The notes under the pieces are model-generated. The model was not told the DNA's origin and searched no databases. It worked only from the letters and a program-made list of their open reading frames with translations. This document shows positions 1-64,000 of a stretch of 64,000 bases of DNA, piece by piece. The position numbers were made by a program, and so were the translations under genes. Within the stretch, counting starts at the first letter, position 1. Each line of letters begins with the position of its first letter. The stretch is from a virus (taxonomy: Duplodnaviria; Caudoviricetes), in the IMG/VR virus record IMGVR_UViG_3300025120_010521. One strand, given 5' to 3'.

Positions 1-1716
1 TGTTGTTCTTTCTTTAACAGTAATAGTTGACCAGTTAACTGAGTCAGTATCTCTATGATCACCATAATATAATATGCTAGGTGATATATAATAGTTATCT
101 TTAGCATAAGTTACACCAGATTTCCAAGTAGTATGAGGTCTACGTTTTAACCAAGTACCTGATGAATCTTGTGCTGATGTTAGTGCTACATTGTTCACAA
201 AGCTAAAATTACCAACATAGTAAGTAAAGTCAATGTCTGCACCCTTCATATTAGATGTTCCATTACTATCATTATTATATGTTGAATTAGAGTATGTTAT
301 CATGTCTTTGATATCTGTTGAATAAAAAGCAATATCAAAATTATAAGATTTATCTTTACGATTATATCCTATTTCATTACTAACAGATTGTTCTGCTTTA
401 AGATTTACGTTACCTGTGTAACCATAGTTATCTGCACCATATAGTTCATACAGTGTTGGTGCTTTATATCCTGTTGATTGGCTTATACGAAAACCATTAT
501 ATGCCGCTCCAATTGAATATGTTGATTGACCATTTGCAATAGAATGCTCGTCATGTCTTAAACCACCTGATACAATTAGATTGTTTGTAAATGAATAATC
601 AAAGTTATGATATATCCCTGTTACTGATGCTGACTTATCAACTGTAGAATTATAGCTACCTGTATTATTAAAGTCTACATCAAATCCAGTTACATCTACA
701 CCTGTTTTAGTTGATACTTGGTCTGAACTTGTTACCCAATCTAAAGATCCATGTGTTGCAACAGAATCATAATTGTCTATTTCTGTTCCATTTACGTATT
801 GTCTATCCCATATAGTATGATCAAAAACTGTTTTTATCTTTCCATACTTTACATCAGTTGACGTCTGCATTTGTCCAAAGTAAAACTTTGTTTCATTTGT
901 ATAATCCAAATCATCTGCACCTGAGGCATCAATATCTGCGTTGGTTGTATTTGTTACTCCTGTAAATTTAATCTTTGTATCATCAAGAGTTATAACATGC
1001 CCAACATTAAATCCTAATACATCATATCCATCTGGTTCTGTACCCTGTGGATAAACTGATATCCCGTCTGACTGTTCTGTATATATTCCAAAGGTAAAAA
1101 AATCTTTACCATATGTATAAGCCATAGTGTTTGTGTCATGTGACCCTTGCGATATGGAAAATTCATTTTGTTTGTAATCAGATGTTTGTATATCAACAAC
1201 ACCACCAACTGCATTTGGTCCGTAGTTAGTACTCATTGGTCCTGTGTATAAATGTAAACCATCTGCAAAATGTATGTTAATGTTGTTTAAATCTGTAGCA
1301 CCATTTGTTGTTGAGTAGTCTGTAATTGCTGACCCGTTAATTGTTACAAGTGTGTGATTTGAATTTGTTCCTCTTGTAAATAACGATGTCTGTTGTCCTG
1401 CTGGTCCTGATCTAACTGCATTAAAACTTGGTGCGTCTTCTAATGCTTCTGATAATATGCTAGACCCTTCTTTCTTTTCATCGTCTAACCAAATAAACGA
1501 ATCTGTGTATATTCTATCTGCTTTTTGAGATGCTGTCATTGTATGAAATATTGGTATGTTTATTACCAATGAATCACATACAATTGTTTCATCCATCATT
1601 TCTTCCCAATAACATTCATTCTCTCCTGCTTTTGCAGGTTTAATTAAAAATGCTACAAATAATATTGCTAATACTATTATTCCTCTTCCGATGTTTCTTT
1701 TGCCTTCACTATTCAT
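1..1716 (-). CDS. TonB-dependent outer-membrane receptor, BtuB (cobalamin)-like; 3' end runs off the window
   Basis: Not in the ORF track (no stop in window). Manual translation from ATG 1716: MNSEGKRNIGRGIIVLAILFVAFLIKPAKA (signal peptide), then plug motif SGPAGQQTSLFTRGTNSNHTLVTINGSAITD...YGPNAVGGVVDI, followed by Tyr/Asn/Thr-rich beta-barrel-type sequence. Confidence 0.85.
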   Translation of the reverse strand, partial: MNSEGKRNIGRGIIVLAILFVAFLIKPAKAGENECYWEEMMDETIVCDSLVINIPIFHTMTASQKADRIYTDSFIWLDDEKKEGSSILSEALEDAPSFNAVRSGPAGQQTSLFTRGTNSNHTLVTINGSAITDYSTTNGATDLNNINIHFADGLHLYTGPMSTNYGPNAVGGVVDIQTSDYKQNEFSISQGSHDTNTMAYTYGKDFFTFGIYTEQSDGISVYPQGTEPDGYDVLGFNVGHVITLDDTKIKFTGVTNTTNADIDASGADDLDYTNETKFYFGQMQTSTDVKYGKIKTVFDHTIWDRQYVNGTEIDNYDSVATHGSLDWVTSSDQVSTKTGVDVTGFDVDFNNTGSYNSTVDKSASVTGIYHNFDYSFTNNLIVSGGLRHDEHSIANGQSTYSIGAAYNGFRISQSTGYKAPTLYELYGADNYGYTGNVNLKAEQSVSNEIGYNRKDKSYNFDIAFYSTDIKDMITYSNSTYNNDSNGTSNMKGADIDFTYYVGNFSFVNNVALTSAQDSSGTWLKRRPHTTWKSGVTYAKDNYYISPSILYYGDHRDTDSVNWSTITVKERTT

Positions 1717-2242
1717 AGAGACCTTTCCTGTTAACTACCATTAAGTAGATGTTGTGTAAAGGTCGAGATAATGCTATAGTCAGTGACACCATTAAGGCAG
1801 TATAAACAACTGTGCCTAACAGTGTATTTTGGAAAAATGGTATTGCCATTGTGTAACACATTATTAATCCTTCTAATGTGTTAGGATAGTAGTCCCACAT
1901 AATCCATACTGCAAAATTTGTTACTACAAAAAATAACACTGATGATCCTATTGTCATTATTGCTAATGGTATGTATTTGCCAAACTGCATAGCCCATCTG
2001 CTAATAACTGTGGACATTGCTATTGATCCATAAACCCAAAGCATATAAGGATGAAACCCTATAAACACATCTCCAATAAACATTGCCATTAATGGTACTG
2101 CTATTGCTATCCAACGATCGTTAACGATGTATGGTGCAAATATAGCCGCGGCCAATATTGGTGTAAAGTTTGGTGGATGTGGTATGAGTCTACCTATGGC
2201 GAGAATGCCAGAAATATATAAAAATGACAGTATAATCTTCAT
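1709..2242 (-). CDS. DUF6580-like membrane protein (putative vitamin transporter substrate component)
   Basis: RLIPHPPNFTPILAAAIF motif, ~5 hydrophobic segments, FFVVTNFAVW and AIPFFQNTL motifs; overlaps the receptor start. Confidence 0.75.
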   Translation of the reverse strand: MKIILSFLYISGILAIGRLIPHPPNFTPILAAAIFAPYIVNDRWIAIAVPLMAMFIGDVFIGFHPYMLWVYGSIAMSTVISRWAMQFGKYIPLAIMTIGSSVLFFVVTNFAVWIMWDYYPNTLEGLIMCYTMAIPFFQNTLLGTVVYTALMVSLTIALSRPLHNIYLMVVNRKGLYE

Positions 2243-2321
2243 AATAGTATTACCCCAACCTCTATTGTTAAATACGGTAAATTGTAATACTATTTATAAC
2301 ATACTTTCCAATATCTGTCAA
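2243..2321 (-). promoter_or_regulatory. Sigma70 promoter (TTGACA-N17-TATAAA) overlapping a TATAAATA box, followed by a leader hairpin covering the RBS
   Basis: tgtcaa 2316-2321, tttata 2293-2298; perfect 11-bp inverted repeat at 2243-2253 and 2284-2294. Confidence 0.7.
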
Positions 2322-2335
2322 TATGCTAAATCTAA

Positions 2336-2674
2336 CTAATTTTTTTTTCTAAAAGCGGAATTAAACATTCTATGCACGTTTTGATGAACAGCATTTTCTA
2401 GTGATTCCATATCTATATAAATTTCCATATTTACTATGTCGTGATAGCTTTCTGCAACTTTGTCCCAATCAACTTGGCCATGTACAGGAATAGTATTATA
2501 GATATCATCACTAGTCATTAGGCTTGTTGAACCATCTCTATGAAATAGTTTAATTTTATCAACAAAATTTGCTGGAATTTTTTTTGGATGTATCTCATGC
2601 ATGATACGATCAAATTCTTTGTGATCTCTATCATTTCGAGAAGGTATAAATTTTCTGTTTGAGTCTTGTGTCAT
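2336..2674 (-). CDS. hypothetical protein
   Basis: 112-aa ORF in the co-directional gene run. Confidence 0.6.
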   Translation of the reverse strand: MTQDSNRKFIPSRNDRDHKEFDRIMHEIHPKKIPANFVDKIKLFHRDGSTSLMTSDDIYNTIPVHGQVDWDKVAESYHDIVNMEIYIDMESLENAVHQNVHRMFNSAFRKKN

Positions 2675-2676
2675 AA

Positions 2677-2717
2677 AAAACCTGCCTATGTACTAGTATT
2701 TATCATAGACAGGTTTT
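2677..2717 (-). promoter_or_regulatory. 14-bp hairpin with a TAAATA late promoter in its loop and the RBS in its 3' arm
   Basis: Minus strand AAAACCTGTCTATG-ATAAATACTAGTA-CATAGGCAGGTTTT-TT-ATG. Confidence 0.75.
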
Positions 2718-2724
2718 AGTAAAC

Positions 2725-3351
2725 TTATGAAGTCGTTTCTGCGGTAGCTTCTTTTTTAGGTCTACCTCTTGGTCTTTTTGGTTCAGCAAAAATAGGCTCT
2801 TTGCCTAATTTTCTCTGTATACCAGGTGAAACTGATTCAGCTTCTTCACGTTTTCTCATTGCGTCAGCTTCCATTAATTCTGCTTGAATTAATAAATTTC
2901 TTGCAATACCATCTTCGTTAGTTTCATCTAGTGGCTTTGCCATTTCGCCTGCTTTAGTTGATGAATCTGGTGTTTGCGGAATTGCTGGATCTGTTTTTGT
3001 TTCAGAAACCATTTTTTGGTATGCATTAAACTCTTTCAAAGGAAGTGTATCTGTAGTTGTCGGTAACAATGTTACTGTGTCTACTGGAATTCTTCTTAAG
3101 AAACCTTTTTCATGCAAAGTTGTTAGTATGTTTTTACCATCCCAAAACAACTTTCTGCCTAGCACTTCGTATAATTTATTAGATGCTTGAGCTTCTGGTG
3201 ATTCAACCGCCTGCATTAAACCATCGTGATATCTTTGTTCTAATGCATTGATGTCAACCACAAGACAGTTGTCTTGATCTTCTGGTATCGATGGAAATAC
3301 AACTACAACACGTCTGTTGGTTGAGTCCACTCTACCTGTATGTTTTATCAT
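2725..3351 (-). CDS. hypothetical phage protein
   Basis: 208-aa ORF, SD present, basic KRPRGRPKK tail. Confidence 0.65.
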   Translation of the reverse strand: MIKHTGRVDSTNRRVVVVFPSIPEDQDNCLVVDINALEQRYHDGLMQAVESPEAQASNKLYEVLGRKLFWDGKNILTTLHEKGFLRRIPVDTVTLLPTTTDTLPLKEFNAYQKMVSETKTDPAIPQTPDSSTKAGEMAKPLDETNEDGIARNLLIQAELMEADAMRKREEAESVSPGIQRKLGKEPIFAEPKRPRGRPKKEATAETTS

Positions 3352-3374
3352 TATTTTTCTCCTAATTGCAATTA

Positions 3375-3701
3375 TTATTTTTGTTCAGGTTGTTCCTGAT
3401 TAGGTTGTGCATCGCCAATTTTACCTTCGTCAATTGCTCCGCCTTCAGCTTCAGTTTTGCTTTTAGCATCTGCTTGAGCTTTCTGCTGATCTGCGACATG
3501 CTGTAAAAACTTTGTAAGTTTATCAGCTATACCACCAACGTTGGTAAGTTCATTGGCTCTGAACGCACCTCTTGAACTTGCTACGTCAATAACATTCAAC
3601 AAAGCCTGTAAGTCAGCAATTGACAATTGTGGTGCCTCTGCCGCTGGTGCTTGTTGTACTGCTTCTTGAGTAGATTCTTTTTGTGCTTGTTCTTCAGCCA
3701 T
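3375..3701 (-). CDS. hypothetical acidic/helical protein
   Basis: 108-aa ORF with GGAG SD. Confidence 0.65.
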   Translation of the reverse strand: MAEEQAQKESTQEAVQQAPAAEAPQLSIADLQALLNVIDVASSRGAFRANELTNVGGIADKLTKFLQHVADQQKAQADAKSKTEAEGGAIDEGKIGDAQPNQEQPEQK

Positions 3702-3767
3702 TTTCTTCTCCTTAATATTAAGTTTGTTTATTATAGTATACTTTAATATTTATCGTCAACCTTTTTT

Positions 3768-4313
3768 TTAGGCGACTTTAATTAAATTATCATCCCATTT
3801 TAAATAGGATTTCCAACTATGATGAGGAATTATCAAAGGAAACTGCGATCTTTTTCCTGCTAGTTCCCAATAATCTGGCCTATAAGGCATTTGTTTTGGC
3901 CTAATATTTTGACTGCCTTTTTCAACATTACAAGTCATACATGATGTTACTATGTTTTCCCAATGCGAATGTCCACCTGCTGATCTTGGTACAACATGAT
4001 CTAATGTAAGGTCTTTCCAGTTTTTATCGTCATACTCACATCCGCAATATTGGCAAGTAAACAAATCTCTTAGATAAACATTGTTTCTTGAAAATCTAGG
4101 ATGCCTAGCTAAATTTAAATATTCTTTTGCTATTAATACACTTGGTACGTGCATTTCAGTTGAAGGGCTGTGAATTATCCAATCATCATAATGTTCTAAA
4201 ACTTTAAATTTATCTAGCCATATGAATTTGATTGAGAGATGCCAATTTACTGCACTAATGGGCAATAAACTTAACGGAGATCCGTCTGCATTTAAGATTA
4301 ATGTATCACTCAT
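3768..4313 (-). CDS. HNH endonuclease (McrA-like)
   Basis: RDLFTCQYCG, TLDHVVPRSAGG, NIVTSCMTCNVEKG. Confidence 0.9.
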   Translation of the reverse strand: MSDTLILNADGSPLSLLPISAVNWHLSIKFIWLDKFKVLEHYDDWIIHSPSTEMHVPSVLIAKEYLNLARHPRFSRNNVYLRDLFTCQYCGCEYDDKNWKDLTLDHVVPRSAGGHSHWENIVTSCMTCNVEKGSQNIRPKQMPYRPDYWELAGKRSQFPLIIPHHSWKSYLKWDDNLIKVA

Positions 4314-4397
4314 TGTTATATTTGTTTATATTTAGTTTTAATTCTTATTAATATAAAGTATCATGTTATGGTTTGTCAACCGGGGTTAAATACTTAT

Positions 4398-4898
4398 ATG
4401 GCACGTTTATTATTCTTAATCATTGCGTTATTTACATTTTTAAGTGTATCTGCTAAAGCAGAGCAACCAGATCTTGCAGATAACAAAGATTATCAATCAT
4501 TAGCTGGAGACTTTAGAATGTATTCAGTATGTCAATCAATACATCAAAACCTTGCTATGTTTATTGCTATAAATTATGGTGTTGGTTCAAATTTAAATTT
4601 TCCTGAAGATTGGAAAAATCAACAAAGATCTTTAATTAATAATATTGTTATACAAGAAGAAACATTTGGCAACAAACTTATTGTAACAATACAAAAATTG
4701 CATGAAGAATTTGGTATGCCATTACAAGGTTTACAAAATCAAAAAGCAAGAAATCAATCACAAACAACGCAATCAATTATATTTACAGTTGCAGGATCAA
4801 TTAACGATCCAGATAAAGTAACATTGACTATTAAAAATATGCTAAATGAATCTGTTAAATGTAGAGCATATAAGTCTGCTTATAATTACGAGAGGTAA
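4398..4898 (+). CDS. hypothetical secreted protein (start moved from 4368 to 4398)
   Basis: MARLLFLIIALFTFLSVSAKA signal peptide; TAAATA at 4387-4392 lies 5 nt before the ATG. Confidence 0.6.
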   Translation: MARLLFLIIALFTFLSVSAKAEQPDLADNKDYQSLAGDFRMYSVCQSIHQNLAMFIAINYGVGSNLNFPEDWKNQQRSLINNIVIQEETFGNKLIVTIQKLHEEFGMPLQGLQNQKARNQSQTTQSIIFTVAGSINDPDKVTLTIKNMLNESVKCRAYKSAYNYER

Positions 4899-4900
4899 AC

Positions 4901-5113
4901 ATGAAGAATCCGTTTACCGACCATCCACATAGTGTCGATGAAAGCTACATTACCCATATGGGTCATTCTTTGTCTTATAGTATAAAATTTTTATGGTTGT
5001 CGTTTATGACTCTTGTACATGCTTTTGTTCCTTTTATTTTTACTAATTCAAGTAGTAAAATGGTTAAGAAAATTAATGAACACCTAGATGATAGGTTAAC
5101 TAAAAATAACTAA
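4901..5113 (+). CDS. small membrane protein, DUF6356-like
   Basis: HPHSVDESYITHM...LVHAFVPFIF pattern. Confidence 0.6.
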   Translation: MKNPFTDHPHSVDESYITHMGHSLSYSIKFLWLSFMTLVHAFVPFIFTNSSSKMVKKINEHLDDRLTKNN

Positions 5114-5224
5114 TAGAGATAAAAGTCCAAACCAACATATCCCTGTAATCAAAGCAATTTTAACTGTACCTTTAATTCCAAAAGCCCAAAGGAAGATTGC
5201 AAGGAAAAATAAAAACCAAAACAT
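5096..5224 (-). CDS. small hydrophobic protein, 42 aa (not in ORF track)
   Basis: MFWFLFFLAIFLWAFGIKGTVKIALITGICWFGLLSLLVIFS; TAATG coupling to the upstream stop. Confidence 0.45.
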   Translation of the reverse strand: MFWFLFFLAIFLWAFGIKGTVKIALITGICWFGLLSLLVIFS

Positions 5225-6447
5225 TATATATTTTCGTAATGTGTTGTTATTCCAAATGGTGCTTCAAGGTCTTTATCATGATTTGAATGTATCACCCAAA
5301 GTGTATCACAATAATTTTCATCACCCCAAGATCCCCAAGGATAACCATCTGTGAATACAATTAGCTTTTTAGGTTGTACCCCTTCTTCTTTCATCCAAGA
5401 CCAATTAGCTTCAAATTCTGTACCACCAAAGCCACCTGGCTTGTAATCTGTAATATCTCTATCTGGTGTAAACACTTCTGGATTATGAACTTCTGTATCA
5501 AAACTCCATACATGAACTTTGTAATCTTGGAATGAATCCATAATACCTTTTACTTCACCTAAGAAAATATTTAATTGTTTTTCACTAATTGACCCTGATG
5601 TATCAATAGCAACACATACGTCAACTGCTGGCTCTGGTTGTAAGCCAGGAAGTATAGCATTTACTGTCCAACCCTTACGTGAAGGTCTCATAAATGAATA
5701 GTCTGATTTTACAACTGATGTTATATGTTGATCTAATAAAGAACGCCAATCCATTTTAGGCTCAGTCATATTTTTAATTAAACGTTCAACACCTTTAGGT
5801 ACATTACCTGCTCCAGCCGCCTGTGCCGCCTGTAATACTGCATTTTTAATTTCATCTTTTAACTTGTCTTTATCTGCTTTAGACATAGCAGGCATCTTGC
5901 CTTTGCCATCTTTGCCATCACCATCTTTACCTTGTCCTTGACCTTTATCACCTTCGCCATCTAGGTGCATATCAAGAGTAACTTTGATTTCAACTTGATT
6001 CTTTTTTAGTTCAGTGTATATTTCATCTGAGTTTTTATCGTAATACTTTGAATCATGTAATCCTTCTTTAGGCATTTTGCCTAACCCTTCACGAACTAAC
6101 TGACCATTAATTACATAGTCTGTTGCCATATTCCAAATTTGAGGTTGTCTACCTTCTCTACGTTCCATATGATCATATACACAATGCATTACTTCATGCC
6201 CAATAAGGAAATCAAGTTCTTCTGAACTTAATGGCGAAATAAATTCTCTATTGTAAAATAAATGCATTCCATCAGTGGCCGCAGTAGGACACCAATCATC
6301 AGCATTTTTAAGTTTTAATCTTGTTGCAAGATTACCAAAGAACGGATGTTTTAATAAAAGACGTACTCTACTTTGAACTATTCTTTCACGTATTTCGTGA
6401 TCTTCTTGAATATTAATCTTTTTCTTTATTGCAGTTTTTGTTGCCAT
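5224..6447 (-). CDS. Metallopeptidase-like + vWA domain protein (DUF2201-type MoxR partner)
   Basis: HEVMH (HExxH), DTSGS MIDAS motif, FTDGY. Confidence 0.85.
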   Translation of the reverse strand: MATKTAIKKKINIQEDHEIRERIVQSRVRLLLKHPFFGNLATRLKLKNADDWCPTAATDGMHLFYNREFISPLSSEELDFLIGHEVMHCVYDHMERREGRQPQIWNMATDYVINGQLVREGLGKMPKEGLHDSKYYDKNSDEIYTELKKNQVEIKVTLDMHLDGEGDKGQGQGKDGDGKDGKGKMPAMSKADKDKLKDEIKNAVLQAAQAAGAGNVPKGVERLIKNMTEPKMDWRSLLDQHITSVVKSDYSFMRPSRKGWTVNAILPGLQPEPAVDVCVAIDTSGSISEKQLNIFLGEVKGIMDSFQDYKVHVWSFDTEVHNPEVFTPDRDITDYKPGGFGGTEFEANWSWMKEEGVQPKKLIVFTDGYPWGSWGDENYCDTLWVIHSNHDKDLEAPFGITTHYENI

Positions 6448-6474
6448 TTGTTTCTCTCTCCTTATTATGTATAT

Positions 6475-6543
6475 ATAATAGCACGATATAGAGATCTGTC
6501 AACCATTATCTACATAAAAAAACCTAATAAAATCAATGGTTTA
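6475..6543 (-). promoter_or_regulatory. Sigma70 promoter with an upstream IHF-consensus site
   Basis: TTGACA-N16-TATTAT with TGn extension; A-tract + AATCAAtggtTTA (WATCAANNNNTTR) at 6516-6543. Confidence 0.7.
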
Positions 6544-6861
6544 TTACGAACTAAAATAATAATTTGCTAGACCTAGTACTAATAATGTCACTAAAATAAC
6601 ATTTAAAACTAATAATGCTCTATCATGCCAAAGATATCCAACCCATGCCCAGCCTAGTGTTCCAAATAATCCAAACCACATATCAATATGTGGAATCGTT
6701 CCAACACTTCTTGCCACTGTAGCAATTAAGATAAGAACAACTGATACCCATTTGACATACCAAGACAAGTCGCCTTTGGGAGTAACTTTTTTAAACACCC
6801 TAGATGAGTTTAATAGTTTGATCTTATCGTCAAGTTTTTCTTTAATTGGTTCTATTGTCAT
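6544..6861 (-). CDS. small membrane protein, DUF6552-like
   Basis: WYVKWVSVVLIL...GWAWVGYLWHDRALLVLN, 3 TM segments. Confidence 0.6.
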   Translation of the reverse strand: MTIEPIKEKLDDKIKLLNSSRVFKKVTPKGDLSWYVKWVSVVLILIATVARSVGTIPHIDMWFGLFGTLGWAWVGYLWHDRALLVLNVILVTLLVLGLANYYFSS

Positions 6862-7042
6862 ATTCTTTCTTTGTTATCATTTCTAATACTACTGCATCCA
6901 TTTTAGCACATTTGTATAATATGTCAACCGATTCCATTAAATTGGCATACGTTCTTTCCCACCAATAATGGGTAGAAGACAATTCTCCTCTTGTCACGAT
7001 TACCTTGTAATACACATCACTCATGATGCTATTTTCTCCCAT
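6842..7042 (-). CDS. hypothetical protein
   Basis: Short ORF overlapping its neighbours in the operon. Confidence 0.45.
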   Translation of the reverse strand: MGENSIMSDVYYKVIVTRGELSSTHYWWERTYANLMESVDILYKCAKMDAVVLEMITKKEYDNRTN

Positions 7043-7251
7043 GCTAAAAAACCTTTAACAATATCTTTGTCCTTGGCCTTTTTAAATGCAAAATAACTGC
7101 CACCTGCTATGTAATACCAACCTGTAGCATGTCGCCTAACAGTTTTTTTAAGTTCTTCCTGTATATTATTATCTAATAAAGGAAGATCAATAACATGATA
7201 TTCACCTTTGTAATTCATGAATTCTTTTTGTGTTAGTTTTCTAGACTTCAT
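7021..7251 (-). CDS. hypothetical protein
   Basis: Short ORF overlapping its neighbours. Confidence 0.5.
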   Translation of the reverse strand: MKSRKLTQKEFMNYKGEYHVIDLPLLDNNIQEELKKTVRRHATGWYYIAGGSYFAFKKAKDKDIVKGFLAWEKIAS

Positions 7252-7621
7252 TGATTGCTTTCTCTATCTTTTTGTAGTAGTCGTCAAATATTTCTGCTTC
7301 TTTGCTGTTTAGATATGCTACAGATCCAAAGCACGGATATCCATTTATACCAGTTGGAAACTGATCTTTCATGTAAGAATAAAACATGCATGGTCTATCC
7401 TGATGCATACCTTGACCCATATCTGGTGACATCAACATTAGTGGCATGAACACTGAAGCTATGTCTTGAGGATTTTGTATTTGAAAACTAGTAAACACTT
7501 CTCCACGATATACTTGTTGTGCTAGTTCTTTTAGAAATTCATTTGATTTTAAAGGACGTTTCTTACGACTTTTTTTATTAACTTTGTATTCTTTTATATC
7601 TTCTTTTTTTATTTCAAGCAT
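7241..7621 (-). CDS. hypothetical protein
   Basis: 126-aa ORF. Confidence 0.6.
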   Translation of the reverse strand: MLEIKKEDIKEYKVNKKSRKKRPLKSNEFLKELAQQVYRGEVFTSFQIQNPQDIASVFMPLMLMSPDMGQGMHQDRPCMFYSYMKDQFPTGINGYPCFGSVAYLNSKEAEIFDDYYKKIEKAINEV

Positions 7622-8612
7622 ATTCTTTCTTATTTTTGTATACTCCTTTTAATGCACAGCTTTTAATACATCTTGGTAGATGATTATCATGTGATGCATA
7701 CCATCTTTCTCTTAAAGATGTATAAAAATTATTCTGTAATATTTCACTAATTGTATTTTTTGTAAGATTATTAAAGTCTTTATCATTTGACATTACTACA
7801 TCTTTATATGATTTTTTAGATTGATCATACAAATAACAACAAGGCCACATAGTCATATCTGCACCTATATAAACTTCTGGTTCATCATAATGCTGGCATG
7901 TAATTGTTTTTACAATATCATTTATTGTTTTTACACTTTTTTCTTTTATTACTTTTTGTAATTTTGATAAATCGTTATGTGGTAATTTTGTTGATGTAGT
8001 TAATTGTATTTCCTTAGTCATTTTTTTAGTTTTATGAACTTTTTTTGCTAGAACATTACGTCCACTTGTTCTTTTAATAAATCTAAAACCAAATTCGTTT
8101 GCTAACTGTTTTGCTTTTTCATATTCATGTTCGTTATGAGCAAACGGAATAAACACCCATGCTCCATTTCCTCCAGCTTGTGAAAATGCTTTCATATTTC
8201 TTACAAGGATATCCCATTTAACATTTACTCGGTATATATGATTTGTGTCTTCAAATCCATCAACACTAAAATCAACTTTTAAATTTTTAACTTTAGCAAG
8301 TTTACTCCACCATTCAGGATTGTTATATCCTCCATTGGTACTAATAATAACATTACCACCTTTTTCACCCAACCATTGCGATATTTCTAAACATTGTGGG
8401 TGAACAATTGGATCTCCTAATACTCCACATAATTTAAATTCTTTATTTTTAACTGACTTTTCTGTTTGAAAAAGATGCATGATATTTTTTAATGATATTT
8501 CTGAATTTCCTCTTAATGACATTCCCATTTCTGTTCTAGCACATAACGGGCATTGTGCATTACAATTAGCACTAATTTCTAATTCATATTTTTTAATATC
8601 AGCTTCTATCAT
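7614..8612 (-). CDS. radical SAM / SPASM-twitch protein
   Basis: CNAQCPLC (CxxxCxxC); C-terminal C...WPCC...CIKSC. Confidence 0.9.
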   Translation of the reverse strand: MIEADIKKYELEISANCNAQCPLCARTEMGMSLRGNSEISLKNIMHLFQTEKSVKNKEFKLCGVLGDPIVHPQCLEISQWLGEKGGNVIISTNGGYNNPEWWSKLAKVKNLKVDFSVDGFEDTNHIYRVNVKWDILVRNMKAFSQAGGNGAWVFIPFAHNEHEYEKAKQLANEFGFRFIKRTSGRNVLAKKVHKTKKMTKEIQLTTSTKLPHNDLSKLQKVIKEKSVKTINDIVKTITCQHYDEPEVYIGADMTMWPCCYLYDQSKKSYKDVVMSNDKDFNNLTKNTISEILQNNFYTSLRERWYASHDNHLPRCIKSCALKGVYKNKKEYA

Positions 8613-8857
8613 TATATGTGTTTATCCGTTGTATCATGAAAGCACTCTGGTGGTTGTGTATATTCCGGAGACAATGTAGAATCATATTCATACCTTGTGT
8701 TACAATATAAACAAACCTTATAATCTAAATTTCCCATAGTCAAATATACGTGAGGATGATCATCTGGTGGTGTTGCTCCAATGCATACAAACCCTTTGAC
8801 TCCAATCTTTATTGTCTTAACGCCTATATCGTTTTTATATGCTGGTGTTACTGCCAT
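8612..8857 (-). CDS. zf-CHCC zinc-finger protein
   Basis: C...DHPHVYL...CLYC ligand pattern. Confidence 0.8.
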   Translation of the reverse strand: MAVTPAYKNDIGVKTIKIGVKGFVCIGATPPDDHPHVYLTMGNLDYKVCLYCNTRYEYDSTLSPEYTQPPECFHDTTDKHI

Positions 8858-8858
8858 C

Positions 8859-9044
8859 TTAATGTATAGTCCTACTATTCTTTAGTATTCCTAAATGACT
8901 CATGTTTTCAAATAACTGTTCTTTTTTAGATGTCCAAAAATTAAATGCCCATGAACCTTTAGCTGAATTTTCAATTGCCTTATCGCAATTACTTAACAGT
9001 CTATTGTACATTTTTTCTAAATCTTGTTTAGTTGTTATGATCAT
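8859..9044 (-). CDS. hypothetical protein
   Basis: 61-aa ORF in operon. Confidence 0.5.
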   Translation of the reverse strand: MIITTKQDLEKMYNRLLSNCDKAIENSAKGSWAFNFWTSKKEQLFENMSHLGILKNSRTIH

Positions 9045-9510
9045 TTTTTACCTTACTTTCTTCTTTCCTTAGGTTATTAGCGAATGATGAACCTGATACT
9101 CCTGTTTGTTTTGATTTATTCTTCATTAACTTACTAACAGTAATTCTATAATACTTTTCTGCTTTTCTTAATGCCGTAGCAACAACAGGATCTATTTCTG
9201 TACTGAACAATTCAGTATATTTCCATATACCTTTTTTTTCATGTTCTAAAAAATATGATTTTAAACCAATGTCGTGTAATTCTTGTGTATAACATTGTAT
9301 CTTATATAATTCATTGTTATGCATTATATTAAAAATAAATGCATTGCTATCTATATATTTTTTATAATAGTCAGTTTTAGCTAAAATTTCTTTTTCACTT
9401 TTAGTAATTTGTCTATCTTCTTGAGTATATAAAAAATGTTCAACACTTTCCCATTTTACTTCTGGGTTTTTTAAACTTGTTAATTTAAATATAAAAATTT
9501 TGTTTTGCAT
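9028..9510 (-). CDS. hypothetical protein
   Basis: 160-aa ORF; TAAGTA 5 nt upstream of ATG. Confidence 0.55.
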   Translation of the reverse strand: MQNKIFIFKLTSLKNPEVKWESVEHFLYTQEDRQITKSEKEILAKTDYYKKYIDSNAFIFNIMHNNELYKIQCYTQELHDIGLKSYFLEHEKKGIWKYTELFSTEIDPVVATALRKAEKYYRITVSKLMKNKSKQTGVSGSSFANNLRKEESKVKNDHNN

Positions 9511-9532
9511 AATAGTACTTATCAGTTAGTAC

Positions 9533-9581
9533 GGGGAACCGATCTACTTTTAAGAGCAGAGAGAGGCAGATCTAGTTCCCC
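9533..9581 (-). other. GC-rich stem-loop with an 18-nt CU-rich loop, downstream of moxR
   Basis: GGGGAAC-U-A-GAUCUGC [CUCUCUCUGCUCUUAAAA] GUAGAUC-G-GUUCCCC; G.U pairs fit the minus strand. Confidence 0.7.
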
Positions 9582-9591
9582 TAACGGCGTT

Positions 9592-10683
9592 CTAAACGTC
9601 TACGATTAGTTTGCCGTATCTCTTATAAAACTCCTTAAAGCTCTTTAGCTCTTTAGGGGAAAACGGTAGTTGGTGATTCTTAAGTGCAATTCTGGCACCA
9701 AGTACTACCATTTCAGTTTCAAAATTGTCCATCATATATTGTAAGAAACAATCTGCCATTTTGTGCCAAGGCGACATTTTTTTATTTTTTTGTGCCTTTT
9801 CACATTCGTCTTTTAATTCATAACACAATGAAGTAATTAATGAATACATTGCACTTACTTCTTTTGTATCAAGACTTTTAACTTTACCATTTAAAATATC
9901 AGTTGGATTAGGTAACTTACCTGCCACTTCTCTGTGAGCATTAAATTTAACTGCAAGACCTTCTCCTACTGCACCAGCAATAATATCTGTAAGTTGTGAA
10001 CCTTGTAAGTCATTATCTTCAAGCATATCACTTACAAATGACCAACTTCTTGGTGTAGCAAATGCTCTTGATGAACTTCTTGGATCAAAGTCATACAAAT
10101 CATTTTTAGCAAATGTTAAGTAACCAACTACATCTGCATGGATGTCATGTTTGGTTGCCCAATCTTGCCAGTCTTCGAAGTTAACTGCCATTTCAATATG
10201 CAACATTCTATTAGCAAGTGGACTAGGCATTCTATAAGTAACACCTCTATCACTTTCTCTGTTACCAGCCGCCACAATTGATACTCCTTCCGGCAATTTA
10301 TAAGTACCAATTCTTCTATTAAGAATTAACTGATACGCCGCCGCCTGTACACTTTGTGGTGCCGCATTAATTTCATCTAAGAACAAGATGTCTGTTGCTT
10401 TTGGATCACTTGGAAGATCAACTGGTGGTGCCCAATCCATTTTATTTTCTTTAGAATTAAAATATGGAATACCACGTAAGTCAGTTGGTTCTAGAAGAAG
10501 CAATCTAAGATCGATTACACTTCTATTAGTGTTCTTACCAATTTGATCAATAATTTCTGATTTACCAATGCCTGGAGGACCCCATAGCATAACTGGTCTT
10601 TGTTTTTTAATACAAGCAAGAACCTCTGTCATTACGTCACCGGGTCTTACTGTTCTAGTGTCTGTAGTTGTTGTTTTTACCAT
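9592..10683 (-). CDS. MoxR-family AAA+ ATPase
   Basis: Walker A GPPGIGKS, Walker B LFLDEIN, AAGNR, PLANR. Confidence 0.9.
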   Translation of the reverse strand: MVKTTTTDTRTVRPGDVMTEVLACIKKQRPVMLWGPPGIGKSEIIDQIGKNTNRSVIDLRLLLLEPTDLRGIPYFNSKENKMDWAPPVDLPSDPKATDILFLDEINAAPQSVQAAAYQLILNRRIGTYKLPEGVSIVAAGNRESDRGVTYRMPSPLANRMLHIEMAVNFEDWQDWATKHDIHADVVGYLTFAKNDLYDFDPRSSSRAFATPRSWSFVSDMLEDNDLQGSQLTDIIAGAVGEGLAVKFNAHREVAGKLPNPTDILNGKVKSLDTKEVSAMYSLITSLCYELKDECEKAQKNKKMSPWHKMADCFLQYMMDNFETEMVVLGARIALKNHQLPFSPKELKSFKEFYKRYGKLIVDV

Positions 10684-10717
10684 TTTTTCTCTCTCTGTTT
10701 AAATGTTTATTAAGTAT

Positions 10718-10797
10718 ATAATAGCATCGTATAGGTATCTGTCAACCAGAAAAATGCATATTATTGGATAAAAAAATCCAATAATATCAACGGTTTA
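10718..10797 (-). promoter_or_regulatory. Sigma70 promoter with upstream IHF-consensus site; near-copy of the 6475-6543 element
   Basis: TTGACA-N16-TATTAT; A-tract + TATCAAcggtTTA at 10770-10797. Confidence 0.7.
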
Positions 10798-10813
10798 AAA
10801 AAAAAGTTAAAAT

Positions 10814-11194
10814 TTATTCAAAATCTGGTGAATAATCTTGGTTGTTTACAGTACAATTTCTTGACCAAAGTTCAACATCTCCATCAATTAACTTGAGGTC
10901 TACTGCATCTTTTTCATTGAATACAACAATTTTCTTATTATCTATATAATAAGGAAGAAGCATCTCCTTCTCAAGATTATGGATATGGATTGCTTTTACA
11001 CTAAATGGCTGTTTTGTTTTTATTATGTATGAAGGAAAGTATTGTTCTACTATCTGTACACCAATTTTAGTTAACCGTAGAGAATAATCACTTAACCTAC
11101 TTACAAACATGTTAAGTATCTGTGCTTCTGTTATGCCTTTAGATTTGACATAATCGACAACAATGCGTTTATTGTGATTGATACGGCTTGACAT
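10814..11194 (-). CDS. hypothetical protein
   Basis: 126-aa ORF. Confidence 0.6.
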   Translation of the reverse strand: MSSRINHNKRIVVDYVKSKGITEAQILNMFVSRLSDYSLRLTKIGVQIVEQYFPSYIIKTKQPFSVKAIHIHNLEKEMLLPYYIDNKKIVVFNEKDAVDLKLIDGDVELWSRNCTVNNQDYSPDFE

Positions 11195-11474
11195 CCAATT
11201 TCTTTCCAGCTGTTAAAACATGCACTGAAAAGTCATTGGTTTTGAAAAGTGCATTTAATTTTTCTGCTAAATTAATTGCGTGTCCCGAATTTGAAAATGA
11301 TACTTTTTTGTATTTTGGTCCTGGATAGTTTACTAACGTATTCAAAGACCTAAGGTTCACTGGAGCATCTTTGTAGAAAACTGCATAGATGGCTTCTGCT
11401 TTAAGAACTTGTTCGCTCTTATAGTTTTTAGGGTTAGTGAATTCTAACAATATATCTGGTTTTGGTCTACTCAT
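11169..11474 (-). CDS. hypothetical phage protein
   Basis: 101-aa ORF with GGAG SD and upstream TAAATA. Confidence 0.65.
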   Translation of the reverse strand: MSRPKPDILLEFTNPKNYKSEQVLKAEAIYAVFYKDAPVNLRSLNTLVNYPGPKYKKVSFSNSGHAINLAEKLNALFKTNDFSVHVLTAGKKLDVKPYQSQ

Positions 11475-11519
11475 AATTGCTCCGTTATATACATATATTT
11501 ATCTCAGTTTAAGTAAAAT

Positions 11520-13505
11520 CTACATGTAACTTACTAAAACTTTAGCCGTTCCTGTTGTAGCAGAGGCAATGTTCAAGTAAGCATTAATAGTAGCGTCAGA
11601 ACCGGTAGTATATTGGTATGCTGGCTGTATAGCATAGGTACCTGTTGACGTTAAATCTATTTCGTCATTAGTTACAAGTCTATCGGCATCACCTGTATCA
11701 CCTACAGTTAGTGTTGCATTAGCATCATCAAATGCTACTGTAACTTCTATAGATACAAGTGTAATTCTTGAACCATCGGAAACTGTGCCAACTGCGGTTG
11801 TACCTGAACCGCCACCTTGTGTAATTGTTGCTGATAGTGTATTTGCATCTGTGTTTGCAGAATCTTCGTCTGCTAATAAGTTCCATGCACTACCATTGTA
11901 AACAAAGAATGCATACTCACCGTTGCCTGAGTTAATAACATAAACAGTATCACCAGTTGTGGCTGATAGAGCATTTCTTGCCGTGATGTCTGCAACCACA
12001 GTAGTACCACCGCCACCGCCACCTGCAACAATACCTTGTTCTACTGTTACTGCTAATGGATGTCTTCCATTGTGTACAGAGTATACACCTAATGATGCTA
12101 ATGGTGTACCAGTTGTTTCATCTAATAATATTTCTCCACCATCTGCTCTTGTTAATTTTATATAGTTACCTGATGATGCACTAGTTGATAATGCCCAACC
12201 TGATCCTGAACTTGGTCCAGCAACATTTGAACCGTTACCGTCAACAGTTACGTTTACAATAGTAATTGTACCACCTGTTGAGTTTGTTAATACAACGTTC
12301 GATCCGTTTAATGATGCTGTAATATTTGTAGGACTTGCCGCATTAACGTCTGCTACAATGTCTGCACCAATACCAACTGCAATACCATAAGCGGCTTGAC
12401 CTGCTGTTGTAGTTGAGAATGTTACTGACGTTCCGTTAATTGTAATAACACCACCTGGATATATACCAACTAGTCCGTATGCTAGACTTTCTGTTGCTGT
12501 AGTTGCCGTCGACGGAGAAGGTGAACTTGATGCTGTTACCCCATGCGTTGATGTACTGCCATTGATGTCTGCTATTGTCTGTGTCAGTGTTGTGCTTGTT
12601 AGTGTGACTGCTGTTTCATTAATTTCTAGTACGTCATTCGCTGTTACTGTTGGATCTACCACTGTACCTGTTACTGATGATGCAATAGAATCTGCTATCT
12701 TTAAAAACTGTATTTTGCCTGATGTTGAAGTAGTTGTTAAACCACCTGCTGTTGAATTATCTGTGTAAAGAAAATCTCCAACTGATCCAGGTATTGCAGG
12801 ATTGAAATCAATAATTCTTGTGTTTGGTCTTAACATAAATTGATTTGGACCTGGTCCTGGGTTGGTTACTGTGCCAATTGTTTTTGCCGCTGTTGATGAC
12901 GTTGTTTTAGCGAAACCTGAACCTGTGATTGATATAACATCTCCTGAACTAAAACCATGTGATGCTTGATCTAATACATAGTGCATCTGTGGGTTTAAAT
13001 ATTGAAATCTTGAGTTAATGTTTTGATAAAATGTTTGTGATGTAATTGAAGCCGGTACTGGATCTATCATTGGGTGTCCGTTTTCATTTAATTGAAAACA
13101 CACTGCCGACCCTACTGCAAATACACCAGTACCTGATGGTGATCTAAATGTGTTATATCTCAACCAATCTTCTACTACACAAACTACAGAAGTTGTTGTT
13201 TTGGATGTTATAGAAACAATTCTACAGCACACACCAGTTGTTGCACCAGATATCCAATCACCTACTTGGACATCTAAACCATTGTATTGAAAATCTTTTC
13301 TTGTTAAGTGAGATCCGTGGTCTTGTGCTGTAACTGTTGCTGTTACTGTCCATCTATAATATTTTGGGTTACTACCGCCTGAATACCATTTATCACCTTG
13401 TCCATCATTGTGTGGCCACTGTGTATCATTGGCAATGTTTGTTATGTTAAGACTTAAAACTTTTGCTGGTTTGTTTACGTCAATAAAGTTAGTTTTGTAG
13501 GCCAT
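11520..13505 (-). CDS. virion structural protein (tail/baseplate-associated, putative)
   Basis: 661 aa, Thr/Gly/Ser-rich beta-type composition, translationally adjacent to the fibre gene. Confidence 0.6.
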   Translation of the reverse strand: MAYKTNFIDVNKPAKVLSLNITNIANDTQWPHNDGQGDKWYSGGSNPKYYRWTVTATVTAQDHGSHLTRKDFQYNGLDVQVGDWISGATTGVCCRIVSITSKTTTSVVCVVEDWLRYNTFRSPSGTGVFAVGSAVCFQLNENGHPMIDPVPASITSQTFYQNINSRFQYLNPQMHYVLDQASHGFSSGDVISITGSGFAKTTSSTAAKTIGTVTNPGPGPNQFMLRPNTRIIDFNPAIPGSVGDFLYTDNSTAGGLTTTSTSGKIQFLKIADSIASSVTGTVVDPTVTANDVLEINETAVTLTSTTLTQTIADINGSTSTHGVTASSSPSPSTATTATESLAYGLVGIYPGGVITINGTSVTFSTTTAGQAAYGIAVGIGADIVADVNAASPTNITASLNGSNVVLTNSTGGTITIVNVTVDGNGSNVAGPSSGSGWALSTSASSGNYIKLTRADGGEILLDETTGTPLASLGVYSVHNGRHPLAVTVEQGIVAGGGGGGTTVVADITARNALSATTGDTVYVINSGNGEYAFFVYNGSAWNLLADEDSANTDANTLSATITQGGGSGTTAVGTVSDGSRITLVSIEVTVAFDDANATLTVGDTGDADRLVTNDEIDLTSTGTYAIQPAYQYTTGSDATINAYLNIASATTGTAKVLVSYM

Positions 13506-13508
13506 CTA

Positions 13509-16500
13509 TTAGCCTCCCATTACCACTTGTACCCATGCATGAGTGACTGTACCAAACGATCTTGATGCTCCTGAGTCACCTTCTGACGCTTTGATTTTTA
13601 TTGAACCAAATGATCCAAATGCTGTTGGTGATCCTGATGATCCTCCGCCTGGTATTTCTCTCAATGTAATGTCTTTGTTTAGAGGCATCATTGTGTATTT
13701 GTTTGATGCATACACATAACCATATAGTGTAAGACTTGCTGGTGGATAACTGTAACCTGTAAAGTTAATTGTTATGTCACCACCTGATGCTGAATCAATT
13801 GATACACTTGATATACCTGATGATGTATCTGTTATACTTGATAATGTACCATTTGTTGCATAATTAATTTTAAACATTTCAACTGCTGTTGAACCACCGC
13901 CACCTGATATAGTTGTAAAAGATAATTGTCCTGAACCATTTGTTACAAGTGCCTGTCCTGATGTACCATCTGTGATAGCCGCCGGTGATGCTGTAGCAAA
14001 CACTGGTAAGTGTCCTGAAGCATCTGGTAAGTTGATTGTTCTGTCTGCTGTTGGATCAACTGCTTGAAGTTTTGTTTCGTTGTTGTCTGCTGTTGAACCT
14101 TCAAAAGCAATACTTGTAATACTGTTAATGTCTGATGCTAAACTTAATGTAACATTGTTTGCGGCAATGCCTGCATTAATTTGTCCAGTAGTTCCTAAGA
14201 ACGTTAGTGTTTCTGTAGCAGTGTTGAATGTGTGTGTACCAGTGTTACCTGCAAGGCCGAATGTTCCGCCTCCGCCACCATCTGTTTTCCATTTAAATGA
14301 AGTTGATGAATGATCGTAGTATAGTATCTTGCCATCATCACCTCCAGCTACTGCGTCAACATCACTTAATGTTGTTAAGCCTGCCGCCGCTATTCTGGCA
14401 TCTGCTCTTGCGTTCGTGTAGTATAAGTTAGAACCTTCTGCTACATCACCTGTGTCTTTTGCCGCTAGTCTTGTGTCAAATGCTGAGTTGTCAAATAACG
14501 TTGTGTTACCTGCAAGTGCTGTTGTAGAACTTGTACCTAATTGTAATGAGTCTGTAATTCCGTAACCTGCTATTGTACTTGGCTTGCCTGTTAGTGAAGC
14601 AAATGATTGTGCTGGTACTGATGTTAAGTAACCTGCACTTGCATGATTGCCCCAACCATATGCTGTATCCCAATTACTTGAGTTTGATGTTGATGAATCA
14701 ACATAAGCCTTGATTGATTGTTGCGTTGCTACTTTTGTATTTGAATCAGACGCCATATTGTCTTCATCTAGTGTTGCCGCTGTAATTCTAGCATCTGCTC
14801 TTACGTCAGTATAGTATAGGTTTGTGCCTTCACTTAAATTTGTTGTTGTTGATGAAGTTTCATCTAATAACTTGATCCAGTTACCACCGTGTGCAAAATA
14901 ACCTTTGCCTGTGCCGTGTACGTGTGCAAACATACCGTGATATGTTGAAGCATTTGGTAATGCGGCCTCATTTGAATATGGTGCCGTCCATTTTAAGTAA
15001 TCGTTATCTGAACCATCTATTTTAACGTTTGCAGAAAGTATAACATCACCTGTACCATGTGTTGCTAGTGTAATGTTACCATTTGATGCTGTTGTTGAAA
15101 TTGATAATGCACCTGCCGCCGACACACTTGGTGAAGCACCTGCTGTTGTTACTGACCCTACTGTTAATGCATCTGTTGTTTTGTTGTAAGTAAAGCCACC
15201 ATCAGCACCCATTACACCACTGTCATTAAACTGTACGTATGTATCTGAACCAGCCGCCGAAGCCGCCGTTACTGTTACGTTCTCCCATTTAGATGTTCCT
15301 GTGTTGTATTTCAAGAACTGGTTGTTTTGAAGTGATGCTATCGTAACATCATTCATTTCACTTAATTCGTTTTCACTTGCTACCTGTGAGTCAACGTATG
15401 CTTTAACTGATTGCTGTGATGGAAGTCTAGTAGCACTGTCTGATGCCATGTTGTCTTCATCAATCAATGCATTTGTAATTCTTGCATCTGCTCTTGCATC
15501 TGTGTAGTATAAGTTAGTACCTTCTGATAGGTTAGTTGTTGATTTAGTTGCTAATCTTGTATCAAATGCCGAGTTTGCTCTAGCATCTGTATAGTAAAGA
15601 TTTGAACCTTCAGTTAGGTTGGCTGTTGTTTTAGTTGCCAATCTGTTATCAAAATCTGTGTTTGTGTAGCCTGCGTTAGTAACCCAAGCATAGTCCGAAC
15701 CATTCCAACTCAATACATATCCTGATGTTGGATTTGATTGATTTAGATGTGCATCAATTGACGCATTAAGGTCTGTGATTCCGTAACCAGATATCGTAGT
15801 TGGCTTGCCTGTTAGTGAAGCAAATGATTGAGCTGGTACTGAAGTCAAGTAACCCGCACTTGCGTGGTTGCCCCAACCGTATGCTGTGTCCCAATTCGTA
15901 ACTTTTGCACCTGTTACACCTGCGTTAGTAATTCTTGCGTCTGCTCTTGCATTAGTAAAGTATAAGTTTGAACCTTCTGCTACATCACCTGTGTCTTTAC
16001 TTGCTAATCTTGTGTCAAATGCTGAGTTGTCAAATAATGTTGGTTTGCCAGTTAAGTCGGCATAAGCACCACTGAATGAATCTGTAATTCCATAACCTGC
16101 TATCGTAGTTGGTTTACTTGTTAAACTAGCAAAAACTCCGTCAAACAATGCTGTATTACCTGCAAGTGCTGTTGTGGCACTTGTACCTATTTGTAATGAA
16201 TCTGTAATTCCATAACCTGCTATCGTAGTTGGTTTACCTGTTAGTGAAGCAAATGACTGAGCTGGTACACTTGTTAAGTATCCTGCACTTGCATGGTTAC
16301 CCCAACCATATGCTGTAATAAATTGTCCTAGGTTTGTATCAGTTAATACATTCGTACCCATATCAATTGTGTTACCATTAGCATCTAATGTTCCACCAAG
16401 TTGTGGAGTAGTATCATTAACTATATCTGTAATACCACCTGTACCATTTGCCACCCAAGCATAGTCTGAACCGTTCCAAGAAAGAACGTAACCACTTGTT

Positions 16501-18473
16501 GGACCACTTTGGTTTAGGTGTGCATCAACATCACTGTTAGTATAAGAACTTCCTGATGCATCTACTTTCCATTTAAATGAAGTTGATGAATGATCATAGT
16601 ATAAAACTTTTCCATCGTCGCCTGCCAATACTGCATCAACGTTTGATAAATCTGTTAGTGATGCCGCTTGTACTCTAGCATCTGCTCTTGCGTTTGTATA
16701 ATATAAATTTGTTGCTTCTGGAATATCTGCTGTTGATACTTGGTTTGCACCTGTACCAAAATCAATATGCGTGTCATTAATTGAGTCTGCCGCAATTGAT
16801 GTTAAGTAACCTGCACTTGCATGATTACCCCAACCATATGCTGTGTTCCAGTTTGCTGAACCTAATGCTAAAACTCTTGCGTTTACTCTTGCATCAGTAT
16901 AGTAAAGGTTTGACCCTTCTGTTAAATTTGTTGTAGACTTACTTGCTAGTCTTGTATCAAAATCTGAATCAGTATAACCTGCGTTAGTTACCCAAGCATA
17001 ATCTGATCCATTCCAACTTAATACATATCCTGAAGTTGGATTTGATTGATTTAAATGTGTGTCTACATCTGAGTTCGTATAACCTGCTGGCATATTTGTA
17101 AGTGCTGAACCATCCACTGCTGGTAGTTTAGCTGAACCATCTAGTTGTACAATTTTACCTGCACTTGTACCAACGTCAACGTTTAATGTTGCTGAACCCG
17201 ATGTTGCACCGCCTGTTAAACCTGTGCCGGCAACAACTGCTGTAATATCTCCTGCACCTGTGCTTGATGGTGCCCATCTACTGTTTCCAGAATCCCATGC
17301 AAGTACTTCTCCATTGTTTGGAGCCGCTGTGTGTACATTTGATAAATCACTTATCTGTGCCGCACCAATACGTGCATCTGCTCTTGCATTTGTATAATAT
17401 AAATTTGTACCCTCTGATACATCTGAAGTTGACTTGCCTGATAGTCTTGTATCAAATGTAGTATTAAAATCTGCTGTTGCTAGTTTTGTTGCAATTGAAT
17501 TTGTTATTGTTGTTGAAAAGTTTGCATCATCACCTAGCGCCGCCGCTAATTCGTTTAATGTATCTAATGTGCCTGGAGCTGAATCAACAAGTGCATCAAT
17601 TTTTGCCTGTGCTCTTGCATCTGCTCTTGCATCTGTATAATATAAATTTGTACCTTCAGCAACGTCTGTTGTAGTTAAAGTATCAAACTCTATTGCGTTT
17701 GCACCTGAATTAACTTTTAAATATTTTCCTGCGTCACCTGTAAAGTTACCTGGAGTATCTGATAGACCAACGAAAGTAGATGAACCACCTCCACCGCCAC
17801 CTGAGTCAACACCAATTTCCCAATTAGTTGTTGATGAGTTATATTTTAAAACTGAACCGTTTACTGCACCTGCTACATCTACGTCACCTATGTTTGCAAT
17901 TGAATCAATTGATCCTGCCACTGAAGCTCTACCATAAAAATTATCTGCATAAATGTTTAACCATTTGTATGAGTTAGAACCTAATGAGTATGTACTGTCT
18001 GTGTCTGGTAATTGGTGTGCATTATTTTTTAATGTATTTGCATCAACTTCTGCTTTTGAATAAACTGATAAATTTGTTCTTGCTGTTGCTAAATTTGTAA
18101 CTGATGCTAAATTGTCTGATTTTCTTAAAAAGTCTGAAGCCGCTACACCACCTAATTTACCTGCGTCAACATTGGCATTAAGTTGTAGTGTTAAATCGTT
18201 TGAATTTGATATAACAGTTATACCTGAATCTACATTTCCTATTATTGATTTTAACTGTAGGTTATCACTTGATTTACTTGTGAATAAACCAGAACCTGTA
18301 CCTAAATTTAGTGCTGTTGTATCATTTGATGCTGTAATAGTAATATTGTTACTATCAGCTGTTAGTGTTACATTTGTACCTGCAACAAGTGATTTAAATT
18401 GTAGATCATCACCTACTTTTTGTGCAAAAATCCCTTGTCCTGTACCTAAGTTTGACGCTGTGTTATCAGACAT
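13509..18473 (-). CDS. long tail-fibre-like protein with modular internal repeats
   Basis: 1654 aa, Gly/Thr/Ala/Ser-rich; late promoter TAAATA and SD upstream. Confidence 0.75.
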   Translation of the reverse strand: MSDNTASNLGTGQGIFAQKVGDDLQFKSLVAGTNVTLTADSNNITITASNDTTALNLGTGSGLFTSKSSDNLQLKSIIGNVDSGITVISNSNDLTLQLNANVDAGKLGGVAASDFLRKSDNLASVTNLATARTNLSVYSKAEVDANTLKNNAHQLPDTDSTYSLGSNSYKWLNIYADNFYGRASVAGSIDSIANIGDVDVAGAVNGSVLKYNSSTTNWEIGVDSGGGGGGSSTFVGLSDTPGNFTGDAGKYLKVNSGANAIEFDTLTTTDVAEGTNLYYTDARADARAQAKIDALVDSAPGTLDTLNELAAALGDDANFSTTITNSIATKLATADFNTTFDTRLSGKSTSDVSEGTNLYYTNARADARIGAAQISDLSNVHTAAPNNGEVLAWDSGNSRWAPSSTGAGDITAVVAGTGLTGGATSGSATLNVDVGTSAGKIVQLDGSAKLPAVDGSALTNMPAGYTNSDVDTHLNQSNPTSGYVLSWNGSDYAWVTNAGYTDSDFDTRLASKSTTNLTEGSNLYYTDARVNARVLALGSANWNTAYGWGNHASAGYLTSIAADSINDTHIDFGTGANQVSTADIPEATNLYYTNARADARVQAASLTDLSNVDAVLAGDDGKVLYYDHSSTSFKWKVDASGSSYTNSDVDAHLNQSGPTSGYVLSWNGSDYAWVANGTGGITDIVNDTTPQLGGTLDANGNTIDMGTNVLTDTNLGQFITAYGWGNHASAGYLTSVPAQSFASLTGKPTTIAGYGITDSLQIGTSATTALAGNTALFDGVFASLTSKPTTIAGYGITDSFSGAYADLTGKPTLFDNSAFDTRLASKDTGDVAEGSNLYFTNARADARITNAGVTGAKVTNWDTAYGWGNHASAGYLTSVPAQSFASLTGKPTTISGYGITDLNASIDAHLNQSNPTSGYVLSWNGSDYAWVTNAGYTNTDFDNRLATKTTANLTEGSNLYYTDARANSAFDTRLATKSTTNLSEGTNLYYTDARADARITNALIDEDNMASDSATRLPSQQSVKAYVDSQVASENELSEMNDVTIASLQNNQFLKYNTGTSKWENVTVTAASAAGSDTYVQFNDSGVMGADGGFTYNKTTDALTVGSVTTAGASPSVSAAGALSISTTASNGNITLATHGTGDVILSANVKIDGSDNDYLKWTAPYSNEAALPNASTYHGMFAHVHGTGKGYFAHGGNWIKLLDETSSTTTNLSEGTNLYYTDVRADARITAATLDEDNMASDSNTKVATQQSIKAYVDSSTSNSSNWDTAYGWGNHASAGYLTSVPAQSFASLTGKPSTIAGYGITDSLQLGTSSTTALAGNTTLFDNSAFDTRLAAKDTGDVAEGSNLYYTNARADARIAAAGLTTLSDVDAVAGGDDGKILYYDHSSTSFKWKTDGGGGGTFGLAGNTGTHTFNTATETLTFLGTTGQINAGIAANNVTLSLASDINSITSIAFEGSTADNNETKLQAVDPTADRTINLPDASGHLPVFATASPAAITDGTSGQALVTNGSGQLSFTTISGGGGSTAVEMFKINYATNGTLSSITDTSSGISSVSIDSASGGDITINFTGYSYPPASLTLYGYVYASNKYTMMPLNKDITLREIPGGGSSGSPTAFGSFGSIKIKASEGDSGASRSFGTVTHAWVQVVMGG
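14281..17670 (-). repeat. dispersed coding repeats inside the fibre gene
   Basis: 9x ExxNLY(Y/F)T(D/N)xR; 4x TAYGWGNHASAGYLTS; 4x KP(T/S)TI(A/S)GYGITD; 3x HLNQSxPTSGYVLSWNGSDYAWV; 2x DEDNMASDS..QQSxKAYVD; 2x GDDGKxLYYDHSSTSFKWK. Confidence 0.9.
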
Positions 18474-18529
18474 AATTCTCCATACCTTTACAAATATTTG
18501 TATTATATGTATTTATTATCAAACTGGAA

Positions 18530-18907
18530 TTAATGGTTCAAAAGAATTGAAGCAACTGCGCCTGCTGTAGCATTAAAAACTAATGCTTTAATATATACAT
18601 AGTTTCCAGTAAATGTGTATGCTGTAGTGCCTGTGTAAGTAGTAAACGACTGTAGGTTAGCACCATTTAGTGGTATTCTAAACCAATCATCAGCTGTTGG
18701 TGTTGTAGCTAATGTGGCTTCTAGAGCTAATGATCCCGTAAATACGTTACCTTTAAATGCGACTGTATGTAATCCGTCTGTAAATCCGTAATATGAATCT
18801 GCTGGAATGTTTGCTGATGTTATACTTGTTCCTGTATAACTCCATGGCAATGAAATTGAATTTCCTGCACTATCTTTTGCTAACATTTGTATACTGGTTC
18901 TTGACAT
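18530..18907 (-). CDS. hypothetical late (probably structural) protein
   Basis: 125 aa; TAAATA 5 nt before ATG. Confidence 0.6.
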   Translation of the reverse strand: MSRTSIQMLAKDSAGNSISLPWSYTGTSITSANIPADSYYGFTDGLHTVAFKGNVFTGSLALEATLATTPTADDWFRIPLNGANLQSFTTYTGTTAYTFTGNYVYIKALVFNATAGAVASILLNH

Positions 18908-18923
18908 ACTGTTATTTATCGTT

Positions 18924-20777
18924 TTAACCGAAAGTTACACCGCTGTTAACAACAACACCGCCTGATAGTGTCATTTGAATTGAAGCATCATTAATTGTTA
19001 ATGTATATGCTCTGTCTTCATAGTCGAACCCGTTAGTTGATCTAACTGTAAAGTTATATGATCCGCTTGATGAAGGATCTGGTGTGCCAGATAAAATACC
19101 TGAAGAACTTAATGTTATTCCGCTTGGTATAGTTCCAGTCTCTATTGAATGTGTTACTGTGTGCAATTGTTCCGATGCTGAATTTCTAAAAGTAGAAGAT
19201 ATGTCATAACTTTGATTTGTACCTTCATTTAAACTTCCTAAAGATCCTGCACCAGTATTCCAAGTAATTGTGTAATCTTGATAAGGTTGATAAGCTCTAT
19301 TTAGATTTGATAGTGCATATCCACTAATTGCATTGTCAATATCACCATTACCTTGAATAAATGTTTTTGCTGAAATTTGATTGTCTTTTGTTGATACTGC
19401 CCCAAACGTACTTGAATCTGTATCAAAGTAACAAGCAACTAATCCTGCTACCTGTGGCGATGCCATCGACGTTCCTTGTAATTTATTTAGATAAAATCCT
19501 GTTGCACCAATTTGTTGTGCTGAACCAGAATTTATATATGCACTAATAATTCTTGTACCAGGGGCCCATACTGTTAATGGTTCTCCGTAGTTTGAAAATG
19601 ATGCTTTTGCAAGATTGGTGTCATGTGCCATAACACTTATATCGTGTCTTGTTGATGTTCCTGATTCTATCCAAGCATTTGATGGCGACTGTCCATTATT
19701 AGTTGCTTGAAAATAAATTGTATTTCCATAACTACCGCTTGGAGGTGCACCAGGTGTTCCTGTTCTTGAACCCGTACCATGTACATTTGGATCATGTGCT
19801 GATGCATCTTCTTTGTAAATTTTTTCATTAGTTCCATAGCCCAAGTCATTGCCTGAATCAAAGAAATACCAATAACCTGAATTCCAACCTGACTCTGTTG
19901 AATCATAAACTCTCTCATTGTCATTACCTGCTGATGAAACTGTTACTATTCCTGCGTTGTGCATATTTTTAACAAGTGTATCATAAGAGCTTGATCTTGC
20001 CATATGATATTGACTGCTAGGAATATTACTTGCGTCCCATGATGCAGGATTAATAAAATGTGAAGGATGGTTTGGTGGATAGTAAGTTGACGTTGCCCAA
20101 CTCATGTTTACCACTGTTGGTTTACCTGTGCCTTTTGAATTATGCCAAGTAGTAATGTACCCCATTGAACTTGCTGAGTATCCATAACTAACACTGCCTA
20201 AATTTGTAGTGAAAGGATAAATTTGTGCATCTCTGGCCCACCCTTGTGTTCTACCTGCTACTGTGCCTGCAACGTGTGTTCCGTGTCCGTTTGAGTCTGT
20301 ATAAAAATTAGCACCTTGTGATCCGCCCCAACTGATTTGATTTATTCTTGATGATGAGTTAGACGACAAGTCATTGAATTCTGGATGTCCTACAACAATA
20401 CCTGTATCCATGATAACACAATCAACATTCGCACCTGTTTGTGAATATGTAAAGTTAGTTGATAGTGTTGTACTGTTTTGGGTCATTTGTGCAAGTCCCC
20501 AATTATGATATGATGTGTTTACTGTTGATGTTGTGTTTGGATTTATAGTTGCTGATGCATCAACATCAAATTTTAATTTCTTTTCGTAATCCTCACTGTT
20601 TGCACCTGCTACTTTTTCTGAATTTAACCATTTGTCAAACTGTGCTCTATCAGTCATTTCTGCCCAAATAATTTCAGGAATAGAAGCATCTGTGATAGTT
20701 ATACCATCAGCTTCTAATTCAATAATTAGCTGGTCTTTTGTAATAATATCTAAGTTAGGTACAATTAGTGCTTTCAT
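18924..20777 (-). CDS. subtilisin-like S8 serine protease with C-terminal Ig-like domain
   Basis: Catalytic triad DTGI / HGTHVAGT / GTSMASP; C-terminal GTIPSGITLSSSGILSGTP...GSYNFTVR. Confidence 0.9.
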   Translation of the reverse strand: MKALIVPNLDIITKDQLIIELEADGITITDASIPEIIWAEMTDRAQFDKWLNSEKVAGANSEDYEKKLKFDVDASATINPNTTSTVNTSYHNWGLAQMTQNSTTLSTNFTYSQTGANVDCVIMDTGIVVGHPEFNDLSSNSSSRINQISWGGSQGANFYTDSNGHGTHVAGTVAGRTQGWARDAQIYPFTTNLGSVSYGYSASSMGYITTWHNSKGTGKPTVVNMSWATSTYYPPNHPSHFINPASWDASNIPSSQYHMARSSSYDTLVKNMHNAGIVTVSSAGNDNERVYDSTESGWNSGYWYFFDSGNDLGYGTNEKIYKEDASAHDPNVHGTGSRTGTPGAPPSGSYGNTIYFQATNNGQSPSNAWIESGTSTRHDISVMAHDTNLAKASFSNYGEPLTVWAPGTRIISAYINSGSAQQIGATGFYLNKLQGTSMASPQVAGLVACYFDTDSSTFGAVSTKDNQISAKTFIQGNGDIDNAISGYALSNLNRAYQPYQDYTITWNTGAGSLGSLNEGTNQSYDISSTFRNSASEQLHTVTHSIETGTIPSGITLSSSGILSGTPDPSSSGSYNFTVRSTNGFDYEDRAYTLTINDASIQMTLSGGVVVNSGVTFG

Positions 20778-20786
20778 ATGTTTATC

Positions 20787-20842
20787 CTAGTATATGGCAC
20801 CTTAAAACTGGACTAAGACGCCATTATATACTAGTATTTATA
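20787..20842 (-). promoter_or_regulatory. TATAAATA late promoter followed by a leader hairpin overlapping the AGGA RBS
   Basis: tatttata 20835-20842; arms CTAGTAT(ATA)ATGGC / GCCATATACTAG. Confidence 0.65.
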
Positions 20843-20844
20843 AA

Positions 20845-21000
20845 CTATATTCCTTGCATACGATCATCTTTAGATAACAAGTTTTTTTTGGCTTTTGGCC
20901 TAGCAACAGAGTCTTGTGAGCGTTTTCGTAAAATTGCTTTAGCACTGATTTTGCGTTTTAGATCTGCTAAGGGTTTCTTTAAATCCCATTTAAAGTTCAT
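20845..21000 (-). CDS. small Lys/Arg-rich protein, 51 aa (not in ORF track)
   Basis: MNFKWDLKKPLADLKRKISAKAILRKRSQDSVARPKAKKNLLSKDDRMQGI; strong SD AAGGAGGG. Confidence 0.8.
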   Translation of the reverse strand: MNFKWDLKKPLADLKRKISAKAILRKRSQDSVARPKAKKNLLSKDDRMQGI

Positions 21001-21028
21001 ATCACCCTCCTTATGTTAAAAGTTAGGT

Positions 21029-21073
21029 GCGTTCCTTCGCTTATGCTACTTCCGTCCCATTGGGATGAACGAT
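21029..21073 (-). ncRNA. glnA RNA motif (glutamine-I riboswitch)
   Basis: AUCGUUC-A-UCCC(AAU)GGGA-CGGAAGUA-GC(AUAA)GC-GAAG-GAACGC: P1, P2, the GGAAGUA/GAAG E-loop and a short P3 match the known consensus. Confidence 0.85.
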
Positions 21074-21081
21074 TGTACTAG

Positions 21082-21089
21082 TATTTATA
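21082..21089 (-). promoter_or_regulatory. T4-type late promoter TATAAATA upstream of the riboswitch
   Basis: Exact octamer, 8 nt before the aptamer. Confidence 0.7.
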
Positions 21090-22092
21090 TACATAAAGTT
21101 TCAAATTGTAGCATTAATCTATTTTCATTACCTATTCCACCATCGCCTTGTAATTTGAATGGTTTTGCCATATGGTATCTTTTGTTGTCCCAACTAATTA
21201 ATGTTCCTGGTTGACCAAAATATAAGATTTTATTTAATGATAACCCACTTAATTTTTCTATTGGAAATTGTTGTTTAAATCTACCTATTATGTTTGGGTT
21301 TGTTATAGGCTTCATCATCTCCATATAGTCCTTATGGGGGAAAGGTTTGTTAGTTAATCCTCTTACATATTCACCAAATCTTTCAAATAAGCCATTGTCA
21401 TCTTTACACCAAGTTATGCAAGGTCTTTTCATTTCATCGAGATTATCAACATTATTAACTATATCATAATATGTACTATATGGAAACCATTGGTCAAATA
21501 TAATTGTAGCTTTGTCTGGTTGTGCATCTAAGTTTACTAACCCTTGATGTGCATATTTAAAATATTCTACAGGATCATATTCTTGTTTTAAATATTTTGG
21601 ATGATGTTTTGGTCTTGGTGATTTATTTTTTAATTTTTGAAAGATGTCTTGACCATCACAATGAATTTTTAATGATGACCCAAAATTGTGAAATGCAACA
21701 TCAACAACCTTAGCAGGTCTGCCTATTTCTTCAAATCTTTTTTCCATTATACTAATAGTATCTTTTAGCCAGTTGTTATATTTTTGTATAAATTCAAATC
21801 CATCATCTTTGTGCCAAAAATCTAACTGTACTCTTTTTTCTTTACTATGTTTTTCTTTATTTCTAATAGCTGAAACAATTTGACTCCATACTACATCCGG
21901 TGTTCCTTTTCTACTAAAATTTGCTTCTTCTATTCTCATGTATGACTTATCATGGTCAAATTTTTCAATTTTGTTTAATACATCATTATACAATTTCCAA
22001 TATCCATCAGTGACAAATTTTAATTCTGATTCATTAAAAAAATTTGGATACTGCAAAGAGTCATATAGATTTTCATTATAAAATTTATTCAT
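21085..22092 (-). CDS. hypothetical protein, possible 2OG-Fe(II) oxygenase fold
   Basis: LKIHCD (HxD), distal WDNKRYHMA His and NRLML Arg in the typical order. Confidence 0.45.
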   Translation of the reverse strand: MNKFYNENLYDSLQYPNFFNESELKFVTDGYWKLYNDVLNKIEKFDHDKSYMRIEEANFSRKGTPDVVWSQIVSAIRNKEKHSKEKRVQLDFWHKDDGFEFIQKYNNWLKDTISIMEKRFEEIGRPAKVVDVAFHNFGSSLKIHCDGQDIFQKLKNKSPRPKHHPKYLKQEYDPVEYFKYAHQGLVNLDAQPDKATIIFDQWFPYSTYYDIVNNVDNLDEMKRPCITWCKDDNGLFERFGEYVRGLTNKPFPHKDYMEMMKPITNPNIIGRFKQQFPIEKLSGLSLNKILYFGQPGTLISWDNKRYHMAKPFKLQGDGGIGNENRLMLQFETLCI

Positions 22093-23026
22093 TACAGTCC
22101 TTAACAGTTATATTTGGAAAAGGCTTATCTTCTAATCCAGATGTATTTTCTAATACATTAATTTTAAATTCTATTTTACTAGAACTTATTTCTTGTAAAT
22201 TTACTATCCTTTGATAATAACTATGAGAGCCAGTAAATGGTCTATTAGGATGATTTGTCATTACATAATCTTTATCTAAAGTAGCATTAAAATATAACAT
22301 TGCGTTATCGTTAATTGATGGCTTTGTTTTAAAATCAACCACAGATTTAATATATGCGTTATCATATAAATCTAAATCATCAATAGTTTTAAATTTAAAT
22401 AAGGTATGATCAGACTCTGATTGAGAAAGTTTATAATAGAACTCCGTAGTATCGTCGCCACCTACAAAGTAGGCTGTATCTAATAAATCATTTGGTAATA
22501 ATGATTTTAATATTTCTAACTTAACTGGTGCCTGAACACAGAAATCTAGATCTTTTTGTTTAGGTACTATATAATTGCCATATGCTTTTAATTCAAATTG
22601 TTCAGGTATTTGTTTTGGAACATTATATCTTTTAACAAAATCTAAAAAATCGTACAACATTCTACTTTCAAAAAGATGATCACCAATACATTCAGAAATG
22701 ATTAGATCCACTTTTAAATTAGATTTTTCTTTTAAAAAGGATTGGCTTGTTCCTACATATACTTCTATAATATCTTGCATGTTGTTTATTTTTATATTGT
22801 GTTTAAGCTGTTCTGCTACAATTAGATCTTCTTCAATTGCGTAAACTTTTTTTGCACCAAAATGTGCGGCAATTATTCCAAGTACTCCAGTTCCTGCACC
22901 AAAGTCAATAACCGTATCTCCTTTGGTAACTTTGTTTTCAATTGCTTTAAAATATAAAGACATTCTGTAACTGTCGTTAACCATAATGTCGTGTGATATA
23001 GAATTTATATACTTGCCTTTAAACAT
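22085..23026 (-). CDS. class I SAM methyltransferase, PRMT-like
   Basis: HDIMVNDSYR..Y.KAI, VIDFGAGTGVL, VYAIE, VDLIISECIGDHLFES double-E loop. Confidence 0.75.
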   Translation of the reverse strand: MFKGKYINSISHDIMVNDSYRMSLYFKAIENKVTKGDTVIDFGAGTGVLGIIAAHFGAKKVYAIEEDLIVAEQLKHNIKINNMQDIIEVYVGTSQSFLKEKSNLKVDLIISECIGDHLFESRMLYDFLDFVKRYNVPKQIPEQFELKAYGNYIVPKQKDLDFCVQAPVKLEILKSLLPNDLLDTAYFVGGDDTTEFYYKLSQSESDHTLFKFKTIDDLDLYDNAYIKSVVDFKTKPSINDNAMLYFNATLDKDYVMTNHPNRPFTGSHSYYQRIVNLQEISSSKIEFKINVLENTSGLEDKPFPNITVKDCNE

Positions 23027-23071
23027 TGTTTCTCTCTTTTAATAATATATATAACTATTTATTTTGGCCAT

Positions 23072-23101
23072 AAAAAAAGGGCGAGTAAAACCCGCCCTTT
23101 T
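23072..23101 (-). terminator. Rho-independent terminator
   Basis: AAAAGGGCGGG-TTTTA-CTCGCCC followed by a U7 tract. Confidence 0.85.
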
Positions 23102-23134
23102 AAGTATCTTGTATTCTAGCTAATCAATTAATGA

Positions 23135-23443
23135 TTATGCTTTTGTTTGATCGAAGTCTGCTAATATAGTTGAAGCCGCACCTGTTACGCCTAATGCGTT
23201 TGATGAGTCAGCTACGTATGTAATTGTGCTTTGTAAAGCAAATTGCACGTTATCAGCTTGATCGTCTGAAGTATAACCATCTACAGCCGCTACTGTGTGA
23301 CCTTCTGTTTTAAGAGATTGGATCAAAGTAGTTAATTCTGCACGAGTGATGTTTGTTTTCGCTACGTTAATGATTTGAGTTCTTGGACCTAGACCATTAC
23401 CGTTATCACCTGTTGGTTTACCTGAAGTTGGACCGAATGACAT
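23135..23443 (-). CDS. small late protein (putatively structural)
   Basis: Own TAAATA promoter, structured leader, AAGGAG SD and own terminator. Confidence 0.65.
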   Translation of the reverse strand: MSFGPTSGKPTGDNGNGLGPRTQIINVAKTNITRAELTTLIQSLKTEGHTVAAVDGYTSDDQADNVQFALQSTITYVADSSNALGVTGAASTILADFDQTKA

Positions 23444-23570
23444 AATATTGTCTCCTTAAATTTTTTAAAACTGCAATATGACCCATATTGTTCATATCGC
23501 AATCGTTACAGTTTTATTTATGCTTGAGAGGCCTATATTATGTGATAATATATAGATTTCTATTTATATT

Positions 23571-24023
23571 TTAAATTAGACTTTGAAAAGTACCCTGTTT
23601 ATTAATTGTAAGTACTTGTTTTCGGTTATCGGCATTGTCTTTATATGATATATGAACCCAGCCACTACGTGGGTCCTTGCCATTATAAAATTCAAGTATT
23701 AGCTGATCGAAGTCTAAATTGTTTTTGATCCATTCTGCTAAATCTCTATTGCTGAGAGTTGGTACTTCTATATCTGCCGCTTCTCCAAAACAATGCTGTG
23801 ATTTTTTGGAACCACCAATTGCTGTGTTTAATTTTTTACATCTATAACCTGAATTAATTACTGTAGGACCAAACTTATCTCTAACAGGCTGTAATATTTC
23901 TTCTGCAAGTGTTTGCATTTTAGAAACAATATCAGGATCTTTTGGTAAGTTATCAATACCTTTACGTAATGCTGTTTGACTTTTGCAAAGTTCTGCTAGT
24001 GAAAAATTATTAGTGAGTTGCAT
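23571..24023 (-). CDS. Peptidase M15A (endolysin-like)
   Basis: NSGYRC, SQH..GEAAD, WVHISY. Confidence 0.9.
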   Translation of the reverse strand: MQLTNNFSLAELCKSQTALRKGIDNLPKDPDIVSKMQTLAEEILQPVRDKFGPTVINSGYRCKKLNTAIGGSKKSQHCFGEAADIEVPTLSNRDLAEWIKNNLDFDQLILEFYNGKDPRSGWVHISYKDNADNRKQVLTINKQGTFQSLI

Positions 24024-24456
24024 GATTATCTTTTCCTTCTACCATGTCTCCGTATGTTTTGTAACCTGTTTTTACACTTTCATCTTTTGGATAATATATT
24101 TCACAACCATTTTCACCATCTTCAGATACTTCAATTCTTACATCACGTTTAACATACTTTTGCTTAATTTCTTTATATAAATCATCTGCCATCATTTCAC
24201 ATGACTTATAATCAAGTTCAAGTGTTTTTTCTGCATATAGTTTTTCAAGCCATCTTTTAAACTGTATAAATTCAATATCTCTATCATCATGGAATACTTC
24301 AATAGCGACTTTAAAATGAAATATATGTCTATGTGGATATCCTAAAAAACTAACATCATATTCATCACCTGTTGCAAGTTTAGGGTCATCTAATGCCGCC
24401 GGATACTTATGTATTCCTTCTTTTCTAAATGTTACCCAAATTAGTTTTTTCATCAA
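24010..24456 (-). CDS. queD: QueD-like 6-carboxy-tetrahydropterin synthase (T-fold)
   Basis: EGIHKYP, HRH, DRDIEF, SCEMMA, EVSEDGENG; FolE/QueE/TGT in the same window. Confidence 0.75.
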   Translation of the reverse strand: MMKKLIWVTFRKEGIHKYPAALDDPKLATGDEYDVSFLGYPHRHIFHFKVAIEVFHDDRDIEFIQFKRWLEKLYAEKTLELDYKSCEMMADDLYKEIKQKYVKRDVRIEVSEDGENGCEIYYPKDESVKTGYKTYGDMVEGKDNHATH

Positions 24457-24653
24457 TCTATCTCCGTTCTAACTATGTGTTTCCTTAATGCTCTAACAAG
24501 CTCTTCAATTTTATCAATACAGCCAATTAAATCTCTATCTGTTATATACTTAGATTTTTCTTTTAGCTTGTCATATTCTTTTAATGGTATTGTTACCATT
24601 GACTGCTCGTTTTCATAAGTTTTATCATGATCGTAATCATCTACACTTGTCAT
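24453..24653 (-). CDS. hypothetical protein
   Basis: 66-aa ORF with GGAGG SD. Confidence 0.6.
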   Translation of the reverse strand: MTSVDDYDHDKTYENEQSMVTIPLKEYDKLKEKSKYITDRDLIGCIDKIEELVRALRKHIVRTEID

Positions 24654-24829
24654 AAACCTCCGTTGTTATTATTTTTTAACTTATCTTTTGCTATTAGTTT
24701 TTCTTTTTTTAGATTCACTAATTCTTCTTTGGTTAACCAATCTCTAGCATGTTGTCTTAATTTTTCTGCTTCGTTTACTTTTTTCTTTAAGTTTTTATGT
24801 TCTTGCTTTAGTTCTTTTGCTGTTACCAT
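24650..24829 (-). CDS. small coiled-coil protein, DUF465/YdcH-like, 59 aa (not in ORF track)
   Basis: MVTAKELKQEHKNLKKKVNEAEKLRQ...LKKEKLIAKDKL; AAGGAG SD. Confidence 0.6.
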   Translation of the reverse strand: MVTAKELKQEHKNLKKKVNEAEKLRQHARDWLTKEELVNLKKEKLIAKDKLKNNNNGGL

Positions 24830-25031
24830 TTGTACTCCTTATAAAGTCTTTTGCTGTTGGTTCTAACTTTTTTAACCTAAAACTTAATGCTTTTTTATCG
24901 CCTTTGCTTGTAACAATAACAGGCTGTCCATGTAAATCTTTTTTAATATCTTTAATTTTTGCACTGACATTTTTAAATCTACCAAGCTCAATGCTGTCAC
25001 CAACTTTCAATGTTATTGTTGTTGATTTCAT
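24795..25031 (-). CDS. hypothetical protein
   Basis: 78-aa ORF in operon. Confidence 0.5.
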   Translation of the reverse strand: MKSTTITLKVGDSIELGRFKNVSAKIKDIKKDLHGQPVIVTSKGDKKALSFRLKKLEPTAKDFIRSTNGNSKRTKART

Positions 25032-25549
25032 ACTGGCTTATCCTTTTTATATTCTTCCCAACCTGTATAGTTATTTGGAACTTTAATTGTTTCTATAGTA
25101 GTAGACCATACTCCATTATTTGTTGCTTCAAAATCTTCATCATCAAGTTTAATATTGATTGTTCCTTTAATTTTATCAATGTTAGGAACTACAATTGCAT
25201 AAGTTAAACTAAATCTTGCATGTGAAAGAAACTGTTTTATTTGATTTGGAACTGTTACAGGATCAACATCGACTGTTACATGTAGCTTTGCATTTAAACA
25301 TTCTTTAATAAGATCAAACATAGGATCTGTCCATTGTTTTTTCCAGTTTTTAAATGAATGATTGGCTCCAAAATAAATTTGTTCTATATCATGTTTAATG
25401 ACTTTGTTAACAAAATTTACTGGTGTTTCTTTTGGAACCCCAACTACAAAATATGTGTTCATTCCATAGCAAGGAGTTCTTTCAACTTCTATGCCAACAA
25501 AGTCAGTGACATTCTCTTTGATCTCTTGATTATCGTATTCTCGCTTCAT
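25028..25549 (-). CDS. hypothetical protein between queD and the TGT-like gene
   Basis: FVGIEVERTP, IYFGANHSF, KLDDEDFEATNNGVW; own sigma70 promoter. Confidence 0.65.
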   Translation of the reverse strand: MKREYDNQEIKENVTDFVGIEVERTPCYGMNTYFVVGVPKETPVNFVNKVIKHDIEQIYFGANHSFKNWKKQWTDPMFDLIKECLNAKLHVTVDVDPVTVPNQIKQFLSHARFSLTYAIVVPNIDKIKGTINIKLDDEDFEATNNGVWSTTIETIKVPNNYTGWEEYKKDKPV

Positions 25550-25584
25550 TGTACAATAATAACATACATACAGATTTTGTCAAT

Positions 25585-25989
25585 CTATATGTCGCCTTCT
25601 TTTCTATTTTCACTTTTGGCCACATTAAATTCACCTTCTGGATATCTGGCCATTAGCTTTTCTTTATTCATACTAATTACTTTGTTAGGATCAACACCAA
25701 GTGCCATACACCCTTGTGTCCAATACCACATAACATCACCAAGTTCTTTAATCATGTGTGTTTTAGTTTCTTCTGTTAGTGGCTTTCCTTGAAACACTAG
25801 TTTTTTTACAATTTCTGTAAACTCTCCTGATTCTGCTGATAATCCCATTGCCGCTGTTAGTAATCTTGGAACATCTTTATTTCCTAAATCATCTAACCTT
25901 TGTCTAAATGCTGTTGAATCTTTAGATTCGTTGCTGGTAACTTTATCCACAAACTGTGAATATTCTTTTAAATCAATCTCTGACATCAT
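25585..25989 (-). CDS. MazG-like nucleoside triphosphate pyrophosphohydrolase
   Basis: GLSAESGEFTEIVKK...KELGDVMWY...NKEKLMARY. Confidence 0.85.
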   Translation of the reverse strand: MMSEIDLKEYSQFVDKVTSNESKDSTAFRQRLDDLGNKDVPRLLTAAMGLSAESGEFTEIVKKLVFQGKPLTEETKTHMIKELGDVMWYWTQGCMALGVDPNKVISMNKEKLMARYPEGEFNVAKSENRKEGDI

Positions 25990-26206
25990 CTTCCTCCATT
26001 TGCTCTTCTACTTTGTCTACAAGTTCTTTTACGTCCTGTTGCCATAAAATTCTATCTTGTGGTATTGCTTTAATTAATTCTTTAACTGTTTTTTTTAGTT
26101 CGTTGTACTTGTACTTCATATTGGCTGATTCATTTTTATATTCATTTGCCATATATTCCGCTGTGTATCTCATTTGTGCTTCTTTGTTTTGCCAATCTGA
26201 TGACAT
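25973..26206 (-). CDS. hypothetical coiled-coil protein
   Basis: 77-aa ORF coupled to the TGT-like gene. Confidence 0.55.
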   Translation of the reverse strand: MSSDWQNKEAQMRYTAEYMANEYKNESANMKYKYNELKKTVKELIKAIPQDRILWQQDVKELVDKVEEQMEEDDVRD

Positions 26207-27732
26207 TATACAGTTTCTAACACCTTTTCCAACTCTTCTAATTTTACATCATTTGGATCACCTAGATCGCCATCACCCATTGAGCTTTGTGTATCAACAT
26301 CAAATAGATTAGTGAAGTTGTTACCAGATTGTCCAGTCCATCTCACACCTCTTATGTCATGTAAGAATGCTTGGTTGTCTTCTAACATCTGCATAGGAGT
26401 TTCTGACTTGAAGAAATCTTCAATGAAAGCATTAAAGTAAAGTACATTTCTAGGACACCAGTCACTAAATTCTGCTGATGTTTCTTTTTGTTTTACTTTA
26501 CGCCAGTGTCTGTAATCTGGCTTGTGTATAGATGATTCAATATCAGTAATTTGATTTGCTTTTTGTACAATCTTAATATGTTGATTAACATTATGACCCA
26601 TCATCAATGCATAAGCAAATGAATCCCAAGATGTTTTACCTTCTTTGCCTACCTTGTTTAAATCACCAGGCCCATACCAACAAATATCACCAATAGTAAG
26701 CCTTCTGCCAATCTCCGACTCCCATGGAAACGGTATAGTAGAAAGTTTTAATGCTTTACTATCAGTTGCTTTGTCCATAATATATGACCATCGCTTGTTA
26801 GTATGAACCGGTGAAGTATATACCAAACCATGTGCTGTTGCCACAAACGCACTTGCACTATCATAAGATACTGTCAGGTTTGGATTTACATGCTTTCTTA
26901 GTTGCCTTTGAATTGACGTTAAGAAACAAGCCCAATCTAATTTACTTGTACCAAGAAAGTGTATCCAATCTCTGTTATCAAGTAATTTAGAATCACGTAA
27001 TATAATTAGGCGTCGGAGAGCCATTGTCATATCACACATATTGTTTCCGCCAAATGCCCAACCTTCAAATGGAAAATGCTTCACAGCATCATACCATACG
27101 TCTCCAGTTGGAATATCAAAGCCTTGAAGCACGTTCAGAAACTTTGTTTGTCCAAGTCTATGTTTTAAAAAATATTCATTGTTATGTACTGTACCTGAAA
27201 TACAATCACCATACGATTTCAATCCTGTCTTAGGGCTGTGTGTGGCATCACTTGCCCAACTAGGAATATCTAACACCATTGACCAATCTGCTGTAAGTTC
27301 TAACCAATGTAGAATCTTATTACGCATTGTGTTTGCAGATTTGCCTTTGAAGTTTTCCCAATCAAATTTTAGTATGCCTTTACCAATTTGATATCCACCA
27401 CTGTCACCTACAATAATAGTATCTTTTTTATTTCTTGTGTGAAACATTGATTCGTTCACAATAGATTTTTCAACATCTAGATGAGCGTGGCCGGCTGAGT
27501 ATAAGCCATATTTGTAATTGAAGTAACCTTTTTCTTTGTTAAGATAGTTTAGTCCTTCAATACCATTTTCAAATCCTTTTGGGATTCTATCATCTGGCAC
27601 AAACTGTTTGTCAGTTCCGCCTGTTTGTTGTTGCTTACTTACATAAGTTTGATAAAAGCCACTAACTGCTGGTAAAAACACAGCATAGTCTTTGTGGCTG
27701 GCTGTTAGATCTTCTCCGTATGGTTTTGACAC
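26206..27732 (-). CDS. tRNA-guanine transglycosylase-fold protein (DpdA-like deazaguanine insertase)
   Basis: DSGGYQ, LDIP, NVLQG, GWAFGG, IHFLG, SYDSAS, GHN in TGT order; next to the clamp and PolB. Confidence 0.8.
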   Translation of the reverse strand: MSKPYGEDLTASHKDYAVFLPAVSGFYQTYVSKQQQTGGTDKQFVPDDRIPKGFENGIEGLNYLNKEKGYFNYKYGLYSAGHAHLDVEKSIVNESMFHTRNKKDTIIVGDSGGYQIGKGILKFDWENFKGKSANTMRNKILHWLELTADWSMVLDIPSWASDATHSPKTGLKSYGDCISGTVHNNEYFLKHRLGQTKFLNVLQGFDIPTGDVWYDAVKHFPFEGWAFGGNNMCDMTMALRRLIILRDSKLLDNRDWIHFLGTSKLDWACFLTSIQRQLRKHVNPNLTVSYDSASAFVATAHGLVYTSPVHTNKRWSYIMDKATDSKALKLSTIPFPWESEIGRRLTIGDICWYGPGDLNKVGKEGKTSWDSFAYALMMGHNVNQHIKIVQKANQITDIESSIHKPDYRHWRKVKQKETSAEFSDWCPRNVLYFNAFIEDFFKSETPMQMLEDNQAFLHDIRGVRWTGQSGNNFTNLFDVDTQSSMGDGDLGDPNDVKLEELEKVLETV

Positions 27733-28475
27733 TATTGACTCCTAGCAGGTAGGATATAGTCATAAGTTGCTGTGCCAGAATCAATTGATATCTGCATAGC
27801 ACCTTGATCACTAAATGACATACTTGCTTGTGAAGTATCACTTAATTTCAAAATACTCAATACCTGTGCTAGTGGCCAAGCCCAACCTTTAGTTAGTTTG
27901 CCTTGCACATTTTGAGCAAATGGAATTTCAACTCTGTCATTTGCGCCATCTCCAATATAAAACTTTAGTGTATCACCATCTGTTTTTGCAACAAATGTTG
28001 GCTCAAAGCCACCCATAATACCATTAAAGTAAGTCAAGTCTTTAATATTTTGTTGTGTTGGCTGTACTGTAATATCCCATTCAACACCTTTAAACTTGAT
28101 TGTTTTTAATTGTTCTTCAATTAAAGAACTTACCATGAATCTATAGTTTGCAGTATAACCACCTGGCGATGTAAATTTTAGCTCTTCTGCTGTTTCTACA
28201 CCATCTCTTGTGTTTGTCATAACTTCGATGTTTGCACCATCTTTGCCATATGCTTCATAGTTTAAGTAGCCTGATAGTACACCAAGTCTACCCATTCCAA
28301 TTAATCCTGGAACGTTGTCTAATTTATCTTTTAATTTACCTTTTAGAACTACTGTTCTATCATCATCCATTGCTTCAATACTTGTGCCTTCATCTGTGCT
28401 TTCAAGTTTTACTGCTTGAATAAAGCCCAACGAATGAGTATGTTTTACAATGTCTAGTAATACATCTTTTAACAT
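27732..28475 (-). CDS. sliding clamp (processivity factor)
   Basis: 247 aa, position beside PolB, clamp-like pattern; RFC-type loader in the window. Confidence 0.7.
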   Translation of the reverse strand: MLKDVLLDIVKHTHSLGFIQAVKLESTDEGTSIEAMDDDRTVVLKGKLKDKLDNVPGLIGMGRLGVLSGYLNYEAYGKDGANIEVMTNTRDGVETAEELKFTSPGGYTANYRFMVSSLIEEQLKTIKFKGVEWDITVQPTQQNIKDLTYFNGIMGGFEPTFVAKTDGDTLKFYIGDGANDRVEIPFAQNVQGKLTKGWAWPLAQVLSILKLSDTSQASMSFSDQGAMQISIDSGTATYDYILPARSQ

Positions 28476-28527
28476 ATTTTTTTACCTCCGACGTTTGTTA
28501 TTTTTACTAATATAACACTTATTTAGG

Positions 28528-29301
28528 TTATCTGTCAACAACTTTATTTGTATAATCCACTGCAATTTTAATATCAATCCATTCAGTTGGTTTTAACGTT
28601 GTTTTCCACCCTAGTTTCTTTAATTCTGAATTATCTGCTGTATTATCGTCAGCTTCTGCATCTTGGCCTTCTTGTATAGGAACATCATATCCTGCATGTT
28701 TTACTATATCAGATACTTTATATCCTTGGCCAGTTCCAACTTCGTAAGTTGTATTTCTATTTTCAGTTCCTTGTTCAACAAATATCATTATTGCTGAAAC
28801 AACATCTTCTACATAAATTAAATCTCGTATGTGTTCTGTAGCAAATTTAACTGTGCCATTGCGTATTCTTGACATTAGCATTGTATCTCTGGCTCCGTCA
28901 CCAAATACTGTTGTAAATCTTAGACCAACTTGCCCAGGATGTGCTACTGCCTCCATTGCTTTTTTGCTTGTGCCATATGGTGACTTCCACCATGCATGTA
29001 CACAAGATGAAGATGCATATACAACAGGAATATTATTTTTATGACATAGGTCAAATATGTTTTTACTATATTCTACATTAGTTGTCCAGTATAATTCTGG
29101 TTCTTTTAAACTACGTCTTACATCTGCTATTGCGGCCAAATGTACGACAAAGTCAATATCTGCTGGTATAGTAGCAGGAGAAAGGTCTTTGATATCTTTC
29201 CCGTGTGCTCTATCCCATTCAATAACTTCATGTCGACCAGCTAGTCGTTGGACTAGATGTTTTCCAATAAATCCTGTACTACCTGTTACAATTATTTTCA
29301 T
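28528..29301 (-). CDS. NAD-dependent nucleotide-sugar epimerase/dehydratase
   Basis: TGSTGFIG, HLAA, ASSS, YGTSK. Confidence 0.9.
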   Translation of the reverse strand: MKIIVTGSTGFIGKHLVQRLAGRHEVIEWDRAHGKDIKDLSPATIPADIDFVVHLAAIADVRRSLKEPELYWTTNVEYSKNIFDLCHKNNIPVVYASSSCVHAWWKSPYGTSKKAMEAVAHPGQVGLRFTTVFGDGARDTMLMSRIRNGTVKFATEHIRDLIYVEDVVSAIMIFVEQGTENRNTTYEVGTGQGYKVSDIVKHAGYDVPIQEGQDAEADDNTADNSELKKLGWKTTLKPTEWIDIKIAVDYTNKVVDR

Positions 29302-32012
29302 GCTGACTCAAATAAACTTTCAAATACTGATGATGTTTTTGTTGATTCTAAATCCCAACCTAATTCACTCATTAAGTTACTAACTTTTTGATCAATAATA
29401 GATTGTTCCATACCATCATGATCAAAAGGAAGTTCTTTAAACCATTTTGGAATATTTAACTCATCAATTGGATATGCAATAGATGTAAAGTTCATTGGAT
29501 TTGCTTTTAATTTACACACAATAACCTTTTGTCCATCCATAATTGGCAATGAATATAAATCTTTATATGCACTACGCATTGAATTCCAATTAATACTTGC
29601 TCTTACATGTCCTGGCATTACTGGTTTTTTAATTTTGCCATTTGCACCACCATTAGCCATACGTGATGTAGCACGTTTATATTTTTCAATATCTTGCACA
29701 TATTTGGTTAAGTTGTTTACACGTTTTGGAGTGCCTTTTTCCCAACCAGGTCTGTCTGCAAACTTACGTTTGAATTCTTGTATTGCTGTTAATATTTCTT
29801 TTTTATCAACACCTGTTAAAACTTGTAACAATATGTCTGATAAAAAGTTTTGTACAAAATCAGGAGTATCAGATCTTTTTAAATCAAGCCCCATTGCTTT
29901 TAGTTTACCTGGCTTGTCAACATCTTGCCTATTACCTTCTAAATCATATATTAATGCCGCATATCTTTTCTTTGTGATAAACAATCCTTTTGATGCAACC
30001 ATTTCTCTACCACCTTTAATAATTTCACCATTCTCACGTGGCACATTTGTTGCTTTCATCATAAATGGTGGAAATGATTTGTTTACTTCATCTGCTATGC
30101 TATCATATAATTCAATAACACTTTCTTTAGTCCACGGCAATGCACCACTTTTAACATCTTCTTTAACCATTGGATATGCTGAGAAATAAACAGAGTCTGT
30201 ATCACCATATATAATTGATTTACCTACATGATCATACTCACCTGTCATTATTTGATTTGTGATTGCACCCATGTGTTTTGTGATTGTTCTACCTGTGAGT
30301 GTAACTGACTGACCTATTCTCTGATCAAAAAATCTACATCCAGGATTTAGTATTGCACCGTATAAACTATTCAAGTTAATCTTTTTAACAAGTTGTCTTT
30401 TATCCCAAAACTCTATTTGTTCTTTATCACCACTTGCAATAGCTTCACGCATTTTGCCTTGTAATACTTTTCTTTCTGCAAACCATGTTTCTAACAATCC
30501 AGGAATAACTGCTTTGGTAGTTGTATCAAATATTGTACCATTTGCTGACAAACACCAACCTTGATTTTGATGGAATACAATTGCATATACTTCTGCTCCA
30601 CTCATTTGTTCTGTAGTTCCATCTTCAAAGTCAACAATAATTTCTACTCCGCGATCTTTTTCCATAACTGCTGTGTACTCAATTGTACCAAACATTCCTT
30701 CCCATGCATCTGCGGCAGACTTTTTTTCTTTATAAATTTTGTCATTAATATATTTTTCTGTATGTGTTGGTCTTAACTGTCCAACTATAGTTTCTGGACC
30801 CATATTCAAACATCTAATTACACTAGGATATAGTGAATTAATATCAATTGATGCAATCCAATCATGCAAACCTTTTTTAGGTTTTGCTACATAGGCTCCA
30901 ACTGCCGCACCAGATGAGTGAGGCTCTCTATATGGTCTATTTGGAATAATAAGTCCACGTTTATGTGCTTCATTTACAATTGCTTGTTCTGTTTGTGCAA
31001 CTGCACCCATCGTTGTTTGTAGTAACACAGTATTAGAGTGTGCTAACACATTTGCTAAATCAATAAATTTTAATTTGTCATCAAGTTTTGATAGTAGTGC
31101 AACGTCTTGTCTTGAATAAGCAATAAATTTTTCAAAGTCTTCATTGTAAAGTTGATCAAGTGTTCCTTCATATGGAACTTTCTTTTCATTAACTTCATAC
31201 TCACCAATTGCATCAAGTCTATATGAGTGCATTTCATGATATGTGTATTTCCTATATAATTCCAAATAATCTAAATGTACACGGCCAAAGAAATCAAATG
31301 TTTGTTGTTCATTACCAAACTTTGTAAACATTCTTTCACGTGGATATAAGTCCCACAAACTAAAACGTCTAACATCATCTTTGCTCAATACCATTTCAGT
31401 TCTGTTTACAATGTATGGAATATCAAAACCTTCACTATTCCATCCGCTTAATATATCTGCATCTTCAATTAAATGTAAGAATGTGTTTAGTAATTGAGCT
31501 TCCGTTTCACACAATACAGTATTGTCAAACTTTTTAGCAATTGAATCTGCCATTTCAAATGGCATGTCTTTTGGAGCAAGACATAGTGTAATTAAACTAT
31601 CTAACCAATTAAGATGTACACTGATTGCTGTAATACGTTGATGCGGATCATTTGGTCTTGCAAATCCACGATTCTTATCAAAGTCTACCTCAATATCAAA
31701 TAGTGCTACATGTAGGTTTGGTGCTTCTTTTTCAATATAATTTTCTTCTAAGCATCTAAAAACAGGATTGAGATCTGCTTCATACAATCGCTGACCTTCA
31801 TATAGTTTCTTTTCTCGTTGAAATGATTTATTGTTTAGTGTTTCGAACTTACTTAATGGGCGATTATGTATTGATGTGTGTTGCCCATCTTTATCTTCAT
31901 AATAGAATCTATATGTTGTTGGAAAAGTTTTGTATATTCTTTTTCCATCAATACGTTCTACTATATTGATTTGATCTTTATCTCTATTTAAATATGCGTC
32001 TACGTAACTCAT
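29298..32012 (-). CDS. family B DNA polymerase, unsplit
   Basis: Exo motifs DIE, NSEGFD, YSRQD; pol motifs DINSLYP, KINLNSLYG, YGDTDS, KKRYA. Confidence 0.97.
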   Translation of the reverse strand: MSYVDAYLNRDKDQINIVERIDGKRIYKTFPTTYRFYYEDKDGQHTSIHNRPLSKFETLNNKSFQREKKLYEGQRLYEADLNPVFRCLEENYIEKEAPNLHVALFDIEVDFDKNRGFARPNDPHQRITAISVHLNWLDSLITLCLAPKDMPFEMADSIAKKFDNTVLCETEAQLLNTFLHLIEDADILSGWNSEGFDIPYIVNRTEMVLSKDDVRRFSLWDLYPRERMFTKFGNEQQTFDFFGRVHLDYLELYRKYTYHEMHSYRLDAIGEYEVNEKKVPYEGTLDQLYNEDFEKFIAYSRQDVALLSKLDDKLKFIDLANVLAHSNTVLLQTTMGAVAQTEQAIVNEAHKRGLIIPNRPYREPHSSGAAVGAYVAKPKKGLHDWIASIDINSLYPSVIRCLNMGPETIVGQLRPTHTEKYINDKIYKEKKSAADAWEGMFGTIEYTAVMEKDRGVEIIVDFEDGTTEQMSGAEVYAIVFHQNQGWCLSANGTIFDTTTKAVIPGLLETWFAERKVLQGKMREAIASGDKEQIEFWDKRQLVKKINLNSLYGAILNPGCRFFDQRIGQSVTLTGRTITKHMGAITNQIMTGEYDHVGKSIIYGDTDSVYFSAYPMVKEDVKSGALPWTKESVIELYDSIADEVNKSFPPFMMKATNVPRENGEIIKGGREMVASKGLFITKKRYAALIYDLEGNRQDVDKPGKLKAMGLDLKRSDTPDFVQNFLSDILLQVLTGVDKKEILTAIQEFKRKFADRPGWEKGTPKRVNNLTKYVQDIEKYKRATSRMANGGANGKIKKPVMPGHVRASINWNSMRSAYKDLYSLPIMDGQKVIVCKLKANPMNFTSIAYPIDELNIPKWFKELPFDHDGMEQSIIDQKVSNLMSELGWDLESTKTSSVFESLFESA

Positions 32013-33037
32013 TCAACATACACCTGGCCAAATTTATTGCTAATAAAAGTTTGCCATTTAACATCTTCTTGTTTAACAAAACCCTCACCTGTAAGCTCAT
32101 CCCTACAGTATGATACTATATTAGCACAAACTCCAGATGCTGTCGACCTCTGAATTGCACTCATACCATCTTTTCCAAAAATATTTTTCTGGTATGACTT
32201 TTCTAATAGTTTTCCGTTCTTCATTCCAATTACTTTAATCAACATAACTACAACATCTTCTGTAGTATATGGAACTGTTTGATCAAATAAGTCACCTATT
32301 TTATCTTTGTTACTTTTTAGGTTTAAATCCTGTAATAAGAAGTTCATTTTATCTCTATGACCAGGATATCTAATTGTTTTATAGCTTAATGTGTTTACTT
32401 TTCCATCAAACGTTTCACACATTGTTGCTACGCCACCTGATGTGTTAAATGCTTCATATCTTCTGCCATCGATATAAATTCTTTCGACTCCATCTAACGG
32501 TGGTATTTTTAATTTTTTGCCGTCTGCAATTACATCACATAAATTACAATACTCGTTTATCAACCCATTTGTTGACCAGGTTAAGTAATAGCTCATTTCG
32601 TTTGAAGGATAACGTGGTAATGCACCAACCCTCATTTGTACATCATGTGCTTCATCAAAATCTTTAATTAAGTTACTTCCAATAATATTAACTGCACCAG
32701 GAGCCAATCCACATTGGGGCATCATAAAAGTTTTAGTATCTAAATCTTTAATATAGTCAGTTACTTCAACGTCTTCTGTTAAATCAAAGTATGCTACACC
32801 TAATTTTGAGGCCACATTAGCAATACCTTTATTTAAATAGTAAGGGGCCGCAGAACATACTACATCTTTATTTTTTAAAAAATGTTCTAATTGTGTTTCA
32901 TTAGATGCATCTAACGAAACAACTCCATTACTTGCTATTGAATCTCCTATTACAACATTATAATTTTCTGATCGTAGTAAACTGGCGATAACTCGGCCAA
33001 TCTTTCCATTTCCTATAACTGCTACATTATTTTTCAT
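32009..33037 (-). CDS. saccharopine/lysine dehydrogenase family oxidoreductase
   Basis: VIGNGKIG, YFDLTED, CGLAPG, YKTIRYPGH. Confidence 0.85.
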   Translation of the reverse strand: MKNNVAVIGNGKIGRVIASLLRSENYNVVIGDSIASNGVVSLDASNETQLEHFLKNKDVVCSAAPYYLNKGIANVASKLGVAYFDLTEDVEVTDYIKDLDTKTFMMPQCGLAPGAVNIIGSNLIKDFDEAHDVQMRVGALPRYPSNEMSYYLTWSTNGLINEYCNLCDVIADGKKLKIPPLDGVERIYIDGRRYEAFNTSGGVATMCETFDGKVNTLSYKTIRYPGHRDKMNFLLQDLNLKSNKDKIGDLFDQTVPYTTEDVVVMLIKVIGMKNGKLLEKSYQKNIFGKDGMSAIQRSTASGVCANIVSYCRDELTGEGFVKQEDVKWQTFISNKFGQVYVE

Positions 33038-33040
33038 ATA

Positions 33041-33442
33041 CTATTTTTTCTTTTTAACCTTTTTAGTTTTCTTTCTTATACCATATGCTTCAGCTAACTT
33101 TAATGGTTCCATTCCATCTATAGAAATTACTTTATCAAAAGTAACATCTTCCCATTTTCCATCTACATTTGATCTTGAATGAAATGTTGTGCTACCATTA
33201 TTATTATCAATACTATGTATTGTGAAGTCACCAGTTTTATCTACTGTACCGCTTCCACCAAAAGCAACTGCTGAGTACCAAGCACTTATTTCTGTGTCTG
33301 CTTTAATTATATTTCGAGTAATTAACTCTCGTCCGAGTGCTTTATCCATATTTTTCTCTTTCTTTTTTCTTGTTGTTTTGCTGTACTGTATCCAATTAAA
33401 AATGACACTGCTATTACAGTACAAATAGCGAATAAATGCCAA
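33041..33442 (-). CDS. hypothetical protein
   Basis: ORF in operon; the true start may be internal. Confidence 0.5.
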   Translation of the reverse strand: MAFIRYLYCNSSVIFNWIQYSKTTRKKKEKNMDKALGRELITRNIIKADTEISAWYSAVAFGGSGTVDKTGDFTIHSIDNNNGSTTFHSRSNVDGKWEDVTFDKVISIDGMEPLKLAEAYGIRKKTKKVKKKK

Positions 33443-33451
33443 ATAACAAAA

Positions 33452-34063
33452 TTACTCATTTACTATCTCCTTAAATTGATCTAACGTAACTGCTGATTCA
33501 ATTTTTATTATATGATGATTTAGTGCAAGTTTACATAACATTACATCATCGTGGTCAGTTAAATATAATACAGGATTACACCAATAAGTTCTCCATCTTT
33601 CTTTTTCTTTTAGTAGAGAATTTAATGACGATCCAAATCTATATCGTGATGGATCTTTTTCTGTAAAAAAATTAAGAAACCAATCAATTGATTTTTCCAT
33701 GTTAGTATGTGCACCAAATGTCATTTTATACGAATACCTATTCCAAAACAATCTGTTTCTTGTAATACAATCTTTGTTGTCCATTAAATATTCATAATGT
33801 TTTTTATTATAAGGCTCGTATACTTCTTTTACCCATTTACCATGATTATTAATAATATATTCTAAATCTTTACGTTTTTTAAAAAACATTTGTATTGTTC
33901 TTGCATGACGCATTTGATAATTTTCTTTGTTTTGTGTTTTTAACCACTCAATCATTTTTCGCATATCTTCATAATAAAAGTCCAGATCAAATCCTTCACT
34001 TACTAATACTGCTTTGTAAGGAAATTTACTATAAAATAATTTTGTTGTTGTTTCAAATTGCAT
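33452..34063 (-). CDS. hypothetical protein
   Basis: 203-aa ORF. Confidence 0.6.
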   Translation of the reverse strand: MQFETTTKLFYSKFPYKAVLVSEGFDLDFYYEDMRKMIEWLKTQNKENYQMRHARTIQMFFKKRKDLEYIINNHGKWVKEVYEPYNKKHYEYLMDNKDCITRNRLFWNRYSYKMTFGAHTNMEKSIDWFLNFFTEKDPSRYRFGSSLNSLLKEKERWRTYWCNPVLYLTDHDDVMLCKLALNHHIIKIESAVTLDQFKEIVNE

Positions 34064-36291
34064 TATTGTTTGTATTCAAGTTCTAGTTTATCGTTGACTG
34101 CTTTAACAATTACTGTACCACCATTAATTAACTTACCAAATAGTATTTCTTTTGATAATGGACGTTTGACATTTTGATCAAATATTCTTTGCATTGGTCT
34201 TGCACCCATTGACGGATCAAAACCTTTATCAGCAATCCATCGTGACGCTGTGTCATCAAGCACTACAATAACTTTTTTGTCTTTTAACATTTCGTTTGTT
34301 TCATCTTTAACTTTATTAACAATTTTTAAAATATTATCTTTTGATAACTTGTTAAATTGTATTGTTGCATCAAGTCTGTTTCTAAACTCAGGTGCAAAGA
34401 AGTCTTTTACGTAATCATCAGTTGCATTAACTGAATCAGGACGACCAATACCCATTGGTGGTTTTTCACTTGCTTGAGCACCTAAGTTAGAAGTTAAACA
34501 CAAAATGACTTTGTTAAACATCACCGTTTTACCTGTCGATGATGTTAGTTTACCGTCATCCATTACTTGTAACAATACTTGTAATACTTCTGGTGCTGAT
34601 TTTTCAACCTCATCAAGTAGTAGTACACAGTTTGGATTATCTTCAACGTCATTAATTAGCTGTCCTGAGCCAATTGATCCTTCTGCATATCCTACATAAC
34701 CTGGAGGAGCACCAATTAATTTTGATACTGAATGTCTTTCTTGATATTCTGACATATCATATTTTAATAGTTTAATTCCTAATGAGTCTGCTAGTTGTCT
34801 ACAAACTTCTGTTTTACCAACACCTGTTGGACCTACAAACAAGTATGATCCAATTGGTTTATTAAATGGTCTTAACCCTGCTTTTGCAATCATAATAGAA
34901 TCAACTATTTTTTCAATTGCTTCATTTTGTCCATATACTTTTGTTTTAACTTTACCTTCTAAACCAGCATAGTTATCAGTTTGTTTTTCATCAATAACAT
35001 CCATAGGAACGTTTGAAATTTTGCTTACTTGTTGTTGTATCATATGCTTTGTAACTGATGGTGCCTGTGCCAATTTTGCTTTTGCACCTGCGGCATCAAT
35101 AACGTCAATTGCTTTATCTGGTAAAAATTTATTGTGTATAAATCTATCTGCAAGATCAACTGCTAAATCAACACATCCATCATCATATTTTGCTTGATGA
35201 AACTTTTCATAGTATGTAAGAATACCATTTAAAATTAATTTTGCATCTGTTTTACTTGGTTCACCTAAGTCTAATCTTTGGAAACGTCTCATTAATGCAC
35301 GATCTTTTTCAAAGTTTTCTCTGTATTCTTCAATTGTTGTTGTACCAATACACAATAGTTTACCTTTTGCAAGTATTGGTTTTAATAATGTACCAAAATC
35401 CATGTTTGATTGTCCGGCACTACCTGCACCCATTATCATATGTACTTCGTCAATGAATAGTATTACATCTTTTTGTTTTTGTAATTTATCTAATACTACT
35501 TTTGCACGTTCTTCAAAGTCACCTCTAAATTTTGTGCCTGCCACTAATGAAGCAACGTCTAATGAGTAAACTATTTTATCTTTAATTGCATCAGGAACTT
35601 GTTTATCTACAATTTTTTTTGCGATACCTTCTGCAATTGCTGTTTTACCAACACCAGGTTCACCAACAACAATACAATTATTCTTTTTACGTCTTGCAAG
35701 AATATGCACAATGTCATCTAGTTCTGGTTCTCTACCAATTAGTGAATCAATTTTTCCATCTTTAGCTTCTTTGTTTAAGTCAGTACAGTAATCTTCAAAT
35801 CTAATTCCACCACCTGGCTCACCGCCCTGTTGTCTTTCTTGTAAACCAACGTCTTCACCGTATCTTTCTTTTGTTAATTGTTCGATGATTGCTTGTCTTG
35901 TAATATTGTTTTTCTTTAAAAAGTATAACGCATGACTATTCTTTTCACTTAATAAACTTACGAAGATGTCTTTAATAGTTAACTTTTTTCTTCCAGAGAA
36001 TATAACTTGGGTCACTGCTCTATTAAACACTCTTTCTAAAGCAGATGTTTTGCGTGGTGCATCTGATGATTCTACAACAATATCTTTTAATCTAGTATCA
36101 AGATATTCTGAACAGTCAACCATAACTTGTTCAATATCGCCTTTAACATCTACAATTAAAGACTGTATTTCTTTTTCATCGGATAATGCTAACAAAAGAT
36201 GCTCGAGCACCACATATTCGTGGTTACGTTCCGAGGCATACTCCATTGCTTTATCTAGTACGGATTCTATCGGATCGTATTCTTCAGCCAT
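34063..36291 (-). CDS. clpA: ClpA-type AAA+ chaperone/unfoldase
   Basis: Clp N-domain, two Walker A motifs (GEPGVGKT, GPTGVGKT), GAPPGYVG, MGARPM; no ClpB middle domain. Confidence 0.9.
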   Translation of the reverse strand: MAEEYDPIESVLDKAMEYASERNHEYVVLEHLLLALSDEKEIQSLIVDVKGDIEQVMVDCSEYLDTRLKDIVVESSDAPRKTSALERVFNRAVTQVIFSGRKKLTIKDIFVSLLSEKNSHALYFLKKNNITRQAIIEQLTKERYGEDVGLQERQQGGEPGGGIRFEDYCTDLNKEAKDGKIDSLIGREPELDDIVHILARRKKNNCIVVGEPGVGKTAIAEGIAKKIVDKQVPDAIKDKIVYSLDVASLVAGTKFRGDFEERAKVVLDKLQKQKDVILFIDEVHMIMGAGSAGQSNMDFGTLLKPILAKGKLLCIGTTTIEEYRENFEKDRALMRRFQRLDLGEPSKTDAKLILNGILTYYEKFHQAKYDDGCVDLAVDLADRFIHNKFLPDKAIDVIDAAGAKAKLAQAPSVTKHMIQQQVSKISNVPMDVIDEKQTDNYAGLEGKVKTKVYGQNEAIEKIVDSIMIAKAGLRPFNKPIGSYLFVGPTGVGKTEVCRQLADSLGIKLLKYDMSEYQERHSVSKLIGAPPGYVGYAEGSIGSGQLINDVEDNPNCVLLLDEVEKSAPEVLQVLLQVMDDGKLTSSTGKTVMFNKVILCLTSNLGAQASEKPPMGIGRPDSVNATDDYVKDFFAPEFRNRLDATIQFNKLSKDNILKIVNKVKDETNEMLKDKKVIVVLDDTASRWIADKGFDPSMGARPMQRIFDQNVKRPLSKEILFGKLINGGTVIVKAVNDKLELEYKQ

Positions 36292-36772
36292 TTTGTTTTA
36301 ACCTTTTATTTCGTTTTTTCATTGCCATGCCAAGTTTAAGTTTAGAAACCAACGTATCAAATGTTACTCCATTTAAGTGATCAGTTTCATGTTGAAAGAC
36401 TCTACTCATCATTCCGTCGAGTTTTTCATTAACTTTCTCTCCATTAGTATTTACATATTCTACAACAACATTAAGTGGACGTAGAACTTTTAAAAATAAT
36501 CCTGGAAAACTTAAACATCCTTCTGTAATTAAACCTTGCTCACTACCTGTTTCAACAATCTTAGGGTTAGCTATTAGTTTATAACGTGTTTTATCTCCCA
36601 TGATGAAAAAACTTTTATCTAAACCAACTTGTGGTGCCGCTAGTCCTACCCCATTATTATTTGACATAATTGTATGCATTTGCTCTGCTAATTTTACTAC
36701 ATTATCCATGTCTTCGTCAACACTTATTGTAGGTTTCTTTAATATATCTGCTGGTGCATAAACGAGATCCAT
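36284..36772 (-). CDS. def: peptide deformylase
   Basis: GVGLAAPQ, EGCLS, HETDH. Confidence 0.95.
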   Translation of the reverse strand: MDLVYAPADILKKPTISVDEDMDNVVKLAEQMHTIMSNNNGVGLAAPQVGLDKSFFIMGDKTRYKLIANPKIVETGSEQGLITEGCLSFPGLFLKVLRPLNVVVEYVNTNGEKVNEKLDGMMSRVFQHETDHLNGVTFDTLVSKLKLGMAMKKRNKRLKQNG

Positions 36773-37656
36773 TAATTTTCTCCTTTAATTTTTTTAAGTA
36801 ATTCTTTTTGTTCATCTGTTAATGTTTTAGGTATTTTATAATTTAGCTTTATATATAAGTTTCCTGCTGTACCACTAGTTAATACCATTCCTTTACCTTT
36901 AACTCTAATCACATCTTCTGGTTGTGTTAATGGTGGAACAATAACTGATATGACTGTGTTGAAATGTTGCACATCTACTTTTGTTCCTAACAATGCATCA
37001 AATATATCAATATCTAAATTAGTATATAAATTATTTTCTTTTTTTGTAAAGTTTTTATGACCTGCAATACTCAATACAACATATAAATTGCCAGGACGTA
37101 GATCACTATATTGTTTAGAACCAAGACCACTAAATTTAATTTGTGTTCCTGTATCACAAGATTTTGGTATTTCTATTTTAACATTTTGGTTTGTTCCGTC
37201 TGGTGTTTTTACTACTACTTCTTTTGTATTACCATGATAAACATCTTCTAATGATACTGTTAAACTAATCCTAATGTCTTGATTACGTAATGGCTTATTT
37301 TGTCTTTGACTTTGCCTATATGATTGTTTTGGATTGCTACCAAAGAATTGATTAAACATAGATTGAAACCCACCAGGTCCTTCCATATCAATAATAATAT
37401 CATCAAATCCGCCACCACCAAAATTAAAAGAACCAGGACCTCCTTGGGCACCAAATCGTCTTTCCATGTCATATTGTTGACGTTGTTTTTGATCACTCAA
37501 AGTATTATTTGCTTCGTTAATTTTTTTAAAGTTAGTATCGTCGCCACCATTTATGTCAGGATGATATTGTTTAGCCAACTTTTTGTAGGCTCTTTTGATT
37601 TCATCTTGAGATGCTTGTTCTGATACACCTAGTGTTTTGTAATGATCCTGACTCAT
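36772..37656 (-). CDS. DnaJ-family (class B / CbpA-like) co-chaperone
   Basis: J-domain with HPD, G/F-rich linker, C-terminal domain, no Zn finger. Confidence 0.9.
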   Translation of the reverse strand: MSQDHYKTLGVSEQASQDEIKRAYKKLAKQYHPDINGGDDTNFKKINEANNTLSDQKQRQQYDMERRFGAQGGPGSFNFGGGGFDDIIIDMEGPGGFQSMFNQFFGSNPKQSYRQSQRQNKPLRNQDIRISLTVSLEDVYHGNTKEVVVKTPDGTNQNVKIEIPKSCDTGTQIKFSGLGSKQYSDLRPGNLYVVLSIAGHKNFTKKENNLYTNLDIDIFDALLGTKVDVQHFNTVISVIVPPLTQPEDVIRVKGKGMVLTSGTAGNLYIKLNYKIPKTLTDEQKELLKKIKGEN

Positions 37657-37693
37657 TGTTTAAGTATACAATAGATTAGTATAAAGTCAAGTA

Positions 37694-38173
37694 TTATTTA
37701 GACTTATTATCAACTTCTTCAGTTGATTCATATTCTTCGTAATACTTTTTATATTCTTCTAACAGTGTATTTGTTTCTTGAAGTTTTGCTCTAATCTGTG
37801 CGAAGTTTTTGGCCAAAAGTTCGTAATCCTTATCTGATAAACCAAACAATACAGGATCTAATCCTTGCTCTTTCATTTTAGCAAACACTTCATCTGCATT
37901 TTCACTGTGAATAATAATCCATTGTATTTGTTCAAGTTCTAATGGTGTTGGCAATGGATAATCTAACTGTTGTCTTGGTTCTTCAACTTGGAATATTTTT
38001 ATTTTCTTTTCTCCGCCAATTGAACAACCAGTTAATGCACAAATTATTAATACGAGAAACGCACCTTTAAGATAGGCTACCCACATCACGCCATAGTCAG
38101 ACATGTTAAATTTATTTTTAAACCATTCTATTTGTCTTTTGTGTAAATCAATAAGTTTATTCATATGGTACAT
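37694..38173 (-). CDS. putative o-spanin lipoprotein
   Basis: Lipobox ALTGC, Pro-rich region after the Cys; overlaps an upstream TM/coiled-coil gene. Confidence 0.6.
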   Translation of the reverse strand: MYHMNKLIDLHKRQIEWFKNKFNMSDYGVMWVAYLKGAFLVLIICALTGCSIGGEKKIKIFQVEEPRQQLDYPLPTPLELEQIQWIIIHSENADEVFAKMKEQGLDPVLFGLSDKDYELLAKNFAQIRAKLQETNTLLEEYKKYYEEYESTEEVDNKSK

Positions 38174-38630
38174 AAGAAGGATTTGCTAGTGCCGGACATT
38201 CTGGATTAATTTCCGACTTTTTAGTTGCCTTCAACTCCTGTTCAGTGTGTGGTGCACCTGACGCCAATTCTATACATCTTATAGCATTGTCAGATCCTTT
38301 ATTGAATATTCTTTCAACTGGTGCTGTTTTTTCAATTGCAAGTTTGCCCACGTCTCTTTTGCCTTTGTTGAATCTTTTGTCTAATTCATCTAAGTCTTTT
38401 TTAAGTGTGCTAATTAACTTGTTTAATTGTTTATTTGATTCTAGTATATCTTTAAAATCTTCTTTTTGTTTTTGTAATAATTCTTTTTGTGATTCTACAC
38501 TACGTTCTAATTCAATTTGATTTGCTTTTAATATAGCATTATCACTACGTAATTTCATTACATACATGCCGGCCCCTGCTATAGCTGAAATAATTAGTAC
38601 TGTAAAAATAACTTTAATGTAGCCAAACAT
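38157..38630 (-). CDS. putative i-spanin
   Basis: N-terminal TM, long coiled coil, C-terminal cysteines. Confidence 0.6.
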   Translation of the reverse strand: MFGYIKVIFTVLIISAIAGAGMYVMKLRSDNAILKANQIELERSVESQKELLQKQKEDFKDILESNKQLNKLISTLKKDLDELDKRFNKGKRDVGKLAIEKTAPVERIFNKGSDNAIRCIELASGAPHTEQELKATKKSEINPECPALANPSYVPYE

Positions 38631-38632
38631 GT

Positions 38633-39442
38633 TTAATCCTTTTTATGAACTGTATCACAGTTGTCAATATATTTAGTGTAGTCGCCAATTGAGTGATCTA
38701 CAAAACCATCACCAACTGTTTTATTAAAAATACTTGCTACACCATCTTTAAACATTCTCCAAAACTTTACTGCACCAATTCTTAAATCATGATTACGATC
38801 AATATAGCAAAAGTTACCAACATGTGTATAGTTCATTATTACCCACGGTACTCTTGTAACTAAATCTCTTTGATTTCTAAATCTCCACACTGGACATTTG
38901 ATTGTTTTTGTAAATGTTCTATTGCCAACCCTAGGTGACCCGTAAGTAAAACATCCTCTAGCAAACGTACCTAACCGTGAAGCCGCAACTGTTGCCGCCG
39001 CCGCACCCAATGAATGTCCTGTAGTGTAAACTTTTTTAGTTTTATTTGTTTTTAAGTTAGTACCATGTTCAAAAAATATTCTTTTAATGTCATCCCAAAT
39101 TTCATCAACATAGTTTGAAAATCCAGTGTGTACTTTACCACCTTCCCATGCTGACCTTTTCCAAAACTTCATATCAGAAAATATATCTTTCATTTCTTTT
39201 GGTTGTGTTCCTCTAAAAGCAATTATAAAAGTATCATCATTCCAAAGTATGTATGCTTGAGAACCGTTTCTATCTAAAAATTGATAATGATAATCATCAA
39301 TTATATTTTCTTTACGTAAAAAATGTGTAAATGACTTTGGTGTATAATATGCCGCACTACTTAATTTAGAAAAAAATACTGCTGTGTCTTTGTTAAATTT
39401 ATCAACAATAATATTAAGCGGCCCAGACATGAGTTGCTCCAT
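38633..39442 (-). CDS. lipase class 3 family
   Basis: IAFRGT, VHTGF, GHSLG, YGSPRVG, DLVTRVP, DH. Confidence 0.9.
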   Translation of the reverse strand: MEQLMSGPLNIIVDKFNKDTAVFFSKLSSAAYYTPKSFTHFLRKENIIDDYHYQFLDRNGSQAYILWNDDTFIIAFRGTQPKEMKDIFSDMKFWKRSAWEGGKVHTGFSNYVDEIWDDIKRIFFEHGTNLKTNKTKKVYTTGHSLGAAAATVAASRLGTFARGCFTYGSPRVGNRTFTKTIKCPVWRFRNQRDLVTRVPWVIMNYTHVGNFCYIDRNHDLRIGAVKFWRMFKDGVASIFNKTVGDGFVDHSIGDYTKYIDNCDTVHKKD

Positions 39443-39905
39443 TTTGTTTACCTACTCTAGCAATATGATTCATTCTTTTAATTACATCATTATAGTAGCC
39501 TTCACGTTTACCGCCACCAATCATTGTTGCTCCGCCACCGGACTTATCAATTGTTGTTGGTTCTTCTGGTGATGGTTTACCAATTGCTTTTTGTAGCCAT
39601 TGTGTAGTTTTTGCTATAAACTCATCAATTGGAAAAGGTGATGCATCTTCTAAGTCTGTTGGATACCCAAGTTCATCCATTACTTGTCTCATATTTGTAT
39701 TTGCAAGACTGAGATCTAGTTCAGGTTTGTAATCTGGATTTGGTTTTGGCTCTGCATCATACGGATAATCTGCTTTGTAAACATCAGGATGATATCTATC
39801 GCCCGAATCAACAGATGATCTCCAATAATTATCTTTTGGATCTTTGGCACCTGCTGAAAAACTCATACTCTCTTGTATTTGCTGAACTAGTTCTCTAAAT
39901 CTCAT
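39414..39905 (-). CDS. hypothetical protein
   Basis: 163-aa ORF. Confidence 0.6.
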   Translation of the reverse strand: MRFRELVQQIQESMSFSAGAKDPKDNYWRSSVDSGDRYHPDVYKADYPYDAEPKPNPDYKPELDLSLANTNMRQVMDELGYPTDLEDASPFPIDEFIAKTTQWLQKAIGKPSPEEPTTIDKSGGGATMIGGGKREGYYNDVIKRMNHIARVGKQNGATHVWAA

Positions 39906-39907
39906 TA

Positions 39908-40066
39908 TTAGCCTCTTGTAAAAAATTGATATGCACCAAAGGCAATCGCGGCATAAGCCGCAATGTTAATCCAACTACCTAAGAATAAGATAATTAAACC
40001 AACTGCTACTAAACCTAGTCCACCATGTGACGCTTTTTCTTTAAGTCTATCTGTTAACCAATTCAT
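39908..40066 (-). CDS. small two-TM membrane protein, 52 aa (not in ORF track)
   Basis: MNWLTDRLKEKASHGGLGLVAVGLIILFLGSWINIAAYAAIAFGAYQFFTRG; AAGGAG SD. Confidence 0.65.
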   Translation of the reverse strand: MNWLTDRLKEKASHGGLGLVAVGLIILFLGSWINIAAYAAIAFGAYQFFTRG

Positions 40067-40098
40067 GTTCATCTCCTTTTATTATATTATTATATGGC

Positions 40099-40341
40099 TT
40101 ATTTTTCTACCTTTGAAATCCTACTCTCAAGGTCAGCTAACTTTTTTGTTAAAGCTGGAAACTTCGCCATTCTTTTCTCCTCATCAGTGAGAAGTTTTAC
40201 GTTATACCTTTTTGCCGCCCAGTTGTATAGTGAATCTACCTTATTATAGAACCATACACCTAGCTTGGTATCTCGAAACCATGTTGCTGTTGCATTTCCA
40301 ATAATTGCTCCAGCCATTGCTTTTATAATCCAAAACCACAT
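40099..40341 (-). CDS. hypothetical protein with hydrophobic N-terminus
   Basis: 80-aa ORF. Confidence 0.55.
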   Translation of the reverse strand: MWFWIIKAMAGAIIGNATATWFRDTKLGVWFYNKVDSLYNWAAKRYNVKLLTDEEKRMAKFPALTKKLADLESRISKVEK

Positions 40342-40342
40342 A

Positions 40343-40561
40343 TCATTTATACCTATATACTATTCTTCCTTTTGTTAAATCATATTGTGAAACTTCAATG
40401 TCAACTTTATCATTTTCTAAAATTCGAATATGATTCTTTCTCATCTTTCCACTTAAATGACCTAACACTTCATGTTTATTTTCTAACGTTACTCGAAACA
40501 TTCCTCCAGGTAATACTGTTGATACTGTTCCGCTTAATTTTAAAATATCGTCTTTTGGCAT
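40343..40561 (-). CDS. infA: translation initiation factor IF-1
   Basis: [35 protein letters not shown]....[11 protein letters not shown]. Confidence 0.95.
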
Positions 40562-40986
40562 TAATTCTTTAGTGCTTGAGTAATCATCTTTTCTGATAAC
40601 ATGTGTGTTTTACCACCATAAAAATTTAATTGCCATTCTCGAACTGTTGTTACACTCTTAATGTCGTTGAGTATTTCTACTACACGATTTAAAGTTTCTG
40701 CATCTTTTTTTATTTCTACAAAAACCATGTAGTTCCCATCTTCATCTGGTCCTGGTGATACTTCTGTATCTGCAACACCAATATAACCTCGTTCAATAAA
40801 TCTTGCTAAATCTTGAGCTGGTTCATCATCTTTTGAATACAAGCCCATTACTAAAATATCTTTTGAATCACCTGTTTTAGGTTCAAATTGATCAATACTA
40901 ACTTTGTTTAAAACTAGATGTTCTAAGTCACCTGGTCTTAAACCTTCTTCAAGGCGTTTACTCGTTACTAGTGATTGTAGTTTCAT
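40561..40986 (-). CDS. hypothetical phage protein
   Basis: 141-aa ORF. Confidence 0.6.
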
Positions 40987-41443
40987 CTGTAATCCCCTCG
41001 TCTTTTGCTTGATTTTTTACTTCTGCATCTGCATCAGTTTCTAAATCAAAGTTATCTAATAATCGTTTTGGCATCTTAATAGATACCAACCATACTGGCA
41101 CTTCGTCTGCTTGTGGTTTTTTTGTTCCAGGTTTAAAATCACCTGGGGTTTTTACTCTACGTGGAGCCATGTAATAATCTTTTTTGTAATACACTTTACA
41201 GTCATATCCTAATAGACGTTGACCACCGGCTGGATCTGGCATCTGCTCTCTTGGGTACATTAATGTAATGTCTACCCAATATCTACCAACTTTAGGACCA
41301 TCTACAACTTCTCCTTCTAGCCAGTTTTTGTAAGTGTAAATGCCCATCTCGTCCATAGATTTTTCAAACTCTAACAATATGTCAAGTAAGCTAGTGTTTT
41401 GATGAACTGCGTAATGATTATCTAATATATCTTGTGTTTCCAT
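40958..41443 (-). CDS. hypothetical phage protein
   Basis: 161-aa ORF, TAAATA upstream. Confidence 0.65.
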   Translation of the reverse strand: METQDILDNHYAVHQNTSLLDILLEFEKSMDEMGIYTYKNWLEGEVVDGPKVGRYWVDITLMYPREQMPDPAGGQRLLGYDCKVYYKKDYYMAPRRVKTPGDFKPGTKKPQADEVPVWLVSIKMPKRLLDNFDLETDADAEVKNQAKDEGITDETTITSNE

Positions 41444-41454
41444 AACAATTGTAT

Positions 41455-41778
41455 TTATGCCTTATTCGTTGTTTTATACGTTTCCCACTTTGGTTGTCCA
41501 GTTAGAGAAGTATTATACCCTTTTTTGCCACATTCTCTATAACAGGTCTTTATAGCAAACGATTTGTTAAATTTATTCATAAAATTAGACGTTTCTACTT
41601 GATTTGGAGTGTTTTTTTCAATATTTAAATCGTTTATATCAGCATTATTCTTTATAGCCCACTCTTTAAGCTCGTCTTTTTGAACATATACGAAGCAACA
41701 AGGATAAAGATTACCATCAGCACTTAAAAAATGTGCCATATCTTTAAAGCATTTTGGATCTAAATCTTCTACTGCCAT
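41455..41778 (-). CDS. stand-alone SPASM/twitch-like domain
   Basis: C...ADGNLYPCC...CYRECG. Confidence 0.7.
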   Translation of the reverse strand: MAVEDLDPKCFKDMAHFLSADGNLYPCCFVYVQKDELKEWAIKNNADINDLNIEKNTPNQVETSNFMNKFNKSFAIKTCYRECGKKGYNTSLTGQPKWETYKTTNKA

Positions 41779-42401
41779 TGTATGTTACGTCTTTCTTGAT
41801 CATTTTCAAACCATTGTGTATTGTATTTTCTTAAACTTTTGTAAGTTTCAAACTGATCAAATCCAATATCTTTTGCTAGTGCTCTTGCTTCTTCCACTTG
41901 GTGCTCATTATAAGGAAAAACCAAATACTTCCATTTAAGGTGTGGTCTTCGATATTTAGGAACCGAGGTAATTGTATTAAGAGCCAGCATAATACTTTTC
42001 CAATCACTATTTTTTCTATATATATGATTAGTGTCTTCAAGTCCATCAATACTAAAAATAAATCTATGATAACGTGGATTCCAATTAAATGAAATAAACT
42101 CATTCCAAAATTTTTCATTTCGGTATGCACCATTTGTTTCAACTGAAAATCCTTTATTTTGAGAAATCATAAACTCCATTATTTGATTAAAGTTTGGGTG
42201 ATACAATGCATCTCCAAATGCTCCACAAAAGTTGTAACTCCAATAATTGCTATTTGATACAAATGATTTAAGGACATCAACTTTCATAAATCCAGTATTC
42301 CAGGTATTGTCTTTCCAATAAGTTCTTGGACAAGCTGGACATTTAATTGTACACTTTGTTGAAATTTCTACATCTATTGATATGTTTTTTAACTTGAACA
42401 T
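41769..42401 (-). CDS. radical SAM core domain
   Basis: CTIKCPAC, GAFGDAL, ETNG, FSIDG. Confidence 0.85.
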   Translation of the reverse strand: MFKLKNISIDVEISTKCTIKCPACPRTYWKDNTWNTGFMKVDVLKSFVSNSNYWSYNFCGAFGDALYHPNFNQIMEFMISQNKGFSVETNGAYRNEKFWNEFISFNWNPRYHRFIFSIDGLEDTNHIYRKNSDWKSIMLALNTITSVPKYRRPHLKWKYLVFPYNEHQVEEARALAKDIGFDQFETYKSLRKYNTQWFENDQERRNIQWQ

Positions 42402-42426
42402 ACAAGTATTTATTGGACATTATAGC

Positions 42427-42660
42427 TTAATTAAATGCAGATTCATCTAGTTTAACTAGCTTGTCATATCCACCAATACTCGATCCATCAATATAAATCT
42501 GAGGCATAGTTCTATGACCTTCACCAATTATAAACTCACGTGCTTCTGGTTGTTCTTCAATGTTAATTTCTTTAAATTCAACACCTTTATTTTTTAACCA
42601 ATTTTTTGCTTGTACACAATATCCACACATGTTTTTACTATATACTATTACTTCTTTCAT
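42427..42660 (-). CDS. glutaredoxin
   Basis: CGYC, TMPQIYI, IGGY. Confidence 0.9.
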   Translation of the reverse strand: MKEVIVYSKNMCGYCVQAKNWLKNKGVEFKEINIEEQPEAREFIIGEGHRTMPQIYIDGSSIGGYDKLVKLDESAFN

Positions 42661-42662
42661 TA

Positions 42663-43766
42663 TTATTTTCCTTCTTTAGCAAATTTAAATTCTTTTAGTT
42701 TCACATCAAAAGTTATAAACTTGCCATCTCTATAAACTTTAACTTTTAATGTATCGCCAATATCATTATACCATAATTGTTTAATAATGTCAAGTGATCC
42801 AATAACTTCTTCGCCACCTACTGAAACTATCACATCATCAGATTTTAATCCTGCTACAAAGGCCGCTCCGTCTTCTGGTGTTTTATCAACTTTAACAACT
42901 GAGCTTATTCCTTTATCTAATAATTCTTGTCTTTCTTCCAGTGTTTCAACTGCTTTCATATGTATGCCAATTGCTGGATATGTTACATATCCTTTTTCTA
43001 TAATTTGATCAACTGATCTTTTTGCTAAATCTGAAGGAACTGAAAATCCAACTCCTGAGAAAGATCCAGTTCTTGAAAATAATAATGTGTTTACTCCAAT
43101 AACTTCTCCACACATATTAAATAATGGACCTCCAGAGTTACCTTGATTAATAACTGTATCAGATTGATTATATGTAATCATAGGTTTTGTAGTATCTGGT
43201 CGTCTATCTTTATAACTTATAATTCCTTTTGTAACTGCCCACGGCATACTTAACCCGTGACCAATTGCGATAACATCTTCACCTATTTCTAATTTTTCAC
43301 TATCTCCCCATTTAACAAATTTTGTTGGACCTTCTGGATTAATTCTTATTACGGCAATATCAGCAATTTCATCTACACCTACTATTTCTGCTTCGCTATA
43401 TTCTAAAGGAGATTCCCAATAGTATATTCTTAGACTAGATGCATTTTTTACAACGTGTGCATTAGTAACAATGTATCCATTATCATTAATAAAAAAACCT
43501 GTTCCTACTCCTGCTGATGGTTGCGGAAGACTAGGCATTAATCCACCAAATTCGCTTTCTTCTCCAGTGTCTAAAGTTCTTTCCATATAAATGTATACAA
43601 CACTAGGAATAGTTTCTGCAACTATTTCAGGTGTTGTGTTATACATACAAGAGTTATATACAAATGTATTTGGATTATTGTCGTCATCATATGATGCTAG
43701 TGCATTAGTCGTAAATAATAATACCATTGCCATTAGTGCTGGTATTACATTAAAAATTTTATTCAT
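42663..43766 (-). CDS. HtrA/DegP-family periplasmic serine protease with one PDZ domain
   Basis: Signal peptide, TNAHV / DIAVI / GNSGGPL triad, PDZ. Confidence 0.92.
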   Translation of the reverse strand: MNKIFNVIPALMAMVLLFTTNALASYDDDNNPNTFVYNSCMYNTTPEIVAETIPSVVYIYMERTLDTGEESEFGGLMPSLPQPSAGVGTGFFINDNGYIVTNAHVVKNASSLRIYYWESPLEYSEAEIVGVDEIADIAVIRINPEGPTKFVKWGDSEKLEIGEDVIAIGHGLSMPWAVTKGIISYKDRRPDTTKPMITYNQSDTVINQGNSGGPLFNMCGEVIGVNTLLFSRTGSFSGVGFSVPSDLAKRSVDQIIEKGYVTYPAIGIHMKAVETLEERQELLDKGISSVVKVDKTPEDGAAFVAGLKSDDVIVSVGGEEVIGSLDIIKQLWYNDIGDTLKVKVYRDGKFITFDVKLKEFKFAKEGK

Positions 43767-43774
43767 GATATCTC

Positions 43775-43981
43775 CTAGAATGTTCCTGCGTCAACTGGCT
43801 GTCGATCATTTGATTCCACCGTTGGTACTTGAACAGTATTTTGCTCTTTTAATAGTAATTGGTTGAGCTCACACATTATCTCAATAGCTTCTTGCTGAGT
43901 CAACCGAATTTCTTTACTACCTGTTTTTTGTAAATGAATTATTCTGTTACAGAAATTCTTAATATTATCATACTGTGCCAT
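43775..43981 (-). CDS. hypothetical protein
   Basis: 68-aa ORF. Confidence 0.55.
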   Translation of the reverse strand: MAQYDNIKNFCNRIIHLQKTGSKEIRLTQQEAIEIMCELNQLLLKEQNTVQVPTVESNDRQPVDAGTF

Positions 43982-44483
43982 GTGTGTGCTTTCGTTCTCG
44001 CTTTTTATTATTTATGTTGATATTCATTTCCATTTCTGAGTGGAAAGGACCAACATACGAGATTGCACCTTCTAGCAAAGTGTTTAATTTAGGGTTAAAA
44101 GAGGGTACCCAGCCTTTTGAAAACTCAATACCATAATAGCCTGCACTGTATTTTACATTAGATTTAGGTGTTTTAGTGTATGTAGGAAGTAATTTATACT
44201 TTTCTACATTATAAGGTTGTACAGGAGTAGAATATCCATCAACATCAAAGTCACCTTGCACTGGTTGTTCTGCTAGTGATTTGCTATTAACTTTTAACGG
44301 ATCTTCTCCTAAAAATTCAATTACATTATTATAAGAGTCAAAATCTTTTCGATCTTTTTCTAACAATACTTGCCACATATTATTTGCATGTCTCATAGTG
44401 CCAATCTTTTGCTCATTGGCTTCTAAGATCCAAAACGAATCTTTAATTATTTGTTTGGCTTTCAACAATTTTGTATCCTGCAT
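43968..44483 (-). CDS. hypothetical phage protein
   Basis: 171-aa ORF. Confidence 0.6.
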   Translation of the reverse strand: MQDTKLLKAKQIIKDSFWILEANEQKIGTMRHANNMWQVLLEKDRKDFDSYNNVIEFLGEDPLKVNSKSLAEQPVQGDFDVDGYSTPVQPYNVEKYKLLPTYTKTPKSNVKYSAGYYGIEFSKGWVPSFNPKLNTLLEGAISYVGPFHSEMEMNININNKKRERKHTHGTV

Positions 44484-45435
44484 TTAAGTATTGTGCATGA
44501 TCAGTTGGCTGTTCAGCTAATTTTGTTAAGCCATACTTTGCACAAAACTTCATAAAACGTATTCCAACTTGATCAATATGTTTTGGATTCTGTGCTTTTA
44601 ATATTTCTGCAAATACTTTAGTTCTAATTTCTTCTGGTTGTTTAGTTAAATCAATTAACTTCTTATTTCTTTCATAGCATTCTTTTACTCTATGTTCTAC
44701 ACCATTATGGTCTGTCCAACGTTGTAACATCATGTTATTCCAAACAAATCCCTGATTATCTCTATCAGCAAATGCTTCTTCAAGTTTAGTTTTACGTACT
44801 TTTGGATATGCTGAAAAAACATTGTCTGTTGAGTCACCTCTCATACATTTTTCAAACAATAACCACTCTGGATTAGGTGGTAACTTTGTTTCACCTGTTT
44901 TTTTATCTATAATAGGACGATCTTTTTCATCATAAAAACCATTTGCTGTAACAATTTGATTTGCTACTCCGTTATATAAAGAGATGTTTTGATTTATTAA
45001 CTGATAAAAATCTGAGTCTGATGATATAATAATGTGCTTATCATTTGGATGTGCTTGTGTCCATAACGCAATTAAATCGTCTGCTTCTGATGTTGGTTCA
45101 CGCAATACAGAACAGTTTGTATTTTCTTTTACAAATGTACAAAAATGATCAAATGCTTCCCACCAAAAATCATCTTCTTCTTTTTCACGTTCAGTTCTTT
45201 TGTCAAGTACAACTGCACGATTCTTTTTATATGGTTCGTAAAAATCTTTACGCCAACTACGTCCTTCTAAACAGAATACAACGTGTGATCCTGAAAACAT
45301 TGTGTTGGCTTTTTTAAGTGAATTAAAAAGAATGTGAAATGCCAAACTGATCTTTGTATCTAGGTCAGTTCCTCTACTAGAAACATGTCTAGCCCTAAAA
45401 AATGTGTTTGCTGTATCTACTAATATATATGTCAC
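44443..45435 (-). CDS. 5'-3' exonuclease / T4 RNase H-like (FEN family)
   Basis: LVDTAN, WRK..Y..YK..R, EADD, SSDSD, GDSTDN. Confidence 0.9.
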   Translation of the reverse strand: MTYILVDTANTFFRARHVSSRGTDLDTKISLAFHILFNSLKKANTMFSGSHVVFCLEGRSWRKDFYEPYKKNRAVVLDKRTEREKEEDDFWWEAFDHFCTFVKENTNCSVLREPTSEADDLIALWTQAHPNDKHIIISSDSDFYQLINQNISLYNGVANQIVTANGFYDEKDRPIIDKKTGETKLPPNPEWLLFEKCMRGDSTDNVFSAYPKVRKTKLEEAFADRDNQGFVWNNMMLQRWTDHNGVEHRVKECYERNKKLIDLTKQPEEIRTKVFAEILKAQNPKHIDQVGIRFMKFCAKYGLTKLAEQPTDHAQYLNAGYKIVESQTNN

Positions 45436-45854
45436 GAATATTCTACTTTGCCATCTTTGAGTTCAGTTTTAGAAATTTTTTCTCTGTTTTCTTGTTGTGC
45501 TTTTAATTCTTCAAACACATCTTGGTCCATGGTTTCTAAAACAATGCCTCGGCAAAGATCATCAAACCATTTGTTAACAATTTCGTCATCTGTTACACCT
45601 GTGTAATTATTTTTAGATAACATATCAATAAATGATTGATTCCAGTCTAACTCAAAGTATCCTTTCTTTGGGTTCTCTGGATCAAAGTTCGTATTCAATA
45701 CAGTCACAAAAGGCTTGTTATCTATATCAGCAAGTTTCTTATCAAGTTCTGTACCTGATAATTCATGATGTGCTTTGGCACGTTCTTTGTCCTTGCCTTT
45801 TAGTAACCATCCTTTTGGATTTAAGTTAAATGGTATTTTATTTTTCTTTTTCAT
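45432..45854 (-). CDS. hypothetical protein
   Basis: 140-aa ORF. Confidence 0.6.
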   Translation of the reverse strand: MKKKNKIPFNLNPKGWLLKGKDKERAKAHHELSGTELDKKLADIDNKPFVTVLNTNFDPENPKKGYFELDWNQSFIDMLSKNNYTGVTDDEIVNKWFDDLCRGIVLETMDQDVFEELKAQQENREKISKTELKDGKVEYS

Positions 45855-45964
45855 TTTTTATTGTCTTTTCTATGGGAAATATAATTACATTATCAAATTT
45901 AAGCATTTCTATTCTCCATTTTAAGTATTCTATATAAGTCATTATAACATATTTAGCGGTAATG

Positions 45965-46333
45965 TCAAGTGGTCTTTTGAAGAAATCTTTCACTTAAATC
46001 TCTTAATTCATCGTGTGTAAATGAACTTTTCCAAGTATTTGCTTTGTGTGTTAATAGTTGAATATTGTCTACTGTATATCCTTTTGTTGGATCTATCCTA
46101 TCAATTGTACACGATTGTGGGTTACACCATTTATTTTGCCATTTTCCTCCTCCACGTACAAATTCTAAATCATCTCCAGTTATAGCACATTTCCAATTTT
46201 GTTTTTGGCCAATATTATATACATCAATTTTAGTTATTTCACTTGACCAAGATTTTTGGCCTCTGTTCTTAGCACGACTGATATTCTGTTGGATAAATTT
46301 TAATTTAGTACTATCCATATTAGCAATGTGCAA
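45965..46333 (-). CDS. HNH-like nuclease domain protein
   Basis: CAITG...TIDRIDPTKGYTVDNIQL...N..K. Confidence 0.65.
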   Translation of the reverse strand: MHIANMDSTKLKFIQQNISRAKNRGQKSWSSEITKIDVYNIGQKQNWKCAITGDDLEFVRGGGKWQNKWCNPQSCTIDRIDPTKGYTVDNIQLLTHKANTWKSSFTHDELRDLSERFLQKTT

Positions 46334-46940
46334 TAGGATCGTGTGTAAGATTAGACATCTGTTCTAATCTAGTTGTTGGATATTTGTCTCTGTTTTTAAG
46401 AAATTCTTCGTGATGTATCATTTTACCATTAACAAGGAATCCCCAATGATCACCTTCTGTTTTTTTACCCATAAAAAATATACTCCAACAAGGAATTTCA
46501 TTGCCATTTTCATCTTTGGCTAATTCTAAATAGTGTAAATCTTCTGCTTTTCTAAATCTTATACTGCCAGGACCCCTCCAAAATTTACCTTTAGGAGTAT
46601 GTTCCCAATATCCACCTTTTAATATTATAGCACCCCAATTCCAAGGATGACTATGTAGTATTGGTTCATCACCTAACATCACTTTGTGTAATGTAAAGTT
46701 AAAAGGAAAGTTTTTTCTATCTTTTAAAAACAAATAGTATCTCACAAGATACTCTCGTGTATTATCTCTGTTGTAAATAATTCTTTTTCTATCTTTAAAT
46801 AATGTTGATATCAATAACACTGCAAATACTCCCACACATGCAATAAACATAATTGTTGTTTTAAATACCTTGACAACTGTTTCTGCTACATCTACTTTTG
46901 AAACTATTTCTTCTGCTTTAAACCAAATATCTTTGATCAT
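46320..46940 (-). CDS. putative cupin-fold protein
   Basis: LHKV...LHSHPW...GGYWE...HYLEL His pattern. Confidence 0.5.
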   Translation of the reverse strand: MIKDIWFKAEEIVSKVDVAETVVKVFKTTIMFIACVGVFAVLLISTLFKDRKRIIYNRDNTREYLVRYYLFLKDRKNFPFNFTLHKVMLGDEPILHSHPWNWGAIILKGGYWEHTPKGKFWRGPGSIRFRKAEDLHYLELAKDENGNEIPCWSIFFMGKKTEGDHWGFLVNGKMIHHEEFLKNRDKYPTTRLEQMSNLTHDPIAHC

Positions 46941-47863
46941 GTTCCTATCGCATTACCAAAAAGATAAACGTGAACTCTCGCCGCGACATTGTAACCACGT
47001 TTGAAAGCCTTTTCGGCAACCTTTCCTGCACCTGCTGTTTGTTCTTCTTCTCTTGCACCTGTAGGCATAACCCATACTGGCCAATCAACACCTTGTGCTT
47101 TAAAAAGTTTAATTACTTCTTCCATTTCTTCCCACTCTCTATCATCAGGACCTACCACAAACTTTAATTGTCCTTTGCTAGAAAGTTTTCTATACTCTGC
47201 CACAATCTCAGGCTTGATTGCTTTTTCTCTTTTCTCACCGGATACTGTAAACAGTTTAGGACTACAACTAAAGAATATTTCTGTATCAATTCTGTTAACC
47301 CAATCAATAAATGGTTGTCTAAGTTTTTGTGTGCCATTAGTTTCAAATGTCATCGATCCAGGCAAGTTACCTTGTCTTTCAAGTTCTTCATATATGCCTA
47401 TGGTTGCTGTTTGTCCTGTAACCATTAATGGCTCTCCACCTGTGATACACAAATGTTGACTTTGTCCTGTTACTGGGTGTTTAAATAATCCTTGTGGATT
47501 ACTTTCATTCTTCATTATATCAACTATTTTGTTTGCCATCACAGTTGGTGTTTCTTGACCCATCAGCTCTTTAAACTTCTTAGCCCATGTGTAACTTGAA
47601 TCACAACCTTTGTCCCAAACAGGCAAGTCTTCAACTTTGTCTACACTAGATACATCAAAATTTTCAAATGGCAAATCATATGTGTCTGGGTTGGTTGGAT
47701 CTATTTGCCCAAACCCATTGCATTGCAAATTGCACAAGAAGAAACGTATCCATGCTGTTGGAACACCTGTGTAATGTCCTTCACCTTGAATACTGTGAAA
47801 TATTTCAGAATAATAGAACTTCTTTTCTACAGTTTTACCAAACTCATGTTGTGCTAATGCCAT
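46937..47863 (-). CDS. queE: QueE-like 7-carboxy-7-deazaguanine synthase (radical SAM)
   Basis: SEIFHSIQGEG..TG.P..W.RF, CNLQC...GCDS, ITGGEP, ETNG, SPKL. Confidence 0.85.
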   Translation of the reverse strand: MALAQHEFGKTVEKKFYYSEIFHSIQGEGHYTGVPTAWIRFFLCNLQCNGFGQIDPTNPDTYDLPFENFDVSSVDKVEDLPVWDKGCDSSYTWAKKFKELMGQETPTVMANKIVDIMKNESNPQGLFKHPVTGQSQHLCITGGEPLMVTGQTATIGIYEELERQGNLPGSMTFETNGTQKLRQPFIDWVNRIDTEIFFSCSPKLFTVSGEKREKAIKPEIVAEYRKLSSKGQLKFVVGPDDREWEEMEEVIKLFKAQGVDWPVWVMPTGAREEEQTAGAGKVAEKAFKRGYNVAARVHVYLFGNAIGT

Positions 47864-47911
47864 ATTATATACTCCATTATACTACCTATTATATAGTATT
47901 TAGGCAATATG

Positions 47912-48463
47912 TCAACCGCTATGTTCTTCTAGATATTCTAACATTTTTTCAGGTGTTGACTCAATATATGGATCATCGTCCTCTCCGTCATTGTTGATTC
48001 CTGGTTCTTGCCACCATTTTTCAACAATACCATCGTTGATTACTGCCATATATCTCCAACTACGCATTCCAAACCCTAAATGGTTTTTACCAACTAGCAT
48101 ACCCATAAAACGTGTAAAGTTAGCAGATCCATCTGGAATAACTTTTACGTTATTAATATGTTGCTGTCTTGCCCATGCGTTCATTACAAATGAATCATTT
48201 ACACTCATACAGTAAATTTCGTCAATTCCTAATAATCGAATAGTATCATAATTTTCTTCAAACCCTGGAAGTTGTTTCGAAGAACAGGTAGGTGTAAATG
48301 CACCAGGTAAGCTGAATAGTACTACTCTCTTATTTTTAAAATAATGGTCTGTAGTTTTATCTACCCAAACTCCGCCAATAGCACAACCACTGCCTTGTGT
48401 TTCTTCTTCATCGCCTTCTCTAGTTCTAAATGTTACTTTTGGTATTTTCAAGCCTTGTCTCAT
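47912..48463 (-). CDS. peroxiredoxin (Prx5-like); start moved to 48463
   Basis: LPGAFTPTCS, SVND.FVM.AW, RSWRY; AGGAG SD before MRQGLKIP. Confidence 0.9.
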   Translation of the reverse strand: MRQGLKIPKVTFRTREGDEEETQGSGCAIGGVWVDKTTDHYFKNKRVVLFSLPGAFTPTCSSKQLPGFEENYDTIRLLGIDEIYCMSVNDSFVMNAWARQQHINNVKVIPDGSANFTRFMGMLVGKNHLGFGMRSWRYMAVINDGIVEKWWQEPGINNDGEDDDPYIESTPEKMLEYLEEHSG

Positions 48464-48489
48464 GCTCCTCTCCTTTATTGTTTGACTAT

Positions 48490-49002
48490 CTATATAGCCC
48501 ACCACTCTTCCCATGGATATACTATCCATTGAGGATGGTCGATTTTATTGATGAACTTTGATACATAATCAACATCACCAAATTTGCTTGGTTCATTTTC
48601 AACCAATACTGCAAATCTTATATTGTCTTCCCAATTAATTTCTGACTTGTTGTTTTTAATAATTTTACCACTGTTATTCCAATCTTGTTTAATCCAAGAT
48701 AATGTTTCACCGGTATCGTTAATGTCGTCAACGATTAAAATCTTTTTACCATCAAGGGCATCTTGGGCCATCCACTTATTTGATTCTGGTTGAACAGCAT
48801 GATCTCGTAATTTAATTTCTAATGTATGCATTGGCACTTCAAAGTAATGACTTATCATTGTTGCAGGAATTAATCCACCTCGTGTTAATCCTACTATGTA
48901 GTCTGGTTTAAATCCATCACCGTCAACTGCAATTTGTTGGATAACATCTGATGTCATATCTTCAATGTCTTGCCAACTATAATAAATTTTTTTATCTGCC
49001 AT
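48490..49002 (-). CDS. type I (purine-type) phosphoribosyltransferase
   Basis: VGLTRGGLIP, LIVDDINDTGET, WIVYPWE. Confidence 0.9.
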   Translation of the reverse strand: MADKKIYYSWQDIEDMTSDVIQQIAVDGDGFKPDYIVGLTRGGLIPATMISHYFEVPMHTLEIKLRDHAVQPESNKWMAQDALDGKKILIVDDINDTGETLSWIKQDWNNSGKIIKNNKSEINWEDNIRFAVLVENEPSKFGDVDYVSKFINKIDHPQWIVYPWEEWWAI

Positions 49003-49405
49003 CTGTTACCCTTTTCCTTAAATCTGTAGTGCTGAATCTGTGATCTCTTGTATTAAAATACAGTTCAATACCACGTTGGTTACAAGCATCTTTGCCTGTA
49101 AAATCTTTTTCTTTATATTCTTTACCTAATATTCTAACATCAATTGGTAAAGTTTGCAAGATATCAATTACATCTTTTTCTGTTTGATAAGGAACTACTT
49201 CGTCTATATATTCAACTGCTTTTAATTGTAGATACCTTTCAAACATTGTTTGAATTGGTTTATTTTTAGTATCTGGCCTATCAATTGTTGGATCGCTTTG
49301 TAGACCAACAATTAAATAATCACATTGACCTTTTGCTTCACGCAACATAGAAATATGACCTGCATGTAACAAGTCAAATGTACTAAATGTTATTCCTACT
49401 TTCAT
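48992..49405 (-). CDS. cytidylyltransferase (TagD-like)
   Basis: TFDLLHAGH (HxGH), RDHRFSTT. Confidence 0.88.
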   Translation of the reverse strand: MKVGITFSTFDLLHAGHISMLREAKGQCDYLIVGLQSDPTIDRPDTKNKPIQTMFERYLQLKAVEYIDEVVPYQTEKDVIDILQTLPIDVRILGKEYKEKDFTGKDACNQRGIELYFNTRDHRFSTTDLRKRVTDGR

Positions 49406-50180
49406 CTTTTACCTTATTATTTTTTACTGCTTGATTTAAATGAAGCCAAAAATTATTATATTCTACTGCTTCTTTTATCACAGACAATCCAACTTCATTG
49501 TTGTTTGCTGTTGTAACTAATGCATTTGTATCTTTTGGAAAACAATGTCCGCCAAAACCTCTTTCATCAGTTATGTAACTGTGGCTTTCACCTATTCGCA
49601 TATCATCTGCTACACATTCTCTCACTTTGTCAAAATTAAGATTAAGTTTTGAACACAGATCATACATTTGATTAAAGAAAGAAACTTTTGTTGCTAAGAA
49701 ACTATTTCTAAAATATTTTGATAGAATTAATTCTTCAGCACTTGCTAATTTAAATTTTAAATTTTTATTGTTGTTTGAAAAAAGTTTACTCCAAAATTCC
49801 CAGTTATCTACACTAAAATACATTGTTGTTTGTTTGTTAAAGTCTTCTATGGCTGTTTTTGCTCTCAAAAACTCTGGACTAAACGTTATGCCTTTGTTAG
49901 GATACTTTTGTTTAAGTTGTTGCCAACCTTCTAAACTAATTGTGCTTTTAATTAATATTGGCTTATCATTTGATTCATCAATGCAATCAAATACATTTTG
50001 CATATCACAAGCACCATCTTGTCTTTGTGGGGTTGATACACAAATTATTAATGCATCGTAATCTGCATCTTTAATAGTTTTATTATTGTATGCTGGATCA
50101 ACTATTGTTATTGAGTGCTCTGATAATGCTTGTTCAATTGCTTTACCAACGTACCCATATCCTGCTATAATTATTTTCAT
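49383..50180 (-). CDS. UDP-glucose/GDP-mannose dehydrogenase family; start moved to 50180
   Basis: GYGYVG, PEFLR, KYFRNSFLATK, GFGGHCFPKD. Confidence 0.88.
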   Translation of the reverse strand: MKIIIAGYGYVGKAIEQALSEHSITIVDPAYNNKTIKDADYDALIICVSTPQRQDGACDMQNVFDCIDESNDKPILIKSTISLEGWQQLKQKYPNKGITFSPEFLRAKTAIEDFNKQTTMYFSVDNWEFWSKLFSNNNKNLKFKLASAEELILSKYFRNSFLATKVSFFNQMYDLCSKLNLNFDKVRECVADDMRIGESHSYITDERGFGGHCFPKDTNALVTTANNNEVGLSVIKEAVEYNNFWLHLNQAVKNNKVKDESRNNI

Positions 50181-50464
50181 CACAATATAAACAATTGTAC
50201 TAGTGCTATTGCATTCATTATTGTAAACCAACCACATAGTATTATAACAAATGCCGCTTTACGTATAACTGCACTAATTACTCCTAATGCTGATCCAACA
50301 AAATACATTGGTATAAACAATTTAGTTGCAGGATCTAAAATTGTAAATGTTAATATTGCACTTGCTGTAATTAACAAAATTGCTTCAACCATTTCACACC
50401 AAAATGCAAGTGGTGAAAAAGTATAACTATCTTTTATAAATTTTTTAACTTTTATCATATCCAT
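50180..50464 (-). CDS. small membrane protein
   Basis: 3 hydrophobic segments. Confidence 0.6.
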   Translation of the reverse strand: MDMIKVKKFIKDSYTFSPLAFWCEMVEAILLITASAILTFTILDPATKLFIPMYFVGSALGVISAVIRKAAFVIILCGWFTIMNAIALVQLFIL

Positions 50465-50739
50465 GTCAACTTAAATAGTGTATCAATTTTCTTATCAAAT
50501 ATTTGTACAGTGATGTGTCCTGTAAGATCATCTGTTAAATCATTATGCGAATATTTCTTAAAACTGTATTTCTTTGCTGGCACACTATTATTTTTAAACC
50601 AATTAGTATACTTTTCTAATTTATTTGCTATTTGCATATCTTCCCAAACTTCATAATCAACACTATCAATAGGATGAAAAGTAAATAAGATGTGTTCACT
50701 ACGGTATGTTTTCCTTGCTGTATTAATCATTATACTCAA
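50455..50739 (-). CDS. hypothetical protein
   Basis: 94-aa ORF. Confidence 0.55.
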   Translation of the reverse strand: MSIMINTARKTYRSEHILFTFHPIDSVDYEVWEDMQIANKLEKYTNWFKNNSVPAKKYSFKKYSHNDLTDDLTGHITVQIFDKKIDTLFKLTWI

Positions 50740-50741
50740 CT

Positions 50742-51428
50742 CTACCTTGGAGCAAATTCTTGTTGTAATTTAATATTGTCCATAAACTCTTTTTTAGTTC
50801 CTTCAATATTTTTAAAATCACCTCTTAACACTGTGGTTTGTGTTAAACTACTGTGTGCTTTAATACCTCTGTTTTCACAGCAACCATGTGTTGCTTGTAC
50901 ATACACACCAACGTGTTCACTGCCTGTTTGCTTTTGAATTGCGTTAGCAATCATAACATTAAGTTCTTCTTGTAGTGTTCCACGTTTTGCACACCATTGT
51001 GCAATTCTTGTGTACTTGCTTAAACCTAATAGTTTAGGACCAGCAATGATACCAATGTATGCTACACCAGACACTGGCTGGTGATGATGTGAACAAACAC
51101 TTTTAAGTTCACTTCTTACAACAAGCATACCTTCATATCCATTTTCAATGTAGTTAGGAAATGCACTTGGATTAGGCATGTCTTCATATCTGCCACTCAT
51201 GATTTCGTTGATGTACATTTTTGCCATACGCCTTGCAGTATCTTTGCTGTTAGGATCTGTTTCAGTATCTATTAGTAAACTTTGTAGTACATTTTCAAAA
51301 GCAGGAACTGCCTCATCAATTAGTTGTTGTTTTTCACCTGGCTCAATATATTTAGAGATATTATCATTAGCCCAGTATCTTGTGTTGTTATCTTTTAGTC
51401 TCTGTAGAATTTTATCTTTTATTTTCAT
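50742..51428 (-). CDS. folE: GTP cyclohydrolase I; likely start 51428
   Basis: TARRMAKMY, CSHHHQP, GLSK..RI, RGTLQE, HGC...RG. Confidence 0.95.
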   Translation of the reverse strand: MKIKDKILQRLKDNNTRYWANDNISKYIEPGEKQQLIDEAVPAFENVLQSLLIDTETDPNSKDTARRMAKMYINEIMSGRYEDMPNPSAFPNYIENGYEGMLVVRSELKSVCSHHHQPVSGVAYIGIIAGPKLLGLSKYTRIAQWCAKRGTLQEELNVMIANAIQKQTGSEHVGVYVQATHGCCENRGIKAHSSLTQTTVLRGDFKNIEGTKKEFMDNIKLQQEFAPR

Positions 51429-51434
51429 TACCAT

Positions 51435-51461
51435 TCTCCGATGTTAAGGCAGTGGATTGCC
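51435..51461 (-). promoter_or_regulatory. candidate compact H-type pseudoknot / riboswitch in the folE leader
   Basis: GGCA-AUCCAC-UGCC-UUAACAU-CGGAGA; loop UCC can pair with the SD GGA. Confidence 0.45.
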
Positions 51462-51511
51462 GTTAATATTTCTTATTATAACAATTTTGTTTTGAAAATG
51501 CAAGTATTTTT

Positions 51512-51844
51512 TTAATGGTAAGAATAGTTAGCCATTGGATAGTAAATCCCATTATGATTCATTCCAAGTCTATCTTCATAGTCATCACTAATATCTGCTA
51601 TTTCAAAATATTGTCTTTTATGATGATATTCAGGTTCATGGCCAAATAATTCTAATATTTCTGCCATACTAACGTAACGTACACCTTTTTTTATTTTTTC
51701 TTTAAAGTATGTCGATAGAGAATCCATTACCTCTTGCTCTTGCCAATCAATTACGTCTGGTAATTTCATTCCGGAATCAATCTCAAACTGTAAGTGAGAT
51801 TTTCCTATTTTTTTCTTTGGTTTCTTTATTTTCTTGTTTGCCAT
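51512..51844 (-). CDS. hypothetical protein
   Basis: 110-aa ORF overlapping the glycosyltransferase end. Confidence 0.55.
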   Translation of the reverse strand: MANKKIKKPKKKIGKSHLQFEIDSGMKLPDVIDWQEQEVMDSLSTYFKEKIKKGVRYVSMAEILELFGHEPEYHHKRQYFEIADISDDYEDRLGMNHNGIYYPMANYSYH

Positions 51845-52907
51845 AATTACTAATAGTATTTACTAAATTATTTGCAGAGAAATACGTATCAGTTAATTTT
51901 TGCTCTAAATCTTTTAATTTTGGCAACTTATTATCATAATTCTGCATATCATTTTTAATCATATCAACTAGCTTATATTTGTGTATTTCATAACTGGCAT
52001 AAGAACTAGTCCAAGTTGGATCATATTTCCAAATATCATCATACATTTCCGTATAACTTAATCTATCAGGAACTAATGGCATTGCACCAACTAGTATTCC
52101 TTCGTATGGTGATATACCTAATGTTTCTTGTGTATTTGCTGAGAACACCATTTTTGCTTCTCCAAGTAAAGTATGATATTCATCTTTAGTTAATTGTTCA
52201 TCTTGACACACAATAAATTCATACTGTGGTAAATGTTTTGCTAGGTCTCTAAATATTTGTGGTTGTTTTTCAGGAGCAATTCTATGTGGAAATAAAATTA
52301 AATCACGTTTTTTCATTCCATTATATTTTTTAAGAGTATCTTTCATATACTCCATTGGCCATCCACTTTGTATAATTTTATCATTTACACTACGGACTTT
52401 ATGTGATTTGCCAAATAATCTTACGTGAAATTCTGTTGCAAAATAGTTGTGGTCAAAACATTCAAACATTGATCTTTCTGCATGTCTTACCCATGGAGCA
52501 TCTCCAATCAATCTACCTAAAAAGTCTGCTGGATCATATGAGCCGGCATGCCATAGACCATGTGTGATAACTTTGATTCCAAGTAGTTCAGACATATACT
52601 TAACATTAATAATACCAGGATGCCAAGCATCAGTAAAAATAATATGGTCGCCATCTTTAACTTCGCCTTCAGTAAAGGCTCGTGATAGTTTTTCCATTTG
52701 TGTTGATTTATAAATATTTGTTCCACCAAAGTTTAAAAAAGCACCTGGTGTTGTTGCAGGTGGAATATCGTCAGCACCGTCAATAACTCTAACTAAAAAT
52801 CCTTCATCATTTAATAATTTAGGAACGTGTGTTTTCCACTGACAAGTATATCTTGTTTCTACTGATTCTAAATCTACTATCCAAACTTTTTGTATATCTA
52901 TTTTCAT
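51783..52907 (-). CDS. GT-B glycosyltransferase (GT4-like, resembling the QTMAN/GTDC1-DUF3524 group)
   Basis: FPHRIAPEKQP, ETLGISPYE (EX7E), GAMPLVPDRLSYTEM. Confidence 0.8.
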   Translation of the reverse strand: MKIDIQKVWIVDLESVETRYTCQWKTHVPKLLNDEGFLVRVIDGADDIPPATTPGAFLNFGGTNIYKSTQMEKLSRAFTEGEVKDGDHIIFTDAWHPGIINVKYMSELLGIKVITHGLWHAGSYDPADFLGRLIGDAPWVRHAERSMFECFDHNYFATEFHVRLFGKSHKVRSVNDKIIQSGWPMEYMKDTLKKYNGMKKRDLILFPHRIAPEKQPQIFRDLAKHLPQYEFIVCQDEQLTKDEYHTLLGEAKMVFSANTQETLGISPYEGILVGAMPLVPDRLSYTEMYDDIWKYDPTWTSSYASYEIHKYKLVDMIKNDMQNYDNKLPKLKDLEQKLTDTYFSANNLVNTISNYGKQENKETKEKNRKISLTV

Positions 52908-52940
52908 TATTTGTTTATTATATACGATTTATTAAAAATG

Positions 52941-53279
52941 TCAATCTTTTTTAGGAGTAACATCTTTAACAACTTGCATGAATTGTTGGTATTGCTGTGG
53001 ATAATGTTTATTAACATGATCTAACATTCCTTGGACTGTTACATCATCACCGCCTGTACTATCTTTTAAAACTTTCCAGTTATCATAATCAATTATAACT
53101 GTTGATGAATCCCAATGCTTTGGTCTTAACTTATCAACAAAGTAAACATACTCTTGCACTCTCCATTTTCCTTCTGTGCCAAAGTTTTTCATTGATGTAT
53201 TAGCCCCTGGGGCCGGCATGTATGTGTGTTGGAATACTATAAAGTGACCTTTTTTAGTGCTCATATAGTTATTTACCAC
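52941..53279 (-). CDS. hypothetical protein
   Basis: 112-aa ORF. Confidence 0.55.
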   Translation of the reverse strand: MVNNYMSTKKGHFIVFQHTYMPAPGANTSMKNFGTEGKWRVQEYVYFVDKLRPKHWDSSTVIIDYDNWKVLKDSTGGDDVTVQGMLDHVNKHYPQQYQQFMQVVKDVTPKKD

Positions 53280-54195
53280 GAATCATTTCTAGTTCTACCA
53301 TTGTAGCCGCTAGATTGATTTCTGGGTCAACAACCACTGCATGATTAACAATACCTTCACGTATTGCCAACAATGCTCTGTTTTGTTTTTCTTCTGTGTC
53401 ACCAAACCATTCAAGATTTTCATACATTTTACGATAAATTTTTTCATATGAATTAGAATCTGCATTTTCAACAATGTACTTTCTTGCTTTCTCAATGTCA
53501 CCGTTTTGGAACATAGCAACATAAGTAATCTCCATATTGCCTTCTGTAAGATCACCATCTTGTGGTTTTTCTAATTTATTAGTTTGTGAATTCATTTGGC
53601 AAGTGTTAATACACTTTCTTAAATCTGGATAGTTTGCTTTAACATAGATATCAAGTGTATCCATATCAAATTCAACTTTTTCATTTGTAAGTATTTCGCC
53701 AACTCTTACTGCAAACATAGTTTGATCTAAACTTTTAATATGAAATCCTTGACAACGTGAATGTATTGCTGGAATAACTCTACGTTCATAATTACAAGTT
53801 AATAAAAATCTACAAGTTGATGCAAACGACTCCATTAGTCCACGCAATATTGCTTGACCGTTTTGTGTAATATAATCTGCTTCATCTAATAAAACATATT
53901 TAAAATCACCAAACGGCATTGTTTGAGCGAAGTTTGTAATTTTTTCACGCATAACATCTACTGAGTTTTCATTAGATGCATTTATTTCTAATACATCACC
54001 TTTATCAACTTCTAATTCATGTAACAATAATTTTGCAAGTGTAGTCTTACCTGTACCCGGATCACCACTAAACAATAGATGCGGAATAGCTTTAGAGTCT
54101 ATCCAACTTTGAACTTGTCGTTCTTGTTGCTCGTCTCTAAATACGTATTCTTTTACTTTTTTAGGTCTGTATTGTTCTACCCAAAGTTGTTTCAT
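53269..54195 (-). CDS. clamp loader AAA+ subunit (RFC small / gp44-like)
   Basis: WVEQYRP, GDPGTGKT, EINAS, LDEAD, STC, SRC. Confidence 0.92.
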   Translation of the reverse strand: MKQLWVEQYRPKKVKEYVFRDEQQERQVQSWIDSKAIPHLLFSGDPGTGKTTLAKLLLHELEVDKGDVLEINASNENSVDVMREKITNFAQTMPFGDFKYVLLDEADYITQNGQAILRGLMESFASTCRFLLTCNYERRVIPAIHSRCQGFHIKSLDQTMFAVRVGEILTNEKVEFDMDTLDIYVKANYPDLRKCINTCQMNSQTNKLEKPQDGDLTEGNMEITYVAMFQNGDIEKARKYIVENADSNSYEKIYRKMYENLEWFGDTEEKQNRALLAIREGIVNHAVVVDPEINLAATMVELEMIRGK

Positions 54196-54362
54196 TTTTT
54201 ATTCCCGCCAAATAAGTTTTTTACTGTTTCAATTGGTTTTTGCAGATGGTTATATACTGCCCATATTCTTTCAATATGCCCATCAAGTTTATTGTTGAGT
54301 TCATGAATTTGTTTCTTAATATCTGCAACATCTTTTTTTATTTTTTTTATATCATCTGACAT
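54192..54362 (-). CDS. small coiled-coil protein, 56 aa (not in ORF track)
   Basis: MSDDIKKIKKDVADIKKQIHELNNKLDGHIERIWAVY...; ATGA-coupled to the clamp loader. Confidence 0.55.
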   Translation of the reverse strand: MSDDIKKIKKDVADIKKQIHELNNKLDGHIERIWAVYNHLQKPIETVKNLFGGNKK

Positions 54363-54403
54363 TATGCTTTATTATAGTATAAATTGTATATTTTGTCAAA
54401 TGT

Positions 54404-54760
54404 TTAAAATGTAGCAACGCCGCCGTCCTGAAGATCATCTGGTTTGTCATTAGATTTACCAAGAATGCCTTTTGGGTCAGCAACACGAAGATCAAACTCT
54501 TCTCCATCATCTTCAACTTGCACGCCTTTTGTCCAACGACCATGTTCCATTAATACATAATCACCAGGTTGTACCCAATCAATTTCAGGACCAACAGCAT
54601 ATACTTCTGCCCAACGTGGTCTAATTCCATGTCCGCCATCTGAAATTTTATCTGCAGATGGAAGTATAATTCCACCTTTGGATTTCCGCATACCTTGATC
54701 AATACTTTTAACCAAGATTTTATTTCTCAAAGGACGTATTTTACCTTTTGTTACGTGCAT
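54404..54760 (-). CDS. groES: GroES-like co-chaperonin
   Basis: IRPLRNKILV, KSKGGIILP, AVGP. Confidence 0.88.
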   Translation of the reverse strand: MHVTKGKIRPLRNKILVKSIDQGMRKSKGGIILPSADKISDGGHGIRPRWAEVYAVGPEIDWVQPGDYVLMEHGRWTKGVQVEDDGEEFDLRVADPKGILGKSNDKPDDLQDGGVATF

Positions 54761-54763
54761 ATT

Positions 54764-55135
54764 TTACTCTTCTGTTTCTTGTACTAATTCAATATCACCA
54801 TTTGGCAATTCAACTTCTTTCATTTTTGGTTGTTTTGCTTTTGGCTTTGCTGTCTTTTGTGTTTTTGGTTTTTCAGTTACAGGTTGTTCCATTGTTTTTG
54901 TTGCTGAAACATCAACTGCATCTTTAATACTTACAGTTTTTACAGCCGCTTTAGGATTATTTTGATAGTATGCTTGAGCTTGTTCAGTTTTTGTTTTTAC
55001 AACATTACCTTTAGTGTCTAATTGATCACCTCTAGCATTAACTTTCATGTTACCTACTGCTACTGCTTCTTCATTTGTTAATACAAGACTCGACATATCA
55101 ATTGCCTGTCCTCTATTTGATTTTTTAATTGACAT
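54764..55135 (-). CDS. hypothetical protein
   Basis: 123-aa ORF. Confidence 0.6.
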   Translation of the reverse strand: MSIKKSNRGQAIDMSSLVLTNEEAVAVGNMKVNARGDQLDTKGNVVKTKTEQAQAYYQNNPKAAVKTVSIKDAVDVSATKTMEQPVTEKPKTQKTAKPKAKQPKMKEVELPNGDIELVQETEE

Positions 55136-55154
55136 AAGTTATACTCCTATATAA

Positions 55155-55694
55155 TTATTTATCTTTCAAAAAGTCAGTAATATTTAGACCATATTTGATA
55201 GAATTTACTTTGTGTACCCCTAATAGATACAATATGTATGATGATACAGATGATCCTCTACCTACTCCCCATACAATTTTATTTTCTCTCATTGTGTCGA
55301 TTAAATATACTAAAAATCTTAATACATCTAGTATAGCAAATTTTTTGTATAAAATCAATTCTTCTTCAACTCTTATTTTTTCATTTGTGTCTTTAGCTAA
55401 ATTTCTAACATGTTCTTCAATATCCATATTTTTATAATTACTTGGCATGTACCAATCTGATTGTAATGCACGATCATAATCTTCAACTGGAATATCTATA
55501 TCAGTTAATTTTTTGATAGCTGGCCACTCTAATGATAAATCTTCTATAATAGAATTATACTTTTCAACTCTATCATCATTAACTCTAACCTTATCAATAT
55601 CATAACCTTGATATACCAATTCAATTAAATCATTGCAATTTACGATTGGTTCACCATATTGATTTGTGTTTGTAATACGACCTACTTCTGACAT
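55155..55694 (-). CDS. DnaE (Pol III alpha)-like fragment
   Basis: RVEEELILY, GVGRGSSVSSYILYLLGVHKVN.IKYGL resembles DnaE GPGRGSAAGSLV.Y.LGIT.DP. Confidence 0.7.
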   Translation of the reverse strand: MSEVGRITNTNQYGEPIVNCNDLIELVYQGYDIDKVRVNDDRVEKYNSIIEDLSLEWPAIKKLTDIDIPVEDYDRALQSDWYMPSNYKNMDIEEHVRNLAKDTNEKIRVEEELILYKKFAILDVLRFLVYLIDTMRENKIVWGVGRGSSVSSYILYLLGVHKVNSIKYGLNITDFLKDK

Positions 55695-55735
55695 AGTTGT
55701 ATAATATATTAAAATGTATTGATTGTCAAGATCTT

Positions 55736-56107
55736 TTAAGCTTCGCTAACTCGCTGATTCCACTTTTGTGTTAAGTTGCTTACCCAGTTTGTTTTAACTG
55801 CTTGTACACAGGCACCATATGTACATCCTGCTTTTTTGTATTTTTTGTACAATTTTTCTGCTTCTAGTATAATGCTTTGTTTTTCTAAATGTTTAGCATA
55901 TTGATCTTTAGACTTTTGATCTCTACGTCCGGCCAATTCTCTATAAAAGTTTTCATGTGCTGTCATGCTTCTAATTGTTTGCATATCAACAAATATAAAC
56001 TTACGTCTATCTCTTTTTATTGCATTTGTGATTTTTCGGCTTGGTCGTCCAGTCGTTCCACCATTGGAAGTTTTTTTTACTCCAGAACCTGAATTGCCTT
56101 TTGCCAT
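55736..56107 (-). CDS. hypothetical basic protein
   Basis: 123 aa; TAAATA 6 nt before ATG. Confidence 0.6.
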   Translation of the reverse strand: MAKGNSGSGVKKTSNGGTTGRPSRKITNAIKRDRRKFIFVDMQTIRSMTAHENFYRELAGRRDQKSKDQYAKHLEKQSIILEAEKLYKKYKKAGCTYGACVQAVKTNWVSNLTQKWNQRVSEA

Positions 56108-56132
56108 ATAATATATTTATGATATGTGTTAA

Positions 56133-56399
56133 TTAATCACCTATTGTGAAAGGTTTTTCGTCAAATCTTTCTAAATCTTGTTCTTTAGTTTGACGATCTC
56201 GCAATTCTTGTGTAAGAAATGCTAGTTGACGTTGCATCTGTTTGTGTGCTTCTGTATATCCACCACGTCTACCAACTTGATTAATTTTATTTTGAATTGA
56301 GTTAATCAACTTCATTAGTTGATCGTTATCTAAATCTGGTTGTTCAAAAACATTTTTAGGCACCAAAACTCTCCCCACATCCGCATGATGATGTTGCAT
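56133..56399 (-). CDS. hypothetical protein
   Basis: ORF in operon. Confidence 0.5.
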   Translation of the reverse strand: MQHHHADVGRVLVPKNVFEQPDLDNDQLMKLINSIQNKINQVGRRGGYTEAHKQMQRQLAFLTQELRDRQTKEQDLERFDEKPFTIGD

Positions 56400-56676
56400 T
56401 TGGATTTACAACATTTAAATATGATCCACCTAATTCTTCAACATAGTCAATTGTACAACCAAGTATGTACATTTCAGCAACTTTATCTATTAATAATGCT
56501 TTGCCTTCATTTAGTTCAAATTTAATTGTATCTTCAGCTTCTTCATCTGCGAAGTTCCATTCATACTTAAAACCTGCACATCCACCGCCTTTAACAGAAA
56601 AACGCACATATGGTTTATCTTTGCTTAATGCTGTGTTAGTTAAATATGATTTTGCTGTATCTGTTATGTTAATCAT
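56356..56676 (-). CDS. A-type Fe-S carrier (IscA/ErpA/HesB)
   Basis: GGGCAG, SCGCGESF. Confidence 0.92.
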   Translation of the reverse strand: MINITDTAKSYLTNTALSKDKPYVRFSVKGGGCAGFKYEWNFADEEAEDTIKFELNEGKALLIDKVAEMYILGCTIDYVEELGGSYLNVVNPNATSSCGCGESFGA

Positions 56677-57199
56677 TTGTAGTATTTATCTGTTTTTGCG
56701 ATCTAAGTCGTCTACGTTTTTTAGCTTGTTTTGATGTGCTTAACAGCCTATCATAGTTATCAAGTTGTCTTTGGTTTTCATTAAACCATGTTACATATTC
56801 AATTGCTCTTGTTTTTGCCGCTGGATTGTAAATTATATTTGTATAATAAGGATGATAAAGACTATCATTTTCATCTTGCATATATTTGATATAAATTTCA
56901 CCATCAATAACTGTAAAGTGTTTATCTTTTTTTATATAATAATCATTACCGCTTGGATAGTTGCGAACCTTAATGTGGTTTGGTGGTATTCTATCAATCC
57001 AATGCATTCGTGGAAACCAAGAACGTTTACCGTTCCAAGATACACACTCTGGTCTATCTTGTGTTACTTCCCATGCCATTACATAACAAGGATCGTTATC
57101 AATTTTACCTTGAGCTACAACTAGCTCGTCACCAAAGTTATTCTTGCGACCTGATCGCCACACAGTTTTTTCAATAGTGTAATTTTCAGGTCGCGACAT
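56669..57199 (-). CDS. hypothetical protein
   Basis: 176-aa ORF. Confidence 0.6.
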   Translation of the reverse strand: MSRPENYTIEKTVWRSGRKNNFGDELVVAQGKIDNDPCYVMAWEVTQDRPECVSWNGKRSWFPRMHWIDRIPPNHIKVRNYPSGNDYYIKKDKHFTVIDGEIYIKYMQDENDSLYHPYYTNIIYNPAAKTRAIEYVTWFNENQRQLDNYDRLLSTSKQAKKRRRLRSQKQINTTND

Positions 57200-57208
57200 T
57201 TTGAATCC

Positions 57209-57400
57209 TTAGGCACTCGCAGTTTCGGTAGTTTTTGCTTCTTGTATTTCTTTTCTTCTTACTTTTGCAAGTTTTGTGATTTCAGATAAGGCTTTTCTAG
57301 CTCTTGTGCCTGCCGCCTTATTACCTTTTTCAGAAAACTTATCATTGTTGTCTTTGTATTCTTCAAACAATGTTAATAATTGTTGACTTGTAGTACTCAT
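57209..57400 (-). CDS. histone H1-like (Hc1-type) small basic protein
   Basis: KFSEKGNKAAGTRARKALSEITKLAKVRRKEIQ. Confidence 0.75.
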   Translation of the reverse strand: MSTTSQQLLTLFEEYKDNNDKFSEKGNKAAGTRARKALSEITKLAKVRRKEIQEAKTTETASA

Positions 57401-57461
57401 AATTATTTCTCCTTAACTTTGTTATTTTAATATATTTTCTTGTCAAAGTCAATTAAATTCA

Positions 57462-57673
57462 CTAAACCCCAATCAAGGTGGCCAAAAGTGAGCAAAAAAT
57501 TTGTCCCACTCAATTAGGGTTCCGTTATTATATTTCTACCAGATGGTAACGTATATACAACGCGATATAATTCATCCTCATTCAAGAGATCTTACCCCTC
57601 AAGATTCATGGTTTATACCAAACCCAAAAAACCAACGATAGCTTGAACCTCAAGTTTCTATGGTTTCTCACTA
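57462..57673 (-). ncRNA. candidate ~210-nt structured non-coding RNA
   Basis: Gap without a long ORF; at least 6 stems with G.U pairs favouring the minus strand; starts just after TATAAATA. Confidence 0.6.
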
Positions 57674-57677
57674 TATG

Positions 57678-57685
57678 TATTTATA
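57678..57685 (-). promoter_or_regulatory. T4-type late promoter TATAAATA
   Basis: Exact octamer with no protein gene within ~270 nt downstream. Confidence 0.7.
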
Positions 57686-57705
57686 TATTAAAACTACTGA
57701 TAATA

Positions 57706-57912
57706 TTATAATGTAATTGGATCAATTGGCATTATTGTTGAAATTGCATTTTTATATACTAATTGAGTATGTTGCTCACGTTGTAGATACAATGTGCTCT
57801 CATCCATTGCCGTTATGACGCCACTCAATTTAATACCGTTAATTAAAAAAACAGTAACTTGAGATTTTGCATCTAATAATTTTTTTATAAATTTGTCTTC
57901 TTGTTCATGCAT
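57706..57912 (-). CDS. hfq: Hfq (Sm-fold RNA chaperone), divergent
   Basis: VTVFLINGIKLSG (Sm1), QLVYKNAIST (Sm2). Confidence 0.93.
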   Translation of the reverse strand: MHEQEDKFIKKLLDAKSQVTVFLINGIKLSGVITAMDESTLYLQREQHTQLVYKNAISTIMPIDPITL

Positions 57913-57945
57913 GATAATTAATAACCTTCATAAGTATTTATCCAG

Positions 57946-58158
57946 TTATTTATTATCTTTAGAGTTTTTAACCAATTTCATCATCATTAGGTATTGTTGA
58001 TACGATTCTTCGACTGCTGGGTATCTCCTACGCATATATTGTTCATGTTTTGCTCGTTGATCTAGTTTAAACTGTTTACGTTTTAATGTATACAGATCTT
58101 GTTCGAGTTGTTTTATTTTATGCGTTTGTAAGTACTCGTCAGGAGCCATTTGTGTCAA
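57946..58158 (-). CDS. hypothetical protein
   Basis: 70-aa ORF. Confidence 0.55.
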   Translation of the reverse strand: MTQMAPDEYLQTHKIKQLEQDLYTLKRKQFKLDQRAKHEQYMRRRYPAVEESYQQYLMMMKLVKNSKDNK

Positions 58159-59635
58159 TCCACTTATTCAACAATTTAATACCCCATCCTGTAGCACCAC
58201 CACTTGCTGTCATTGACCCTTTATCATTCCAAGTAACTCCTGCTATATCAATGTGTGTCCAAGGAACATCATTTACAAACCTCTGTAAAAATTGTGCCGC
58301 TGTTGTTGAACTTGCTTCGCCGCCTTTACCAACATTATGCATGTCAGCAATTGTTGAATCAACGTATTTGTCGTATCTTTCTCCAATTGGATCGCATGGT
58401 AAACGCCATACTTTTTCATCTACTTTATGTCCTGCATCAATAAGTTGATTGCTTAAATCATCATTGTTTGAAAATATGCCAGCAAGTTGATCACCAAGTG
58501 CAATTGAAATTGCTCCGGTTAATGTTGCTAGATTAATCATTGTTTTTGGCTTATATGTTTTTTGTGTGTACCATAAACAGTCTGCTAGAACTACTCTACC
58601 CTCAGCATCTGTATTATCAATTTCAATAGTTTGCCCACTCATTGAGTTGATTACATCTCCAGGCTTATATGCATTACTAGACACCATATTTTCTACTAGC
58701 CCAATAACACCAACTGCGTTAATAGGTAGGTTACGTTTTGCAATACTGATCATTGTACCAACAACCACTGCTGAACCACCCATATCATATTTCATGTCTT
58801 TCAAGCCTCTAGATGGTTTAATTGAATATCCACCAGTATCAAATGTAACTCCTTTACCAACAAAGGCCCTAGGTGCATCACCTTTTTTGCCTTTCATCCA
58901 TTCCATTACAACCATTTTAGATTCTCTAGCACTACCTTGGCCAACTGCCAATAGTGCTTCAGCACCCATTTCTTTTAGTTCTTTTTCACCATATACTTTT
59001 ACTTTGAGTCCTAGTGCTTCTAATCCTTTAACACGTTCAGCATAAGATTCAGGATACAGTACATTTGAAGGCTCTGAAATTAAATCTTTTGCAAATGCTG
59101 TGCCTTCAATTACTGCGTCTTTGTGTGCATACTCTTCTTTTACTTTTTTTAAGTCAGCACCTTCTTGACATATATCAACTTCAAATAATGTTTCTTCTTT
59201 GTCTTTTTTAGTAAAGTATTTGTCAAACTTATATTCTTTTAACTGCATACCAAAAGCAACATTAGTAGATGATGGTAGTACTTCTTTGTCAACAAATGCA
59301 AGTACACGACCTTGTGTGCCACGTTCTTTTAATTTACTATAAATTGCTCCACCTACTTTTTCTAATTTAGCATCATCTAATTTAACAGGATCTCCTACAC
59401 TAACAAACAATGCATCATGGCAAGGCAAGTTGTTAGATGTAATAAAAAAACTATCTAAAAATTTACCTTTAAAATTATTGTGTGTAATTGTTTCGCTTAA
59501 TAATCCATCAGTGCCTTCATCTAGTATTGATGATGAATGAGATAATTGTACTGCATCGTCTTTTGTATAAAGTAAATGTACTTCGCAAGTACTTTCGCCA
59601 CTTGATTCTATATCGTTAATAAAATCTATTTTCAT
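58139..59635 (-). CDS. pepA: leucyl aminopeptidase (M17)
   Basis: GKGVTFDTGG, MKYDMGG, NTDAEGR, ATLTGA. Confidence 0.95.
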   Translation of the reverse strand: MKIDFINDIESSGESTCEVHLLYTKDDAVQLSHSSSILDEGTDGLLSETITHNNFKGKFLDSFFITSNNLPCHDALFVSVGDPVKLDDAKLEKVGGAIYSKLKERGTQGRVLAFVDKEVLPSSTNVAFGMQLKEYKFDKYFTKKDKEETLFEVDICQEGADLKKVKEEYAHKDAVIEGTAFAKDLISEPSNVLYPESYAERVKGLEALGLKVKVYGEKELKEMGAEALLAVGQGSARESKMVVMEWMKGKKGDAPRAFVGKGVTFDTGGYSIKPSRGLKDMKYDMGGSAVVVGTMISIAKRNLPINAVGVIGLVENMVSSNAYKPGDVINSMSGQTIEIDNTDAEGRVVLADCLWYTQKTYKPKTMINLATLTGAISIALGDQLAGIFSNNDDLSNQLIDAGHKVDEKVWRLPCDPIGERYDKYVDSTIADMHNVGKGGEASSTTAAQFLQRFVNDVPWTHIDIAGVTWNDKGSMTASGGATGWGIKLLNKWIDTNGS

Positions 59636-59859
59636 TTGACCTCCATGTCTTTAGTAAGAACTAAAGGTTTTTCTGAAAACATTTCTGAATATACTTTTAG
59701 ATCTTCTTGTTCTTTTTGTTCTCGCTGATCAAATATTTCTATTTGAATTGCTTGTTTAATATCATATGCAAGTTGTGGCCATTTGACTACAAAGTTATGA
59801 ACAAACTCATCTCGTTGTTTTTGATTCATTCTTGCAATTTGTTCTACTACATCAGTCAT
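59632..59859 (-). CDS. hypothetical protein
   Basis: 75-aa ORF. Confidence 0.55.
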   Translation of the reverse strand: MTDVVEQIARMNQKQRDEFVHNFVVKWPQLAYDIKQAIQIEIFDQREQKEQEDLKVYSEMFSEKPLVLTKDMEVK

Positions 59860-60191
59860 GCAACATTTTCTTCCTTAGGCATTTCATACATTGGAAATTC
59901 TGCCTTACCACGTTTAGGTTCGTGCATACCTACTGCCCAACCATTTTCTAATTCAACCCAGTACTTTACGGTCTTTTCTGGACCAGGCCATCCATAATTA
60001 CCAGCATTACGATCTTTAATTTTTACGTCGCTAAACTGTCTGGCAGGAATATCTTTTTTCTTATATTTTGCCATCTTCCACCACCATTGAAAATCTAAAC
60101 CAAGTGTAGTTTCATTTTCAAGTTCTTTTGATATTCCATATTGTTCTGATGCATACAGTCCTAATGGATCGTTTTTGTCTATTTTAGGCAT
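59856..60191 (-). CDS. hypothetical protein
   Basis: 111-aa ORF. Confidence 0.55.
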   Translation of the reverse strand: MPKIDKNDPLGLYASEQYGISKELENETTLGLDFQWWWKMAKYKKKDIPARQFSDVKIKDRNAGNYGWPGPEKTVKYWVELENGWAVGMHEPKRGKAEFPMYEMPKEENVA

Positions 60192-60372
60192 TATATTCTC
60201 CTTTGTAGTTTATTTTTTGTTTAGTTTGTTTATTCCATATATAATGATATGGAAATGCTTTTGGCCTTTTGTCTTTTAAACTAGCCATGGCGTGTTGGGC
60301 ATCTACTTCTGTTTCAAATTTCCAACACAATACGTCATCATGTATTCTTGGTGTGTACCAAATTTCATACAT
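60184..60372 (-). CDS. hypothetical protein
   Basis: 62-aa ORF. Confidence 0.5.
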   Translation of the reverse strand: MYEIWYTPRIHDDVLCWKFETEVDAQHAMASLKDKRPKAFPYHYIWNKQTKQKINYKGEYNA

Positions 60373-60713
60373 TATTTTTTCTCTTCTTCTGTTAAGCTAC
60401 TTAAAAAGTCTGGCTTTGTTTCCAAGCAATAAACTTTTAATGTTTCTTCTTTAAGTATTCTTGTGGCTTTACAATCCTTGCCTGTGATTGACGAAACAAT
60501 GTGATCAGTTGTTGTTTTCTTTCCTTCAACTGCCAATGCTGTATCAACACCTGCTTTTACTATTGTAACCGTTTTGTATGTTTGGTAAGAACTTGATGCT
60601 GTTGCTGTTGCTCCGCCACCAACTAAAAAGCTAGGGGCCGCACATCCTTGTAATAATACAAGTATAGATATCCACAACAACATTAAAAATAGTACTGGTC
60701 TTGGACTCATCAT
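60372..60713 (-). CDS. putative lipoprotein
   Basis: Hydrophobic N-terminus and LLQGC lipobox. Confidence 0.65.
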   Translation of the reverse strand: MMSPRPVLFLMLLWISILVLLQGCAAPSFLVGGGATATASSSYQTYKTVTIVKAGVDTALAVEGKKTTTDHIVSSITGKDCKATRILKEETLKVYCLETKPDFLSSLTEEEKK

Positions 60714-61135
60714 ACTTTTCTACCTGCTGTTTTTAAATCTTCTTTTGCTACTACCATATATGGACCTTTATTATAAGCTGGAACAATAGAGTATTGTTTA
60801 CTAACTTCAAGTCTTTCTTTGGTTTCTTTCCAACTACGTGTACCACCTCTAGTAATTCTATTGCTCAACTTAGGTTGTGGTAATGTTTGCCTAGTCATTG
60901 GTTCTGTAGTAGTTGGGTTACCTAAACTCATTTTCTGTTGTGGTTGTTTTATAGGTTTCCATTTACCTTGAACATAATCAACATACTCTTCAAAAGTCAT
61001 TTTTGACAGTTTCATTTTTGCTAAGAACTTATTATGTTTGCGAAAGCCGTCCATATACGTATGTAACGGTTTTGGCTTTTTTTTGCGCCTTGTCGTATTT
61101 AGGGTAGTAAGCCCTTGTTCTAAGTGCATTGTCAT
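60710..61135 (-). CDS. hypothetical basic phage protein
   Basis: 141 aa, own sigma70 promoter. Confidence 0.6.
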   Translation of the reverse strand: MTMHLEQGLTTLNTTRRKKKPKPLHTYMDGFRKHNKFLAKMKLSKMTFEEYVDYVQGKWKPIKQPQQKMSLGNPTTTEPMTRQTLPQPKLSNRITRGGTRSWKETKERLEVSKQYSIVPAYNKGPYMVVAKEDLKTAGRKV

Positions 61136-61141
61136 AGTATT

Positions 61142-61222
61142 AATATAGCATCAATTAGCAGATTGTCAAGTAAAAGATTAGTCTTTTTTGAAACAATAAG
61201 TCATTGAAATTATTGACTTTTT
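61142..61222 (-). promoter_or_regulatory. Sigma70 promoter with an inverted IHF-like site upstream
   Basis: TTGACA-N16-TATATT; 61197-61222 reads AAAAAgtcAATAAttTCAAtgacTTA on the minus strand. Confidence 0.6.
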
Positions 61223-62238
61223 ATTTTTTTATTTTTTTCTTCTATTTGTTGCTCTGCTACAATGAATGGAGGTTTGCGTAATTTAGAGCTATGATTTAAC
61301 AAAGATAACGTTCTAGTAAAGATTTTATCAAGTTCTTTTTCTAATGATTTTTTATTATCTTCTAAATGTTTTGCAATCATAATTACACCACCTACACCAG
61401 CAACATACTCAGGAATATAAAGTACTCGCTTACTATGTAAATTATAACCTGCTTTATTACTTGCTAGTTGTCCTTCAGATACTCCTACAATGTTTAAAGC
61501 GGACGTTTCGATAGTAACACTTTTATCTAAGTAATCTACTCCATTGCAAAGTACATAAACATCAGACGGAACTTTGTGTGCTTCAGATGTACTACATGTT
61601 CCAAAATATGCATTAGCATATAATTGATTAATGTTTTCTTTATTATCATCACATACTGTAAGATTAGCTTTGTTTTTATCAATTAGTTTGGAAACTTCTT
61701 TTCCAACACTATCTAATCCTTTAACAACAACATGCTTATGTTGTAGAGACTTACTACTACTGTGAAACTGCTGAAGTGCCCTAATAGAATAAAATACTCC
61801 TTTAGCCTGAGCTTTAGAGTATGCTTCATGCTCAACATCAACTAATTGAGGTAAACTTTCTTTTAAGTAATAGTAAAATTCATACTCTAGTTCTTGACCA
61901 ATATATAAATTAATTTCATCTTTATACTGATTTGAAACAAAGTCTACAAACTTATTAATAGCCGATACTTTATTTTTATATGATTCTGTATTAATTGTAA
62001 TTACTCCAGGAGAGTAATTAATGCCAGCATACTTAAACTTTTTATCTATAGATTTAGCATACTTTATTGTATTATCAAATTGTTGATTTTTTGATGTGAA
62101 TGACTCGAATTTAATTTCTACTAAAGGTTTTTTATCGTTATCATTAGAAATTGCAATTACTGACTCAAATCCGCATTCATCATCGCTAACGTGTGATACT
62201 GAGAATTTTTCGTATCCAATTGGATCGATTTTAATCAT
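61210..62238 (-). CDS. Glu/Leu/Phe/Val dehydrogenase homolog with degenerate active site
   Basis: Colinear similarity (SDDECGFESVIAI, AKGVFYSIRA, HVVVKGLDSVG, DVYVLC, YIPEYVAGVGGVI), but GGGK, AEDVG and ANN are missing. Confidence 0.7.
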   Translation of the reverse strand: MIKIDPIGYEKFSVSHVSDDECGFESVIAISNDNDKKPLVEIKFESFTSKNQQFDNTIKYAKSIDKKFKYAGINYSPGVITINTESYKNKVSAINKFVDFVSNQYKDEINLYIGQELEYEFYYYLKESLPQLVDVEHEAYSKAQAKGVFYSIRALQQFHSSSKSLQHKHVVVKGLDSVGKEVSKLIDKNKANLTVCDDNKENINQLYANAYFGTCSTSEAHKVPSDVYVLCNGVDYLDKSVTIETSALNIVGVSEGQLASNKAGYNLHSKRVLYIPEYVAGVGGVIMIAKHLEDNKKSLEKELDKIFTRTLSLLNHSSKLRKPPFIVAEQQIEEKNKKIKSQ

Positions 62239-62253
62239 TTTATTTGTCTCCGC

Positions 62254-62970
62254 TTATTTCTTCTCGGGTTGACTAACTGTCTGCTGTGCTTTTGTTAATT
62301 CTTCAAATTCTTTGTCTGTTACTTTTTTAATAACAAATACTAAATTTTTTTCTTTGAATGTTTTATCATCTTCACCTTTTGGATTACCATTAATAAGTTC
62401 AATTGAAAAATCTGTTGCTACTTGAATTTGAAATTTATGTCTTAAAAACAATGACGCCCATTGTTTTGCTCCCATTACCGAATAATGATTAGCCATATAT
62501 TCAATAGGTCTAAAATTATCTGGTGCAGGCATTTCAATGTATGCTTTTCCACCAGTCTTTAATACTCTACGAAATTCACCAAGTGTAAAATATGGGAAAG
62601 GTGAATGTTCTAAGCAATGTCTAACAAAAAGGAAATCAAAAGATTCATCTGCAAAAGTCATAAAAGACTGATCCATATTTTCACATTCAAAGCCTCTGTC
62701 TTTAGTTGCTTTTACATCTTCATTACTCATTGTGATGCCTTTAATATTTGTAAACCCTGCTTCTTTAAATTTTTCCATAGCATAACCTTGACCACAACCA
62801 ATATCAAGTATCGCTTGGTCTTTGTTATCGCCTAGTTGATTTTTTTCTAAGTCAGGAACTATCTGATCAATCATTTTTGTGTGCATAGCACTATCTGGTT
62901 CTGAATATACTTCACTAGATACCTTGTTTAAAAAATTTGTTATTTTTTGTAATTTATCTGTTATTTCCAT
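62254..62970 (-). CDS. class I SAM-dependent methyltransferase
   Basis: ILDIGCGQG, FDFLFVRHCLEHS, RVLKTGG. Confidence 0.88.
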   Translation of the reverse strand: MEITDKLQKITNFLNKVSSEVYSEPDSAMHTKMIDQIVPDLEKNQLGDNKDQAILDIGCGQGYAMEKFKEAGFTNIKGITMSNEDVKATKDRGFECENMDQSFMTFADESFDFLFVRHCLEHSPFPYFTLGEFRRVLKTGGKAYIEMPAPDNFRPIEYMANHYSVMGAKQWASLFLRHKFQIQVATDFSIELINGNPKGEDDKTFKEKNLVFVIKKVTDKEFEELTKAQQTVSQPEKK

Positions 62971-62992
62971 TTTTATTCTTTCTTGTGTTATT

Positions 62993-63067
62993 TGGAGCGG
63001 GTAAAGGGGTTCGAACCCTTGACCTATTCGTTGGCAACGAATCGCTCTACCACTGAGCTACACCCGC
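62993..63067 (-). tRNA. tRNA-Gly (GCC), CCA encoded
   Basis: GCGGGTG TA GCTC AGTGGTA GAGC G ATTCG TTGCCAA CGAAT AGGTC AAGGG TTCGAAC CCCTT TACCCGC T CCA; own TTGACA-N17-TATTAT promoter. Confidence 0.97.
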
Positions 63068-63121
63068 CTAACATCATAATAATATAATACTTGTTTTCAT
63101 TAATTATGTCAACACCTATTA

Positions 63122-63517
63122 TTAATTTGCTAAAGGATTTGTTGCTTTTAATCTTACTTCTTCAATTTTAGAATCTTGTAATTCATTTACTTTTGATTGA
63201 ATTTCAATATCTTTTTGTGCTTCGGCCATTTCTGTCCATAGCTCTTCTACATCTGCCCAAAGTTCATTAATACCTTCGTCTGATTCAGAACTCATTTTAT
63301 CTTCAATTATTTTGATTCTATCAATTACTTCGACTCTGATGTTAGCAATTTTATCATTTACAGATGTAAGATCTACTGTTTGATTTACAATAAAATCTTT
63401 ATTTTCAATTGCTGATAGTCTTGTATTAAATTCACCCCATGCGTAGAATCCACCACCAATTGCACCTATTACACCAATAAGCGATGCATAAGTTGTTAGT
63501 TTATCAATTATTTTCAT
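63122..63517 (-). CDS. hypothetical membrane-anchored coiled-coil protein
   Basis: N-terminal TM (LIGVIGAIGGGFYAW), heptad region. Confidence 0.6.
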   Translation of the reverse strand: MKIIDKLTTYASLIGVIGAIGGGFYAWGEFNTRLSAIENKDFIVNQTVDLTSVNDKIANIRVEVIDRIKIIEDKMSSESDEGINELWADVEELWTEMAEAQKDIEIQSKVNELQDSKIEEVRLKATNPLAN

Positions 63518-64000
63518 TTCTAAGTACCTCTAATTCGGCTTGTAGCCTTGCTATATCGTTGTTTACTTTATTTACCTTTAGTTCGTGCTGTGCCACAGGA
63601 TCTGACTGTATATAAGAAGTTAATGTAACATCTTGGTATATTGACCTATTATATGCCATTAATATAGTATCTTCAGCATACCAATCTGGATTGTCTTGTA
63701 GTTTTCTTGTGTCATAAAACTGTTGGTTTGCGTATTCAGTTATGTCAGGTTGATCTTCAATCATACCTTGTAATGTTACAATTGATATAACTTTTAATTT
63801 CTGATCAAGTGTTTTTAATTTTGATTCTAATTTTTTAAGTACTTTTTCCACTTTGGCTTGAATTTCGCTAACTTCTGATTCTACACTATCGGTATCAACA
63901 CTTGCATCTGCACCATCTTGTTCATCAGTGGATGCTTCTTCGTTACCGTCTTCCACTGACTCTTCTTCATTACCAGTGGACTCTTCTTGTTCAGTTGTTT
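63504..64000 (-). CDS. acidic protein, 5'-truncated by the window edge
   Basis: Frame stays open to 64000 (TTEQEESTGNEEESVEDG...); the track start is an internal GTG. Confidence 0.65.
   Translation of the reverse strand, partial: TTEQEESTGNEEESVEDGNEEASTDEQDGADASVDTDSVESEVSEIQAKVEKVLKKLESKLKTLDQKLKVISIVTLQGMIEDQPDITEYANQQFYDTRKLQDNPDWYAEDTILMAYNRSIYQDVTLTSYIQSDPVAQHELKVNKVNNDIARLQAELEVLRNENN

Follow-up and report, generated by a model that had tools for sequence, protein, structure and literature searches.

A conserved hairpin leader of phage folE genes as a candidate small preQ1-I-like translational switch

The preQ1-I riboswitches are the closest described systems in architecture to the RNA considered here. 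Their specificity C adjoins the 3' strand of P1 and is preceded by A or U, and O6 of the closing-pair nucleotide G5 contacts the aminomethyl group of preQ1 (PMC11625349). The initial U of L1 reads the ligand edge, and the adenines located just before P2 both recognise the ligand and pack into the minor groove of P1; in type III from E. coli, P2 is formed by CCU:AGG, and yhhQ is a regulatory target of this type (PMC10622847). We analysed the leader of a phage folE gene within a window of 64,000 nt, by which we mean the whole stretch of viral DNA under study (Duplodnaviria; Caudoviricetes; IMG/VR record IMGVR_UViG_3300025120_010521). The architecture of this leader mirrors preQ1-I riboswitches, with type III being closest. 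It shares with them a covarying P1, the specificity C and the association with 7-deazaguanine genes, and it lacks the closing G, the L1 U, the A-rich L3 before P2 and a match to the covariance model. An earlier note on this DNA had called the leader preQ1-I-like, which holds for the layout (short P1, loop-final C before the P1 3' strand, UCC/GGA) but not for three features of the pocket. The elements which that note had read, i.e. the -10 box, the GGCA/UGCC hairpin, the loop AUCCAC and GGAG, are present exactly as described on the minus strand. Together with the genes on which the argument draws, the features are as follows.

51503-51498, minus strand: weak -35 hexamer TTGCAT, read directly, with 3/6 consensus positions
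51475..51483, minus strand: extended -10 TGtTATAAT (hexamer TATAAT at 51480-51475); the 17-nt spacer from the -35 ends in TGt
51461-51458, minus strand: P1 5' strand GGCA, read directly
51457-51452, minus strand: hairpin loop AUCCAC, read directly, with A51457 as L1, U51456-C51454 as proposed P2 5' strand and the invariant C51452 as candidate specificity base
51451-51448, minus strand: P1 3' strand UGCC, read directly
51447-51440, minus strand: L3 linker UUAACAUC, with the conserved unit NNAAC(A)UC
51439-51436, minus strand: Shine-Dalgarno GGAG, with G51439, G51438 and A51437 as proposed P2 3' strand
50742..51428, minus strand: folE (GTP cyclohydrolase I), the proposed regulated gene (Pfam PF01227, 2e-38; NCBIfam FolE)
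46937..47863, minus strand: divergent QueE-like radical-SAM gene with its own TTGACA-16-TATAAT promoter at 47915-47888
24010..24456, minus strand: DpdL homologue (proposed CDG decarboxylase), 34% identical to phiST CGPG_00067 (E 1e-14)

Two in-frame ATGs are available to folE, at 51434 and 51428. Since only the latter is workably spaced from GGAG, with a gap of 7 nt compared to 5-9 nt in relatives, we place the start at 51428. The earlier note had derived a leader of ~40 nt from the -10 box; TATAAT is found there, and from its position we infer a transcription start near 51468 and hence a leader of about that length. The promoter is absent from the list returned by a promoter scan of the window, owing to a -35 that agrees at just three of six positions. 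In relatives, promoters lie 11-23 nt 5' of the motif and typically read TTGACA-N4-CCTAAATA-N5-TATAAT. Near-identical folE 5' fragments occur in metatranscriptome contigs from three studies; these contigs reveal no start, and DNA carry-over is possible. The folding energy of the leader taken by itself is ordinary (MFE -5.4 kcal/mol vs a shuffle mean of -5.29, z = -0.05), and the hairpin in the window sequence alone is thus no better than chance. P1 and P2 are both marginal in energy when taken singly, as a ligand-stabilised switch would need them to be. It is on comparison with relatives, by conservation and covariation, that we regard the structure as real.

The motif lies directly 5' of folE in 129 distinct phage contexts and spans hundreds of related phages, marine large and jumbo phages included. 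The MAFFT alignment A1 placed gaps inside the stem and was replaced by A4 and A5, both of which are model-guided, i.e. fitted to the model's structure. In A4, 99.4% of P1 cells are paired and three of the four pairs show compensatory change; in A5 all four do, and the observed covariation score was matched by 0/500 shuffles. The 129 contexts hold 21 stem combinations, in which the inner pairs 2-4 are 100% Watson-Crick, and two pattern scans contributed further combinations. Judged by compensatory changes at 4/4 pairs across relatives, P1 is a real RNA helix. The conserved, structured 5' leader overlapping the Shine-Dalgarno which the earlier note had foreseen is therefore recovered in these 129 contexts with P1 covariation, and collecting folE leaders and checking them for covariation, as it had suggested, found the motif kept across phages with compensatory change at every P1 pair.

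The loop reads AUCC[A/U/C]C in 123/129 contexts. Its first base is A in all 129, the next U being predicted to lie inside P2, and its final C is likewise found in 129/129, where the search pattern demanded C, as well as in the variant L020, which was found by hand. The base before this C is A in 88, U in 37 and C in 4 contexts, and at the closing pair of P1 the 5' strand contributes C in 77, A in 49 and G in 3. The commonest L3 is AUAACUC, and the conserved unit of the linker is NNAAC(A)UC instead of the UUAACA pointed out at first reading. Among the unpaired positions, loop A1, the CC opposite the Shine-Dalgarno GG and the final C are conserved, as are AAC and UC in L3; conservation of unpaired positions is typical of a binding pocket.

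The link of the motif to folE is exclusive. Two gene-blind pattern scans of IMG/VR gave at least 120 matches each. Among the matches listed, type A carried the stem in 117/120, with folE downstream in 115/115 that had enough downstream sequence, and type B in 111/120, with folE downstream in 105/106 assessable. Taken together, folE lies 3' of 220/221 assessable stem-bearing matches listed, and none of the 11 stemless matches listed with enough downstream sequence precedes folE. The association is therefore unbiased by the search. No second copy was found in the window, each large contig holds a single copy, and at the yhhQ loci the motif is never directly before yhhQ and always before folE. 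Model R2 at E <= 1e-3 found nothing in five bacterial genomes and in 151 Gammaproteobacterial and 151 Alphaproteobacterial sampled genomes, and the closest cultured phages, Sinorhizobium phage Phosso, Rhizobium phage RHph_I1_18 and Vibrio phage 2.275.O, showed no model match. The Phosso folE leader carries another hairpin followed by an A-rich tail. A pattern scan of genome_contigs found the stem in 3/120 matches listed, as many as chance would give, with none close to a start codon; the pattern was too loose for the result to be informative on bacteria. A literature search returned no description of the motif.

This distribution bears on the possibility of a protein-binding translational operator, in which a phage RNA-binding repressor, or FolE, grips both the loop and the tail AAC(A)UC-GGAG, thereby blocking the ribosome. 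T4 gp43, gp32 and RegA are ribosome-blocking translational repressors on their targets, and the phage has T4-like replication genes, e.g. a gp44-like clamp loader. A stem that covaries while its loop and the single-stranded tail across the Shine-Dalgarno stay invariant is an operator signature too, the T4 gene 43 translational operator has the loop AAUAACUC, to be compared with the commonest L3 AUAACUC, and absence from the sampled bacteria would suit a phage-specific factor. However, in the window, the loci and contigs up to 316 kb the motif was found only before folE and not before replication genes or any other gene, and it accompanies folE across contigs with differing neighbour genes, so that a trans-acting factor would need to travel along. 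We know of no RNA-binding activity of FolE, and architecture and gene context fit a known metabolite-sensing class. We consider such an operator unlikely.

The pseudoknot proposed by the earlier note, between loop UCC and Shine-Dalgarno GGA, agrees with complementarity in 97% of cells, but this pairing is invariant and not covarying. The lack of true covariation is accounted for by two strands that hardly vary, the 3' one being the Shine-Dalgarno, which is conserved in any case. Class-2 leaders have loops AUACCUAC, AUACCUC and ACACCCUC together with a Shine-Dalgarno (A)AGGAA, and here CCU pairs with AGG, replacing UCC:GGA. This register has at least three origins on the FolE tree, which supports the view that the predicted P2 is kept through an alternative register. 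Natural variants that weaken P2, with one or two pairs broken, are L058 (loop ACCCAC) and L061 (loop ACACAC). P2 is preceded by UC in class-1 leaders and by UA or AA in class-2 leaders, and of the L3 adenines only the AA of AAC is conserved. The linker is in turn coupled to P1: L3 contains an extra A precisely when the closing pair is A-U (43/43 vs 0/74), a rule obeyed as well in 228 pattern-found matches among those listed. On the FolE tree this state changes 22 times, with seven independent supported pairs that are all concordant (p = 0.016). By its position, where an H-type pseudoknot puts L3, the coupling can be read as a tertiary signal; in part it could also reflect two leader haplotypes moving as units.

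These observations also weigh on a ligand-independent role, in which a constitutive hairpin or pseudoknot fixes low translation or mRNA stability, or serves as a processing site, and nothing is sensed. The ordinary folding energy and the P2 without covariation are in line with it, as is the weak TTG codon with which half of the folE genes start, a hint that their expression is held low; GGAG is moreover the RegB-type cleavage site in T4-like phages. Attenuating hairpins would not, however, be expected to fix at least six unpaired positions over FolE divergence to ~70% identity, nor to show a coupled change of closing pair and L3, and three base-pairs alone would be too weak for constitutive occlusion of the Shine-Dalgarno. 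A structure that senses nothing therefore seems improbable to us.

The genes around folE confirm the deazaguanine-pathway setting that the earlier note had assigned, with folE-queE-like and folE-yhhQ operons in relatives and QueE-like and DpdL-like genes in the window. For the QueE-like gene, each of the five top NCBIfam matches is to a QueE model and stays below its cutoff (E 4e-10 to 2e-5), and homologues occur in 52/80 loci, mostly immediately 3' of folE. In the window just folE would be directly controlled, since the QueE-like gene has its own promoter. The DpdL homologue shows, as LGYPHRHIF, the signature LxxxHRHxF defined for DpdL (PMC10516641), and DpdL is present in 5/5 large related contigs, 3-5 kb from folE. 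YhhQ, a preQ0/preQ1 transporter (TIGR00697, 92 bits, above cutoff), lies directly 3' of folE at three loci (L002, L005 and L020) and immediately after it in 11 more found through YhhQ. In the five large related contigs (two near-complete genomes) no QueC was found above the Pfam cutoff, with two weak sub-cutoff matches, and TGT, HPPK and phiST DpdA3 are absent, the latter in a BLAST-level search that a divergent DpdA could escape. QueF, for which only the neighbourhood was checked, was seen beside folE in Vibrio phage 2.275.O. With no QueC above cutoff in near-complete related genomes and QueF seen only in 2.275.O, preQ1 is not the evident product of the phage pathway, which looks more like a FolE-QueE-DpdL route to 7-deazaguanine than like a route to preQ1.

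On the same genes depends the possibility that the leader senses a pterin or folate (THF, H2-neopterin, CPH4) or guanine/GTP and not a 7-deazaguanine, in parallel to bacterial THF-II. The sole gene always downstream is folE, as for THF-II, an XGPRT-like phosphoribosyltransferase lies near folE in 55/80 loci, and the pocket nucleotides are unlike those of preQ1-I; pterins and guanine have a common 2-amino-4-oxo face that can be read by a C. Yet a folate route is not encoded by the phages, as HPPK is missing and DHFR is found in only one of the five large contigs, the co-transcribed genes are QueE-like or YhhQ with DpdL always nearby, and the THF-II model gave no match. For guanine or GTP, an OFF switch triggered by the substrate would in addition oppose the pathway. 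Sensing of these compounds is thus quite doubtful.

Rfam scans in evalue mode (301 nt and 49 nt of the window, a class-2 leader, the Phosso leader) and in gathering mode (cultured-phage and yhhQ loci) returned no riboswitch family. At E <= 10 the PreQ1 model matched neither slice of the window (301 and 49 nt) nor the class-2 leader, and the comparison with preQ1 and folE/THF-II models which the earlier note had named, made with PreQ1, PreQ1-II/III and the THF-II/folE motif, gave no match even at E <= 10 on the 49-nt slice. Its wording 'smaller and non-consensus' is in agreement with an RNA of ~25 nt that matches no Rfam model. That the leader is an ordinary preQ1-I member sensing preQ1, merely too short for the Rfam model, would fit the same topology, a specificity C after A or U as in types I-III, the use of the Shine-Dalgarno in P2 as in type III and yhhQ in the operon at some loci, but is very improbable given that the closing G, which makes the aminomethyl contact, is kept in 3/129 contexts (C 77, A 49), that L1 is A and not U, that the poly-A before P2 is missing, that 49 nt gave no model match at E <= 10, and that preQ1 is not the evident product (QueC not above cutoff in two near-complete related genomes).

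We propose for the folE leader the role of a translational OFF switch, preQ1-I-like but new and smaller, whose ligand is probably 7-deazaguanine, CDG or preQ0/preQ1, and assign this reading a probability of roughly 0.55. The leader would act in cis through a very small H-type pseudoknot in which P1 through P2 take up ~25 nt. P1 would measure 4 bp, and P2, which we infer from loop UCC and Shine-Dalgarno GGA, 3 bp. L1 would consist of one nucleotide (A), L2 of two nucleotides ending in the invariant C, and L3, NNAAC(A)UC, would follow the P1 minor groove to the inter-helix junction. By analogy to preQ1-I, a guanine-faced ligand would sit between the two short helices, paired to the invariant C, and stabilise P2, so that the Shine-Dalgarno would be hidden and less FolE translated; in many relatives a co-transcribed QueE-like or YhhQ gene would be affected too. 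The 7-deazaguanine pathway would in this way be under feedback control. As ligands we regard bases of the 7-deazaguanine family as most likely, i.e. DG, CDG, preQ0 or preQ1, of which preQ1 is less favoured, since FolE, the QueE-like protein and DpdL occur without QueC and the preQ1-specific closing G is lost.

We put forward more tentatively, as a reading of rather low probability, a new riboswitch class sensing 7-deazaguanine or 7-carboxy-7-deazaguanine, which would be the smallest natural aptamer (~25 nt) and would govern a pathway possibly building DNA 7-deazaguanine nucleotides prior to replication. This pathway would comprise FolE, the QueE-like protein, DpdL, MazG and the XGPRT-like phosphoribosyltransferase; neither QueC nor DpdA/TGT was detected. 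To our knowledge, 25 nt is below any natural aptamer, and we know of no riboswitch for either compound. If a ligand binds, the leader would set a new lower size limit for natural aptamers and present a preQ1-I scaffold rebuilt with another pocket floor and linker, possibly for another 7-deazapurine. Given how widespread the motif is, a phage-borne sensor of metabolites would here operate on an ecological scale, and the motif marks a conserved set of 7-deazaguanine genes that is poorly described in these phages.

Among known systems, the T4 gene 43 operator is also a short hairpin by a Shine-Dalgarno, in a T4-like phage, and its octamer AAUAACUC resembles L3 AUAACUC. In T4, however, the octamer forms the hairpin loop and the operator is bound by the protein that the regulated gene itself encodes, whereas the similar sequence of the folE leader is an unpaired linker upstream of folE, and no copy lies before a polymerase gene. 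THF-II ('folE motif', RF03111) likewise resides in the folE 5' UTR and almost nowhere else, with presumed feedback on GTP cyclohydrolase I and a guanine-like ligand face. It is, in contrast, a hairpin of ~53 nt with internal loops and without pseudoknot, compared to a 14-nt hairpin with tail in the phages; it belongs to Alphaproteobacteria, its model is unmatched here, and the neighbours of the phage gene are 7-deazaguanine and not folate genes. PreQ1-I types I/II (B. subtilis queC, T. tengcongensis) share the pseudoknot of hairpin and 3' tail, a C after U or A that reads the guanine face of the ligand and a Shine-Dalgarno partly in P2; the T. tengcongensis and B. subtilis tails open UUAAC or AUAA, like the folE-leader tail. 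They differ in loops of 10-12 nt, a 5-bp P1 with conserved closing G-C and a long A-rich L3, and they bury two Shine-Dalgarno nucleotides and often act via transcription terminators. PreQ1-I type III (E. coli yhhQ leader; RF00522) is larger, with 30-36 nt vs ~25 nt and a 4-bp P1 and 2-nt L2 here, and is found in gammaproteobacteria before yhhQ, not in marine phages before folE. It has a conserved G-C closing pair vs C-G or A-U, an L1 U vs A, and four to five ligand-reading adenines in L3 vs NNAAC(A)UC; the folE-leader P2 is usually UCC:GGA, and the Rfam model is unmatched. With type III the folE leader nevertheless has most in common: a compact H-type pseudoknot, as predicted here, with short P1 and single-nucleotide L1, a pyrimidine-rich loop in which CC(U) pairs with the Shine-Dalgarno, exactly as CCU:AGG in class-2 variants, a specificity C right before the P1 3' strand and preceded by A, the translational OFF logic that we propose, and 7-deazaguanine genes including yhhQ.

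Read directly on the minus strand from 51503 to 51426, the window shows, in this order, TTGCAT, a 17-nt spacer with the 3′ end TGt, TATAAT, AAGAAAUAUUAAC and the hairpin GGCA-AUCCAC-UGCC, followed by UUAACAUC, GGAG, AAUGGUA and AUG, so that every element which the earlier note had described was recovered at its position. The open reading frame from 51428 encodes GTP cyclohydrolase I (Pfam 2e-38; NCBIfam FolE). A second in-frame ATG at 51434 lies just 1 nt past GGAGA; the ATG at 51428 is spaced by 7 nt, as in relatives (range 5–9 nt), and is likely the folE start, the longest-ORF start at 51434 probably being wrong. Taken alone, the leader is unremarkable, with a minimum free energy from the window sequence alone of −5.4 kcal/mol, equal to the shuffle mean (z = −0.05). 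The folE promoter, whose −35 element is weak, was not among the results of the consensus promoter scan. Relatives (loci L007–L039) have in common a sequence resembling a promoter, with the consensus TTGACA-N4-CCTAAATA-N5-TATAAT, which lies between a few and about 20 nt 5′ of the motif; the folE promoter of the window lacks the CCTAAATA box, and one site of this type is located elsewhere, at 28509-28538 on the minus strand. Near-identical folE fragments are present in metatranscriptome contigs, which do not define the transcript.

IMG/VR abounds in FolE relatives of 70–88% identity: more than 600 stretches matched, of which 80 were kept per query. By a strict pattern, 60 of the first 80 loci carry the same leader as a single copy on the coding strand directly 5′ of folE, with no further copy in the approximately 6.6 kb searched per locus. 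The covariance model places the motif in 62 of 81 sources (the window and these 80 loci), and the 64-kb window contains it just once. Each of four large contigs holds exactly one copy, and the reversed-pattern control gave zero matches. The motif thus recurs 5′ of other phage folE genes, as expected from the earlier note, with 129 distinct sequence contexts among 320 phage loci. Some of the FolE proteins have N-terminal extensions of 20–60 residues after the motif.

Since FolE was used to find all those loci, IMG/VR was rescanned by two sequence patterns (type A and type B) with the stem left free, which yielded at least 120 matches each and for which a stem is expected by chance in about 5% of matches. 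Among the 120 type A matches listed, 117 have a complementary stem, with folE downstream in 115 of 115 assessable cases (two lie too near a contig end), and none of the three stemless matches is followed by folE. Among the 120 type B matches listed, 111 have the stem, with folE downstream in 105 of 106 assessable cases (five too near a contig end), and folE follows none of the eight assessable among nine stemless matches. In loci retrieved by YhhQ, a preQ0/preQ1 transporter, the motif occurs in 11 of 80; it always lies about 730 nt upstream of yhhQ, on the 5′ side of folE, and in no case immediately precedes yhhQ itself. It was not found in 302 sampled proteobacterial genomes, and no published description was found in the literature.

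P1, the 4-bp hairpin stem, occurs in 21 combinations in the 129 contexts, to which the pattern scans add more; GGCA/UGCC, AGAC/GUCU, GGUC/GACC, CGAC/GUCG, UGUC/GACA, CCCA/UGGG, GCCA/UGGC and UGUG/CACA are among those seen. Pairing amounts to 99.4% and 95.5% in two model-guided leader alignments, A4 and A5, with compensatory changes at three of four and four of four pairs, respectively, and pairs 2–4 are Watson–Crick in 129 of 129 contexts. The observed covariation score was matched by 0 of 500 shuffles, and pairing falls to 24–49% once the 3′ partners are slid; the check for covariation in phage folE leaders suggested earlier therefore came out positive for P1. A single U–G pair in locus L238 would be an A–C mismatch on the opposite strand, which favours an RNA element over a DNA palindrome. 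Of the 129 contexts, 123 have the loop AUCC[A/U/C]C; the linker reads NNAAC(A)UC and is followed by GGAG. The loop-final C directly 5′ of the P1 3′ strand is never missing from the leaders examined, among them the variant L020, which was found by hand; the search pattern behind the 129 contexts required this C.

For the proposed helix P2, loop UCC and Shine-Dalgarno GGA are complementary in 97% of cells, and both sides are invariant, so that classical covariation is not seen. In the rare leaders L058 (ACCCAC) and L061 (ACACAC), one or two P2 pairs are lost. A second class features loops of 7–8 nt (AUACCUAC, AUACCUC, ACACCCUC) without UCC and the Shine-Dalgarno sequence (A)AGGAA, where CCU can pair with AGG; compared to the UCC:GGA register of class 1, the U–A pair is shifted to the opposite end of the CC:GG core. 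On the FolE tree, class 2 appears in three or more places, with class-1 relatives of 92% FolE identity as neighbours. H-type pseudoknots place the 3′ end of linker L3 at the helical junction, next to the P1 closing pair. In our leaders, the linker ends in CAUC or CAUA if this pair is A–U (43/43) and in CUC if it is C–G or G–C (74/74), a rule which also holds for 228 pattern-only matches among the matches listed. This state changes 22 times on the FolE tree, and all seven independent supported contrasts are concordant with the coupling (p = 0.016). In part, the two states may be haplotypes in linkage, each of which recombines as a unit. Alternative P2 register and P1–L3 coupling together support an H-type fold. 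In preQ1-I riboswitches, the floor of the ligand pocket is built at that junction, beside the P1 closing pair (PMC10622847).

The window encodes the following genes related to the pathway:

24010-24456, minus strand: homologue of CGPG_00067 of Cellulophaga phage phiST, which is DpdL, a proposed decarboxylase of 7-carboxy-7-deazaguanine (CDG) (PMC10516641); signature LxxxHRHxF as LGYPHRHIF
25585-25989, minus strand: MazG
46937-47863, minus strand: divergent QueE-like radical-SAM protein; top NCBIfam matches all QueE (E 4e-10 to 2e-5), all sub-cutoff
48490-49002, minus strand: XGPRT-like phosphoribosyltransferase

In 52 of 80 loci, the folE strand carries a homologue of the QueE-like frame, which in most of them begins directly after the folE stop codon, and 55 of 80 encode the phosphoribosyltransferase close to folE. 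DpdL is found in five of five large contigs, within 3–5 kb of folE. PTPS/QueD is encoded close to folE in 5 of 80 loci; of the large contigs, three of five have it. Several loci have YhhQ (TIGR00697, 92 bits, above cutoff; PF02592) immediately downstream of folE. Of the cultured relatives in the FolE clade, Vibrio phage 2.275.O additionally carries queF, yhhQ and queC at the folE locus and Sinorhizobium phage Phosso a queE-like gene. On balance, although not uniformly, the findings favour the link to deazaguanine metabolism drawn earlier (QueE-like, YhhQ, DpdL). What speaks against a full route to preQ1 is that two related genomes close to completeness (316 kb, 91%; 518 kb, 100%) gave nothing above the Pfam cutoff for QueC and zero TGT matches. 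HPPK was not found there either, nor was TGT/DpdA or phiST-type DpdA3 detected, where a very divergent DpdA could escape. In phiST DNA, 7-deazaguanine replaces G, and its set of FolE, QueD, QueE and DpdL without QueC is as in these phages (PMC10516641). From the annotations, a conserved 7-deazaguanine-type gene set (FolE, QueE-like, DpdL, MazG, XGPRT-like phosphoribosyltransferase) is common to them. Speculatively, the phosphoribosyltransferase might convert the 7-deazaguanine base to the nucleotide, a pre-replicative route independent of DpdA.

A HIT-domain protein is encoded near folE in 34 of 80 loci. L020, L012 and L003 encode a nucleoside-binding lipoprotein of the PnrA/Bmp type after folE or yhhQ, which hints at nucleoside or base salvage tied to the same module. 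Five folE–yhhQ loci (L364, L368, L369, L371, L378) contain two conserved intergenic hairpins at about 1430–1500 in each locus, just 5′ of the yhhQ Shine-Dalgarno (UUAACACA...UGUGUUAA, then GGUGC-AUG-GCACC, then AAAAUAAAGGAGG); they have no Rfam match and may act as a terminator or as a control element in their own right. Auxiliary genes are numerous in the window:

41769-42401, minus strand: second radical-SAM protein, best match tungsten-cofactor maturase
42427-42660, minus strand: glutaredoxin
42663-43766, minus strand: DegP-like protease with PDZ domain
55155-55694, minus strand: DNA polymerase III alpha-like fragment, 179 aa
58139-59635, minus strand: M17 leucyl aminopeptidase

Comparative evidence shows a leader that folds P1. 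We propose that a guanine-faced ligand would pair with the invariant C, whereupon the 3-bp P2 would form and hide the Shine-Dalgarno sequence, and FolE translation would fall as the pathway product builds up. According to folding energies each helix is weak individually, which renders ligand-dependent stabilisation plausible, and with folE start codons split between TTG (64) and ATG (64), initiation should be sensitive to Shine-Dalgarno access in the TTG half. In view of the genes present and of the absence of the preQ1-specific G, 7-deazaguanine, CDG or preQ0 are at least as likely candidate ligands as preQ1. That the leader instead serves as a protein operator is improbable; its commonest linker, AUAACUC followed by GG (51440-51446, minus strand, and type-B leaders), resembles the loop AAUAACUC in the translational operator of T4 gene 43, a likeness which may be coincidence. 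An attenuator working independently of any ligand appears just as doubtful.

Compared to known families, no Rfam family, preQ1-I included, matches the leader, and the covariance search against preQ1 and folE/THF-II models proposed earlier likewise gave no match; THF-II, the other folE-specific riboswitch, also differs in shape. In the folE leader of Phosso (L281, 2880-2945), a hairpin, UGUGG-13 nt-CCACA, has C as its last loop base and is followed by an A-rich tail ending in AAUAACUUAGGAG; this leader matches neither the motif covariance model nor Rfam and may be a longer relative. By published preQ1-I definitions (PMC11625349, PMC10622847), the motif has neither the conserved closing G nor the U of L1 nor the poly-A segment, and spans about 25 nt in contrast to 30–36 nt. 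Owing to these missing features, the shorter size and the Rfam result, we do not file it as a preQ1-I member. Common to the motif and preQ1-I are the H-type topology and a Shine-Dalgarno sequence as part of P2, both as predicted for the motif, the specificity C, which follows A or U, and the regulon. The nearest subtype is type III, which features a single-nucleotide L1, a pyrimidine-rich loop and a CCU:AGG P2 and controls yhhQ (PMC10622847). We treat the motif as a new, smaller preQ1-I-like variant, which probably works in a like manner.

Follow-up and report, generated by a model that had tools for sequence, protein, structure and literature searches.

The window analysed in this study, a stretch of 64,000 nucleotides from a Caudoviricetes record (IMG/VR IMGVR_UViG_3300025120_010521), raises the question of whether the few tens of nucleotides that precede its gene for GTP cyclohydrolase I (folE) constitute a regulatory RNA and, if so, to which molecule such an RNA would respond. 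A preliminary description, made from the letters of the DNA, had proposed that a mini-riboswitch resembling those of class preQ1-I forms the whole 5′ untranslated region (UTR) of this gene. The parts named in that description (a −10 box, a stem P1 made of GGCA and UGCC, a loop AUCCAC, a UUAACA tail and a Shine-Dalgarno sequence, SD) were all found on the minus strand at the positions claimed. The features of the leader and its gene, in the 5′ to 3′ direction of the minus strand, are the following.

51498-51503, minus strand: −35-like hexamer TTGCAT, read from the sequence, with three of six matches to TTGACA
51475-51483, minus strand: extended −10 element TGtTATAAT, read from the sequence
51458-51461, minus strand: 5′ strand of P1, GGCA, with compensatory changes in all four pairs
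51452-51457, minus strand: loop AUCCAC, of the form AUCC(A/U/C)C in 154 of 156 distinct contexts among the matches listed
51456-51454, minus strand: loop UCC, putative 5′ strand of a second helix, P2
51452, minus strand: C, putative ligand-reading base by analogy with preQ1-I (PMC11625349, PMC10622847)
51448-51451, minus strand: 3′ strand of P1, UGCC, covarying with GGCA
51440-51447, minus strand: tail L3, UUAACAUC, from alignments of leaders
51436-51439, minus strand: SD, GGAG, invariant in the main type of leader
51439-51437, minus strand: GGA of the SD, putative 3′ strand of P2 by predicted pairing with the loop UCC
51426-51428, minus strand: ATG, probable start codon of folE, 7 nt 3′ of GGAG
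50742-51428, minus strand: folE, GTP cyclohydrolase I, the putatively regulated gene (PF01227, E 2e-38; phrog_2197)

On the minus strand of the window, TTGCAT and TATAAT (51480-51475) are separated by a spacer of 17 nt ending in TG (51483-51482). This pair was unlisted in the consensus promoter scan, the −35 hexamer falling below its threshold at three of six matches. In the relatives, the arrangement TTGACA-N-CCTAAATA-N-TATAAT was present in 77 of the 156 contexts among the matches listed, and the end of a −10-like hexamer was located mostly 3-13 nt 5′ of P1 in these 156 contexts, also among the matches listed; in the window, 13 nt stand between TATAAT and the GGCA of P1. A transcript start placed from the position of the −10 element would give the window a leader of approximately 40 nt, and the RNA element is predicted to make up essentially the whole of this 5′ UTR. 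The short distance from −10-like hexamers to P1 in at least 156 contexts supports what had been claimed in this respect. The start codon of folE is probably the ATG at 51428, since its spacing is typical of the relatives (5-10 nt from GGAG to the start, with a mode of 6-7) and their FolE proteins align from the Met equivalent to 51428; a second in-frame ATG is located upstream, at 51434-51432, just 1 nt past GGAG. Start codons in the relatives were TTG in 79 cases and ATG in 73, among the matches listed.

Folded as a single sequence, the leader of the window is unremarkable, with a minimum free energy (MFE) of −5.4 kcal/mol and a z-score of −0.05 with respect to shuffles, and the SD is free in the MFE fold, though it is inside the element. 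Given this ordinary fold, the significance of the element rests on comparison. A consensus scan had in addition flagged a terminator-like structure on the plus strand at 51448-51461. Both this call and the z-score would be in keeping with a chance hairpin or a weak plus-strand terminator, a reading to which we attach a practically negligible probability: the flagged structure has a 4-bp stem and a poor T-run, the local genes are all on the minus strand, tail and SD are present on the minus strand only, and hundreds of contigs share the motif, with covariation among them, so that the comparative data rule this reading out.

A FolE-anchored search of IMG/VR recovered at least 80 loci with 69-88% protein identity, and two more such searches gave the same picture, bringing the total to at least 240 folE-anchored loci; all counts from these collection scans are lower bounds. 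The motif is located directly 5′ of folE in most of these loci, and at least 60 distinct cores and at least 156 distinct contexts were collected. Its consensus consists of a stem of 3-4 bp, the loop AUCCNC, a variable linker leading to UAAC(A)UC, then GGAG, 5-10 nt and an ATG or TTG. According to the alignments, the L3 tail varies in length beside P1 and is conserved as UAAC(A)UC in its SD-side part. Loop and tail are near-invariant, and at least 10 unpaired positions are invariant though identity to the FolE of the window is no more than 40-88%; such dense conservation of unpaired positions is as in ligand pockets. The last base of the loop was C in 156 of 156 contexts, while the base before it, which is the sole variable position of the loop (A51453 in the window), was A in 100, U in 52 and C in 4, both counts among the matches listed. 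Whether other phage folE genes are preceded by the motif had been named in advance as one of the points on which the proposal would stand or fall; it proved to be conserved there, with compensatory changes, and to be specific to folE.

The element is abundant in aquatic viromes, with hundreds of IMG/VR contigs among the matches listed. A minority of the related folE genes among the FolE-anchored loci have lost it, which indicates that the element is dispensable. It is absent from the three nearest cultured phages (Phosso, RHph_I1_18 and Vibrio phage 2.275.O, whose FolE proteins are 53-61% identical) and from Cellulophaga phage phiST, and no cultured isolate carrying it was found. When GTDB genomes were scanned with a 22-nt pattern, six of the matches listed (at least 120) had a complementary stem, which equals the chance rate; all six were in high-GC DNA and had no start codon, and no cellular instance of the motif was present among the GTDB matches listed.

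All four pairs of P1 change on both sides, in a clean alignment of 17 sequences as well as in a model-based alignment of 53. The covariation expected of collected phage folE leaders was present, with a score of 0.465 in the 53 distinct sequences versus 0.084 in shuffles, none of 500 scoring as high. Sliding the partner strand reduced pairing from 96.5% to 24-52%, and the same helix was predicted independently by RNAalifold. Some of the sequence sets had been pre-filtered for the stem, and the count of 60 distinct cores was repeated without the stem filter, on cores with a FolE-like ORF downstream: the inner three pairs were complementary in 59 of the 60 among the matches listed, the single exception being a mis-registration of the pattern, against a chance expectation of approximately 5% for all three. 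Each inner pair occurs as 2-4 pair types, and the outermost pair is kept in about four fifths of the cores. The stems found include GGCA/UGCC, AGAC/GUCU, GGUC/GACC, CGAC/GUCG and CCCA/UGGG, and further UGUC/GACA, UGUG/CACA, AGGG/CCCU and GGCG/CGCC. Pair 3 underwent at least 49 state changes on the FolE tree. U-G wobbles also occur in P1 (e.g., in L081), and these point to an RNA read from the sense strand rather than to a DNA element.

P1 is furthermore coupled to the linker that follows it. An A-U top pair goes with a linker ending in ..ACAUC (49 leaders) and a C-G or G-C top pair with one ending in ..ACUC (99 leaders), with no exception in 148 of 148 leaders among the matches listed, and the coupling holds in 17 of 17 independent contrasts on the FolE tree (p = 1.5e-5). 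This suggests a contact of the linker with the top of P1; alternatively, a leader of approximately 30 nt could have been exchanged as a unit by recombination.

With respect to specificity, the covariance model of the motif, run on the window with filters off, gave one match in 64 kb (43.6 bits, E 1e-12), the next best score in the window being 7.9 bits. There is one covariance-model match per locus, always 5′ of folE, and the five large relatives, whole phage records of 146-518 kb, hold exactly one strong copy each; on inspection, the weaker matches in these five proved not to be the motif. When IMG/VR was scanned for the pattern irrespective of genes, the result pointed to folE again, nearly all of the stem-bearing matches listed being followed by FolE. 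In three loci (L145, L155 and L200) an ORF of 129-132 aa of no known kind stands between motif and folE, and in three others (L084, L176 and L194) the next gene is hidden by the contig end or the ORF call. One stem-bearing match (L171) was judged a chance match. Pattern matches devoid of the stem were found in unrelated contexts, mostly GC-rich.

An element located at, or a few nt from, the predicted 5′ end of the transcript might act without sensing anything, as a ligand-independent hairpin or pseudoknot that determines how stable the mRNA is or holds FolE translation at a constant low level. Hairpins at 5′ ends can protect mRNAs, and about half of the folE genes use a TTG start. It must be considered, nevertheless, that pairing alone would suffice for such a function, yet 10 or more unpaired positions are invariant, and that no other gene in the window or in the five large relatives uses the element; we regard this explanation as very unlikely.

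The second pairing of the proposed structure, between the loop UCC (51456-51454) and the GGA (51439-51437) of the SD, had also been put forward in the preliminary description. The complementarity stands and three variant types of leader are compatible with it, but both sides are invariant in the main type and show no covariation. The sequences permit the pairing in 154 of 156 contexts among the matches listed; in L064 (loop ACCCAC) and L066 (loop ACACAC) it is weakened or broken. Only three rare types of folE leader vary and yet stay compatible with a pairing between loop and SD. Leaders of the L058 type, with at least 8 instances, all of them 5′ of folE, have the loop AUACCUAC, a tail ending in ..CAUA and the SD AGGA, and those of the L216 type have the loop ACACCCUC and likewise the SD AGGA. 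In both types the loop CCU can pair with AGG, so that the U-A pair switches side of the two C-G pairs, and this shift goes together with an A next to the GG. In the third type, L020, with the loop UUUCGC, UUC:GGA is kept through a wobble. These variant leaders are suggestive of the pairing, although they represent no more than three lineages. P1 and P2 would total only 6-7 bp and, helices being this short and the fold ordinary, function would need tertiary contacts, a ligand or a protein.

If a protein were involved, the leader would be a translational operator, in which a phage or host protein, either FolE itself or a dedicated repressor, grips loop and tail and covers the SD; the synthesis of FolE would be autoregulated, as in the coat-protein or T4 gp32, gp43 and RegA operators. 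The comparison is drawn from known phage translational operators. The MS2 and Qbeta coat hairpins, the T4 gene 32 pseudoknot and the RegA sites share with the phage element a short stem and an invariant loop at the ribosome-binding site (RBS), and they are bound by known proteins, of which RegA has many target genes. A short stem that covaries and closes an invariant loop next to the SD is indeed the classic form of an operator, and a P2 devoid of covariation and a fold that is weak by itself would agree with it. The element differs from such operators in being single-copy and in having an extra conserved single-stranded tail. One copy per genome of 146-518 kb, only at folE, makes a general repressor such as RegA unlikely, and we know of no RNA-binding activity of GTP cyclohydrolase I, which counts against FolE as the binding protein. 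The 7-8 nt of single-stranded tail, the complementarity of loop and SD and the register-shifted variants are simpler to understand as a pseudoknot, and the way in which linker length goes with the top pair of P1 suggests an intramolecular contact. On balance, we consider an operator unlikely.

The reading that we prefer, and whose chances of being right we judge to be about even, is that the folE leader is a candidate ligand-sensing translational OFF switch built as an H-type pseudoknot. Its generic riboswitch traits are a conserved structured 5′ UTR, covariation, association with the gene of one pathway and the SD as expression platform. According to this proposal, a cis-acting regulatory RNA would make up nearly the whole 5′ UTR of folE; P2 would arise from pairing of the loop UCC with the GGA of the SD, and the linker would run along P1. 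A guanine-like small molecule would stack between P1 and P2, and the invariant C preceding the 3′ strand of P1 (C51452) would read it. By stabilising UCC:GGA, the ligand would lock the SD away and block the 30S subunit, which would result in less FolE, that is, in feedback repression. The most plausible ligands would be products of the FolE/QueD/QueE/DpdL route, namely 7-deazaguanine, 7-carboxy-7-deazaguanine (CDG) or preQ0.

This choice of ligands derives from the genes that accompany folE. The preliminary description had assigned folE to the deazaguanine pathway, and the assignment agrees with two further genes of the window, as well as with QueD-like genes in the relatives.

46937-47863, minus strand: QueE-like radical SAM protein (phrog_2076 ‘QueE-like’, E 3e-54)
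24010-24456, minus strand: DpdL-like T-fold protein (34% identity to CGPG_00067 of Cellulophaga phage phiST, E 5e-19)

The NCBIfam FolE models matched the folE of the window at E 3e-39, below their cut-offs, and the best NCBIfam matches of the protein at 46937-47863 were all QueE models, again below cut-off. QueE is the 7-carboxy-7-deazaguanine synthase family. A QueE-like gene follows folE in 67 of 114 loci among the matches listed and flanks folE in all five large relatives, the match in one of them (G003) being weak (E 1e-4). A DpdL-like gene is present in all five, 2-5 kb from folE, and a QueD-like gene in four. The DpdL-like protein of the window bears the signature LxxxHRHxF, as LGYPHRHIF; this is the signature of DpdL, a proposed CDG decarboxylase (PMC10516641). 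A MazG-like pyrophosphatase is encoded at 25585-25989. In the five large relatives, QueC gave only sub-threshold matches and the Pfam TGT model gave no match; DpdA3 of phiST (CGPG_00065) had no match at BLAST level in the relatives or the window, a search that a divergent DpdA could escape. The combination of FolE, QueD, QueE and DpdL without QueC was linked to 7-deazaguanine in DNA by Cui et al. (PMC10516641). The products of the pathway are thus probably CDG and 7-deazaguanine, the latter with less certainty, and not preQ1. With FolE, QueD-, QueE- and DpdL-like proteins and no QueC, the candidate ligands would be 7-deazaguanine, CDG or preQ0. Also in favour of a ligand-sensing switch is the case of Vibrio phage 2.275.O, whose folE (53% identity) is located in a QueF/YhhQ/QueC cluster; its leader gave a sub-threshold match to the Rfam PreQ1 model (12.5 bits).

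The expected match of the leader to the preQ1 or folE/THF-II covariance models did not materialise. The Rfam scan of the whole window at gathering thresholds returned only a glutamine riboswitch and a tRNA, scans by E-value of the surrounding 2 kb and of a 71-nt stretch with the motif returned no PreQ1 at E ≤ 10 and no THF-II, and the L058 variant had no match in Rfam; Rfam 15 holds no matching family. As a control, the validated type III preQ1-I leader of E. coli yhhQ was submitted to the same Rfam search and was missed, and the negative result is therefore informative for preQ1-I types I and II and not for type III. No description of the motif was found in the open-access literature.

The resemblance to preQ1-I that had been pointed out is borne out in several respects. 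In both, P1 is supported by covariation and the genes associated are those of 7-deazaguanine metabolism, and the phage element resembles preQ1-I in the C that precedes the 3′ strand of P1, in the complementarity of its loop to the SD and in an L3 whose length varies near P1 while its SD-side part is conserved. The preQ1-I aptamers have their specificity C just 5′ of the 3′ strand of P1, preceded by A in types II and III or by U in type I (PMC11625349); in the phage element this C follows A, U or C. They further have conserved adenines directly before P2, the last of which contacts the ligand, and U residues in L1 (PMC10622847). The phage element has neither an A-rich L3 ending in A nor the U residues of L1: the end of its L3 reads AAC(A)UC, the C in front of GGA being invariant, and its L1 consists of one invariant A. 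Its P1 has 3-4 bp instead of the usual 5. The element is therefore smaller than preQ1-I and departs from its consensus, as had been noted, with a 6-nt loop, an L1 of a single A and an L3 that is not A-rich.

With the preQ1-I types I and II (RF00522; Bacillus subtilis, T. tengcongensis and C. antarcticum), the phage element has in common P1, a loop ending in (A/U)C and a tail containing part of the SD, and the known structures of these types show the ligand stacked between P1 and P2, as is proposed here. The differences are a much shorter loop, the absence of an A-rich L3 ending AAAAAACUA-like and other bases in P2. The tail of the window begins with UUAACA, which we take to be as in the L3 of T. 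tengcongensis. Since the positions that contact preQ1 differ (A for U in L1 and C for A before P2), the analogy may stop short of the pocket.

Type III, as in E. coli yhhQ, is closer: it is a tiny H-type pseudoknot located at the RBS and acting on translation (PMC10622847, PMC11625349), as is proposed for the phage element. In type III the loop CCU pairs with the AGG of the SD, and the linker is variable and then has a conserved stretch before P2 (PMC11625349; PMC10622847). The phage linker is built in the same way, two loop C could pair with two G of the SD as in type III, and both RNAs are linked to 7-deazaguanine metabolism. The differences are nonetheless numerous. The loop has 6 nt in the phage element (AUCCNC) and 9 in E. 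coli type III (UUCCCUCAC); L1 is a single A in the former and UUC in the latter; the U-A pair of P2 would be distal in the phage element (UCC:GGA) and is proximal in type III (CCU:AGG); P2 is preceded by C, where type III has the preQ1-contacting A; the linker is conserved as UAAC(A)UC and not as a run of A; and P1 has 3-4 bp with a variable top pair, in contrast to 5 bp with conserved G-C pairs. Finally, the phage element was seen only in phage contigs 5′ of folE, whereas type III is found in Pseudomonadota 5′ of a transporter gene.

These data allow one to weigh the possibility that the leader is a divergent member of preQ1-I, nearest to type III and sensing preQ1 or preQ0, in which case only the phage host would be new. 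The proposed H-type layout, the C that follows A or U and precedes the 3′ strand of P1, the potential pairing with the SD and the 7-deazaguanine genes are alike, leaders of the L058 type (loop AUACCUAC, tail ..CAUAAGGA) come near to that of E. coli type III (loop UUCCCUCAC, ..AAAAAGG), and the Rfam negative is uninformative for this type. To be set against this are the loop of 6 instead of about 9 nt, the single A instead of UU(C) in L1, UCC:GGA instead of CCU:AGG, a C instead of the ligand-contacting A before P2, the lack of a conserved run of adenines and the lack of a PreQ1 match at E ≤ 10 in the 71-nt search. In addition, QueC did not exceed the cut-off in the five large relatives, none of the genes identified there points to QueF, and synthesis of their own preQ0 or preQ1 is therefore not expected. 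We consider membership of preQ1-I distinctly unlikely. Because loop size, L1, the register of P2, the base before P2 and the adenine run all differ, the element is not filed here under preQ1-I; it would be a variant among the small translational riboswitches built as H-type pseudoknots.

The element shares with THF-II (‘folE motif’, RF03111) its position immediately 5′ of folE, including the RBS. THF-II, found in Rhizobiales, spans approximately 50-60 nt; a conserved asymmetric bulge connects its P1 to its P2, the right shoulder of P1 contains the RBS, and a product of the pathway is proposed to repress translation through it (PMC6800512). The phage element, by contrast, consists of one 14-nt hairpin followed by a tail, has no Rfam match and stands in a context of 7-deazaguanine instead of folate.

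The ligand-sensing switch that we favour could be taken one step further, to a new, phage-specific class of riboswitch that senses 7-deazaguanine or CDG and throttles the route to a base used in DNA modification; we put this forward as a possible, though doubtful, extension. To our knowledge, no riboswitch has been described for either compound. Such a class would have a core of approximately 25-26 nt, which might, with the same degree of doubt, place it among the smallest riboswitches known.

Phages use 7-deazaguanine bases against the restriction of their DNA. If the proposal is true, this would be a riboswitch carried by the virus rather than by its host and tied to these bases, and its core of approximately 25-26 nt would be about as small as a natural RNA can be while still recognising a small molecule selectively. 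Comparison with preQ1-I would then reveal how such a pocket is shrunk or retargeted. The leader would also be a ready-made reporter for the putative product of the DpdL branch, given that the compound bound would likely be the end product of the pathway. In addition, adding this family, absent from Rfam 15, would improve annotation.

In the leaders upstream of folE, the top pair of stem P1 and the linker varied together. Where the top pair was A-U, the linker ended in ..ACAUC, with an extra A, and where it was C-G or G-C the linker ended in ..ACUC, a correspondence that held in 148 of the 148 leaders among the matches listed. The positions involved are columns 9/16 and 31 of A3, our model-based leader alignment, equivalent to 51458/51451 and 51442 of the window, and on the FolE tree it was borne out by 17 of 17 contrasts, each independent of the others. 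Given that at least 17–31 switches of leader type relative to this tree were found, the coupling must be attributed either to a tertiary contact or to modular recombination.

A strongly conserved promoter, TTGACA-N4/5-CCTAAATA-N-TATAAT, lay about 20–60 nt 5' of the motif in 77 of the 156 distinct motif contexts, among the matches listed for the IMG/VR loci L001–L364. The window promoter carries TTGCAT instead and has no CCTAAATA box. In the same set of loci, TTG was the start codon of approximately half of the motif-linked folE genes (79/152, among the matches listed).

In three contigs the motif is separated from folE by an ORF of 129–132 aa, which had no match in Pfam or PHROG, so that the element there heads a two-gene operon:
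L145:548-937, ORF between motif and folE
L155:1892-2281, minus strand, ORF between motif and folE
L200:1479-1877, ORF between motif and folE
In some related folE genes (L289, L338, L339 and others) the hairpin is gone and ..AUCGGAG alone is kept before the start, and other related genes have a plain AGGAG leader. Judged from these sequences, the element was lost repeatedly among related folE genes.

Several protein-coding genes of the window were also noted:
24010-24456, minus strand, DpdL-like protein (T-fold; LxxxHRHxF signature)
25585-25989, minus strand, MazG-like NTP pyrophosphatase
46320-46940, minus strand, cupin, 'cysteine dioxygenase'-like (phrog_4786)
48490-49002, minus strand, xanthine/hypoxanthine-guanine phosphoribosyltransferase-like gene
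The DpdL-like gene is 27 kb from folE in the window and 2–5 kb upstream of folE in five large related phage records. The cupin gene adjoins a QueE-like gene, and the pair is co-conserved in 17 loci among the matches listed. A MazG-like NTP pyrophosphatase is likewise present in the 7-deazaguanine cluster of Cellulophaga phage phiST. The phosphoribosyltransferase-like gene was found near folE repeatedly (23 loci among the matches listed, including L145:2450-2944 and L066:5299-5835), and neither TGT nor DpdA was detected in the five large relatives. On this basis it may be speculated that a salvage-type route converts the deazapurine base to its nucleotide, instead of the base being exchanged into DNA.

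Two other RNAs were identified in the window, the first being a riboswitch of known class, additional to the candidate one upstream of folE:
21026-21073, minus strand, glutamine riboswitch aptamer (RF01739), 56.9 bits (gathering score, 35)
62996-63067, minus strand, tRNA gene (RF00005), 71.7 bits

Possible preQ1-I-like leaders precede folE in two other phages. That of Vibrio phage 2.275.O (MG592671.1; L367:3741-3771) matched the Rfam PreQ1 model below threshold (12.5 bits, E 1.8), showing a UC-CCGCA and AAAAAAACUA pattern, and its folE cluster is annotated with QueF, a YhhQ-like transporter, a 'queuosine biosynthesis protein' and an aminohydrolase. This leader may be a true preQ1-I riboswitch at the position equivalent to the motif. 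The folE leader of Sinorhizobium phage Phosso (L365:3885-3950), which matched neither the motif model nor Rfam, looks preQ1-I-like by eye, with GUGG, a 13 nt loop ending in UC, CCAC, a long A-rich tail and UUAGGAG. Furthermore, the experimentally validated type III preQ1-I leader of Escherichia coli K-12 yhhQ (L493:9170-9215) had no Rfam 15 match at E ≤ 10, even as a 76-nt query. Type III preQ1-I riboswitches will escape Rfam-based screens.

Follow-up and report, generated by a model that had tools for sequence, protein, structure and literature searches.

A phage glycosyltransferase embedded in 7-deazaguanine gene clusters: a candidate sugar-adding component of a QueC-less DNA-modification pathway

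Organization of the locus

The window, i.e., the whole stretch of 64,000 nucleotides analyzed here (IMG/VR record IMGVR_UViG_3300025120_010521; Duplodnaviria, Caudoviricetes), encodes a glycosyltransferase-like protein, hereafter GT, as the first gene of a same-strand run that contains folE, with an early-type promoter directly before it. Related loci are called well-flanked if at least 5 kb are present on each side (n = 70; 43 of these loci are viral and 27 come from prokaryotic assemblies). The features around GT are as follows.

52917..52944, minus strand: predicted perfect sigma70-type promoter, TTGACA-16-TATAAT (12/12 consensus match)
51783..52907, minus strand: GT-B/GT4-like glycosyltransferase (GT), 374 aa, ATG start
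51512..51844, minus strand: 110-aa ORF between GT and folE (tblastn)
50742..51434, minus strand: FolE, GTP cyclohydrolase I (PF01227, E 2e-38; phrog_2197)
49383..50237, minus strand: UDP-glucose/GDP-mannose dehydrogenase-like protein without the C-terminal domain (PF00984, E 3e-25; PF03721, E 8e-11)
48992..49405, minus strand: cytidylyltransferase-like nucleotidyltransferase, 137 aa (PF01467, E 3e-14; phrog_7878, E 1e-34)
48490..49002, minus strand: purine-type phosphoribosyltransferase (PF00156, E 2e-16)
46937..47863, minus strand: QueE-like radical SAM enzyme, 7-carboxy-7-deazaguanine synthase (phrog_2076, E 3e-54; TIGR QueE models sub-threshold)
46320..46940, minus strand: conserved 206-aa cluster protein with an HSHPW...H motif (34 of the 43 well-flanked viral loci)
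45432..45854, minus strand: conserved 140-aa protein, family of PA5oct EST35_0324 (homologs in related loci)

The first-pass annotation had placed an ORF at 51783-52907; a real ORF of exactly that span, 374 aa long, lies on the minus strand, and the plus-strand frame across it is riddled with stops. The C-terminal peptide quoted there (ILFPHRIAPEKQPQIF ... ETLGISPYEGILVGAMPLVPDRLSYTEM) is found in the GT translation, and the other genes it had reported, a single ORF between GT and folE and downstream NDP-sugar dehydrogenase and cytidylyltransferase genes (the last two recognized with Pfam), are all in place. Only about 10 nt separate the end of the -10 element of the predicted promoter from the GT start codon, which would leave the GT mRNA almost leaderless; within 9.5 kb the GT strand holds four 12/12 promoter matches, this one included.

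The 110-aa ORF is conserved solely in the window's own lineage (tblastn matches in contigs L001, L005 and L015 only). A homolog of the dehydrogenase lies on the GT strand in 32 further related loci, and a role of the truncated enzyme in tailoring the sugar donor is possible; the cytidylyltransferase-like gene is present in just seven related loci. Downstream of the latter follow, in this order, the phosphoribosyltransferase, a peroxiredoxin and QueE. The phosphoribosyltransferase recurs in 35 of the 43 well-flanked viral loci, its copy in BUCT-ZZ01 being annotated as xanthine-guanine phosphoribosyltransferase. The HSHPW...H motif suggests that the 206-aa protein is a putative cupin.

The cluster is split in the window: the DpdA3-like, DpdL and MazG-like genes are located at 24-28 kb, apart from GT.

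27732..28475, minus strand: sliding-clamp-like protein (homolog in 80 loci)
26206..27732, minus strand: DpdA3-like DNA-guanine transglycosylase, 508 aa, TGT fold (invariant DSGG[FY]Q)
25585..25989, minus strand: MazG-like nucleotide pyrophosphohydrolase (PF03819, E 2e-7)
25028..25549, minus strand: conserved 173-aa protein, usually found between DpdA3-like and DpdL (40 of the 43 well-flanked viral loci)
24010..24456, minus strand: DpdL, a QueD paralogue (LGYPHRHIF, fitting LxxxHRHxF)

The TGT fold of the DpdA3-like protein was recognized solely through a fold search, in which the best 50 Foldseek PDB matches to its AF2 model (pLDDT 83) were all tRNA-guanine transglycosylases (E 2e-8); profile searches of the DpdA3-like and 173-aa families against PDB sequences yielded no match. 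The protein is 41% identical to PA5oct EST35_0316, which abuts the GT gene of PA5oct. The 173-aa protein is missing from several GT-bearing cultured phages, and an Atlas look-up for it returned no usable match. Nor did Pfam searches give a match for any of the three accessory families (cupin-like, 140-aa, 173-aa). The motif LxxxHRHxF defines DpdL, a proposed 7-carboxy-7-deazaguanine decarboxylase (Cui et al. 2023, PMC10516641), and the window DpdL is 58-70% identical to its homologs in ACP17, PA5oct and Phosso. In phiST, too, a MazG gene adjoins DpdL. The Phosso gene at the position corresponding to the sliding-clamp-like gene is annotated as a sliding clamp; this gene serves as a marker of the replication module that houses the cluster.

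Classification of the glycosyltransferase

The predicted structure of GT is a high-confidence GT-B fold with two Rossmann domains. The window sequence reached no threshold in searches against Pfam, PHROGs, NCBIfam and PDB sequences (PF00534: E 0.067, 13 bits, gathering cut-off 26.4), and 39 of 48 relatives match Glycos_transf_1 at E ≤ 0.1 (best E 4.5e-9). A profile of the family gave weak, generic glycosyltransferase matches in the PDB, the best being 8xsg, an Actinobacillus glucosyltransferase (E 9e-5). Two motifs, R-x4-K and E-x7-E, are kept across the 48 homologs, down to 27% identity (R209, K214 and E261 each conserved in at least 90% of the sequences, E269 invariant). The N-terminal domain has a conserved pocket of acidic and aromatic character (W24, Q70, D87, D93, W95, H120, D125, D128, W139 and E144). 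GT is predicted to be a catalytically competent, retaining GT-B/GT4 enzyme that uses NDP-sugars, and this prediction forms part of the explanation preferred below.

Structurally, GT comes closest to generic GT4 enzymes (BshA, MshA, glycogen and sucrose-phosphate synthases, LmbT); its neighbors with small-molecule acceptors include BshA, MshA and LmbT as well as 5zer, a pterin glucosyltransferase. BshA, MshA, LmbT and BGluT resemble GT in class, being GT4 enzymes with small-molecule acceptors, but are only 10-16% identical to it, serve unrelated acceptors and pathways and have no gene context in common with it. The median pI of the family is 5.9, an acidity unlike that of a typical nonspecific DNA binder, which counts against the explanation preferred below.

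QTMAN is a GT4-type enzyme that acts after a TGT; its acceptor is the cyclopentenediol of queuosine in tRNA. The first-pass annotation had seen a pattern of the GTDC1/QTMAN proteins in the C-terminal half of GT. This pattern spans the R-x4-K/E-x7-E donor-binding region that is common to GT4-type enzymes, and a specific likeness to GTDC1/QTMAN finds no support: DUF3524 (PF12038) did not match the window GT even at E ≤ 10, nor any of the 48 family members at E ≤ 0.1; GTDC1 was not among the best 30 Swiss-Prot AlphaFold structural matches; and searches of the AFDB clusters and the Atlas yielded no DUF3524 cluster. Generic GT4 enzymes as best structural matches are the very outcome which that annotation had named as counting against its reading.

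Linkage to 7-deazaguanine genes

Genes for DpdA3-like, DpdL, FolE or QueE within 6 kb of GT were counted as deazaguanine genes. At least one was present in all well-flanked loci (43/43 viral, 27/27 from prokaryotic assemblies). The constant partner is DpdA3-like (41/43 and 27/27, respectively), mostly accompanied by DpdL, FolE and QueE, and in most relatives it is adjacent to GT. FolE lies within 6 kb in only 3 of the 27 prokaryotic-assembly loci, all of which keep DpdA3-like. Homologs with hardly an exception lie inside a 7-deazaguanine cluster; an occurrence independent of deazaguanine genes, which the first-pass annotation had named as refuting its reading, is clearly not what these loci display.

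The linkage persists in phage homologs of just 23-25% identity. In six cultured phage lineages (Phosso, ACP17, PA5oct, BCSR5, X1 and BUCT-ZZ01) GT is adjacent to deazaguanine genes, with rearranged gene orders and GT identities of 23-48%; the GT gene is EST35_0317 in PA5oct, and the GT of ACP17 is ASD50404. A survey of 50,697 phage records found GT in 23, DpdL in 28 and both in 18, and aquatic viromes contain at least 8000 GT homologs (1260 clusters at 50% identity); GT stands beside 7-deazaguanine enzymes in thousands of phages and in some bacteria. Four contigs (L009-L012), at most 16% complete, have no dpd genes in the flanks that are present. In the distant branch PhiXhv-12, the homolog has GlmS and a deacetylase of the BshB type as neighbors, and its DpdA3-like gene is 94 kb away.

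In Alphaproteobacteria, GT is accompanied by a YhhQ-like transporter. On the chromosomes of Pelagibacterium and Shimia, GT and DpdA3-like form a trio with a YhhQ-like (Vut_1) transporter, and neither folE nor queE lies close by, which ties GT to the transglycosylase and a deazapurine base, not to pterins. A pterin glycoside made by a BGluT-like enzyme was rejected as a reading, since it cannot hold where folE is missing, as it is within 6 kb of GT in most of the prokaryotic-assembly loci.

This comparison of gene neighborhoods gives good support to GT acting together with 7-deazaguanine modification in phages. The linkage as such fits glycosylation of the base and other roles in the pathway alike. 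No homolog of GT was found in phiST, RHph_I1_18 or Bakedbeans, all of them DpdL/DpdA3 phages; the DNA of phiST, a Cellulophaga phage, carries plain dDG according to Cui et al. 2023 (PMC10516641), so DpdL/DpdA3 systems can work without GT.

Pathway genes in complete genomes

FolE and QueE for CDG synthesis are encoded in the window; QueD was not found there but is present in five of five complete related genomes. QueC was not found in the complete genomes of Phosso, ACP17, PA5oct and BCSR5, which implies a base that is not derived from preQ0. The 328-kb relative G001 gave three PP-loop matches (two below the QueC cut-off, one marginal at 23.1 vs 22 bits); two of these ORFs were compared with PDB sequences, without a match, and no homolog of any of the three was found in the window.

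Three of the five complete genomes (G001, ACP17 and BCSR5) have no gene of the ThyA family (PF00303), so that hydroxymethyl-pyrimidines are not the general acceptor; on this co-occurrence, the hydroxymethyl-pyrimidine reading was rejected. Phosso and PA5oct carry ThyA-family genes. These two genomes, the position of the distant PhiXhv-12 homolog among amino-sugar genes and the fact that folE feeds pterin synthesis too are what can be cited for a broader proposal, namely that GT owes its location to ancestry alone and acts on an acceptor unrelated to deazaguanine (hydroxymethyl-pyrimidine, pterin, virion protein or host envelope glycan). We regard this as improbable: the linkage outlasts heavy gene shuffling in six cultured phage lineages, it is kept in bacterial chromosomes where GT has no companion but the TGT-like gene, in some cases joined by a YhhQ-like transporter or DpdL, and ACP17, BCSR5 and G001 have no ThyA-family gene.

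The virion DNA of PA5oct resists cutting at G-containing restriction sites and bears a chemically unidentified G modification (PMC12191111), and DpdA3 enzymes act on DNA (PMC10516641), both of which make tRNA the less likely target of GT. It is accordingly very hard to sustain that GT is a true QTMAN/GTDC1 relative mannosylating a queuosine-type tRNA base. What can be cited for it is the motif resemblance in the donor-binding half and the fact that QTMAN, too, is a GT4-type enzyme working downstream of a TGT, and the YhhQ-like transporter of the bacterial trios could in principle salvage Q precursors; yet to the missing DUF3524 and GTDC1 matches and the DNA-directed chemistry must be added that four complete phage genomes yielded no QueC and that genes making the cyclopentenediol were not seen in the clusters.

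ACP17, a carrier of GT, is listed in PMC10516641 as encoding DpdL and DpdA. Escherichia coli with these two proteins is reported there to contain no dDG, and its authors proposed missing enzymes; a glycosyltransferase is nowhere mentioned in its main text.

Proposed function and comparison with known systems

The best explanation as a whole, and one we hold to be probable, is that GT is a dedicated, sugar-adding part of a QueC-less phage pathway for 7-deazaguanine modification of DNA. Of the earlier claim that the phage glycosylates a deazaguanine, the partnership with the pathway stands on comparative genomics, whereas the QTMAN likeness that had led to the idea does not.

FolE, QueD and QueE would convert GTP to 7-carboxy-7-deazaguanine (the QueD gene lying elsewhere in related genomes), and DpdL would alter this compound further, by a proposed decarboxylation. 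The DpdA3-like TGT-fold enzyme would exchange guanine in phage DNA for the deazaguanine base, which GT would glycosylate either as the free base before insertion or once it is in DNA. The product would be a glycosylated deazapurine that protects the DNA from host nucleases. We infer that GT may attach a sugar to deazaguanine in DNA; deazaguanine as the acceptor, and likewise the position, sugar and timing, are assigned by reasoning from the pathway. A point against this reading is that 7-deazaguanine, the proposed product of DpdL, offers no handle at C7; the acceptor would then be N2 or O6, or else the carboxy form would be the substrate. By analogy, the exocyclic N2 is a plausible acceptor: all 7-deazaguanine variants share it, and a natural product provides a precedent. 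A uronic acid as the sugar is hinted at by the UDP-sugar dehydrogenase that often accompanies GT.

The precedent is HuiG of huimycin biosynthesis in Kutzneria albida, which transfers GlcNAc onto N2 of a 7-deazapurine, and the gene clusters of whose family contain PF13439-type glycosyltransferases (PMC7439116; 10.64898/2026.04.15.718813). As described in the literature, HuiG resembles GT in being a GT-B enzyme whose gene neighbors are homologs of folE, queD and queE and in having a 7-deazaguanine-derived acceptor, and it demonstrates that attaching a sugar to the deazapurine core is chemically and enzymatically feasible. It differs in using a free base, in belonging to secondary metabolism, in acting downstream of QueC (preQ0) and in having no transglycosylase partner.

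Closest in gene content is the DpdA3/DpdL system of the phiST type, with FolE, QueD, QueE, DpdL (LxxxHRHxF), a distant TGT-like DpdA and no QueC (Cui et al. 2023, PMC10516641); both it and the GT-linked clusters are located among replication genes. However, phiST has no GT homolog, and its DpdL shares only about 34% identity with the DpdL of the GT-linked clusters. What the GT-linked clusters add is GT and often a phosphoribosyltransferase, the cupin-like protein, two small proteins of unknown function and the truncated UDP-sugar dehydrogenase.

The alpha- and beta-glucosyltransferases of T4 have no detectable sequence similarity to GT and differ in their acceptor, a pyrimidine (5-hydroxymethylcytosine) with a hydroxymethyl handle; three of the five GT-bearing complete genomes are without a ThyA-family hydroxymethylase. 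QTMAN is alike by analogy, as a GT4-type enzyme whose target is a 7-deazaguanine that a TGT-family enzyme has put into nucleic acid, and its donor-binding motifs are similar in appearance; it differs in its N-terminal DUF3524, which was undetected in GT, in that GTDC1 is no close structural neighbor, and in its acceptor, the queuosine cyclopentenediol, which these phages appear unable to make.

A different role within the same pathway is unlikely, though less so than the other alternatives: the final DNA base would stay undecorated, and GT would form a transient free-base glycoside or nucleoside-like intermediate or glycosylate a protein partner. The glycoside would serve solubility, self-protection or recognition by the DpdA3-like enzyme. 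The small-molecule GT4 enzymes among the nearest structures (BshA, MshA, LmbT, 5zer), the acidic pI of the family, the use of a free 7-deazapurine base by HuiG (PMC7439116) and the phosphoribosyltransferase and MazG-like genes of the cluster, which suggest reactions on free bases or nucleotides, all agree with such an intermediate, but the core cluster shows no evident deglycosylating enzyme, and the invariant partner of GT is a DNA transglycosylase rather than the biosynthetic enzymes. A complex prediction for GT and the DpdA3-like protein gave a score of 0.00, i.e., 'no answer', and counts neither for nor against.

Implications

The 7-deazaguanine bases known from phage DNA are dPreQ0, dPreQ1, dADG, dG+, mdPreQ1, fdPreQ1, dDG and dCDG. 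To our knowledge, none of them bears a sugar and every known glycosylation of DNA is on a pyrimidine; we know of no sugar-bearing purine in any DNA, so that a glycosylated 7-deazaguanine, if true, would be the first. A literature search found no paper describing a link between GT and phage deazaguanine modification. As a near-obligate neighbor of DpdA3-like, GT points to a further, undescribed hypermodification, which could account for the G modification of PA5oct and for the failed reconstitution of dDG with DpdL and DpdA of ACP17.

With somewhat less than even confidence we extend the preferred reading to a wide phage clade, comprising thousands of contigs from marine and freshwater phages and six cultured phages, in which GT and DpdA3-like would replace guanine in DNA by glycosylated 7-deazaguanine, and to Alphaproteobacteria, in which the same pair, fed by the YhhQ-like transporter, would act on the cell's own nucleic acid. 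Since members of the family abound in aquatic viromes, the modification would shape how far phage DNA from the environment resists cutting by restriction enzymes or Cas nucleases, and likewise sequencing chemistries and base-callers. In Alphaproteobacteria, the trio of transporter, transglycosylase and GT suggests a related mark, epigenetic or for self/non-self distinction. The carriers of GT include cultured phages, which makes the hypothesis directly testable.

Glycosyltransferase gene and its surroundings

The glycosyltransferase (GT) gene has an ATG start and encodes 374 aa on the minus strand; the plus-strand frame of the same interval is riddled with stops. The C-terminal peptide cited in the first-pass annotation is present in the translation, and the gene order given there was recovered on the minus strand, with one ORF between the GT gene and folE, and with NDP-sugar dehydrogenase and cytidylyltransferase genes downstream. 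The ORF and its neighborhood are real. Functions were assigned via Pfam and PHROGs.

51783-52907, minus, GT
between GT and folE, minus, 110-aa ORF
50742-51434, minus, folE
after folE, minus, two 94-aa ORFs
49383-50237, minus, UDP-glucose/GDP-mannose-dehydrogenase-like gene without the C-terminal domain
48992-49405, minus, cytidylyltransferase-like gene
48490-49002, minus, purine-type phosphoribosyltransferase gene
between phosphoribosyltransferase gene and queE, minus, peroxiredoxin gene
46937-47863, minus, queE
45941-45968, 47888-47915, 52917-52944 and 54371-54399, minus, sigma70 consensus promoters (TTGACA, 16-17 nt spacer, TATAAT)

The four promoter sequences are perfect 12/12 matches within 9.5 kb of minus strand, each directly 5' of a gene start, which suggests strong early promoters for the host RNA polymerase with very short leaders. 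The match at 52917-52944 (TTGACA-16-TATAAT) ends about 10 nt from the GT start codon and thus places the GT first in a same-strand gene run that includes folE. This run is probably an early transcription unit with a nearly absent mRNA leader, and the GT is probably co-transcribed with genes for QueC-less deazaguanine DNA modification.

In the window and its closest relatives (loci L001, L005 and L015) the deazaguanine cluster is in two parts. The GT/folE/queE part (45-54 kb) lies beside the clamp loader; the second part, about 24 kb off, lies beside the sliding clamp and DNA polymerase and contains:

26206-27732, DpdA3-like gene (TGT-fold transglycosylase), 508 aa
25585-25989, MazG-like gene
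25028-25549, 173-aa protein
24010-24456, DpdL (QueD paralogue, proposed 7-carboxy-7-deazaguanine decarboxylase), with LGYPHRHIF, which fits the published LxxxHRHxF signature

No Pfam family matched the 508-aa protein. It carries an invariant motif, DSGG[FY]Q, and the top 50 PDB matches of the AlphaFold model (pLDDT 83) are all tRNA-guanine transglycosylases (E 2e-8).

Protein family and structure

The window GT yielded no at-threshold match to Pfam, PHROG or NCBIfam families; Glycos_transf_1 remained under threshold (E 0.067) and was matched by 39 of 48 relatives. The family comprises at least 8000 proteins by word-indexed search, mainly from aquatic metagenomes, and 1260 clusters at 50% identity by exhaustive search; its median pI is acidic (5.9). 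The AlphaFold model from the 48-sequence alignment is confident (pLDDT 94.6, pTM 0.90) and has a canonical GT-B fold, with glycogen synthase, BshA, MshA and LmbT as Foldseek matches in the PDB (E about 1e-11). The donor-binding motifs of GT4-type enzymes, R209-x4-K214 and E261-x7-E269, are both conserved. The GT is an intact NDP-sugar GT-B enzyme.

A special resemblance to GTDC1/QTMAN, the animal queuosine mannosyltransferase, had been proposed. Its N-terminal domain, DUF3524, was detected neither in the window GT nor in the 48 relatives, GTDC1 was not found among the top Swiss-Prot AlphaFold matches of the model, and structure searches of AFDB clusters and the Atlas returned no DUF3524 cluster. 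The Atlas clusters of the family itself are viral 'hypothetical proteins', and its next neighbors there are generic GT4 enzymes. As the motif described as GTDC1-like is moreover the donor-binding region common to GT4 enzymes, membership in the QTMAN family is not supported. The analogy that stands is that of a GT4 enzyme downstream of a TGT-family enzyme.

Association with deazaguanine genes

The survey covered 95 IMG/VR loci and 43 loci from prokaryotic assemblies, the ORFs of which were scanned with cluster-protein profiles; 43 viral and 27 prokaryotic-assembly loci were well flanked (at least 5 kb either side of the GT). The co-occurrence check suggested with the first-pass annotation gave a clear result: at least one of DpdA3-like, DpdL, FolE and QueE lies within 6 kb of the GT in all 43 viral and all 27 prokaryotic-assembly loci (70/70), and DpdA3-like itself in 41/43 and 27/27, respectively. 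Viral loci typically run sliding clamp - DpdA3-like - 173-aa unknown - DpdL - GT - FolE - cupin-like - PRTase - QueE - 140-aa unknown. In all cultured phages with GT homologs the GT lies inside the deazaguanine cluster. Among 50,697 phage database records, DpdL occurs in 28, the GT in 23 and both in 18.

GT homologs in cultured phages (phage; GT identity; gene order)
Sinorhizobium phage Phosso; 48%; DpdL - GT - hyp - folE ... queE
Acidovorax phage ACP17; 38%; queD - folE - hyp - 424-aa protein - GT - DpdL - queE
Pseudomonas phage PA5oct; 44%; 540-aa protein - GT - DpdL ... queE
Burkholderia phage BCSR5; 25%; GT - 446-aa protein - queE - folE
Xanthomonas phage X1; 25%; folE ... GT - 'queuine tRNA-ribosyltransferase' - DpdL - queE
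Cyanophage BUCT-ZZ01; 23%; queE - XGPRT - queD - folE - two hypothetical proteins - DpdL - GT

The GT is co-inherited with the QueC-less deazaguanine DNA-modification set, and this gene context is the decisive evidence, strongly supporting its place in a 7-deazaguanine DNA-modification system.

The short contigs L009-L012 (at most 16% complete) show no dpd genes within their visible flanks; there the GT adjoins a CTP-synthase-like gene, a ligase and a deacetylase. Xanthomonas phage PhiXhv-12 (L146, 5669-8903) encodes a distant homolog (29% identity) directly 3' of GlmS and a BshB/LmbE-like deacetylase, 94 kb from its DpdA3-like gene, an arrangement resembling the BshA/BshB logic of GlcNAc transfer followed by deacetylation.

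The conserved 173-aa (25028-25549), 140-aa (45432-45854) and 206-aa (46320-46940) cluster proteins have no Pfam match; the last shows HSHPW...H, a motif resembling those of cupins. PA5oct and G001 (a complete 328-kb genome related to the window's phage) have a member of the 173-aa family, which is absent from Phosso, BCSR5, X1 and BUCT-ZZ01.

Pathway and candidate acceptor

The complete genomes of Phosso, ACP17, PA5oct and BCSR5 lack QueC, G001 has marginal PP-loop matches only, and QueD is present in all five; the pathway therefore ends at 7-carboxy-7-deazaguanine (CDG) or continues via DpdL, as in the phiST/ACP17 type of Cui et al. (PMC10516641). Two of the G001 matches (L143:781-1674 and L144:1498-2292) are divergent PP-loop (SGGxDS) ATPases under the QueC cut-off and without a PDB sequence match, which may have a QueC-like amidation or nitrile-forming role. 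Hydroxymethyl-pyrimidines are ruled out as a general acceptor, since no ThyA/hydroxymethylase family member was found in three of the five genomes.

In Alphaproteobacteria (Pelagibacterium, Devosia, Ochrobactrum, Methylobacterium, Magnetospirillum, Shimia and Sulfitobacter, among others) the GT adjoins DpdA3-like; DpdL is often there, and folE and queE are missing. Pelagibacterium mangrovi (L110:8092-11035) and Shimia ponticola (L120:9489-12551) carry a chromosomal trio of DpdA3-like, a Vut_1/YhhQ-like transporter and the GT, with no folE or queE nearby. The E. coli preQ0/preQ1 importer belongs to the Vut_1/YhhQ family. The constant partner of the GT is thus a transglycosylase with a deazapurine supply, not pterin synthesis. 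In Magnetospirillum (L123) the order GT - DpdL - DpdA3-like - QueD lies beside a CoiA-like nuclease and a HEPN protein; the alphaproteobacterial modules may mark bacterial nucleic acids or act in defence.

The GT is lacking in the DpdL-bearing phages phiST, RHph_I1_18 and Bakedbeans, and phiST DNA carries plain dDG, the deoxynucleoside of 7-deazaguanine (PMC10516641). Because such systems occur, the GT is an extra component of a subset whose DpdL forms a distinct subfamily.

Our well-motivated hypothesis is that the GT glycosylates the deazaguanine base: it would transfer a sugar either to the free base before insertion by DpdA3-like or to the base already in DNA. The GT accompanies transglycosylases with differing C7 chemistries (phage DpdL, bacterial salvage), which makes a position common to all 7-deazaguanines, e.g., the exocyclic N2, the more likely acceptor; alternatively, the sugar may be esterified to the C7 carboxyl of CDG. 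N2 glycosylation has precedent in huimycin and dapiramicin; HuiG places GlcNAc on N2 of a 7-deazapurine (PMC7439116; 10.64898/2026.04.15.718813). The truncated UDP-sugar dehydrogenase recurs on the GT's strand in 32 further related loci, and cytidylyltransferase and SDR epimerase genes occur occasionally, which suggests a tailored sugar donor, possibly a uronic acid. The putative phosphoribosyltransferase could recycle guanine freed in base exchange or, on the model of tubercidin-type pathways, make deazapurine nucleotides. Genes of this type (window 48490-49002) are regular cluster members (35 of 43 well-flanked viral loci).

Cui et al. 2023 say nothing of a glycosyltransferase in their main text; they obtained no dDG from ACP17 DpdL and DpdA in E. 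coli and suggested that additional enzymes might be required (PMC10516641). A deazaguanine system is listed for PA5oct by Iyer et al. (PMC7824862), and a 2025 preprint reports PA5oct DNA to be resistant at several G-containing restriction sites, without naming the base (PMC12191111). Literature searches turned up no report of a glycosylated deazaguanine in phage DNA.

Other genes in the window

The phage has chaperone genes at 34063-37656 and 54404-54760, which encode a ClpB-like double-AAA protein of 742 aa, a full DnaJ of 294 aa and a GroES-like Cpn10. Three auxiliary hydrolases (58139-59635, 42663-43766 and 38633-39442) comprise an M17 leucyl aminopeptidase (PF00883, E 1e-117), a DegP-like trypsin-PDZ protease with an apparent signal peptide, and a class-3 lipase. 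The 1654-aa ORF and the adjoining 661-aa ORF (13509-18473 and 11520-13505), without a Pfam match, probably encode large structural or injected proteins. Genes for IscA/HesB-type Fe-S assembly, a saccharopine-dehydrogenase-like protein and a PrmA/TRM5-like methyltransferase lie at 56356-56676, 32009-33037 and 22085-23026.
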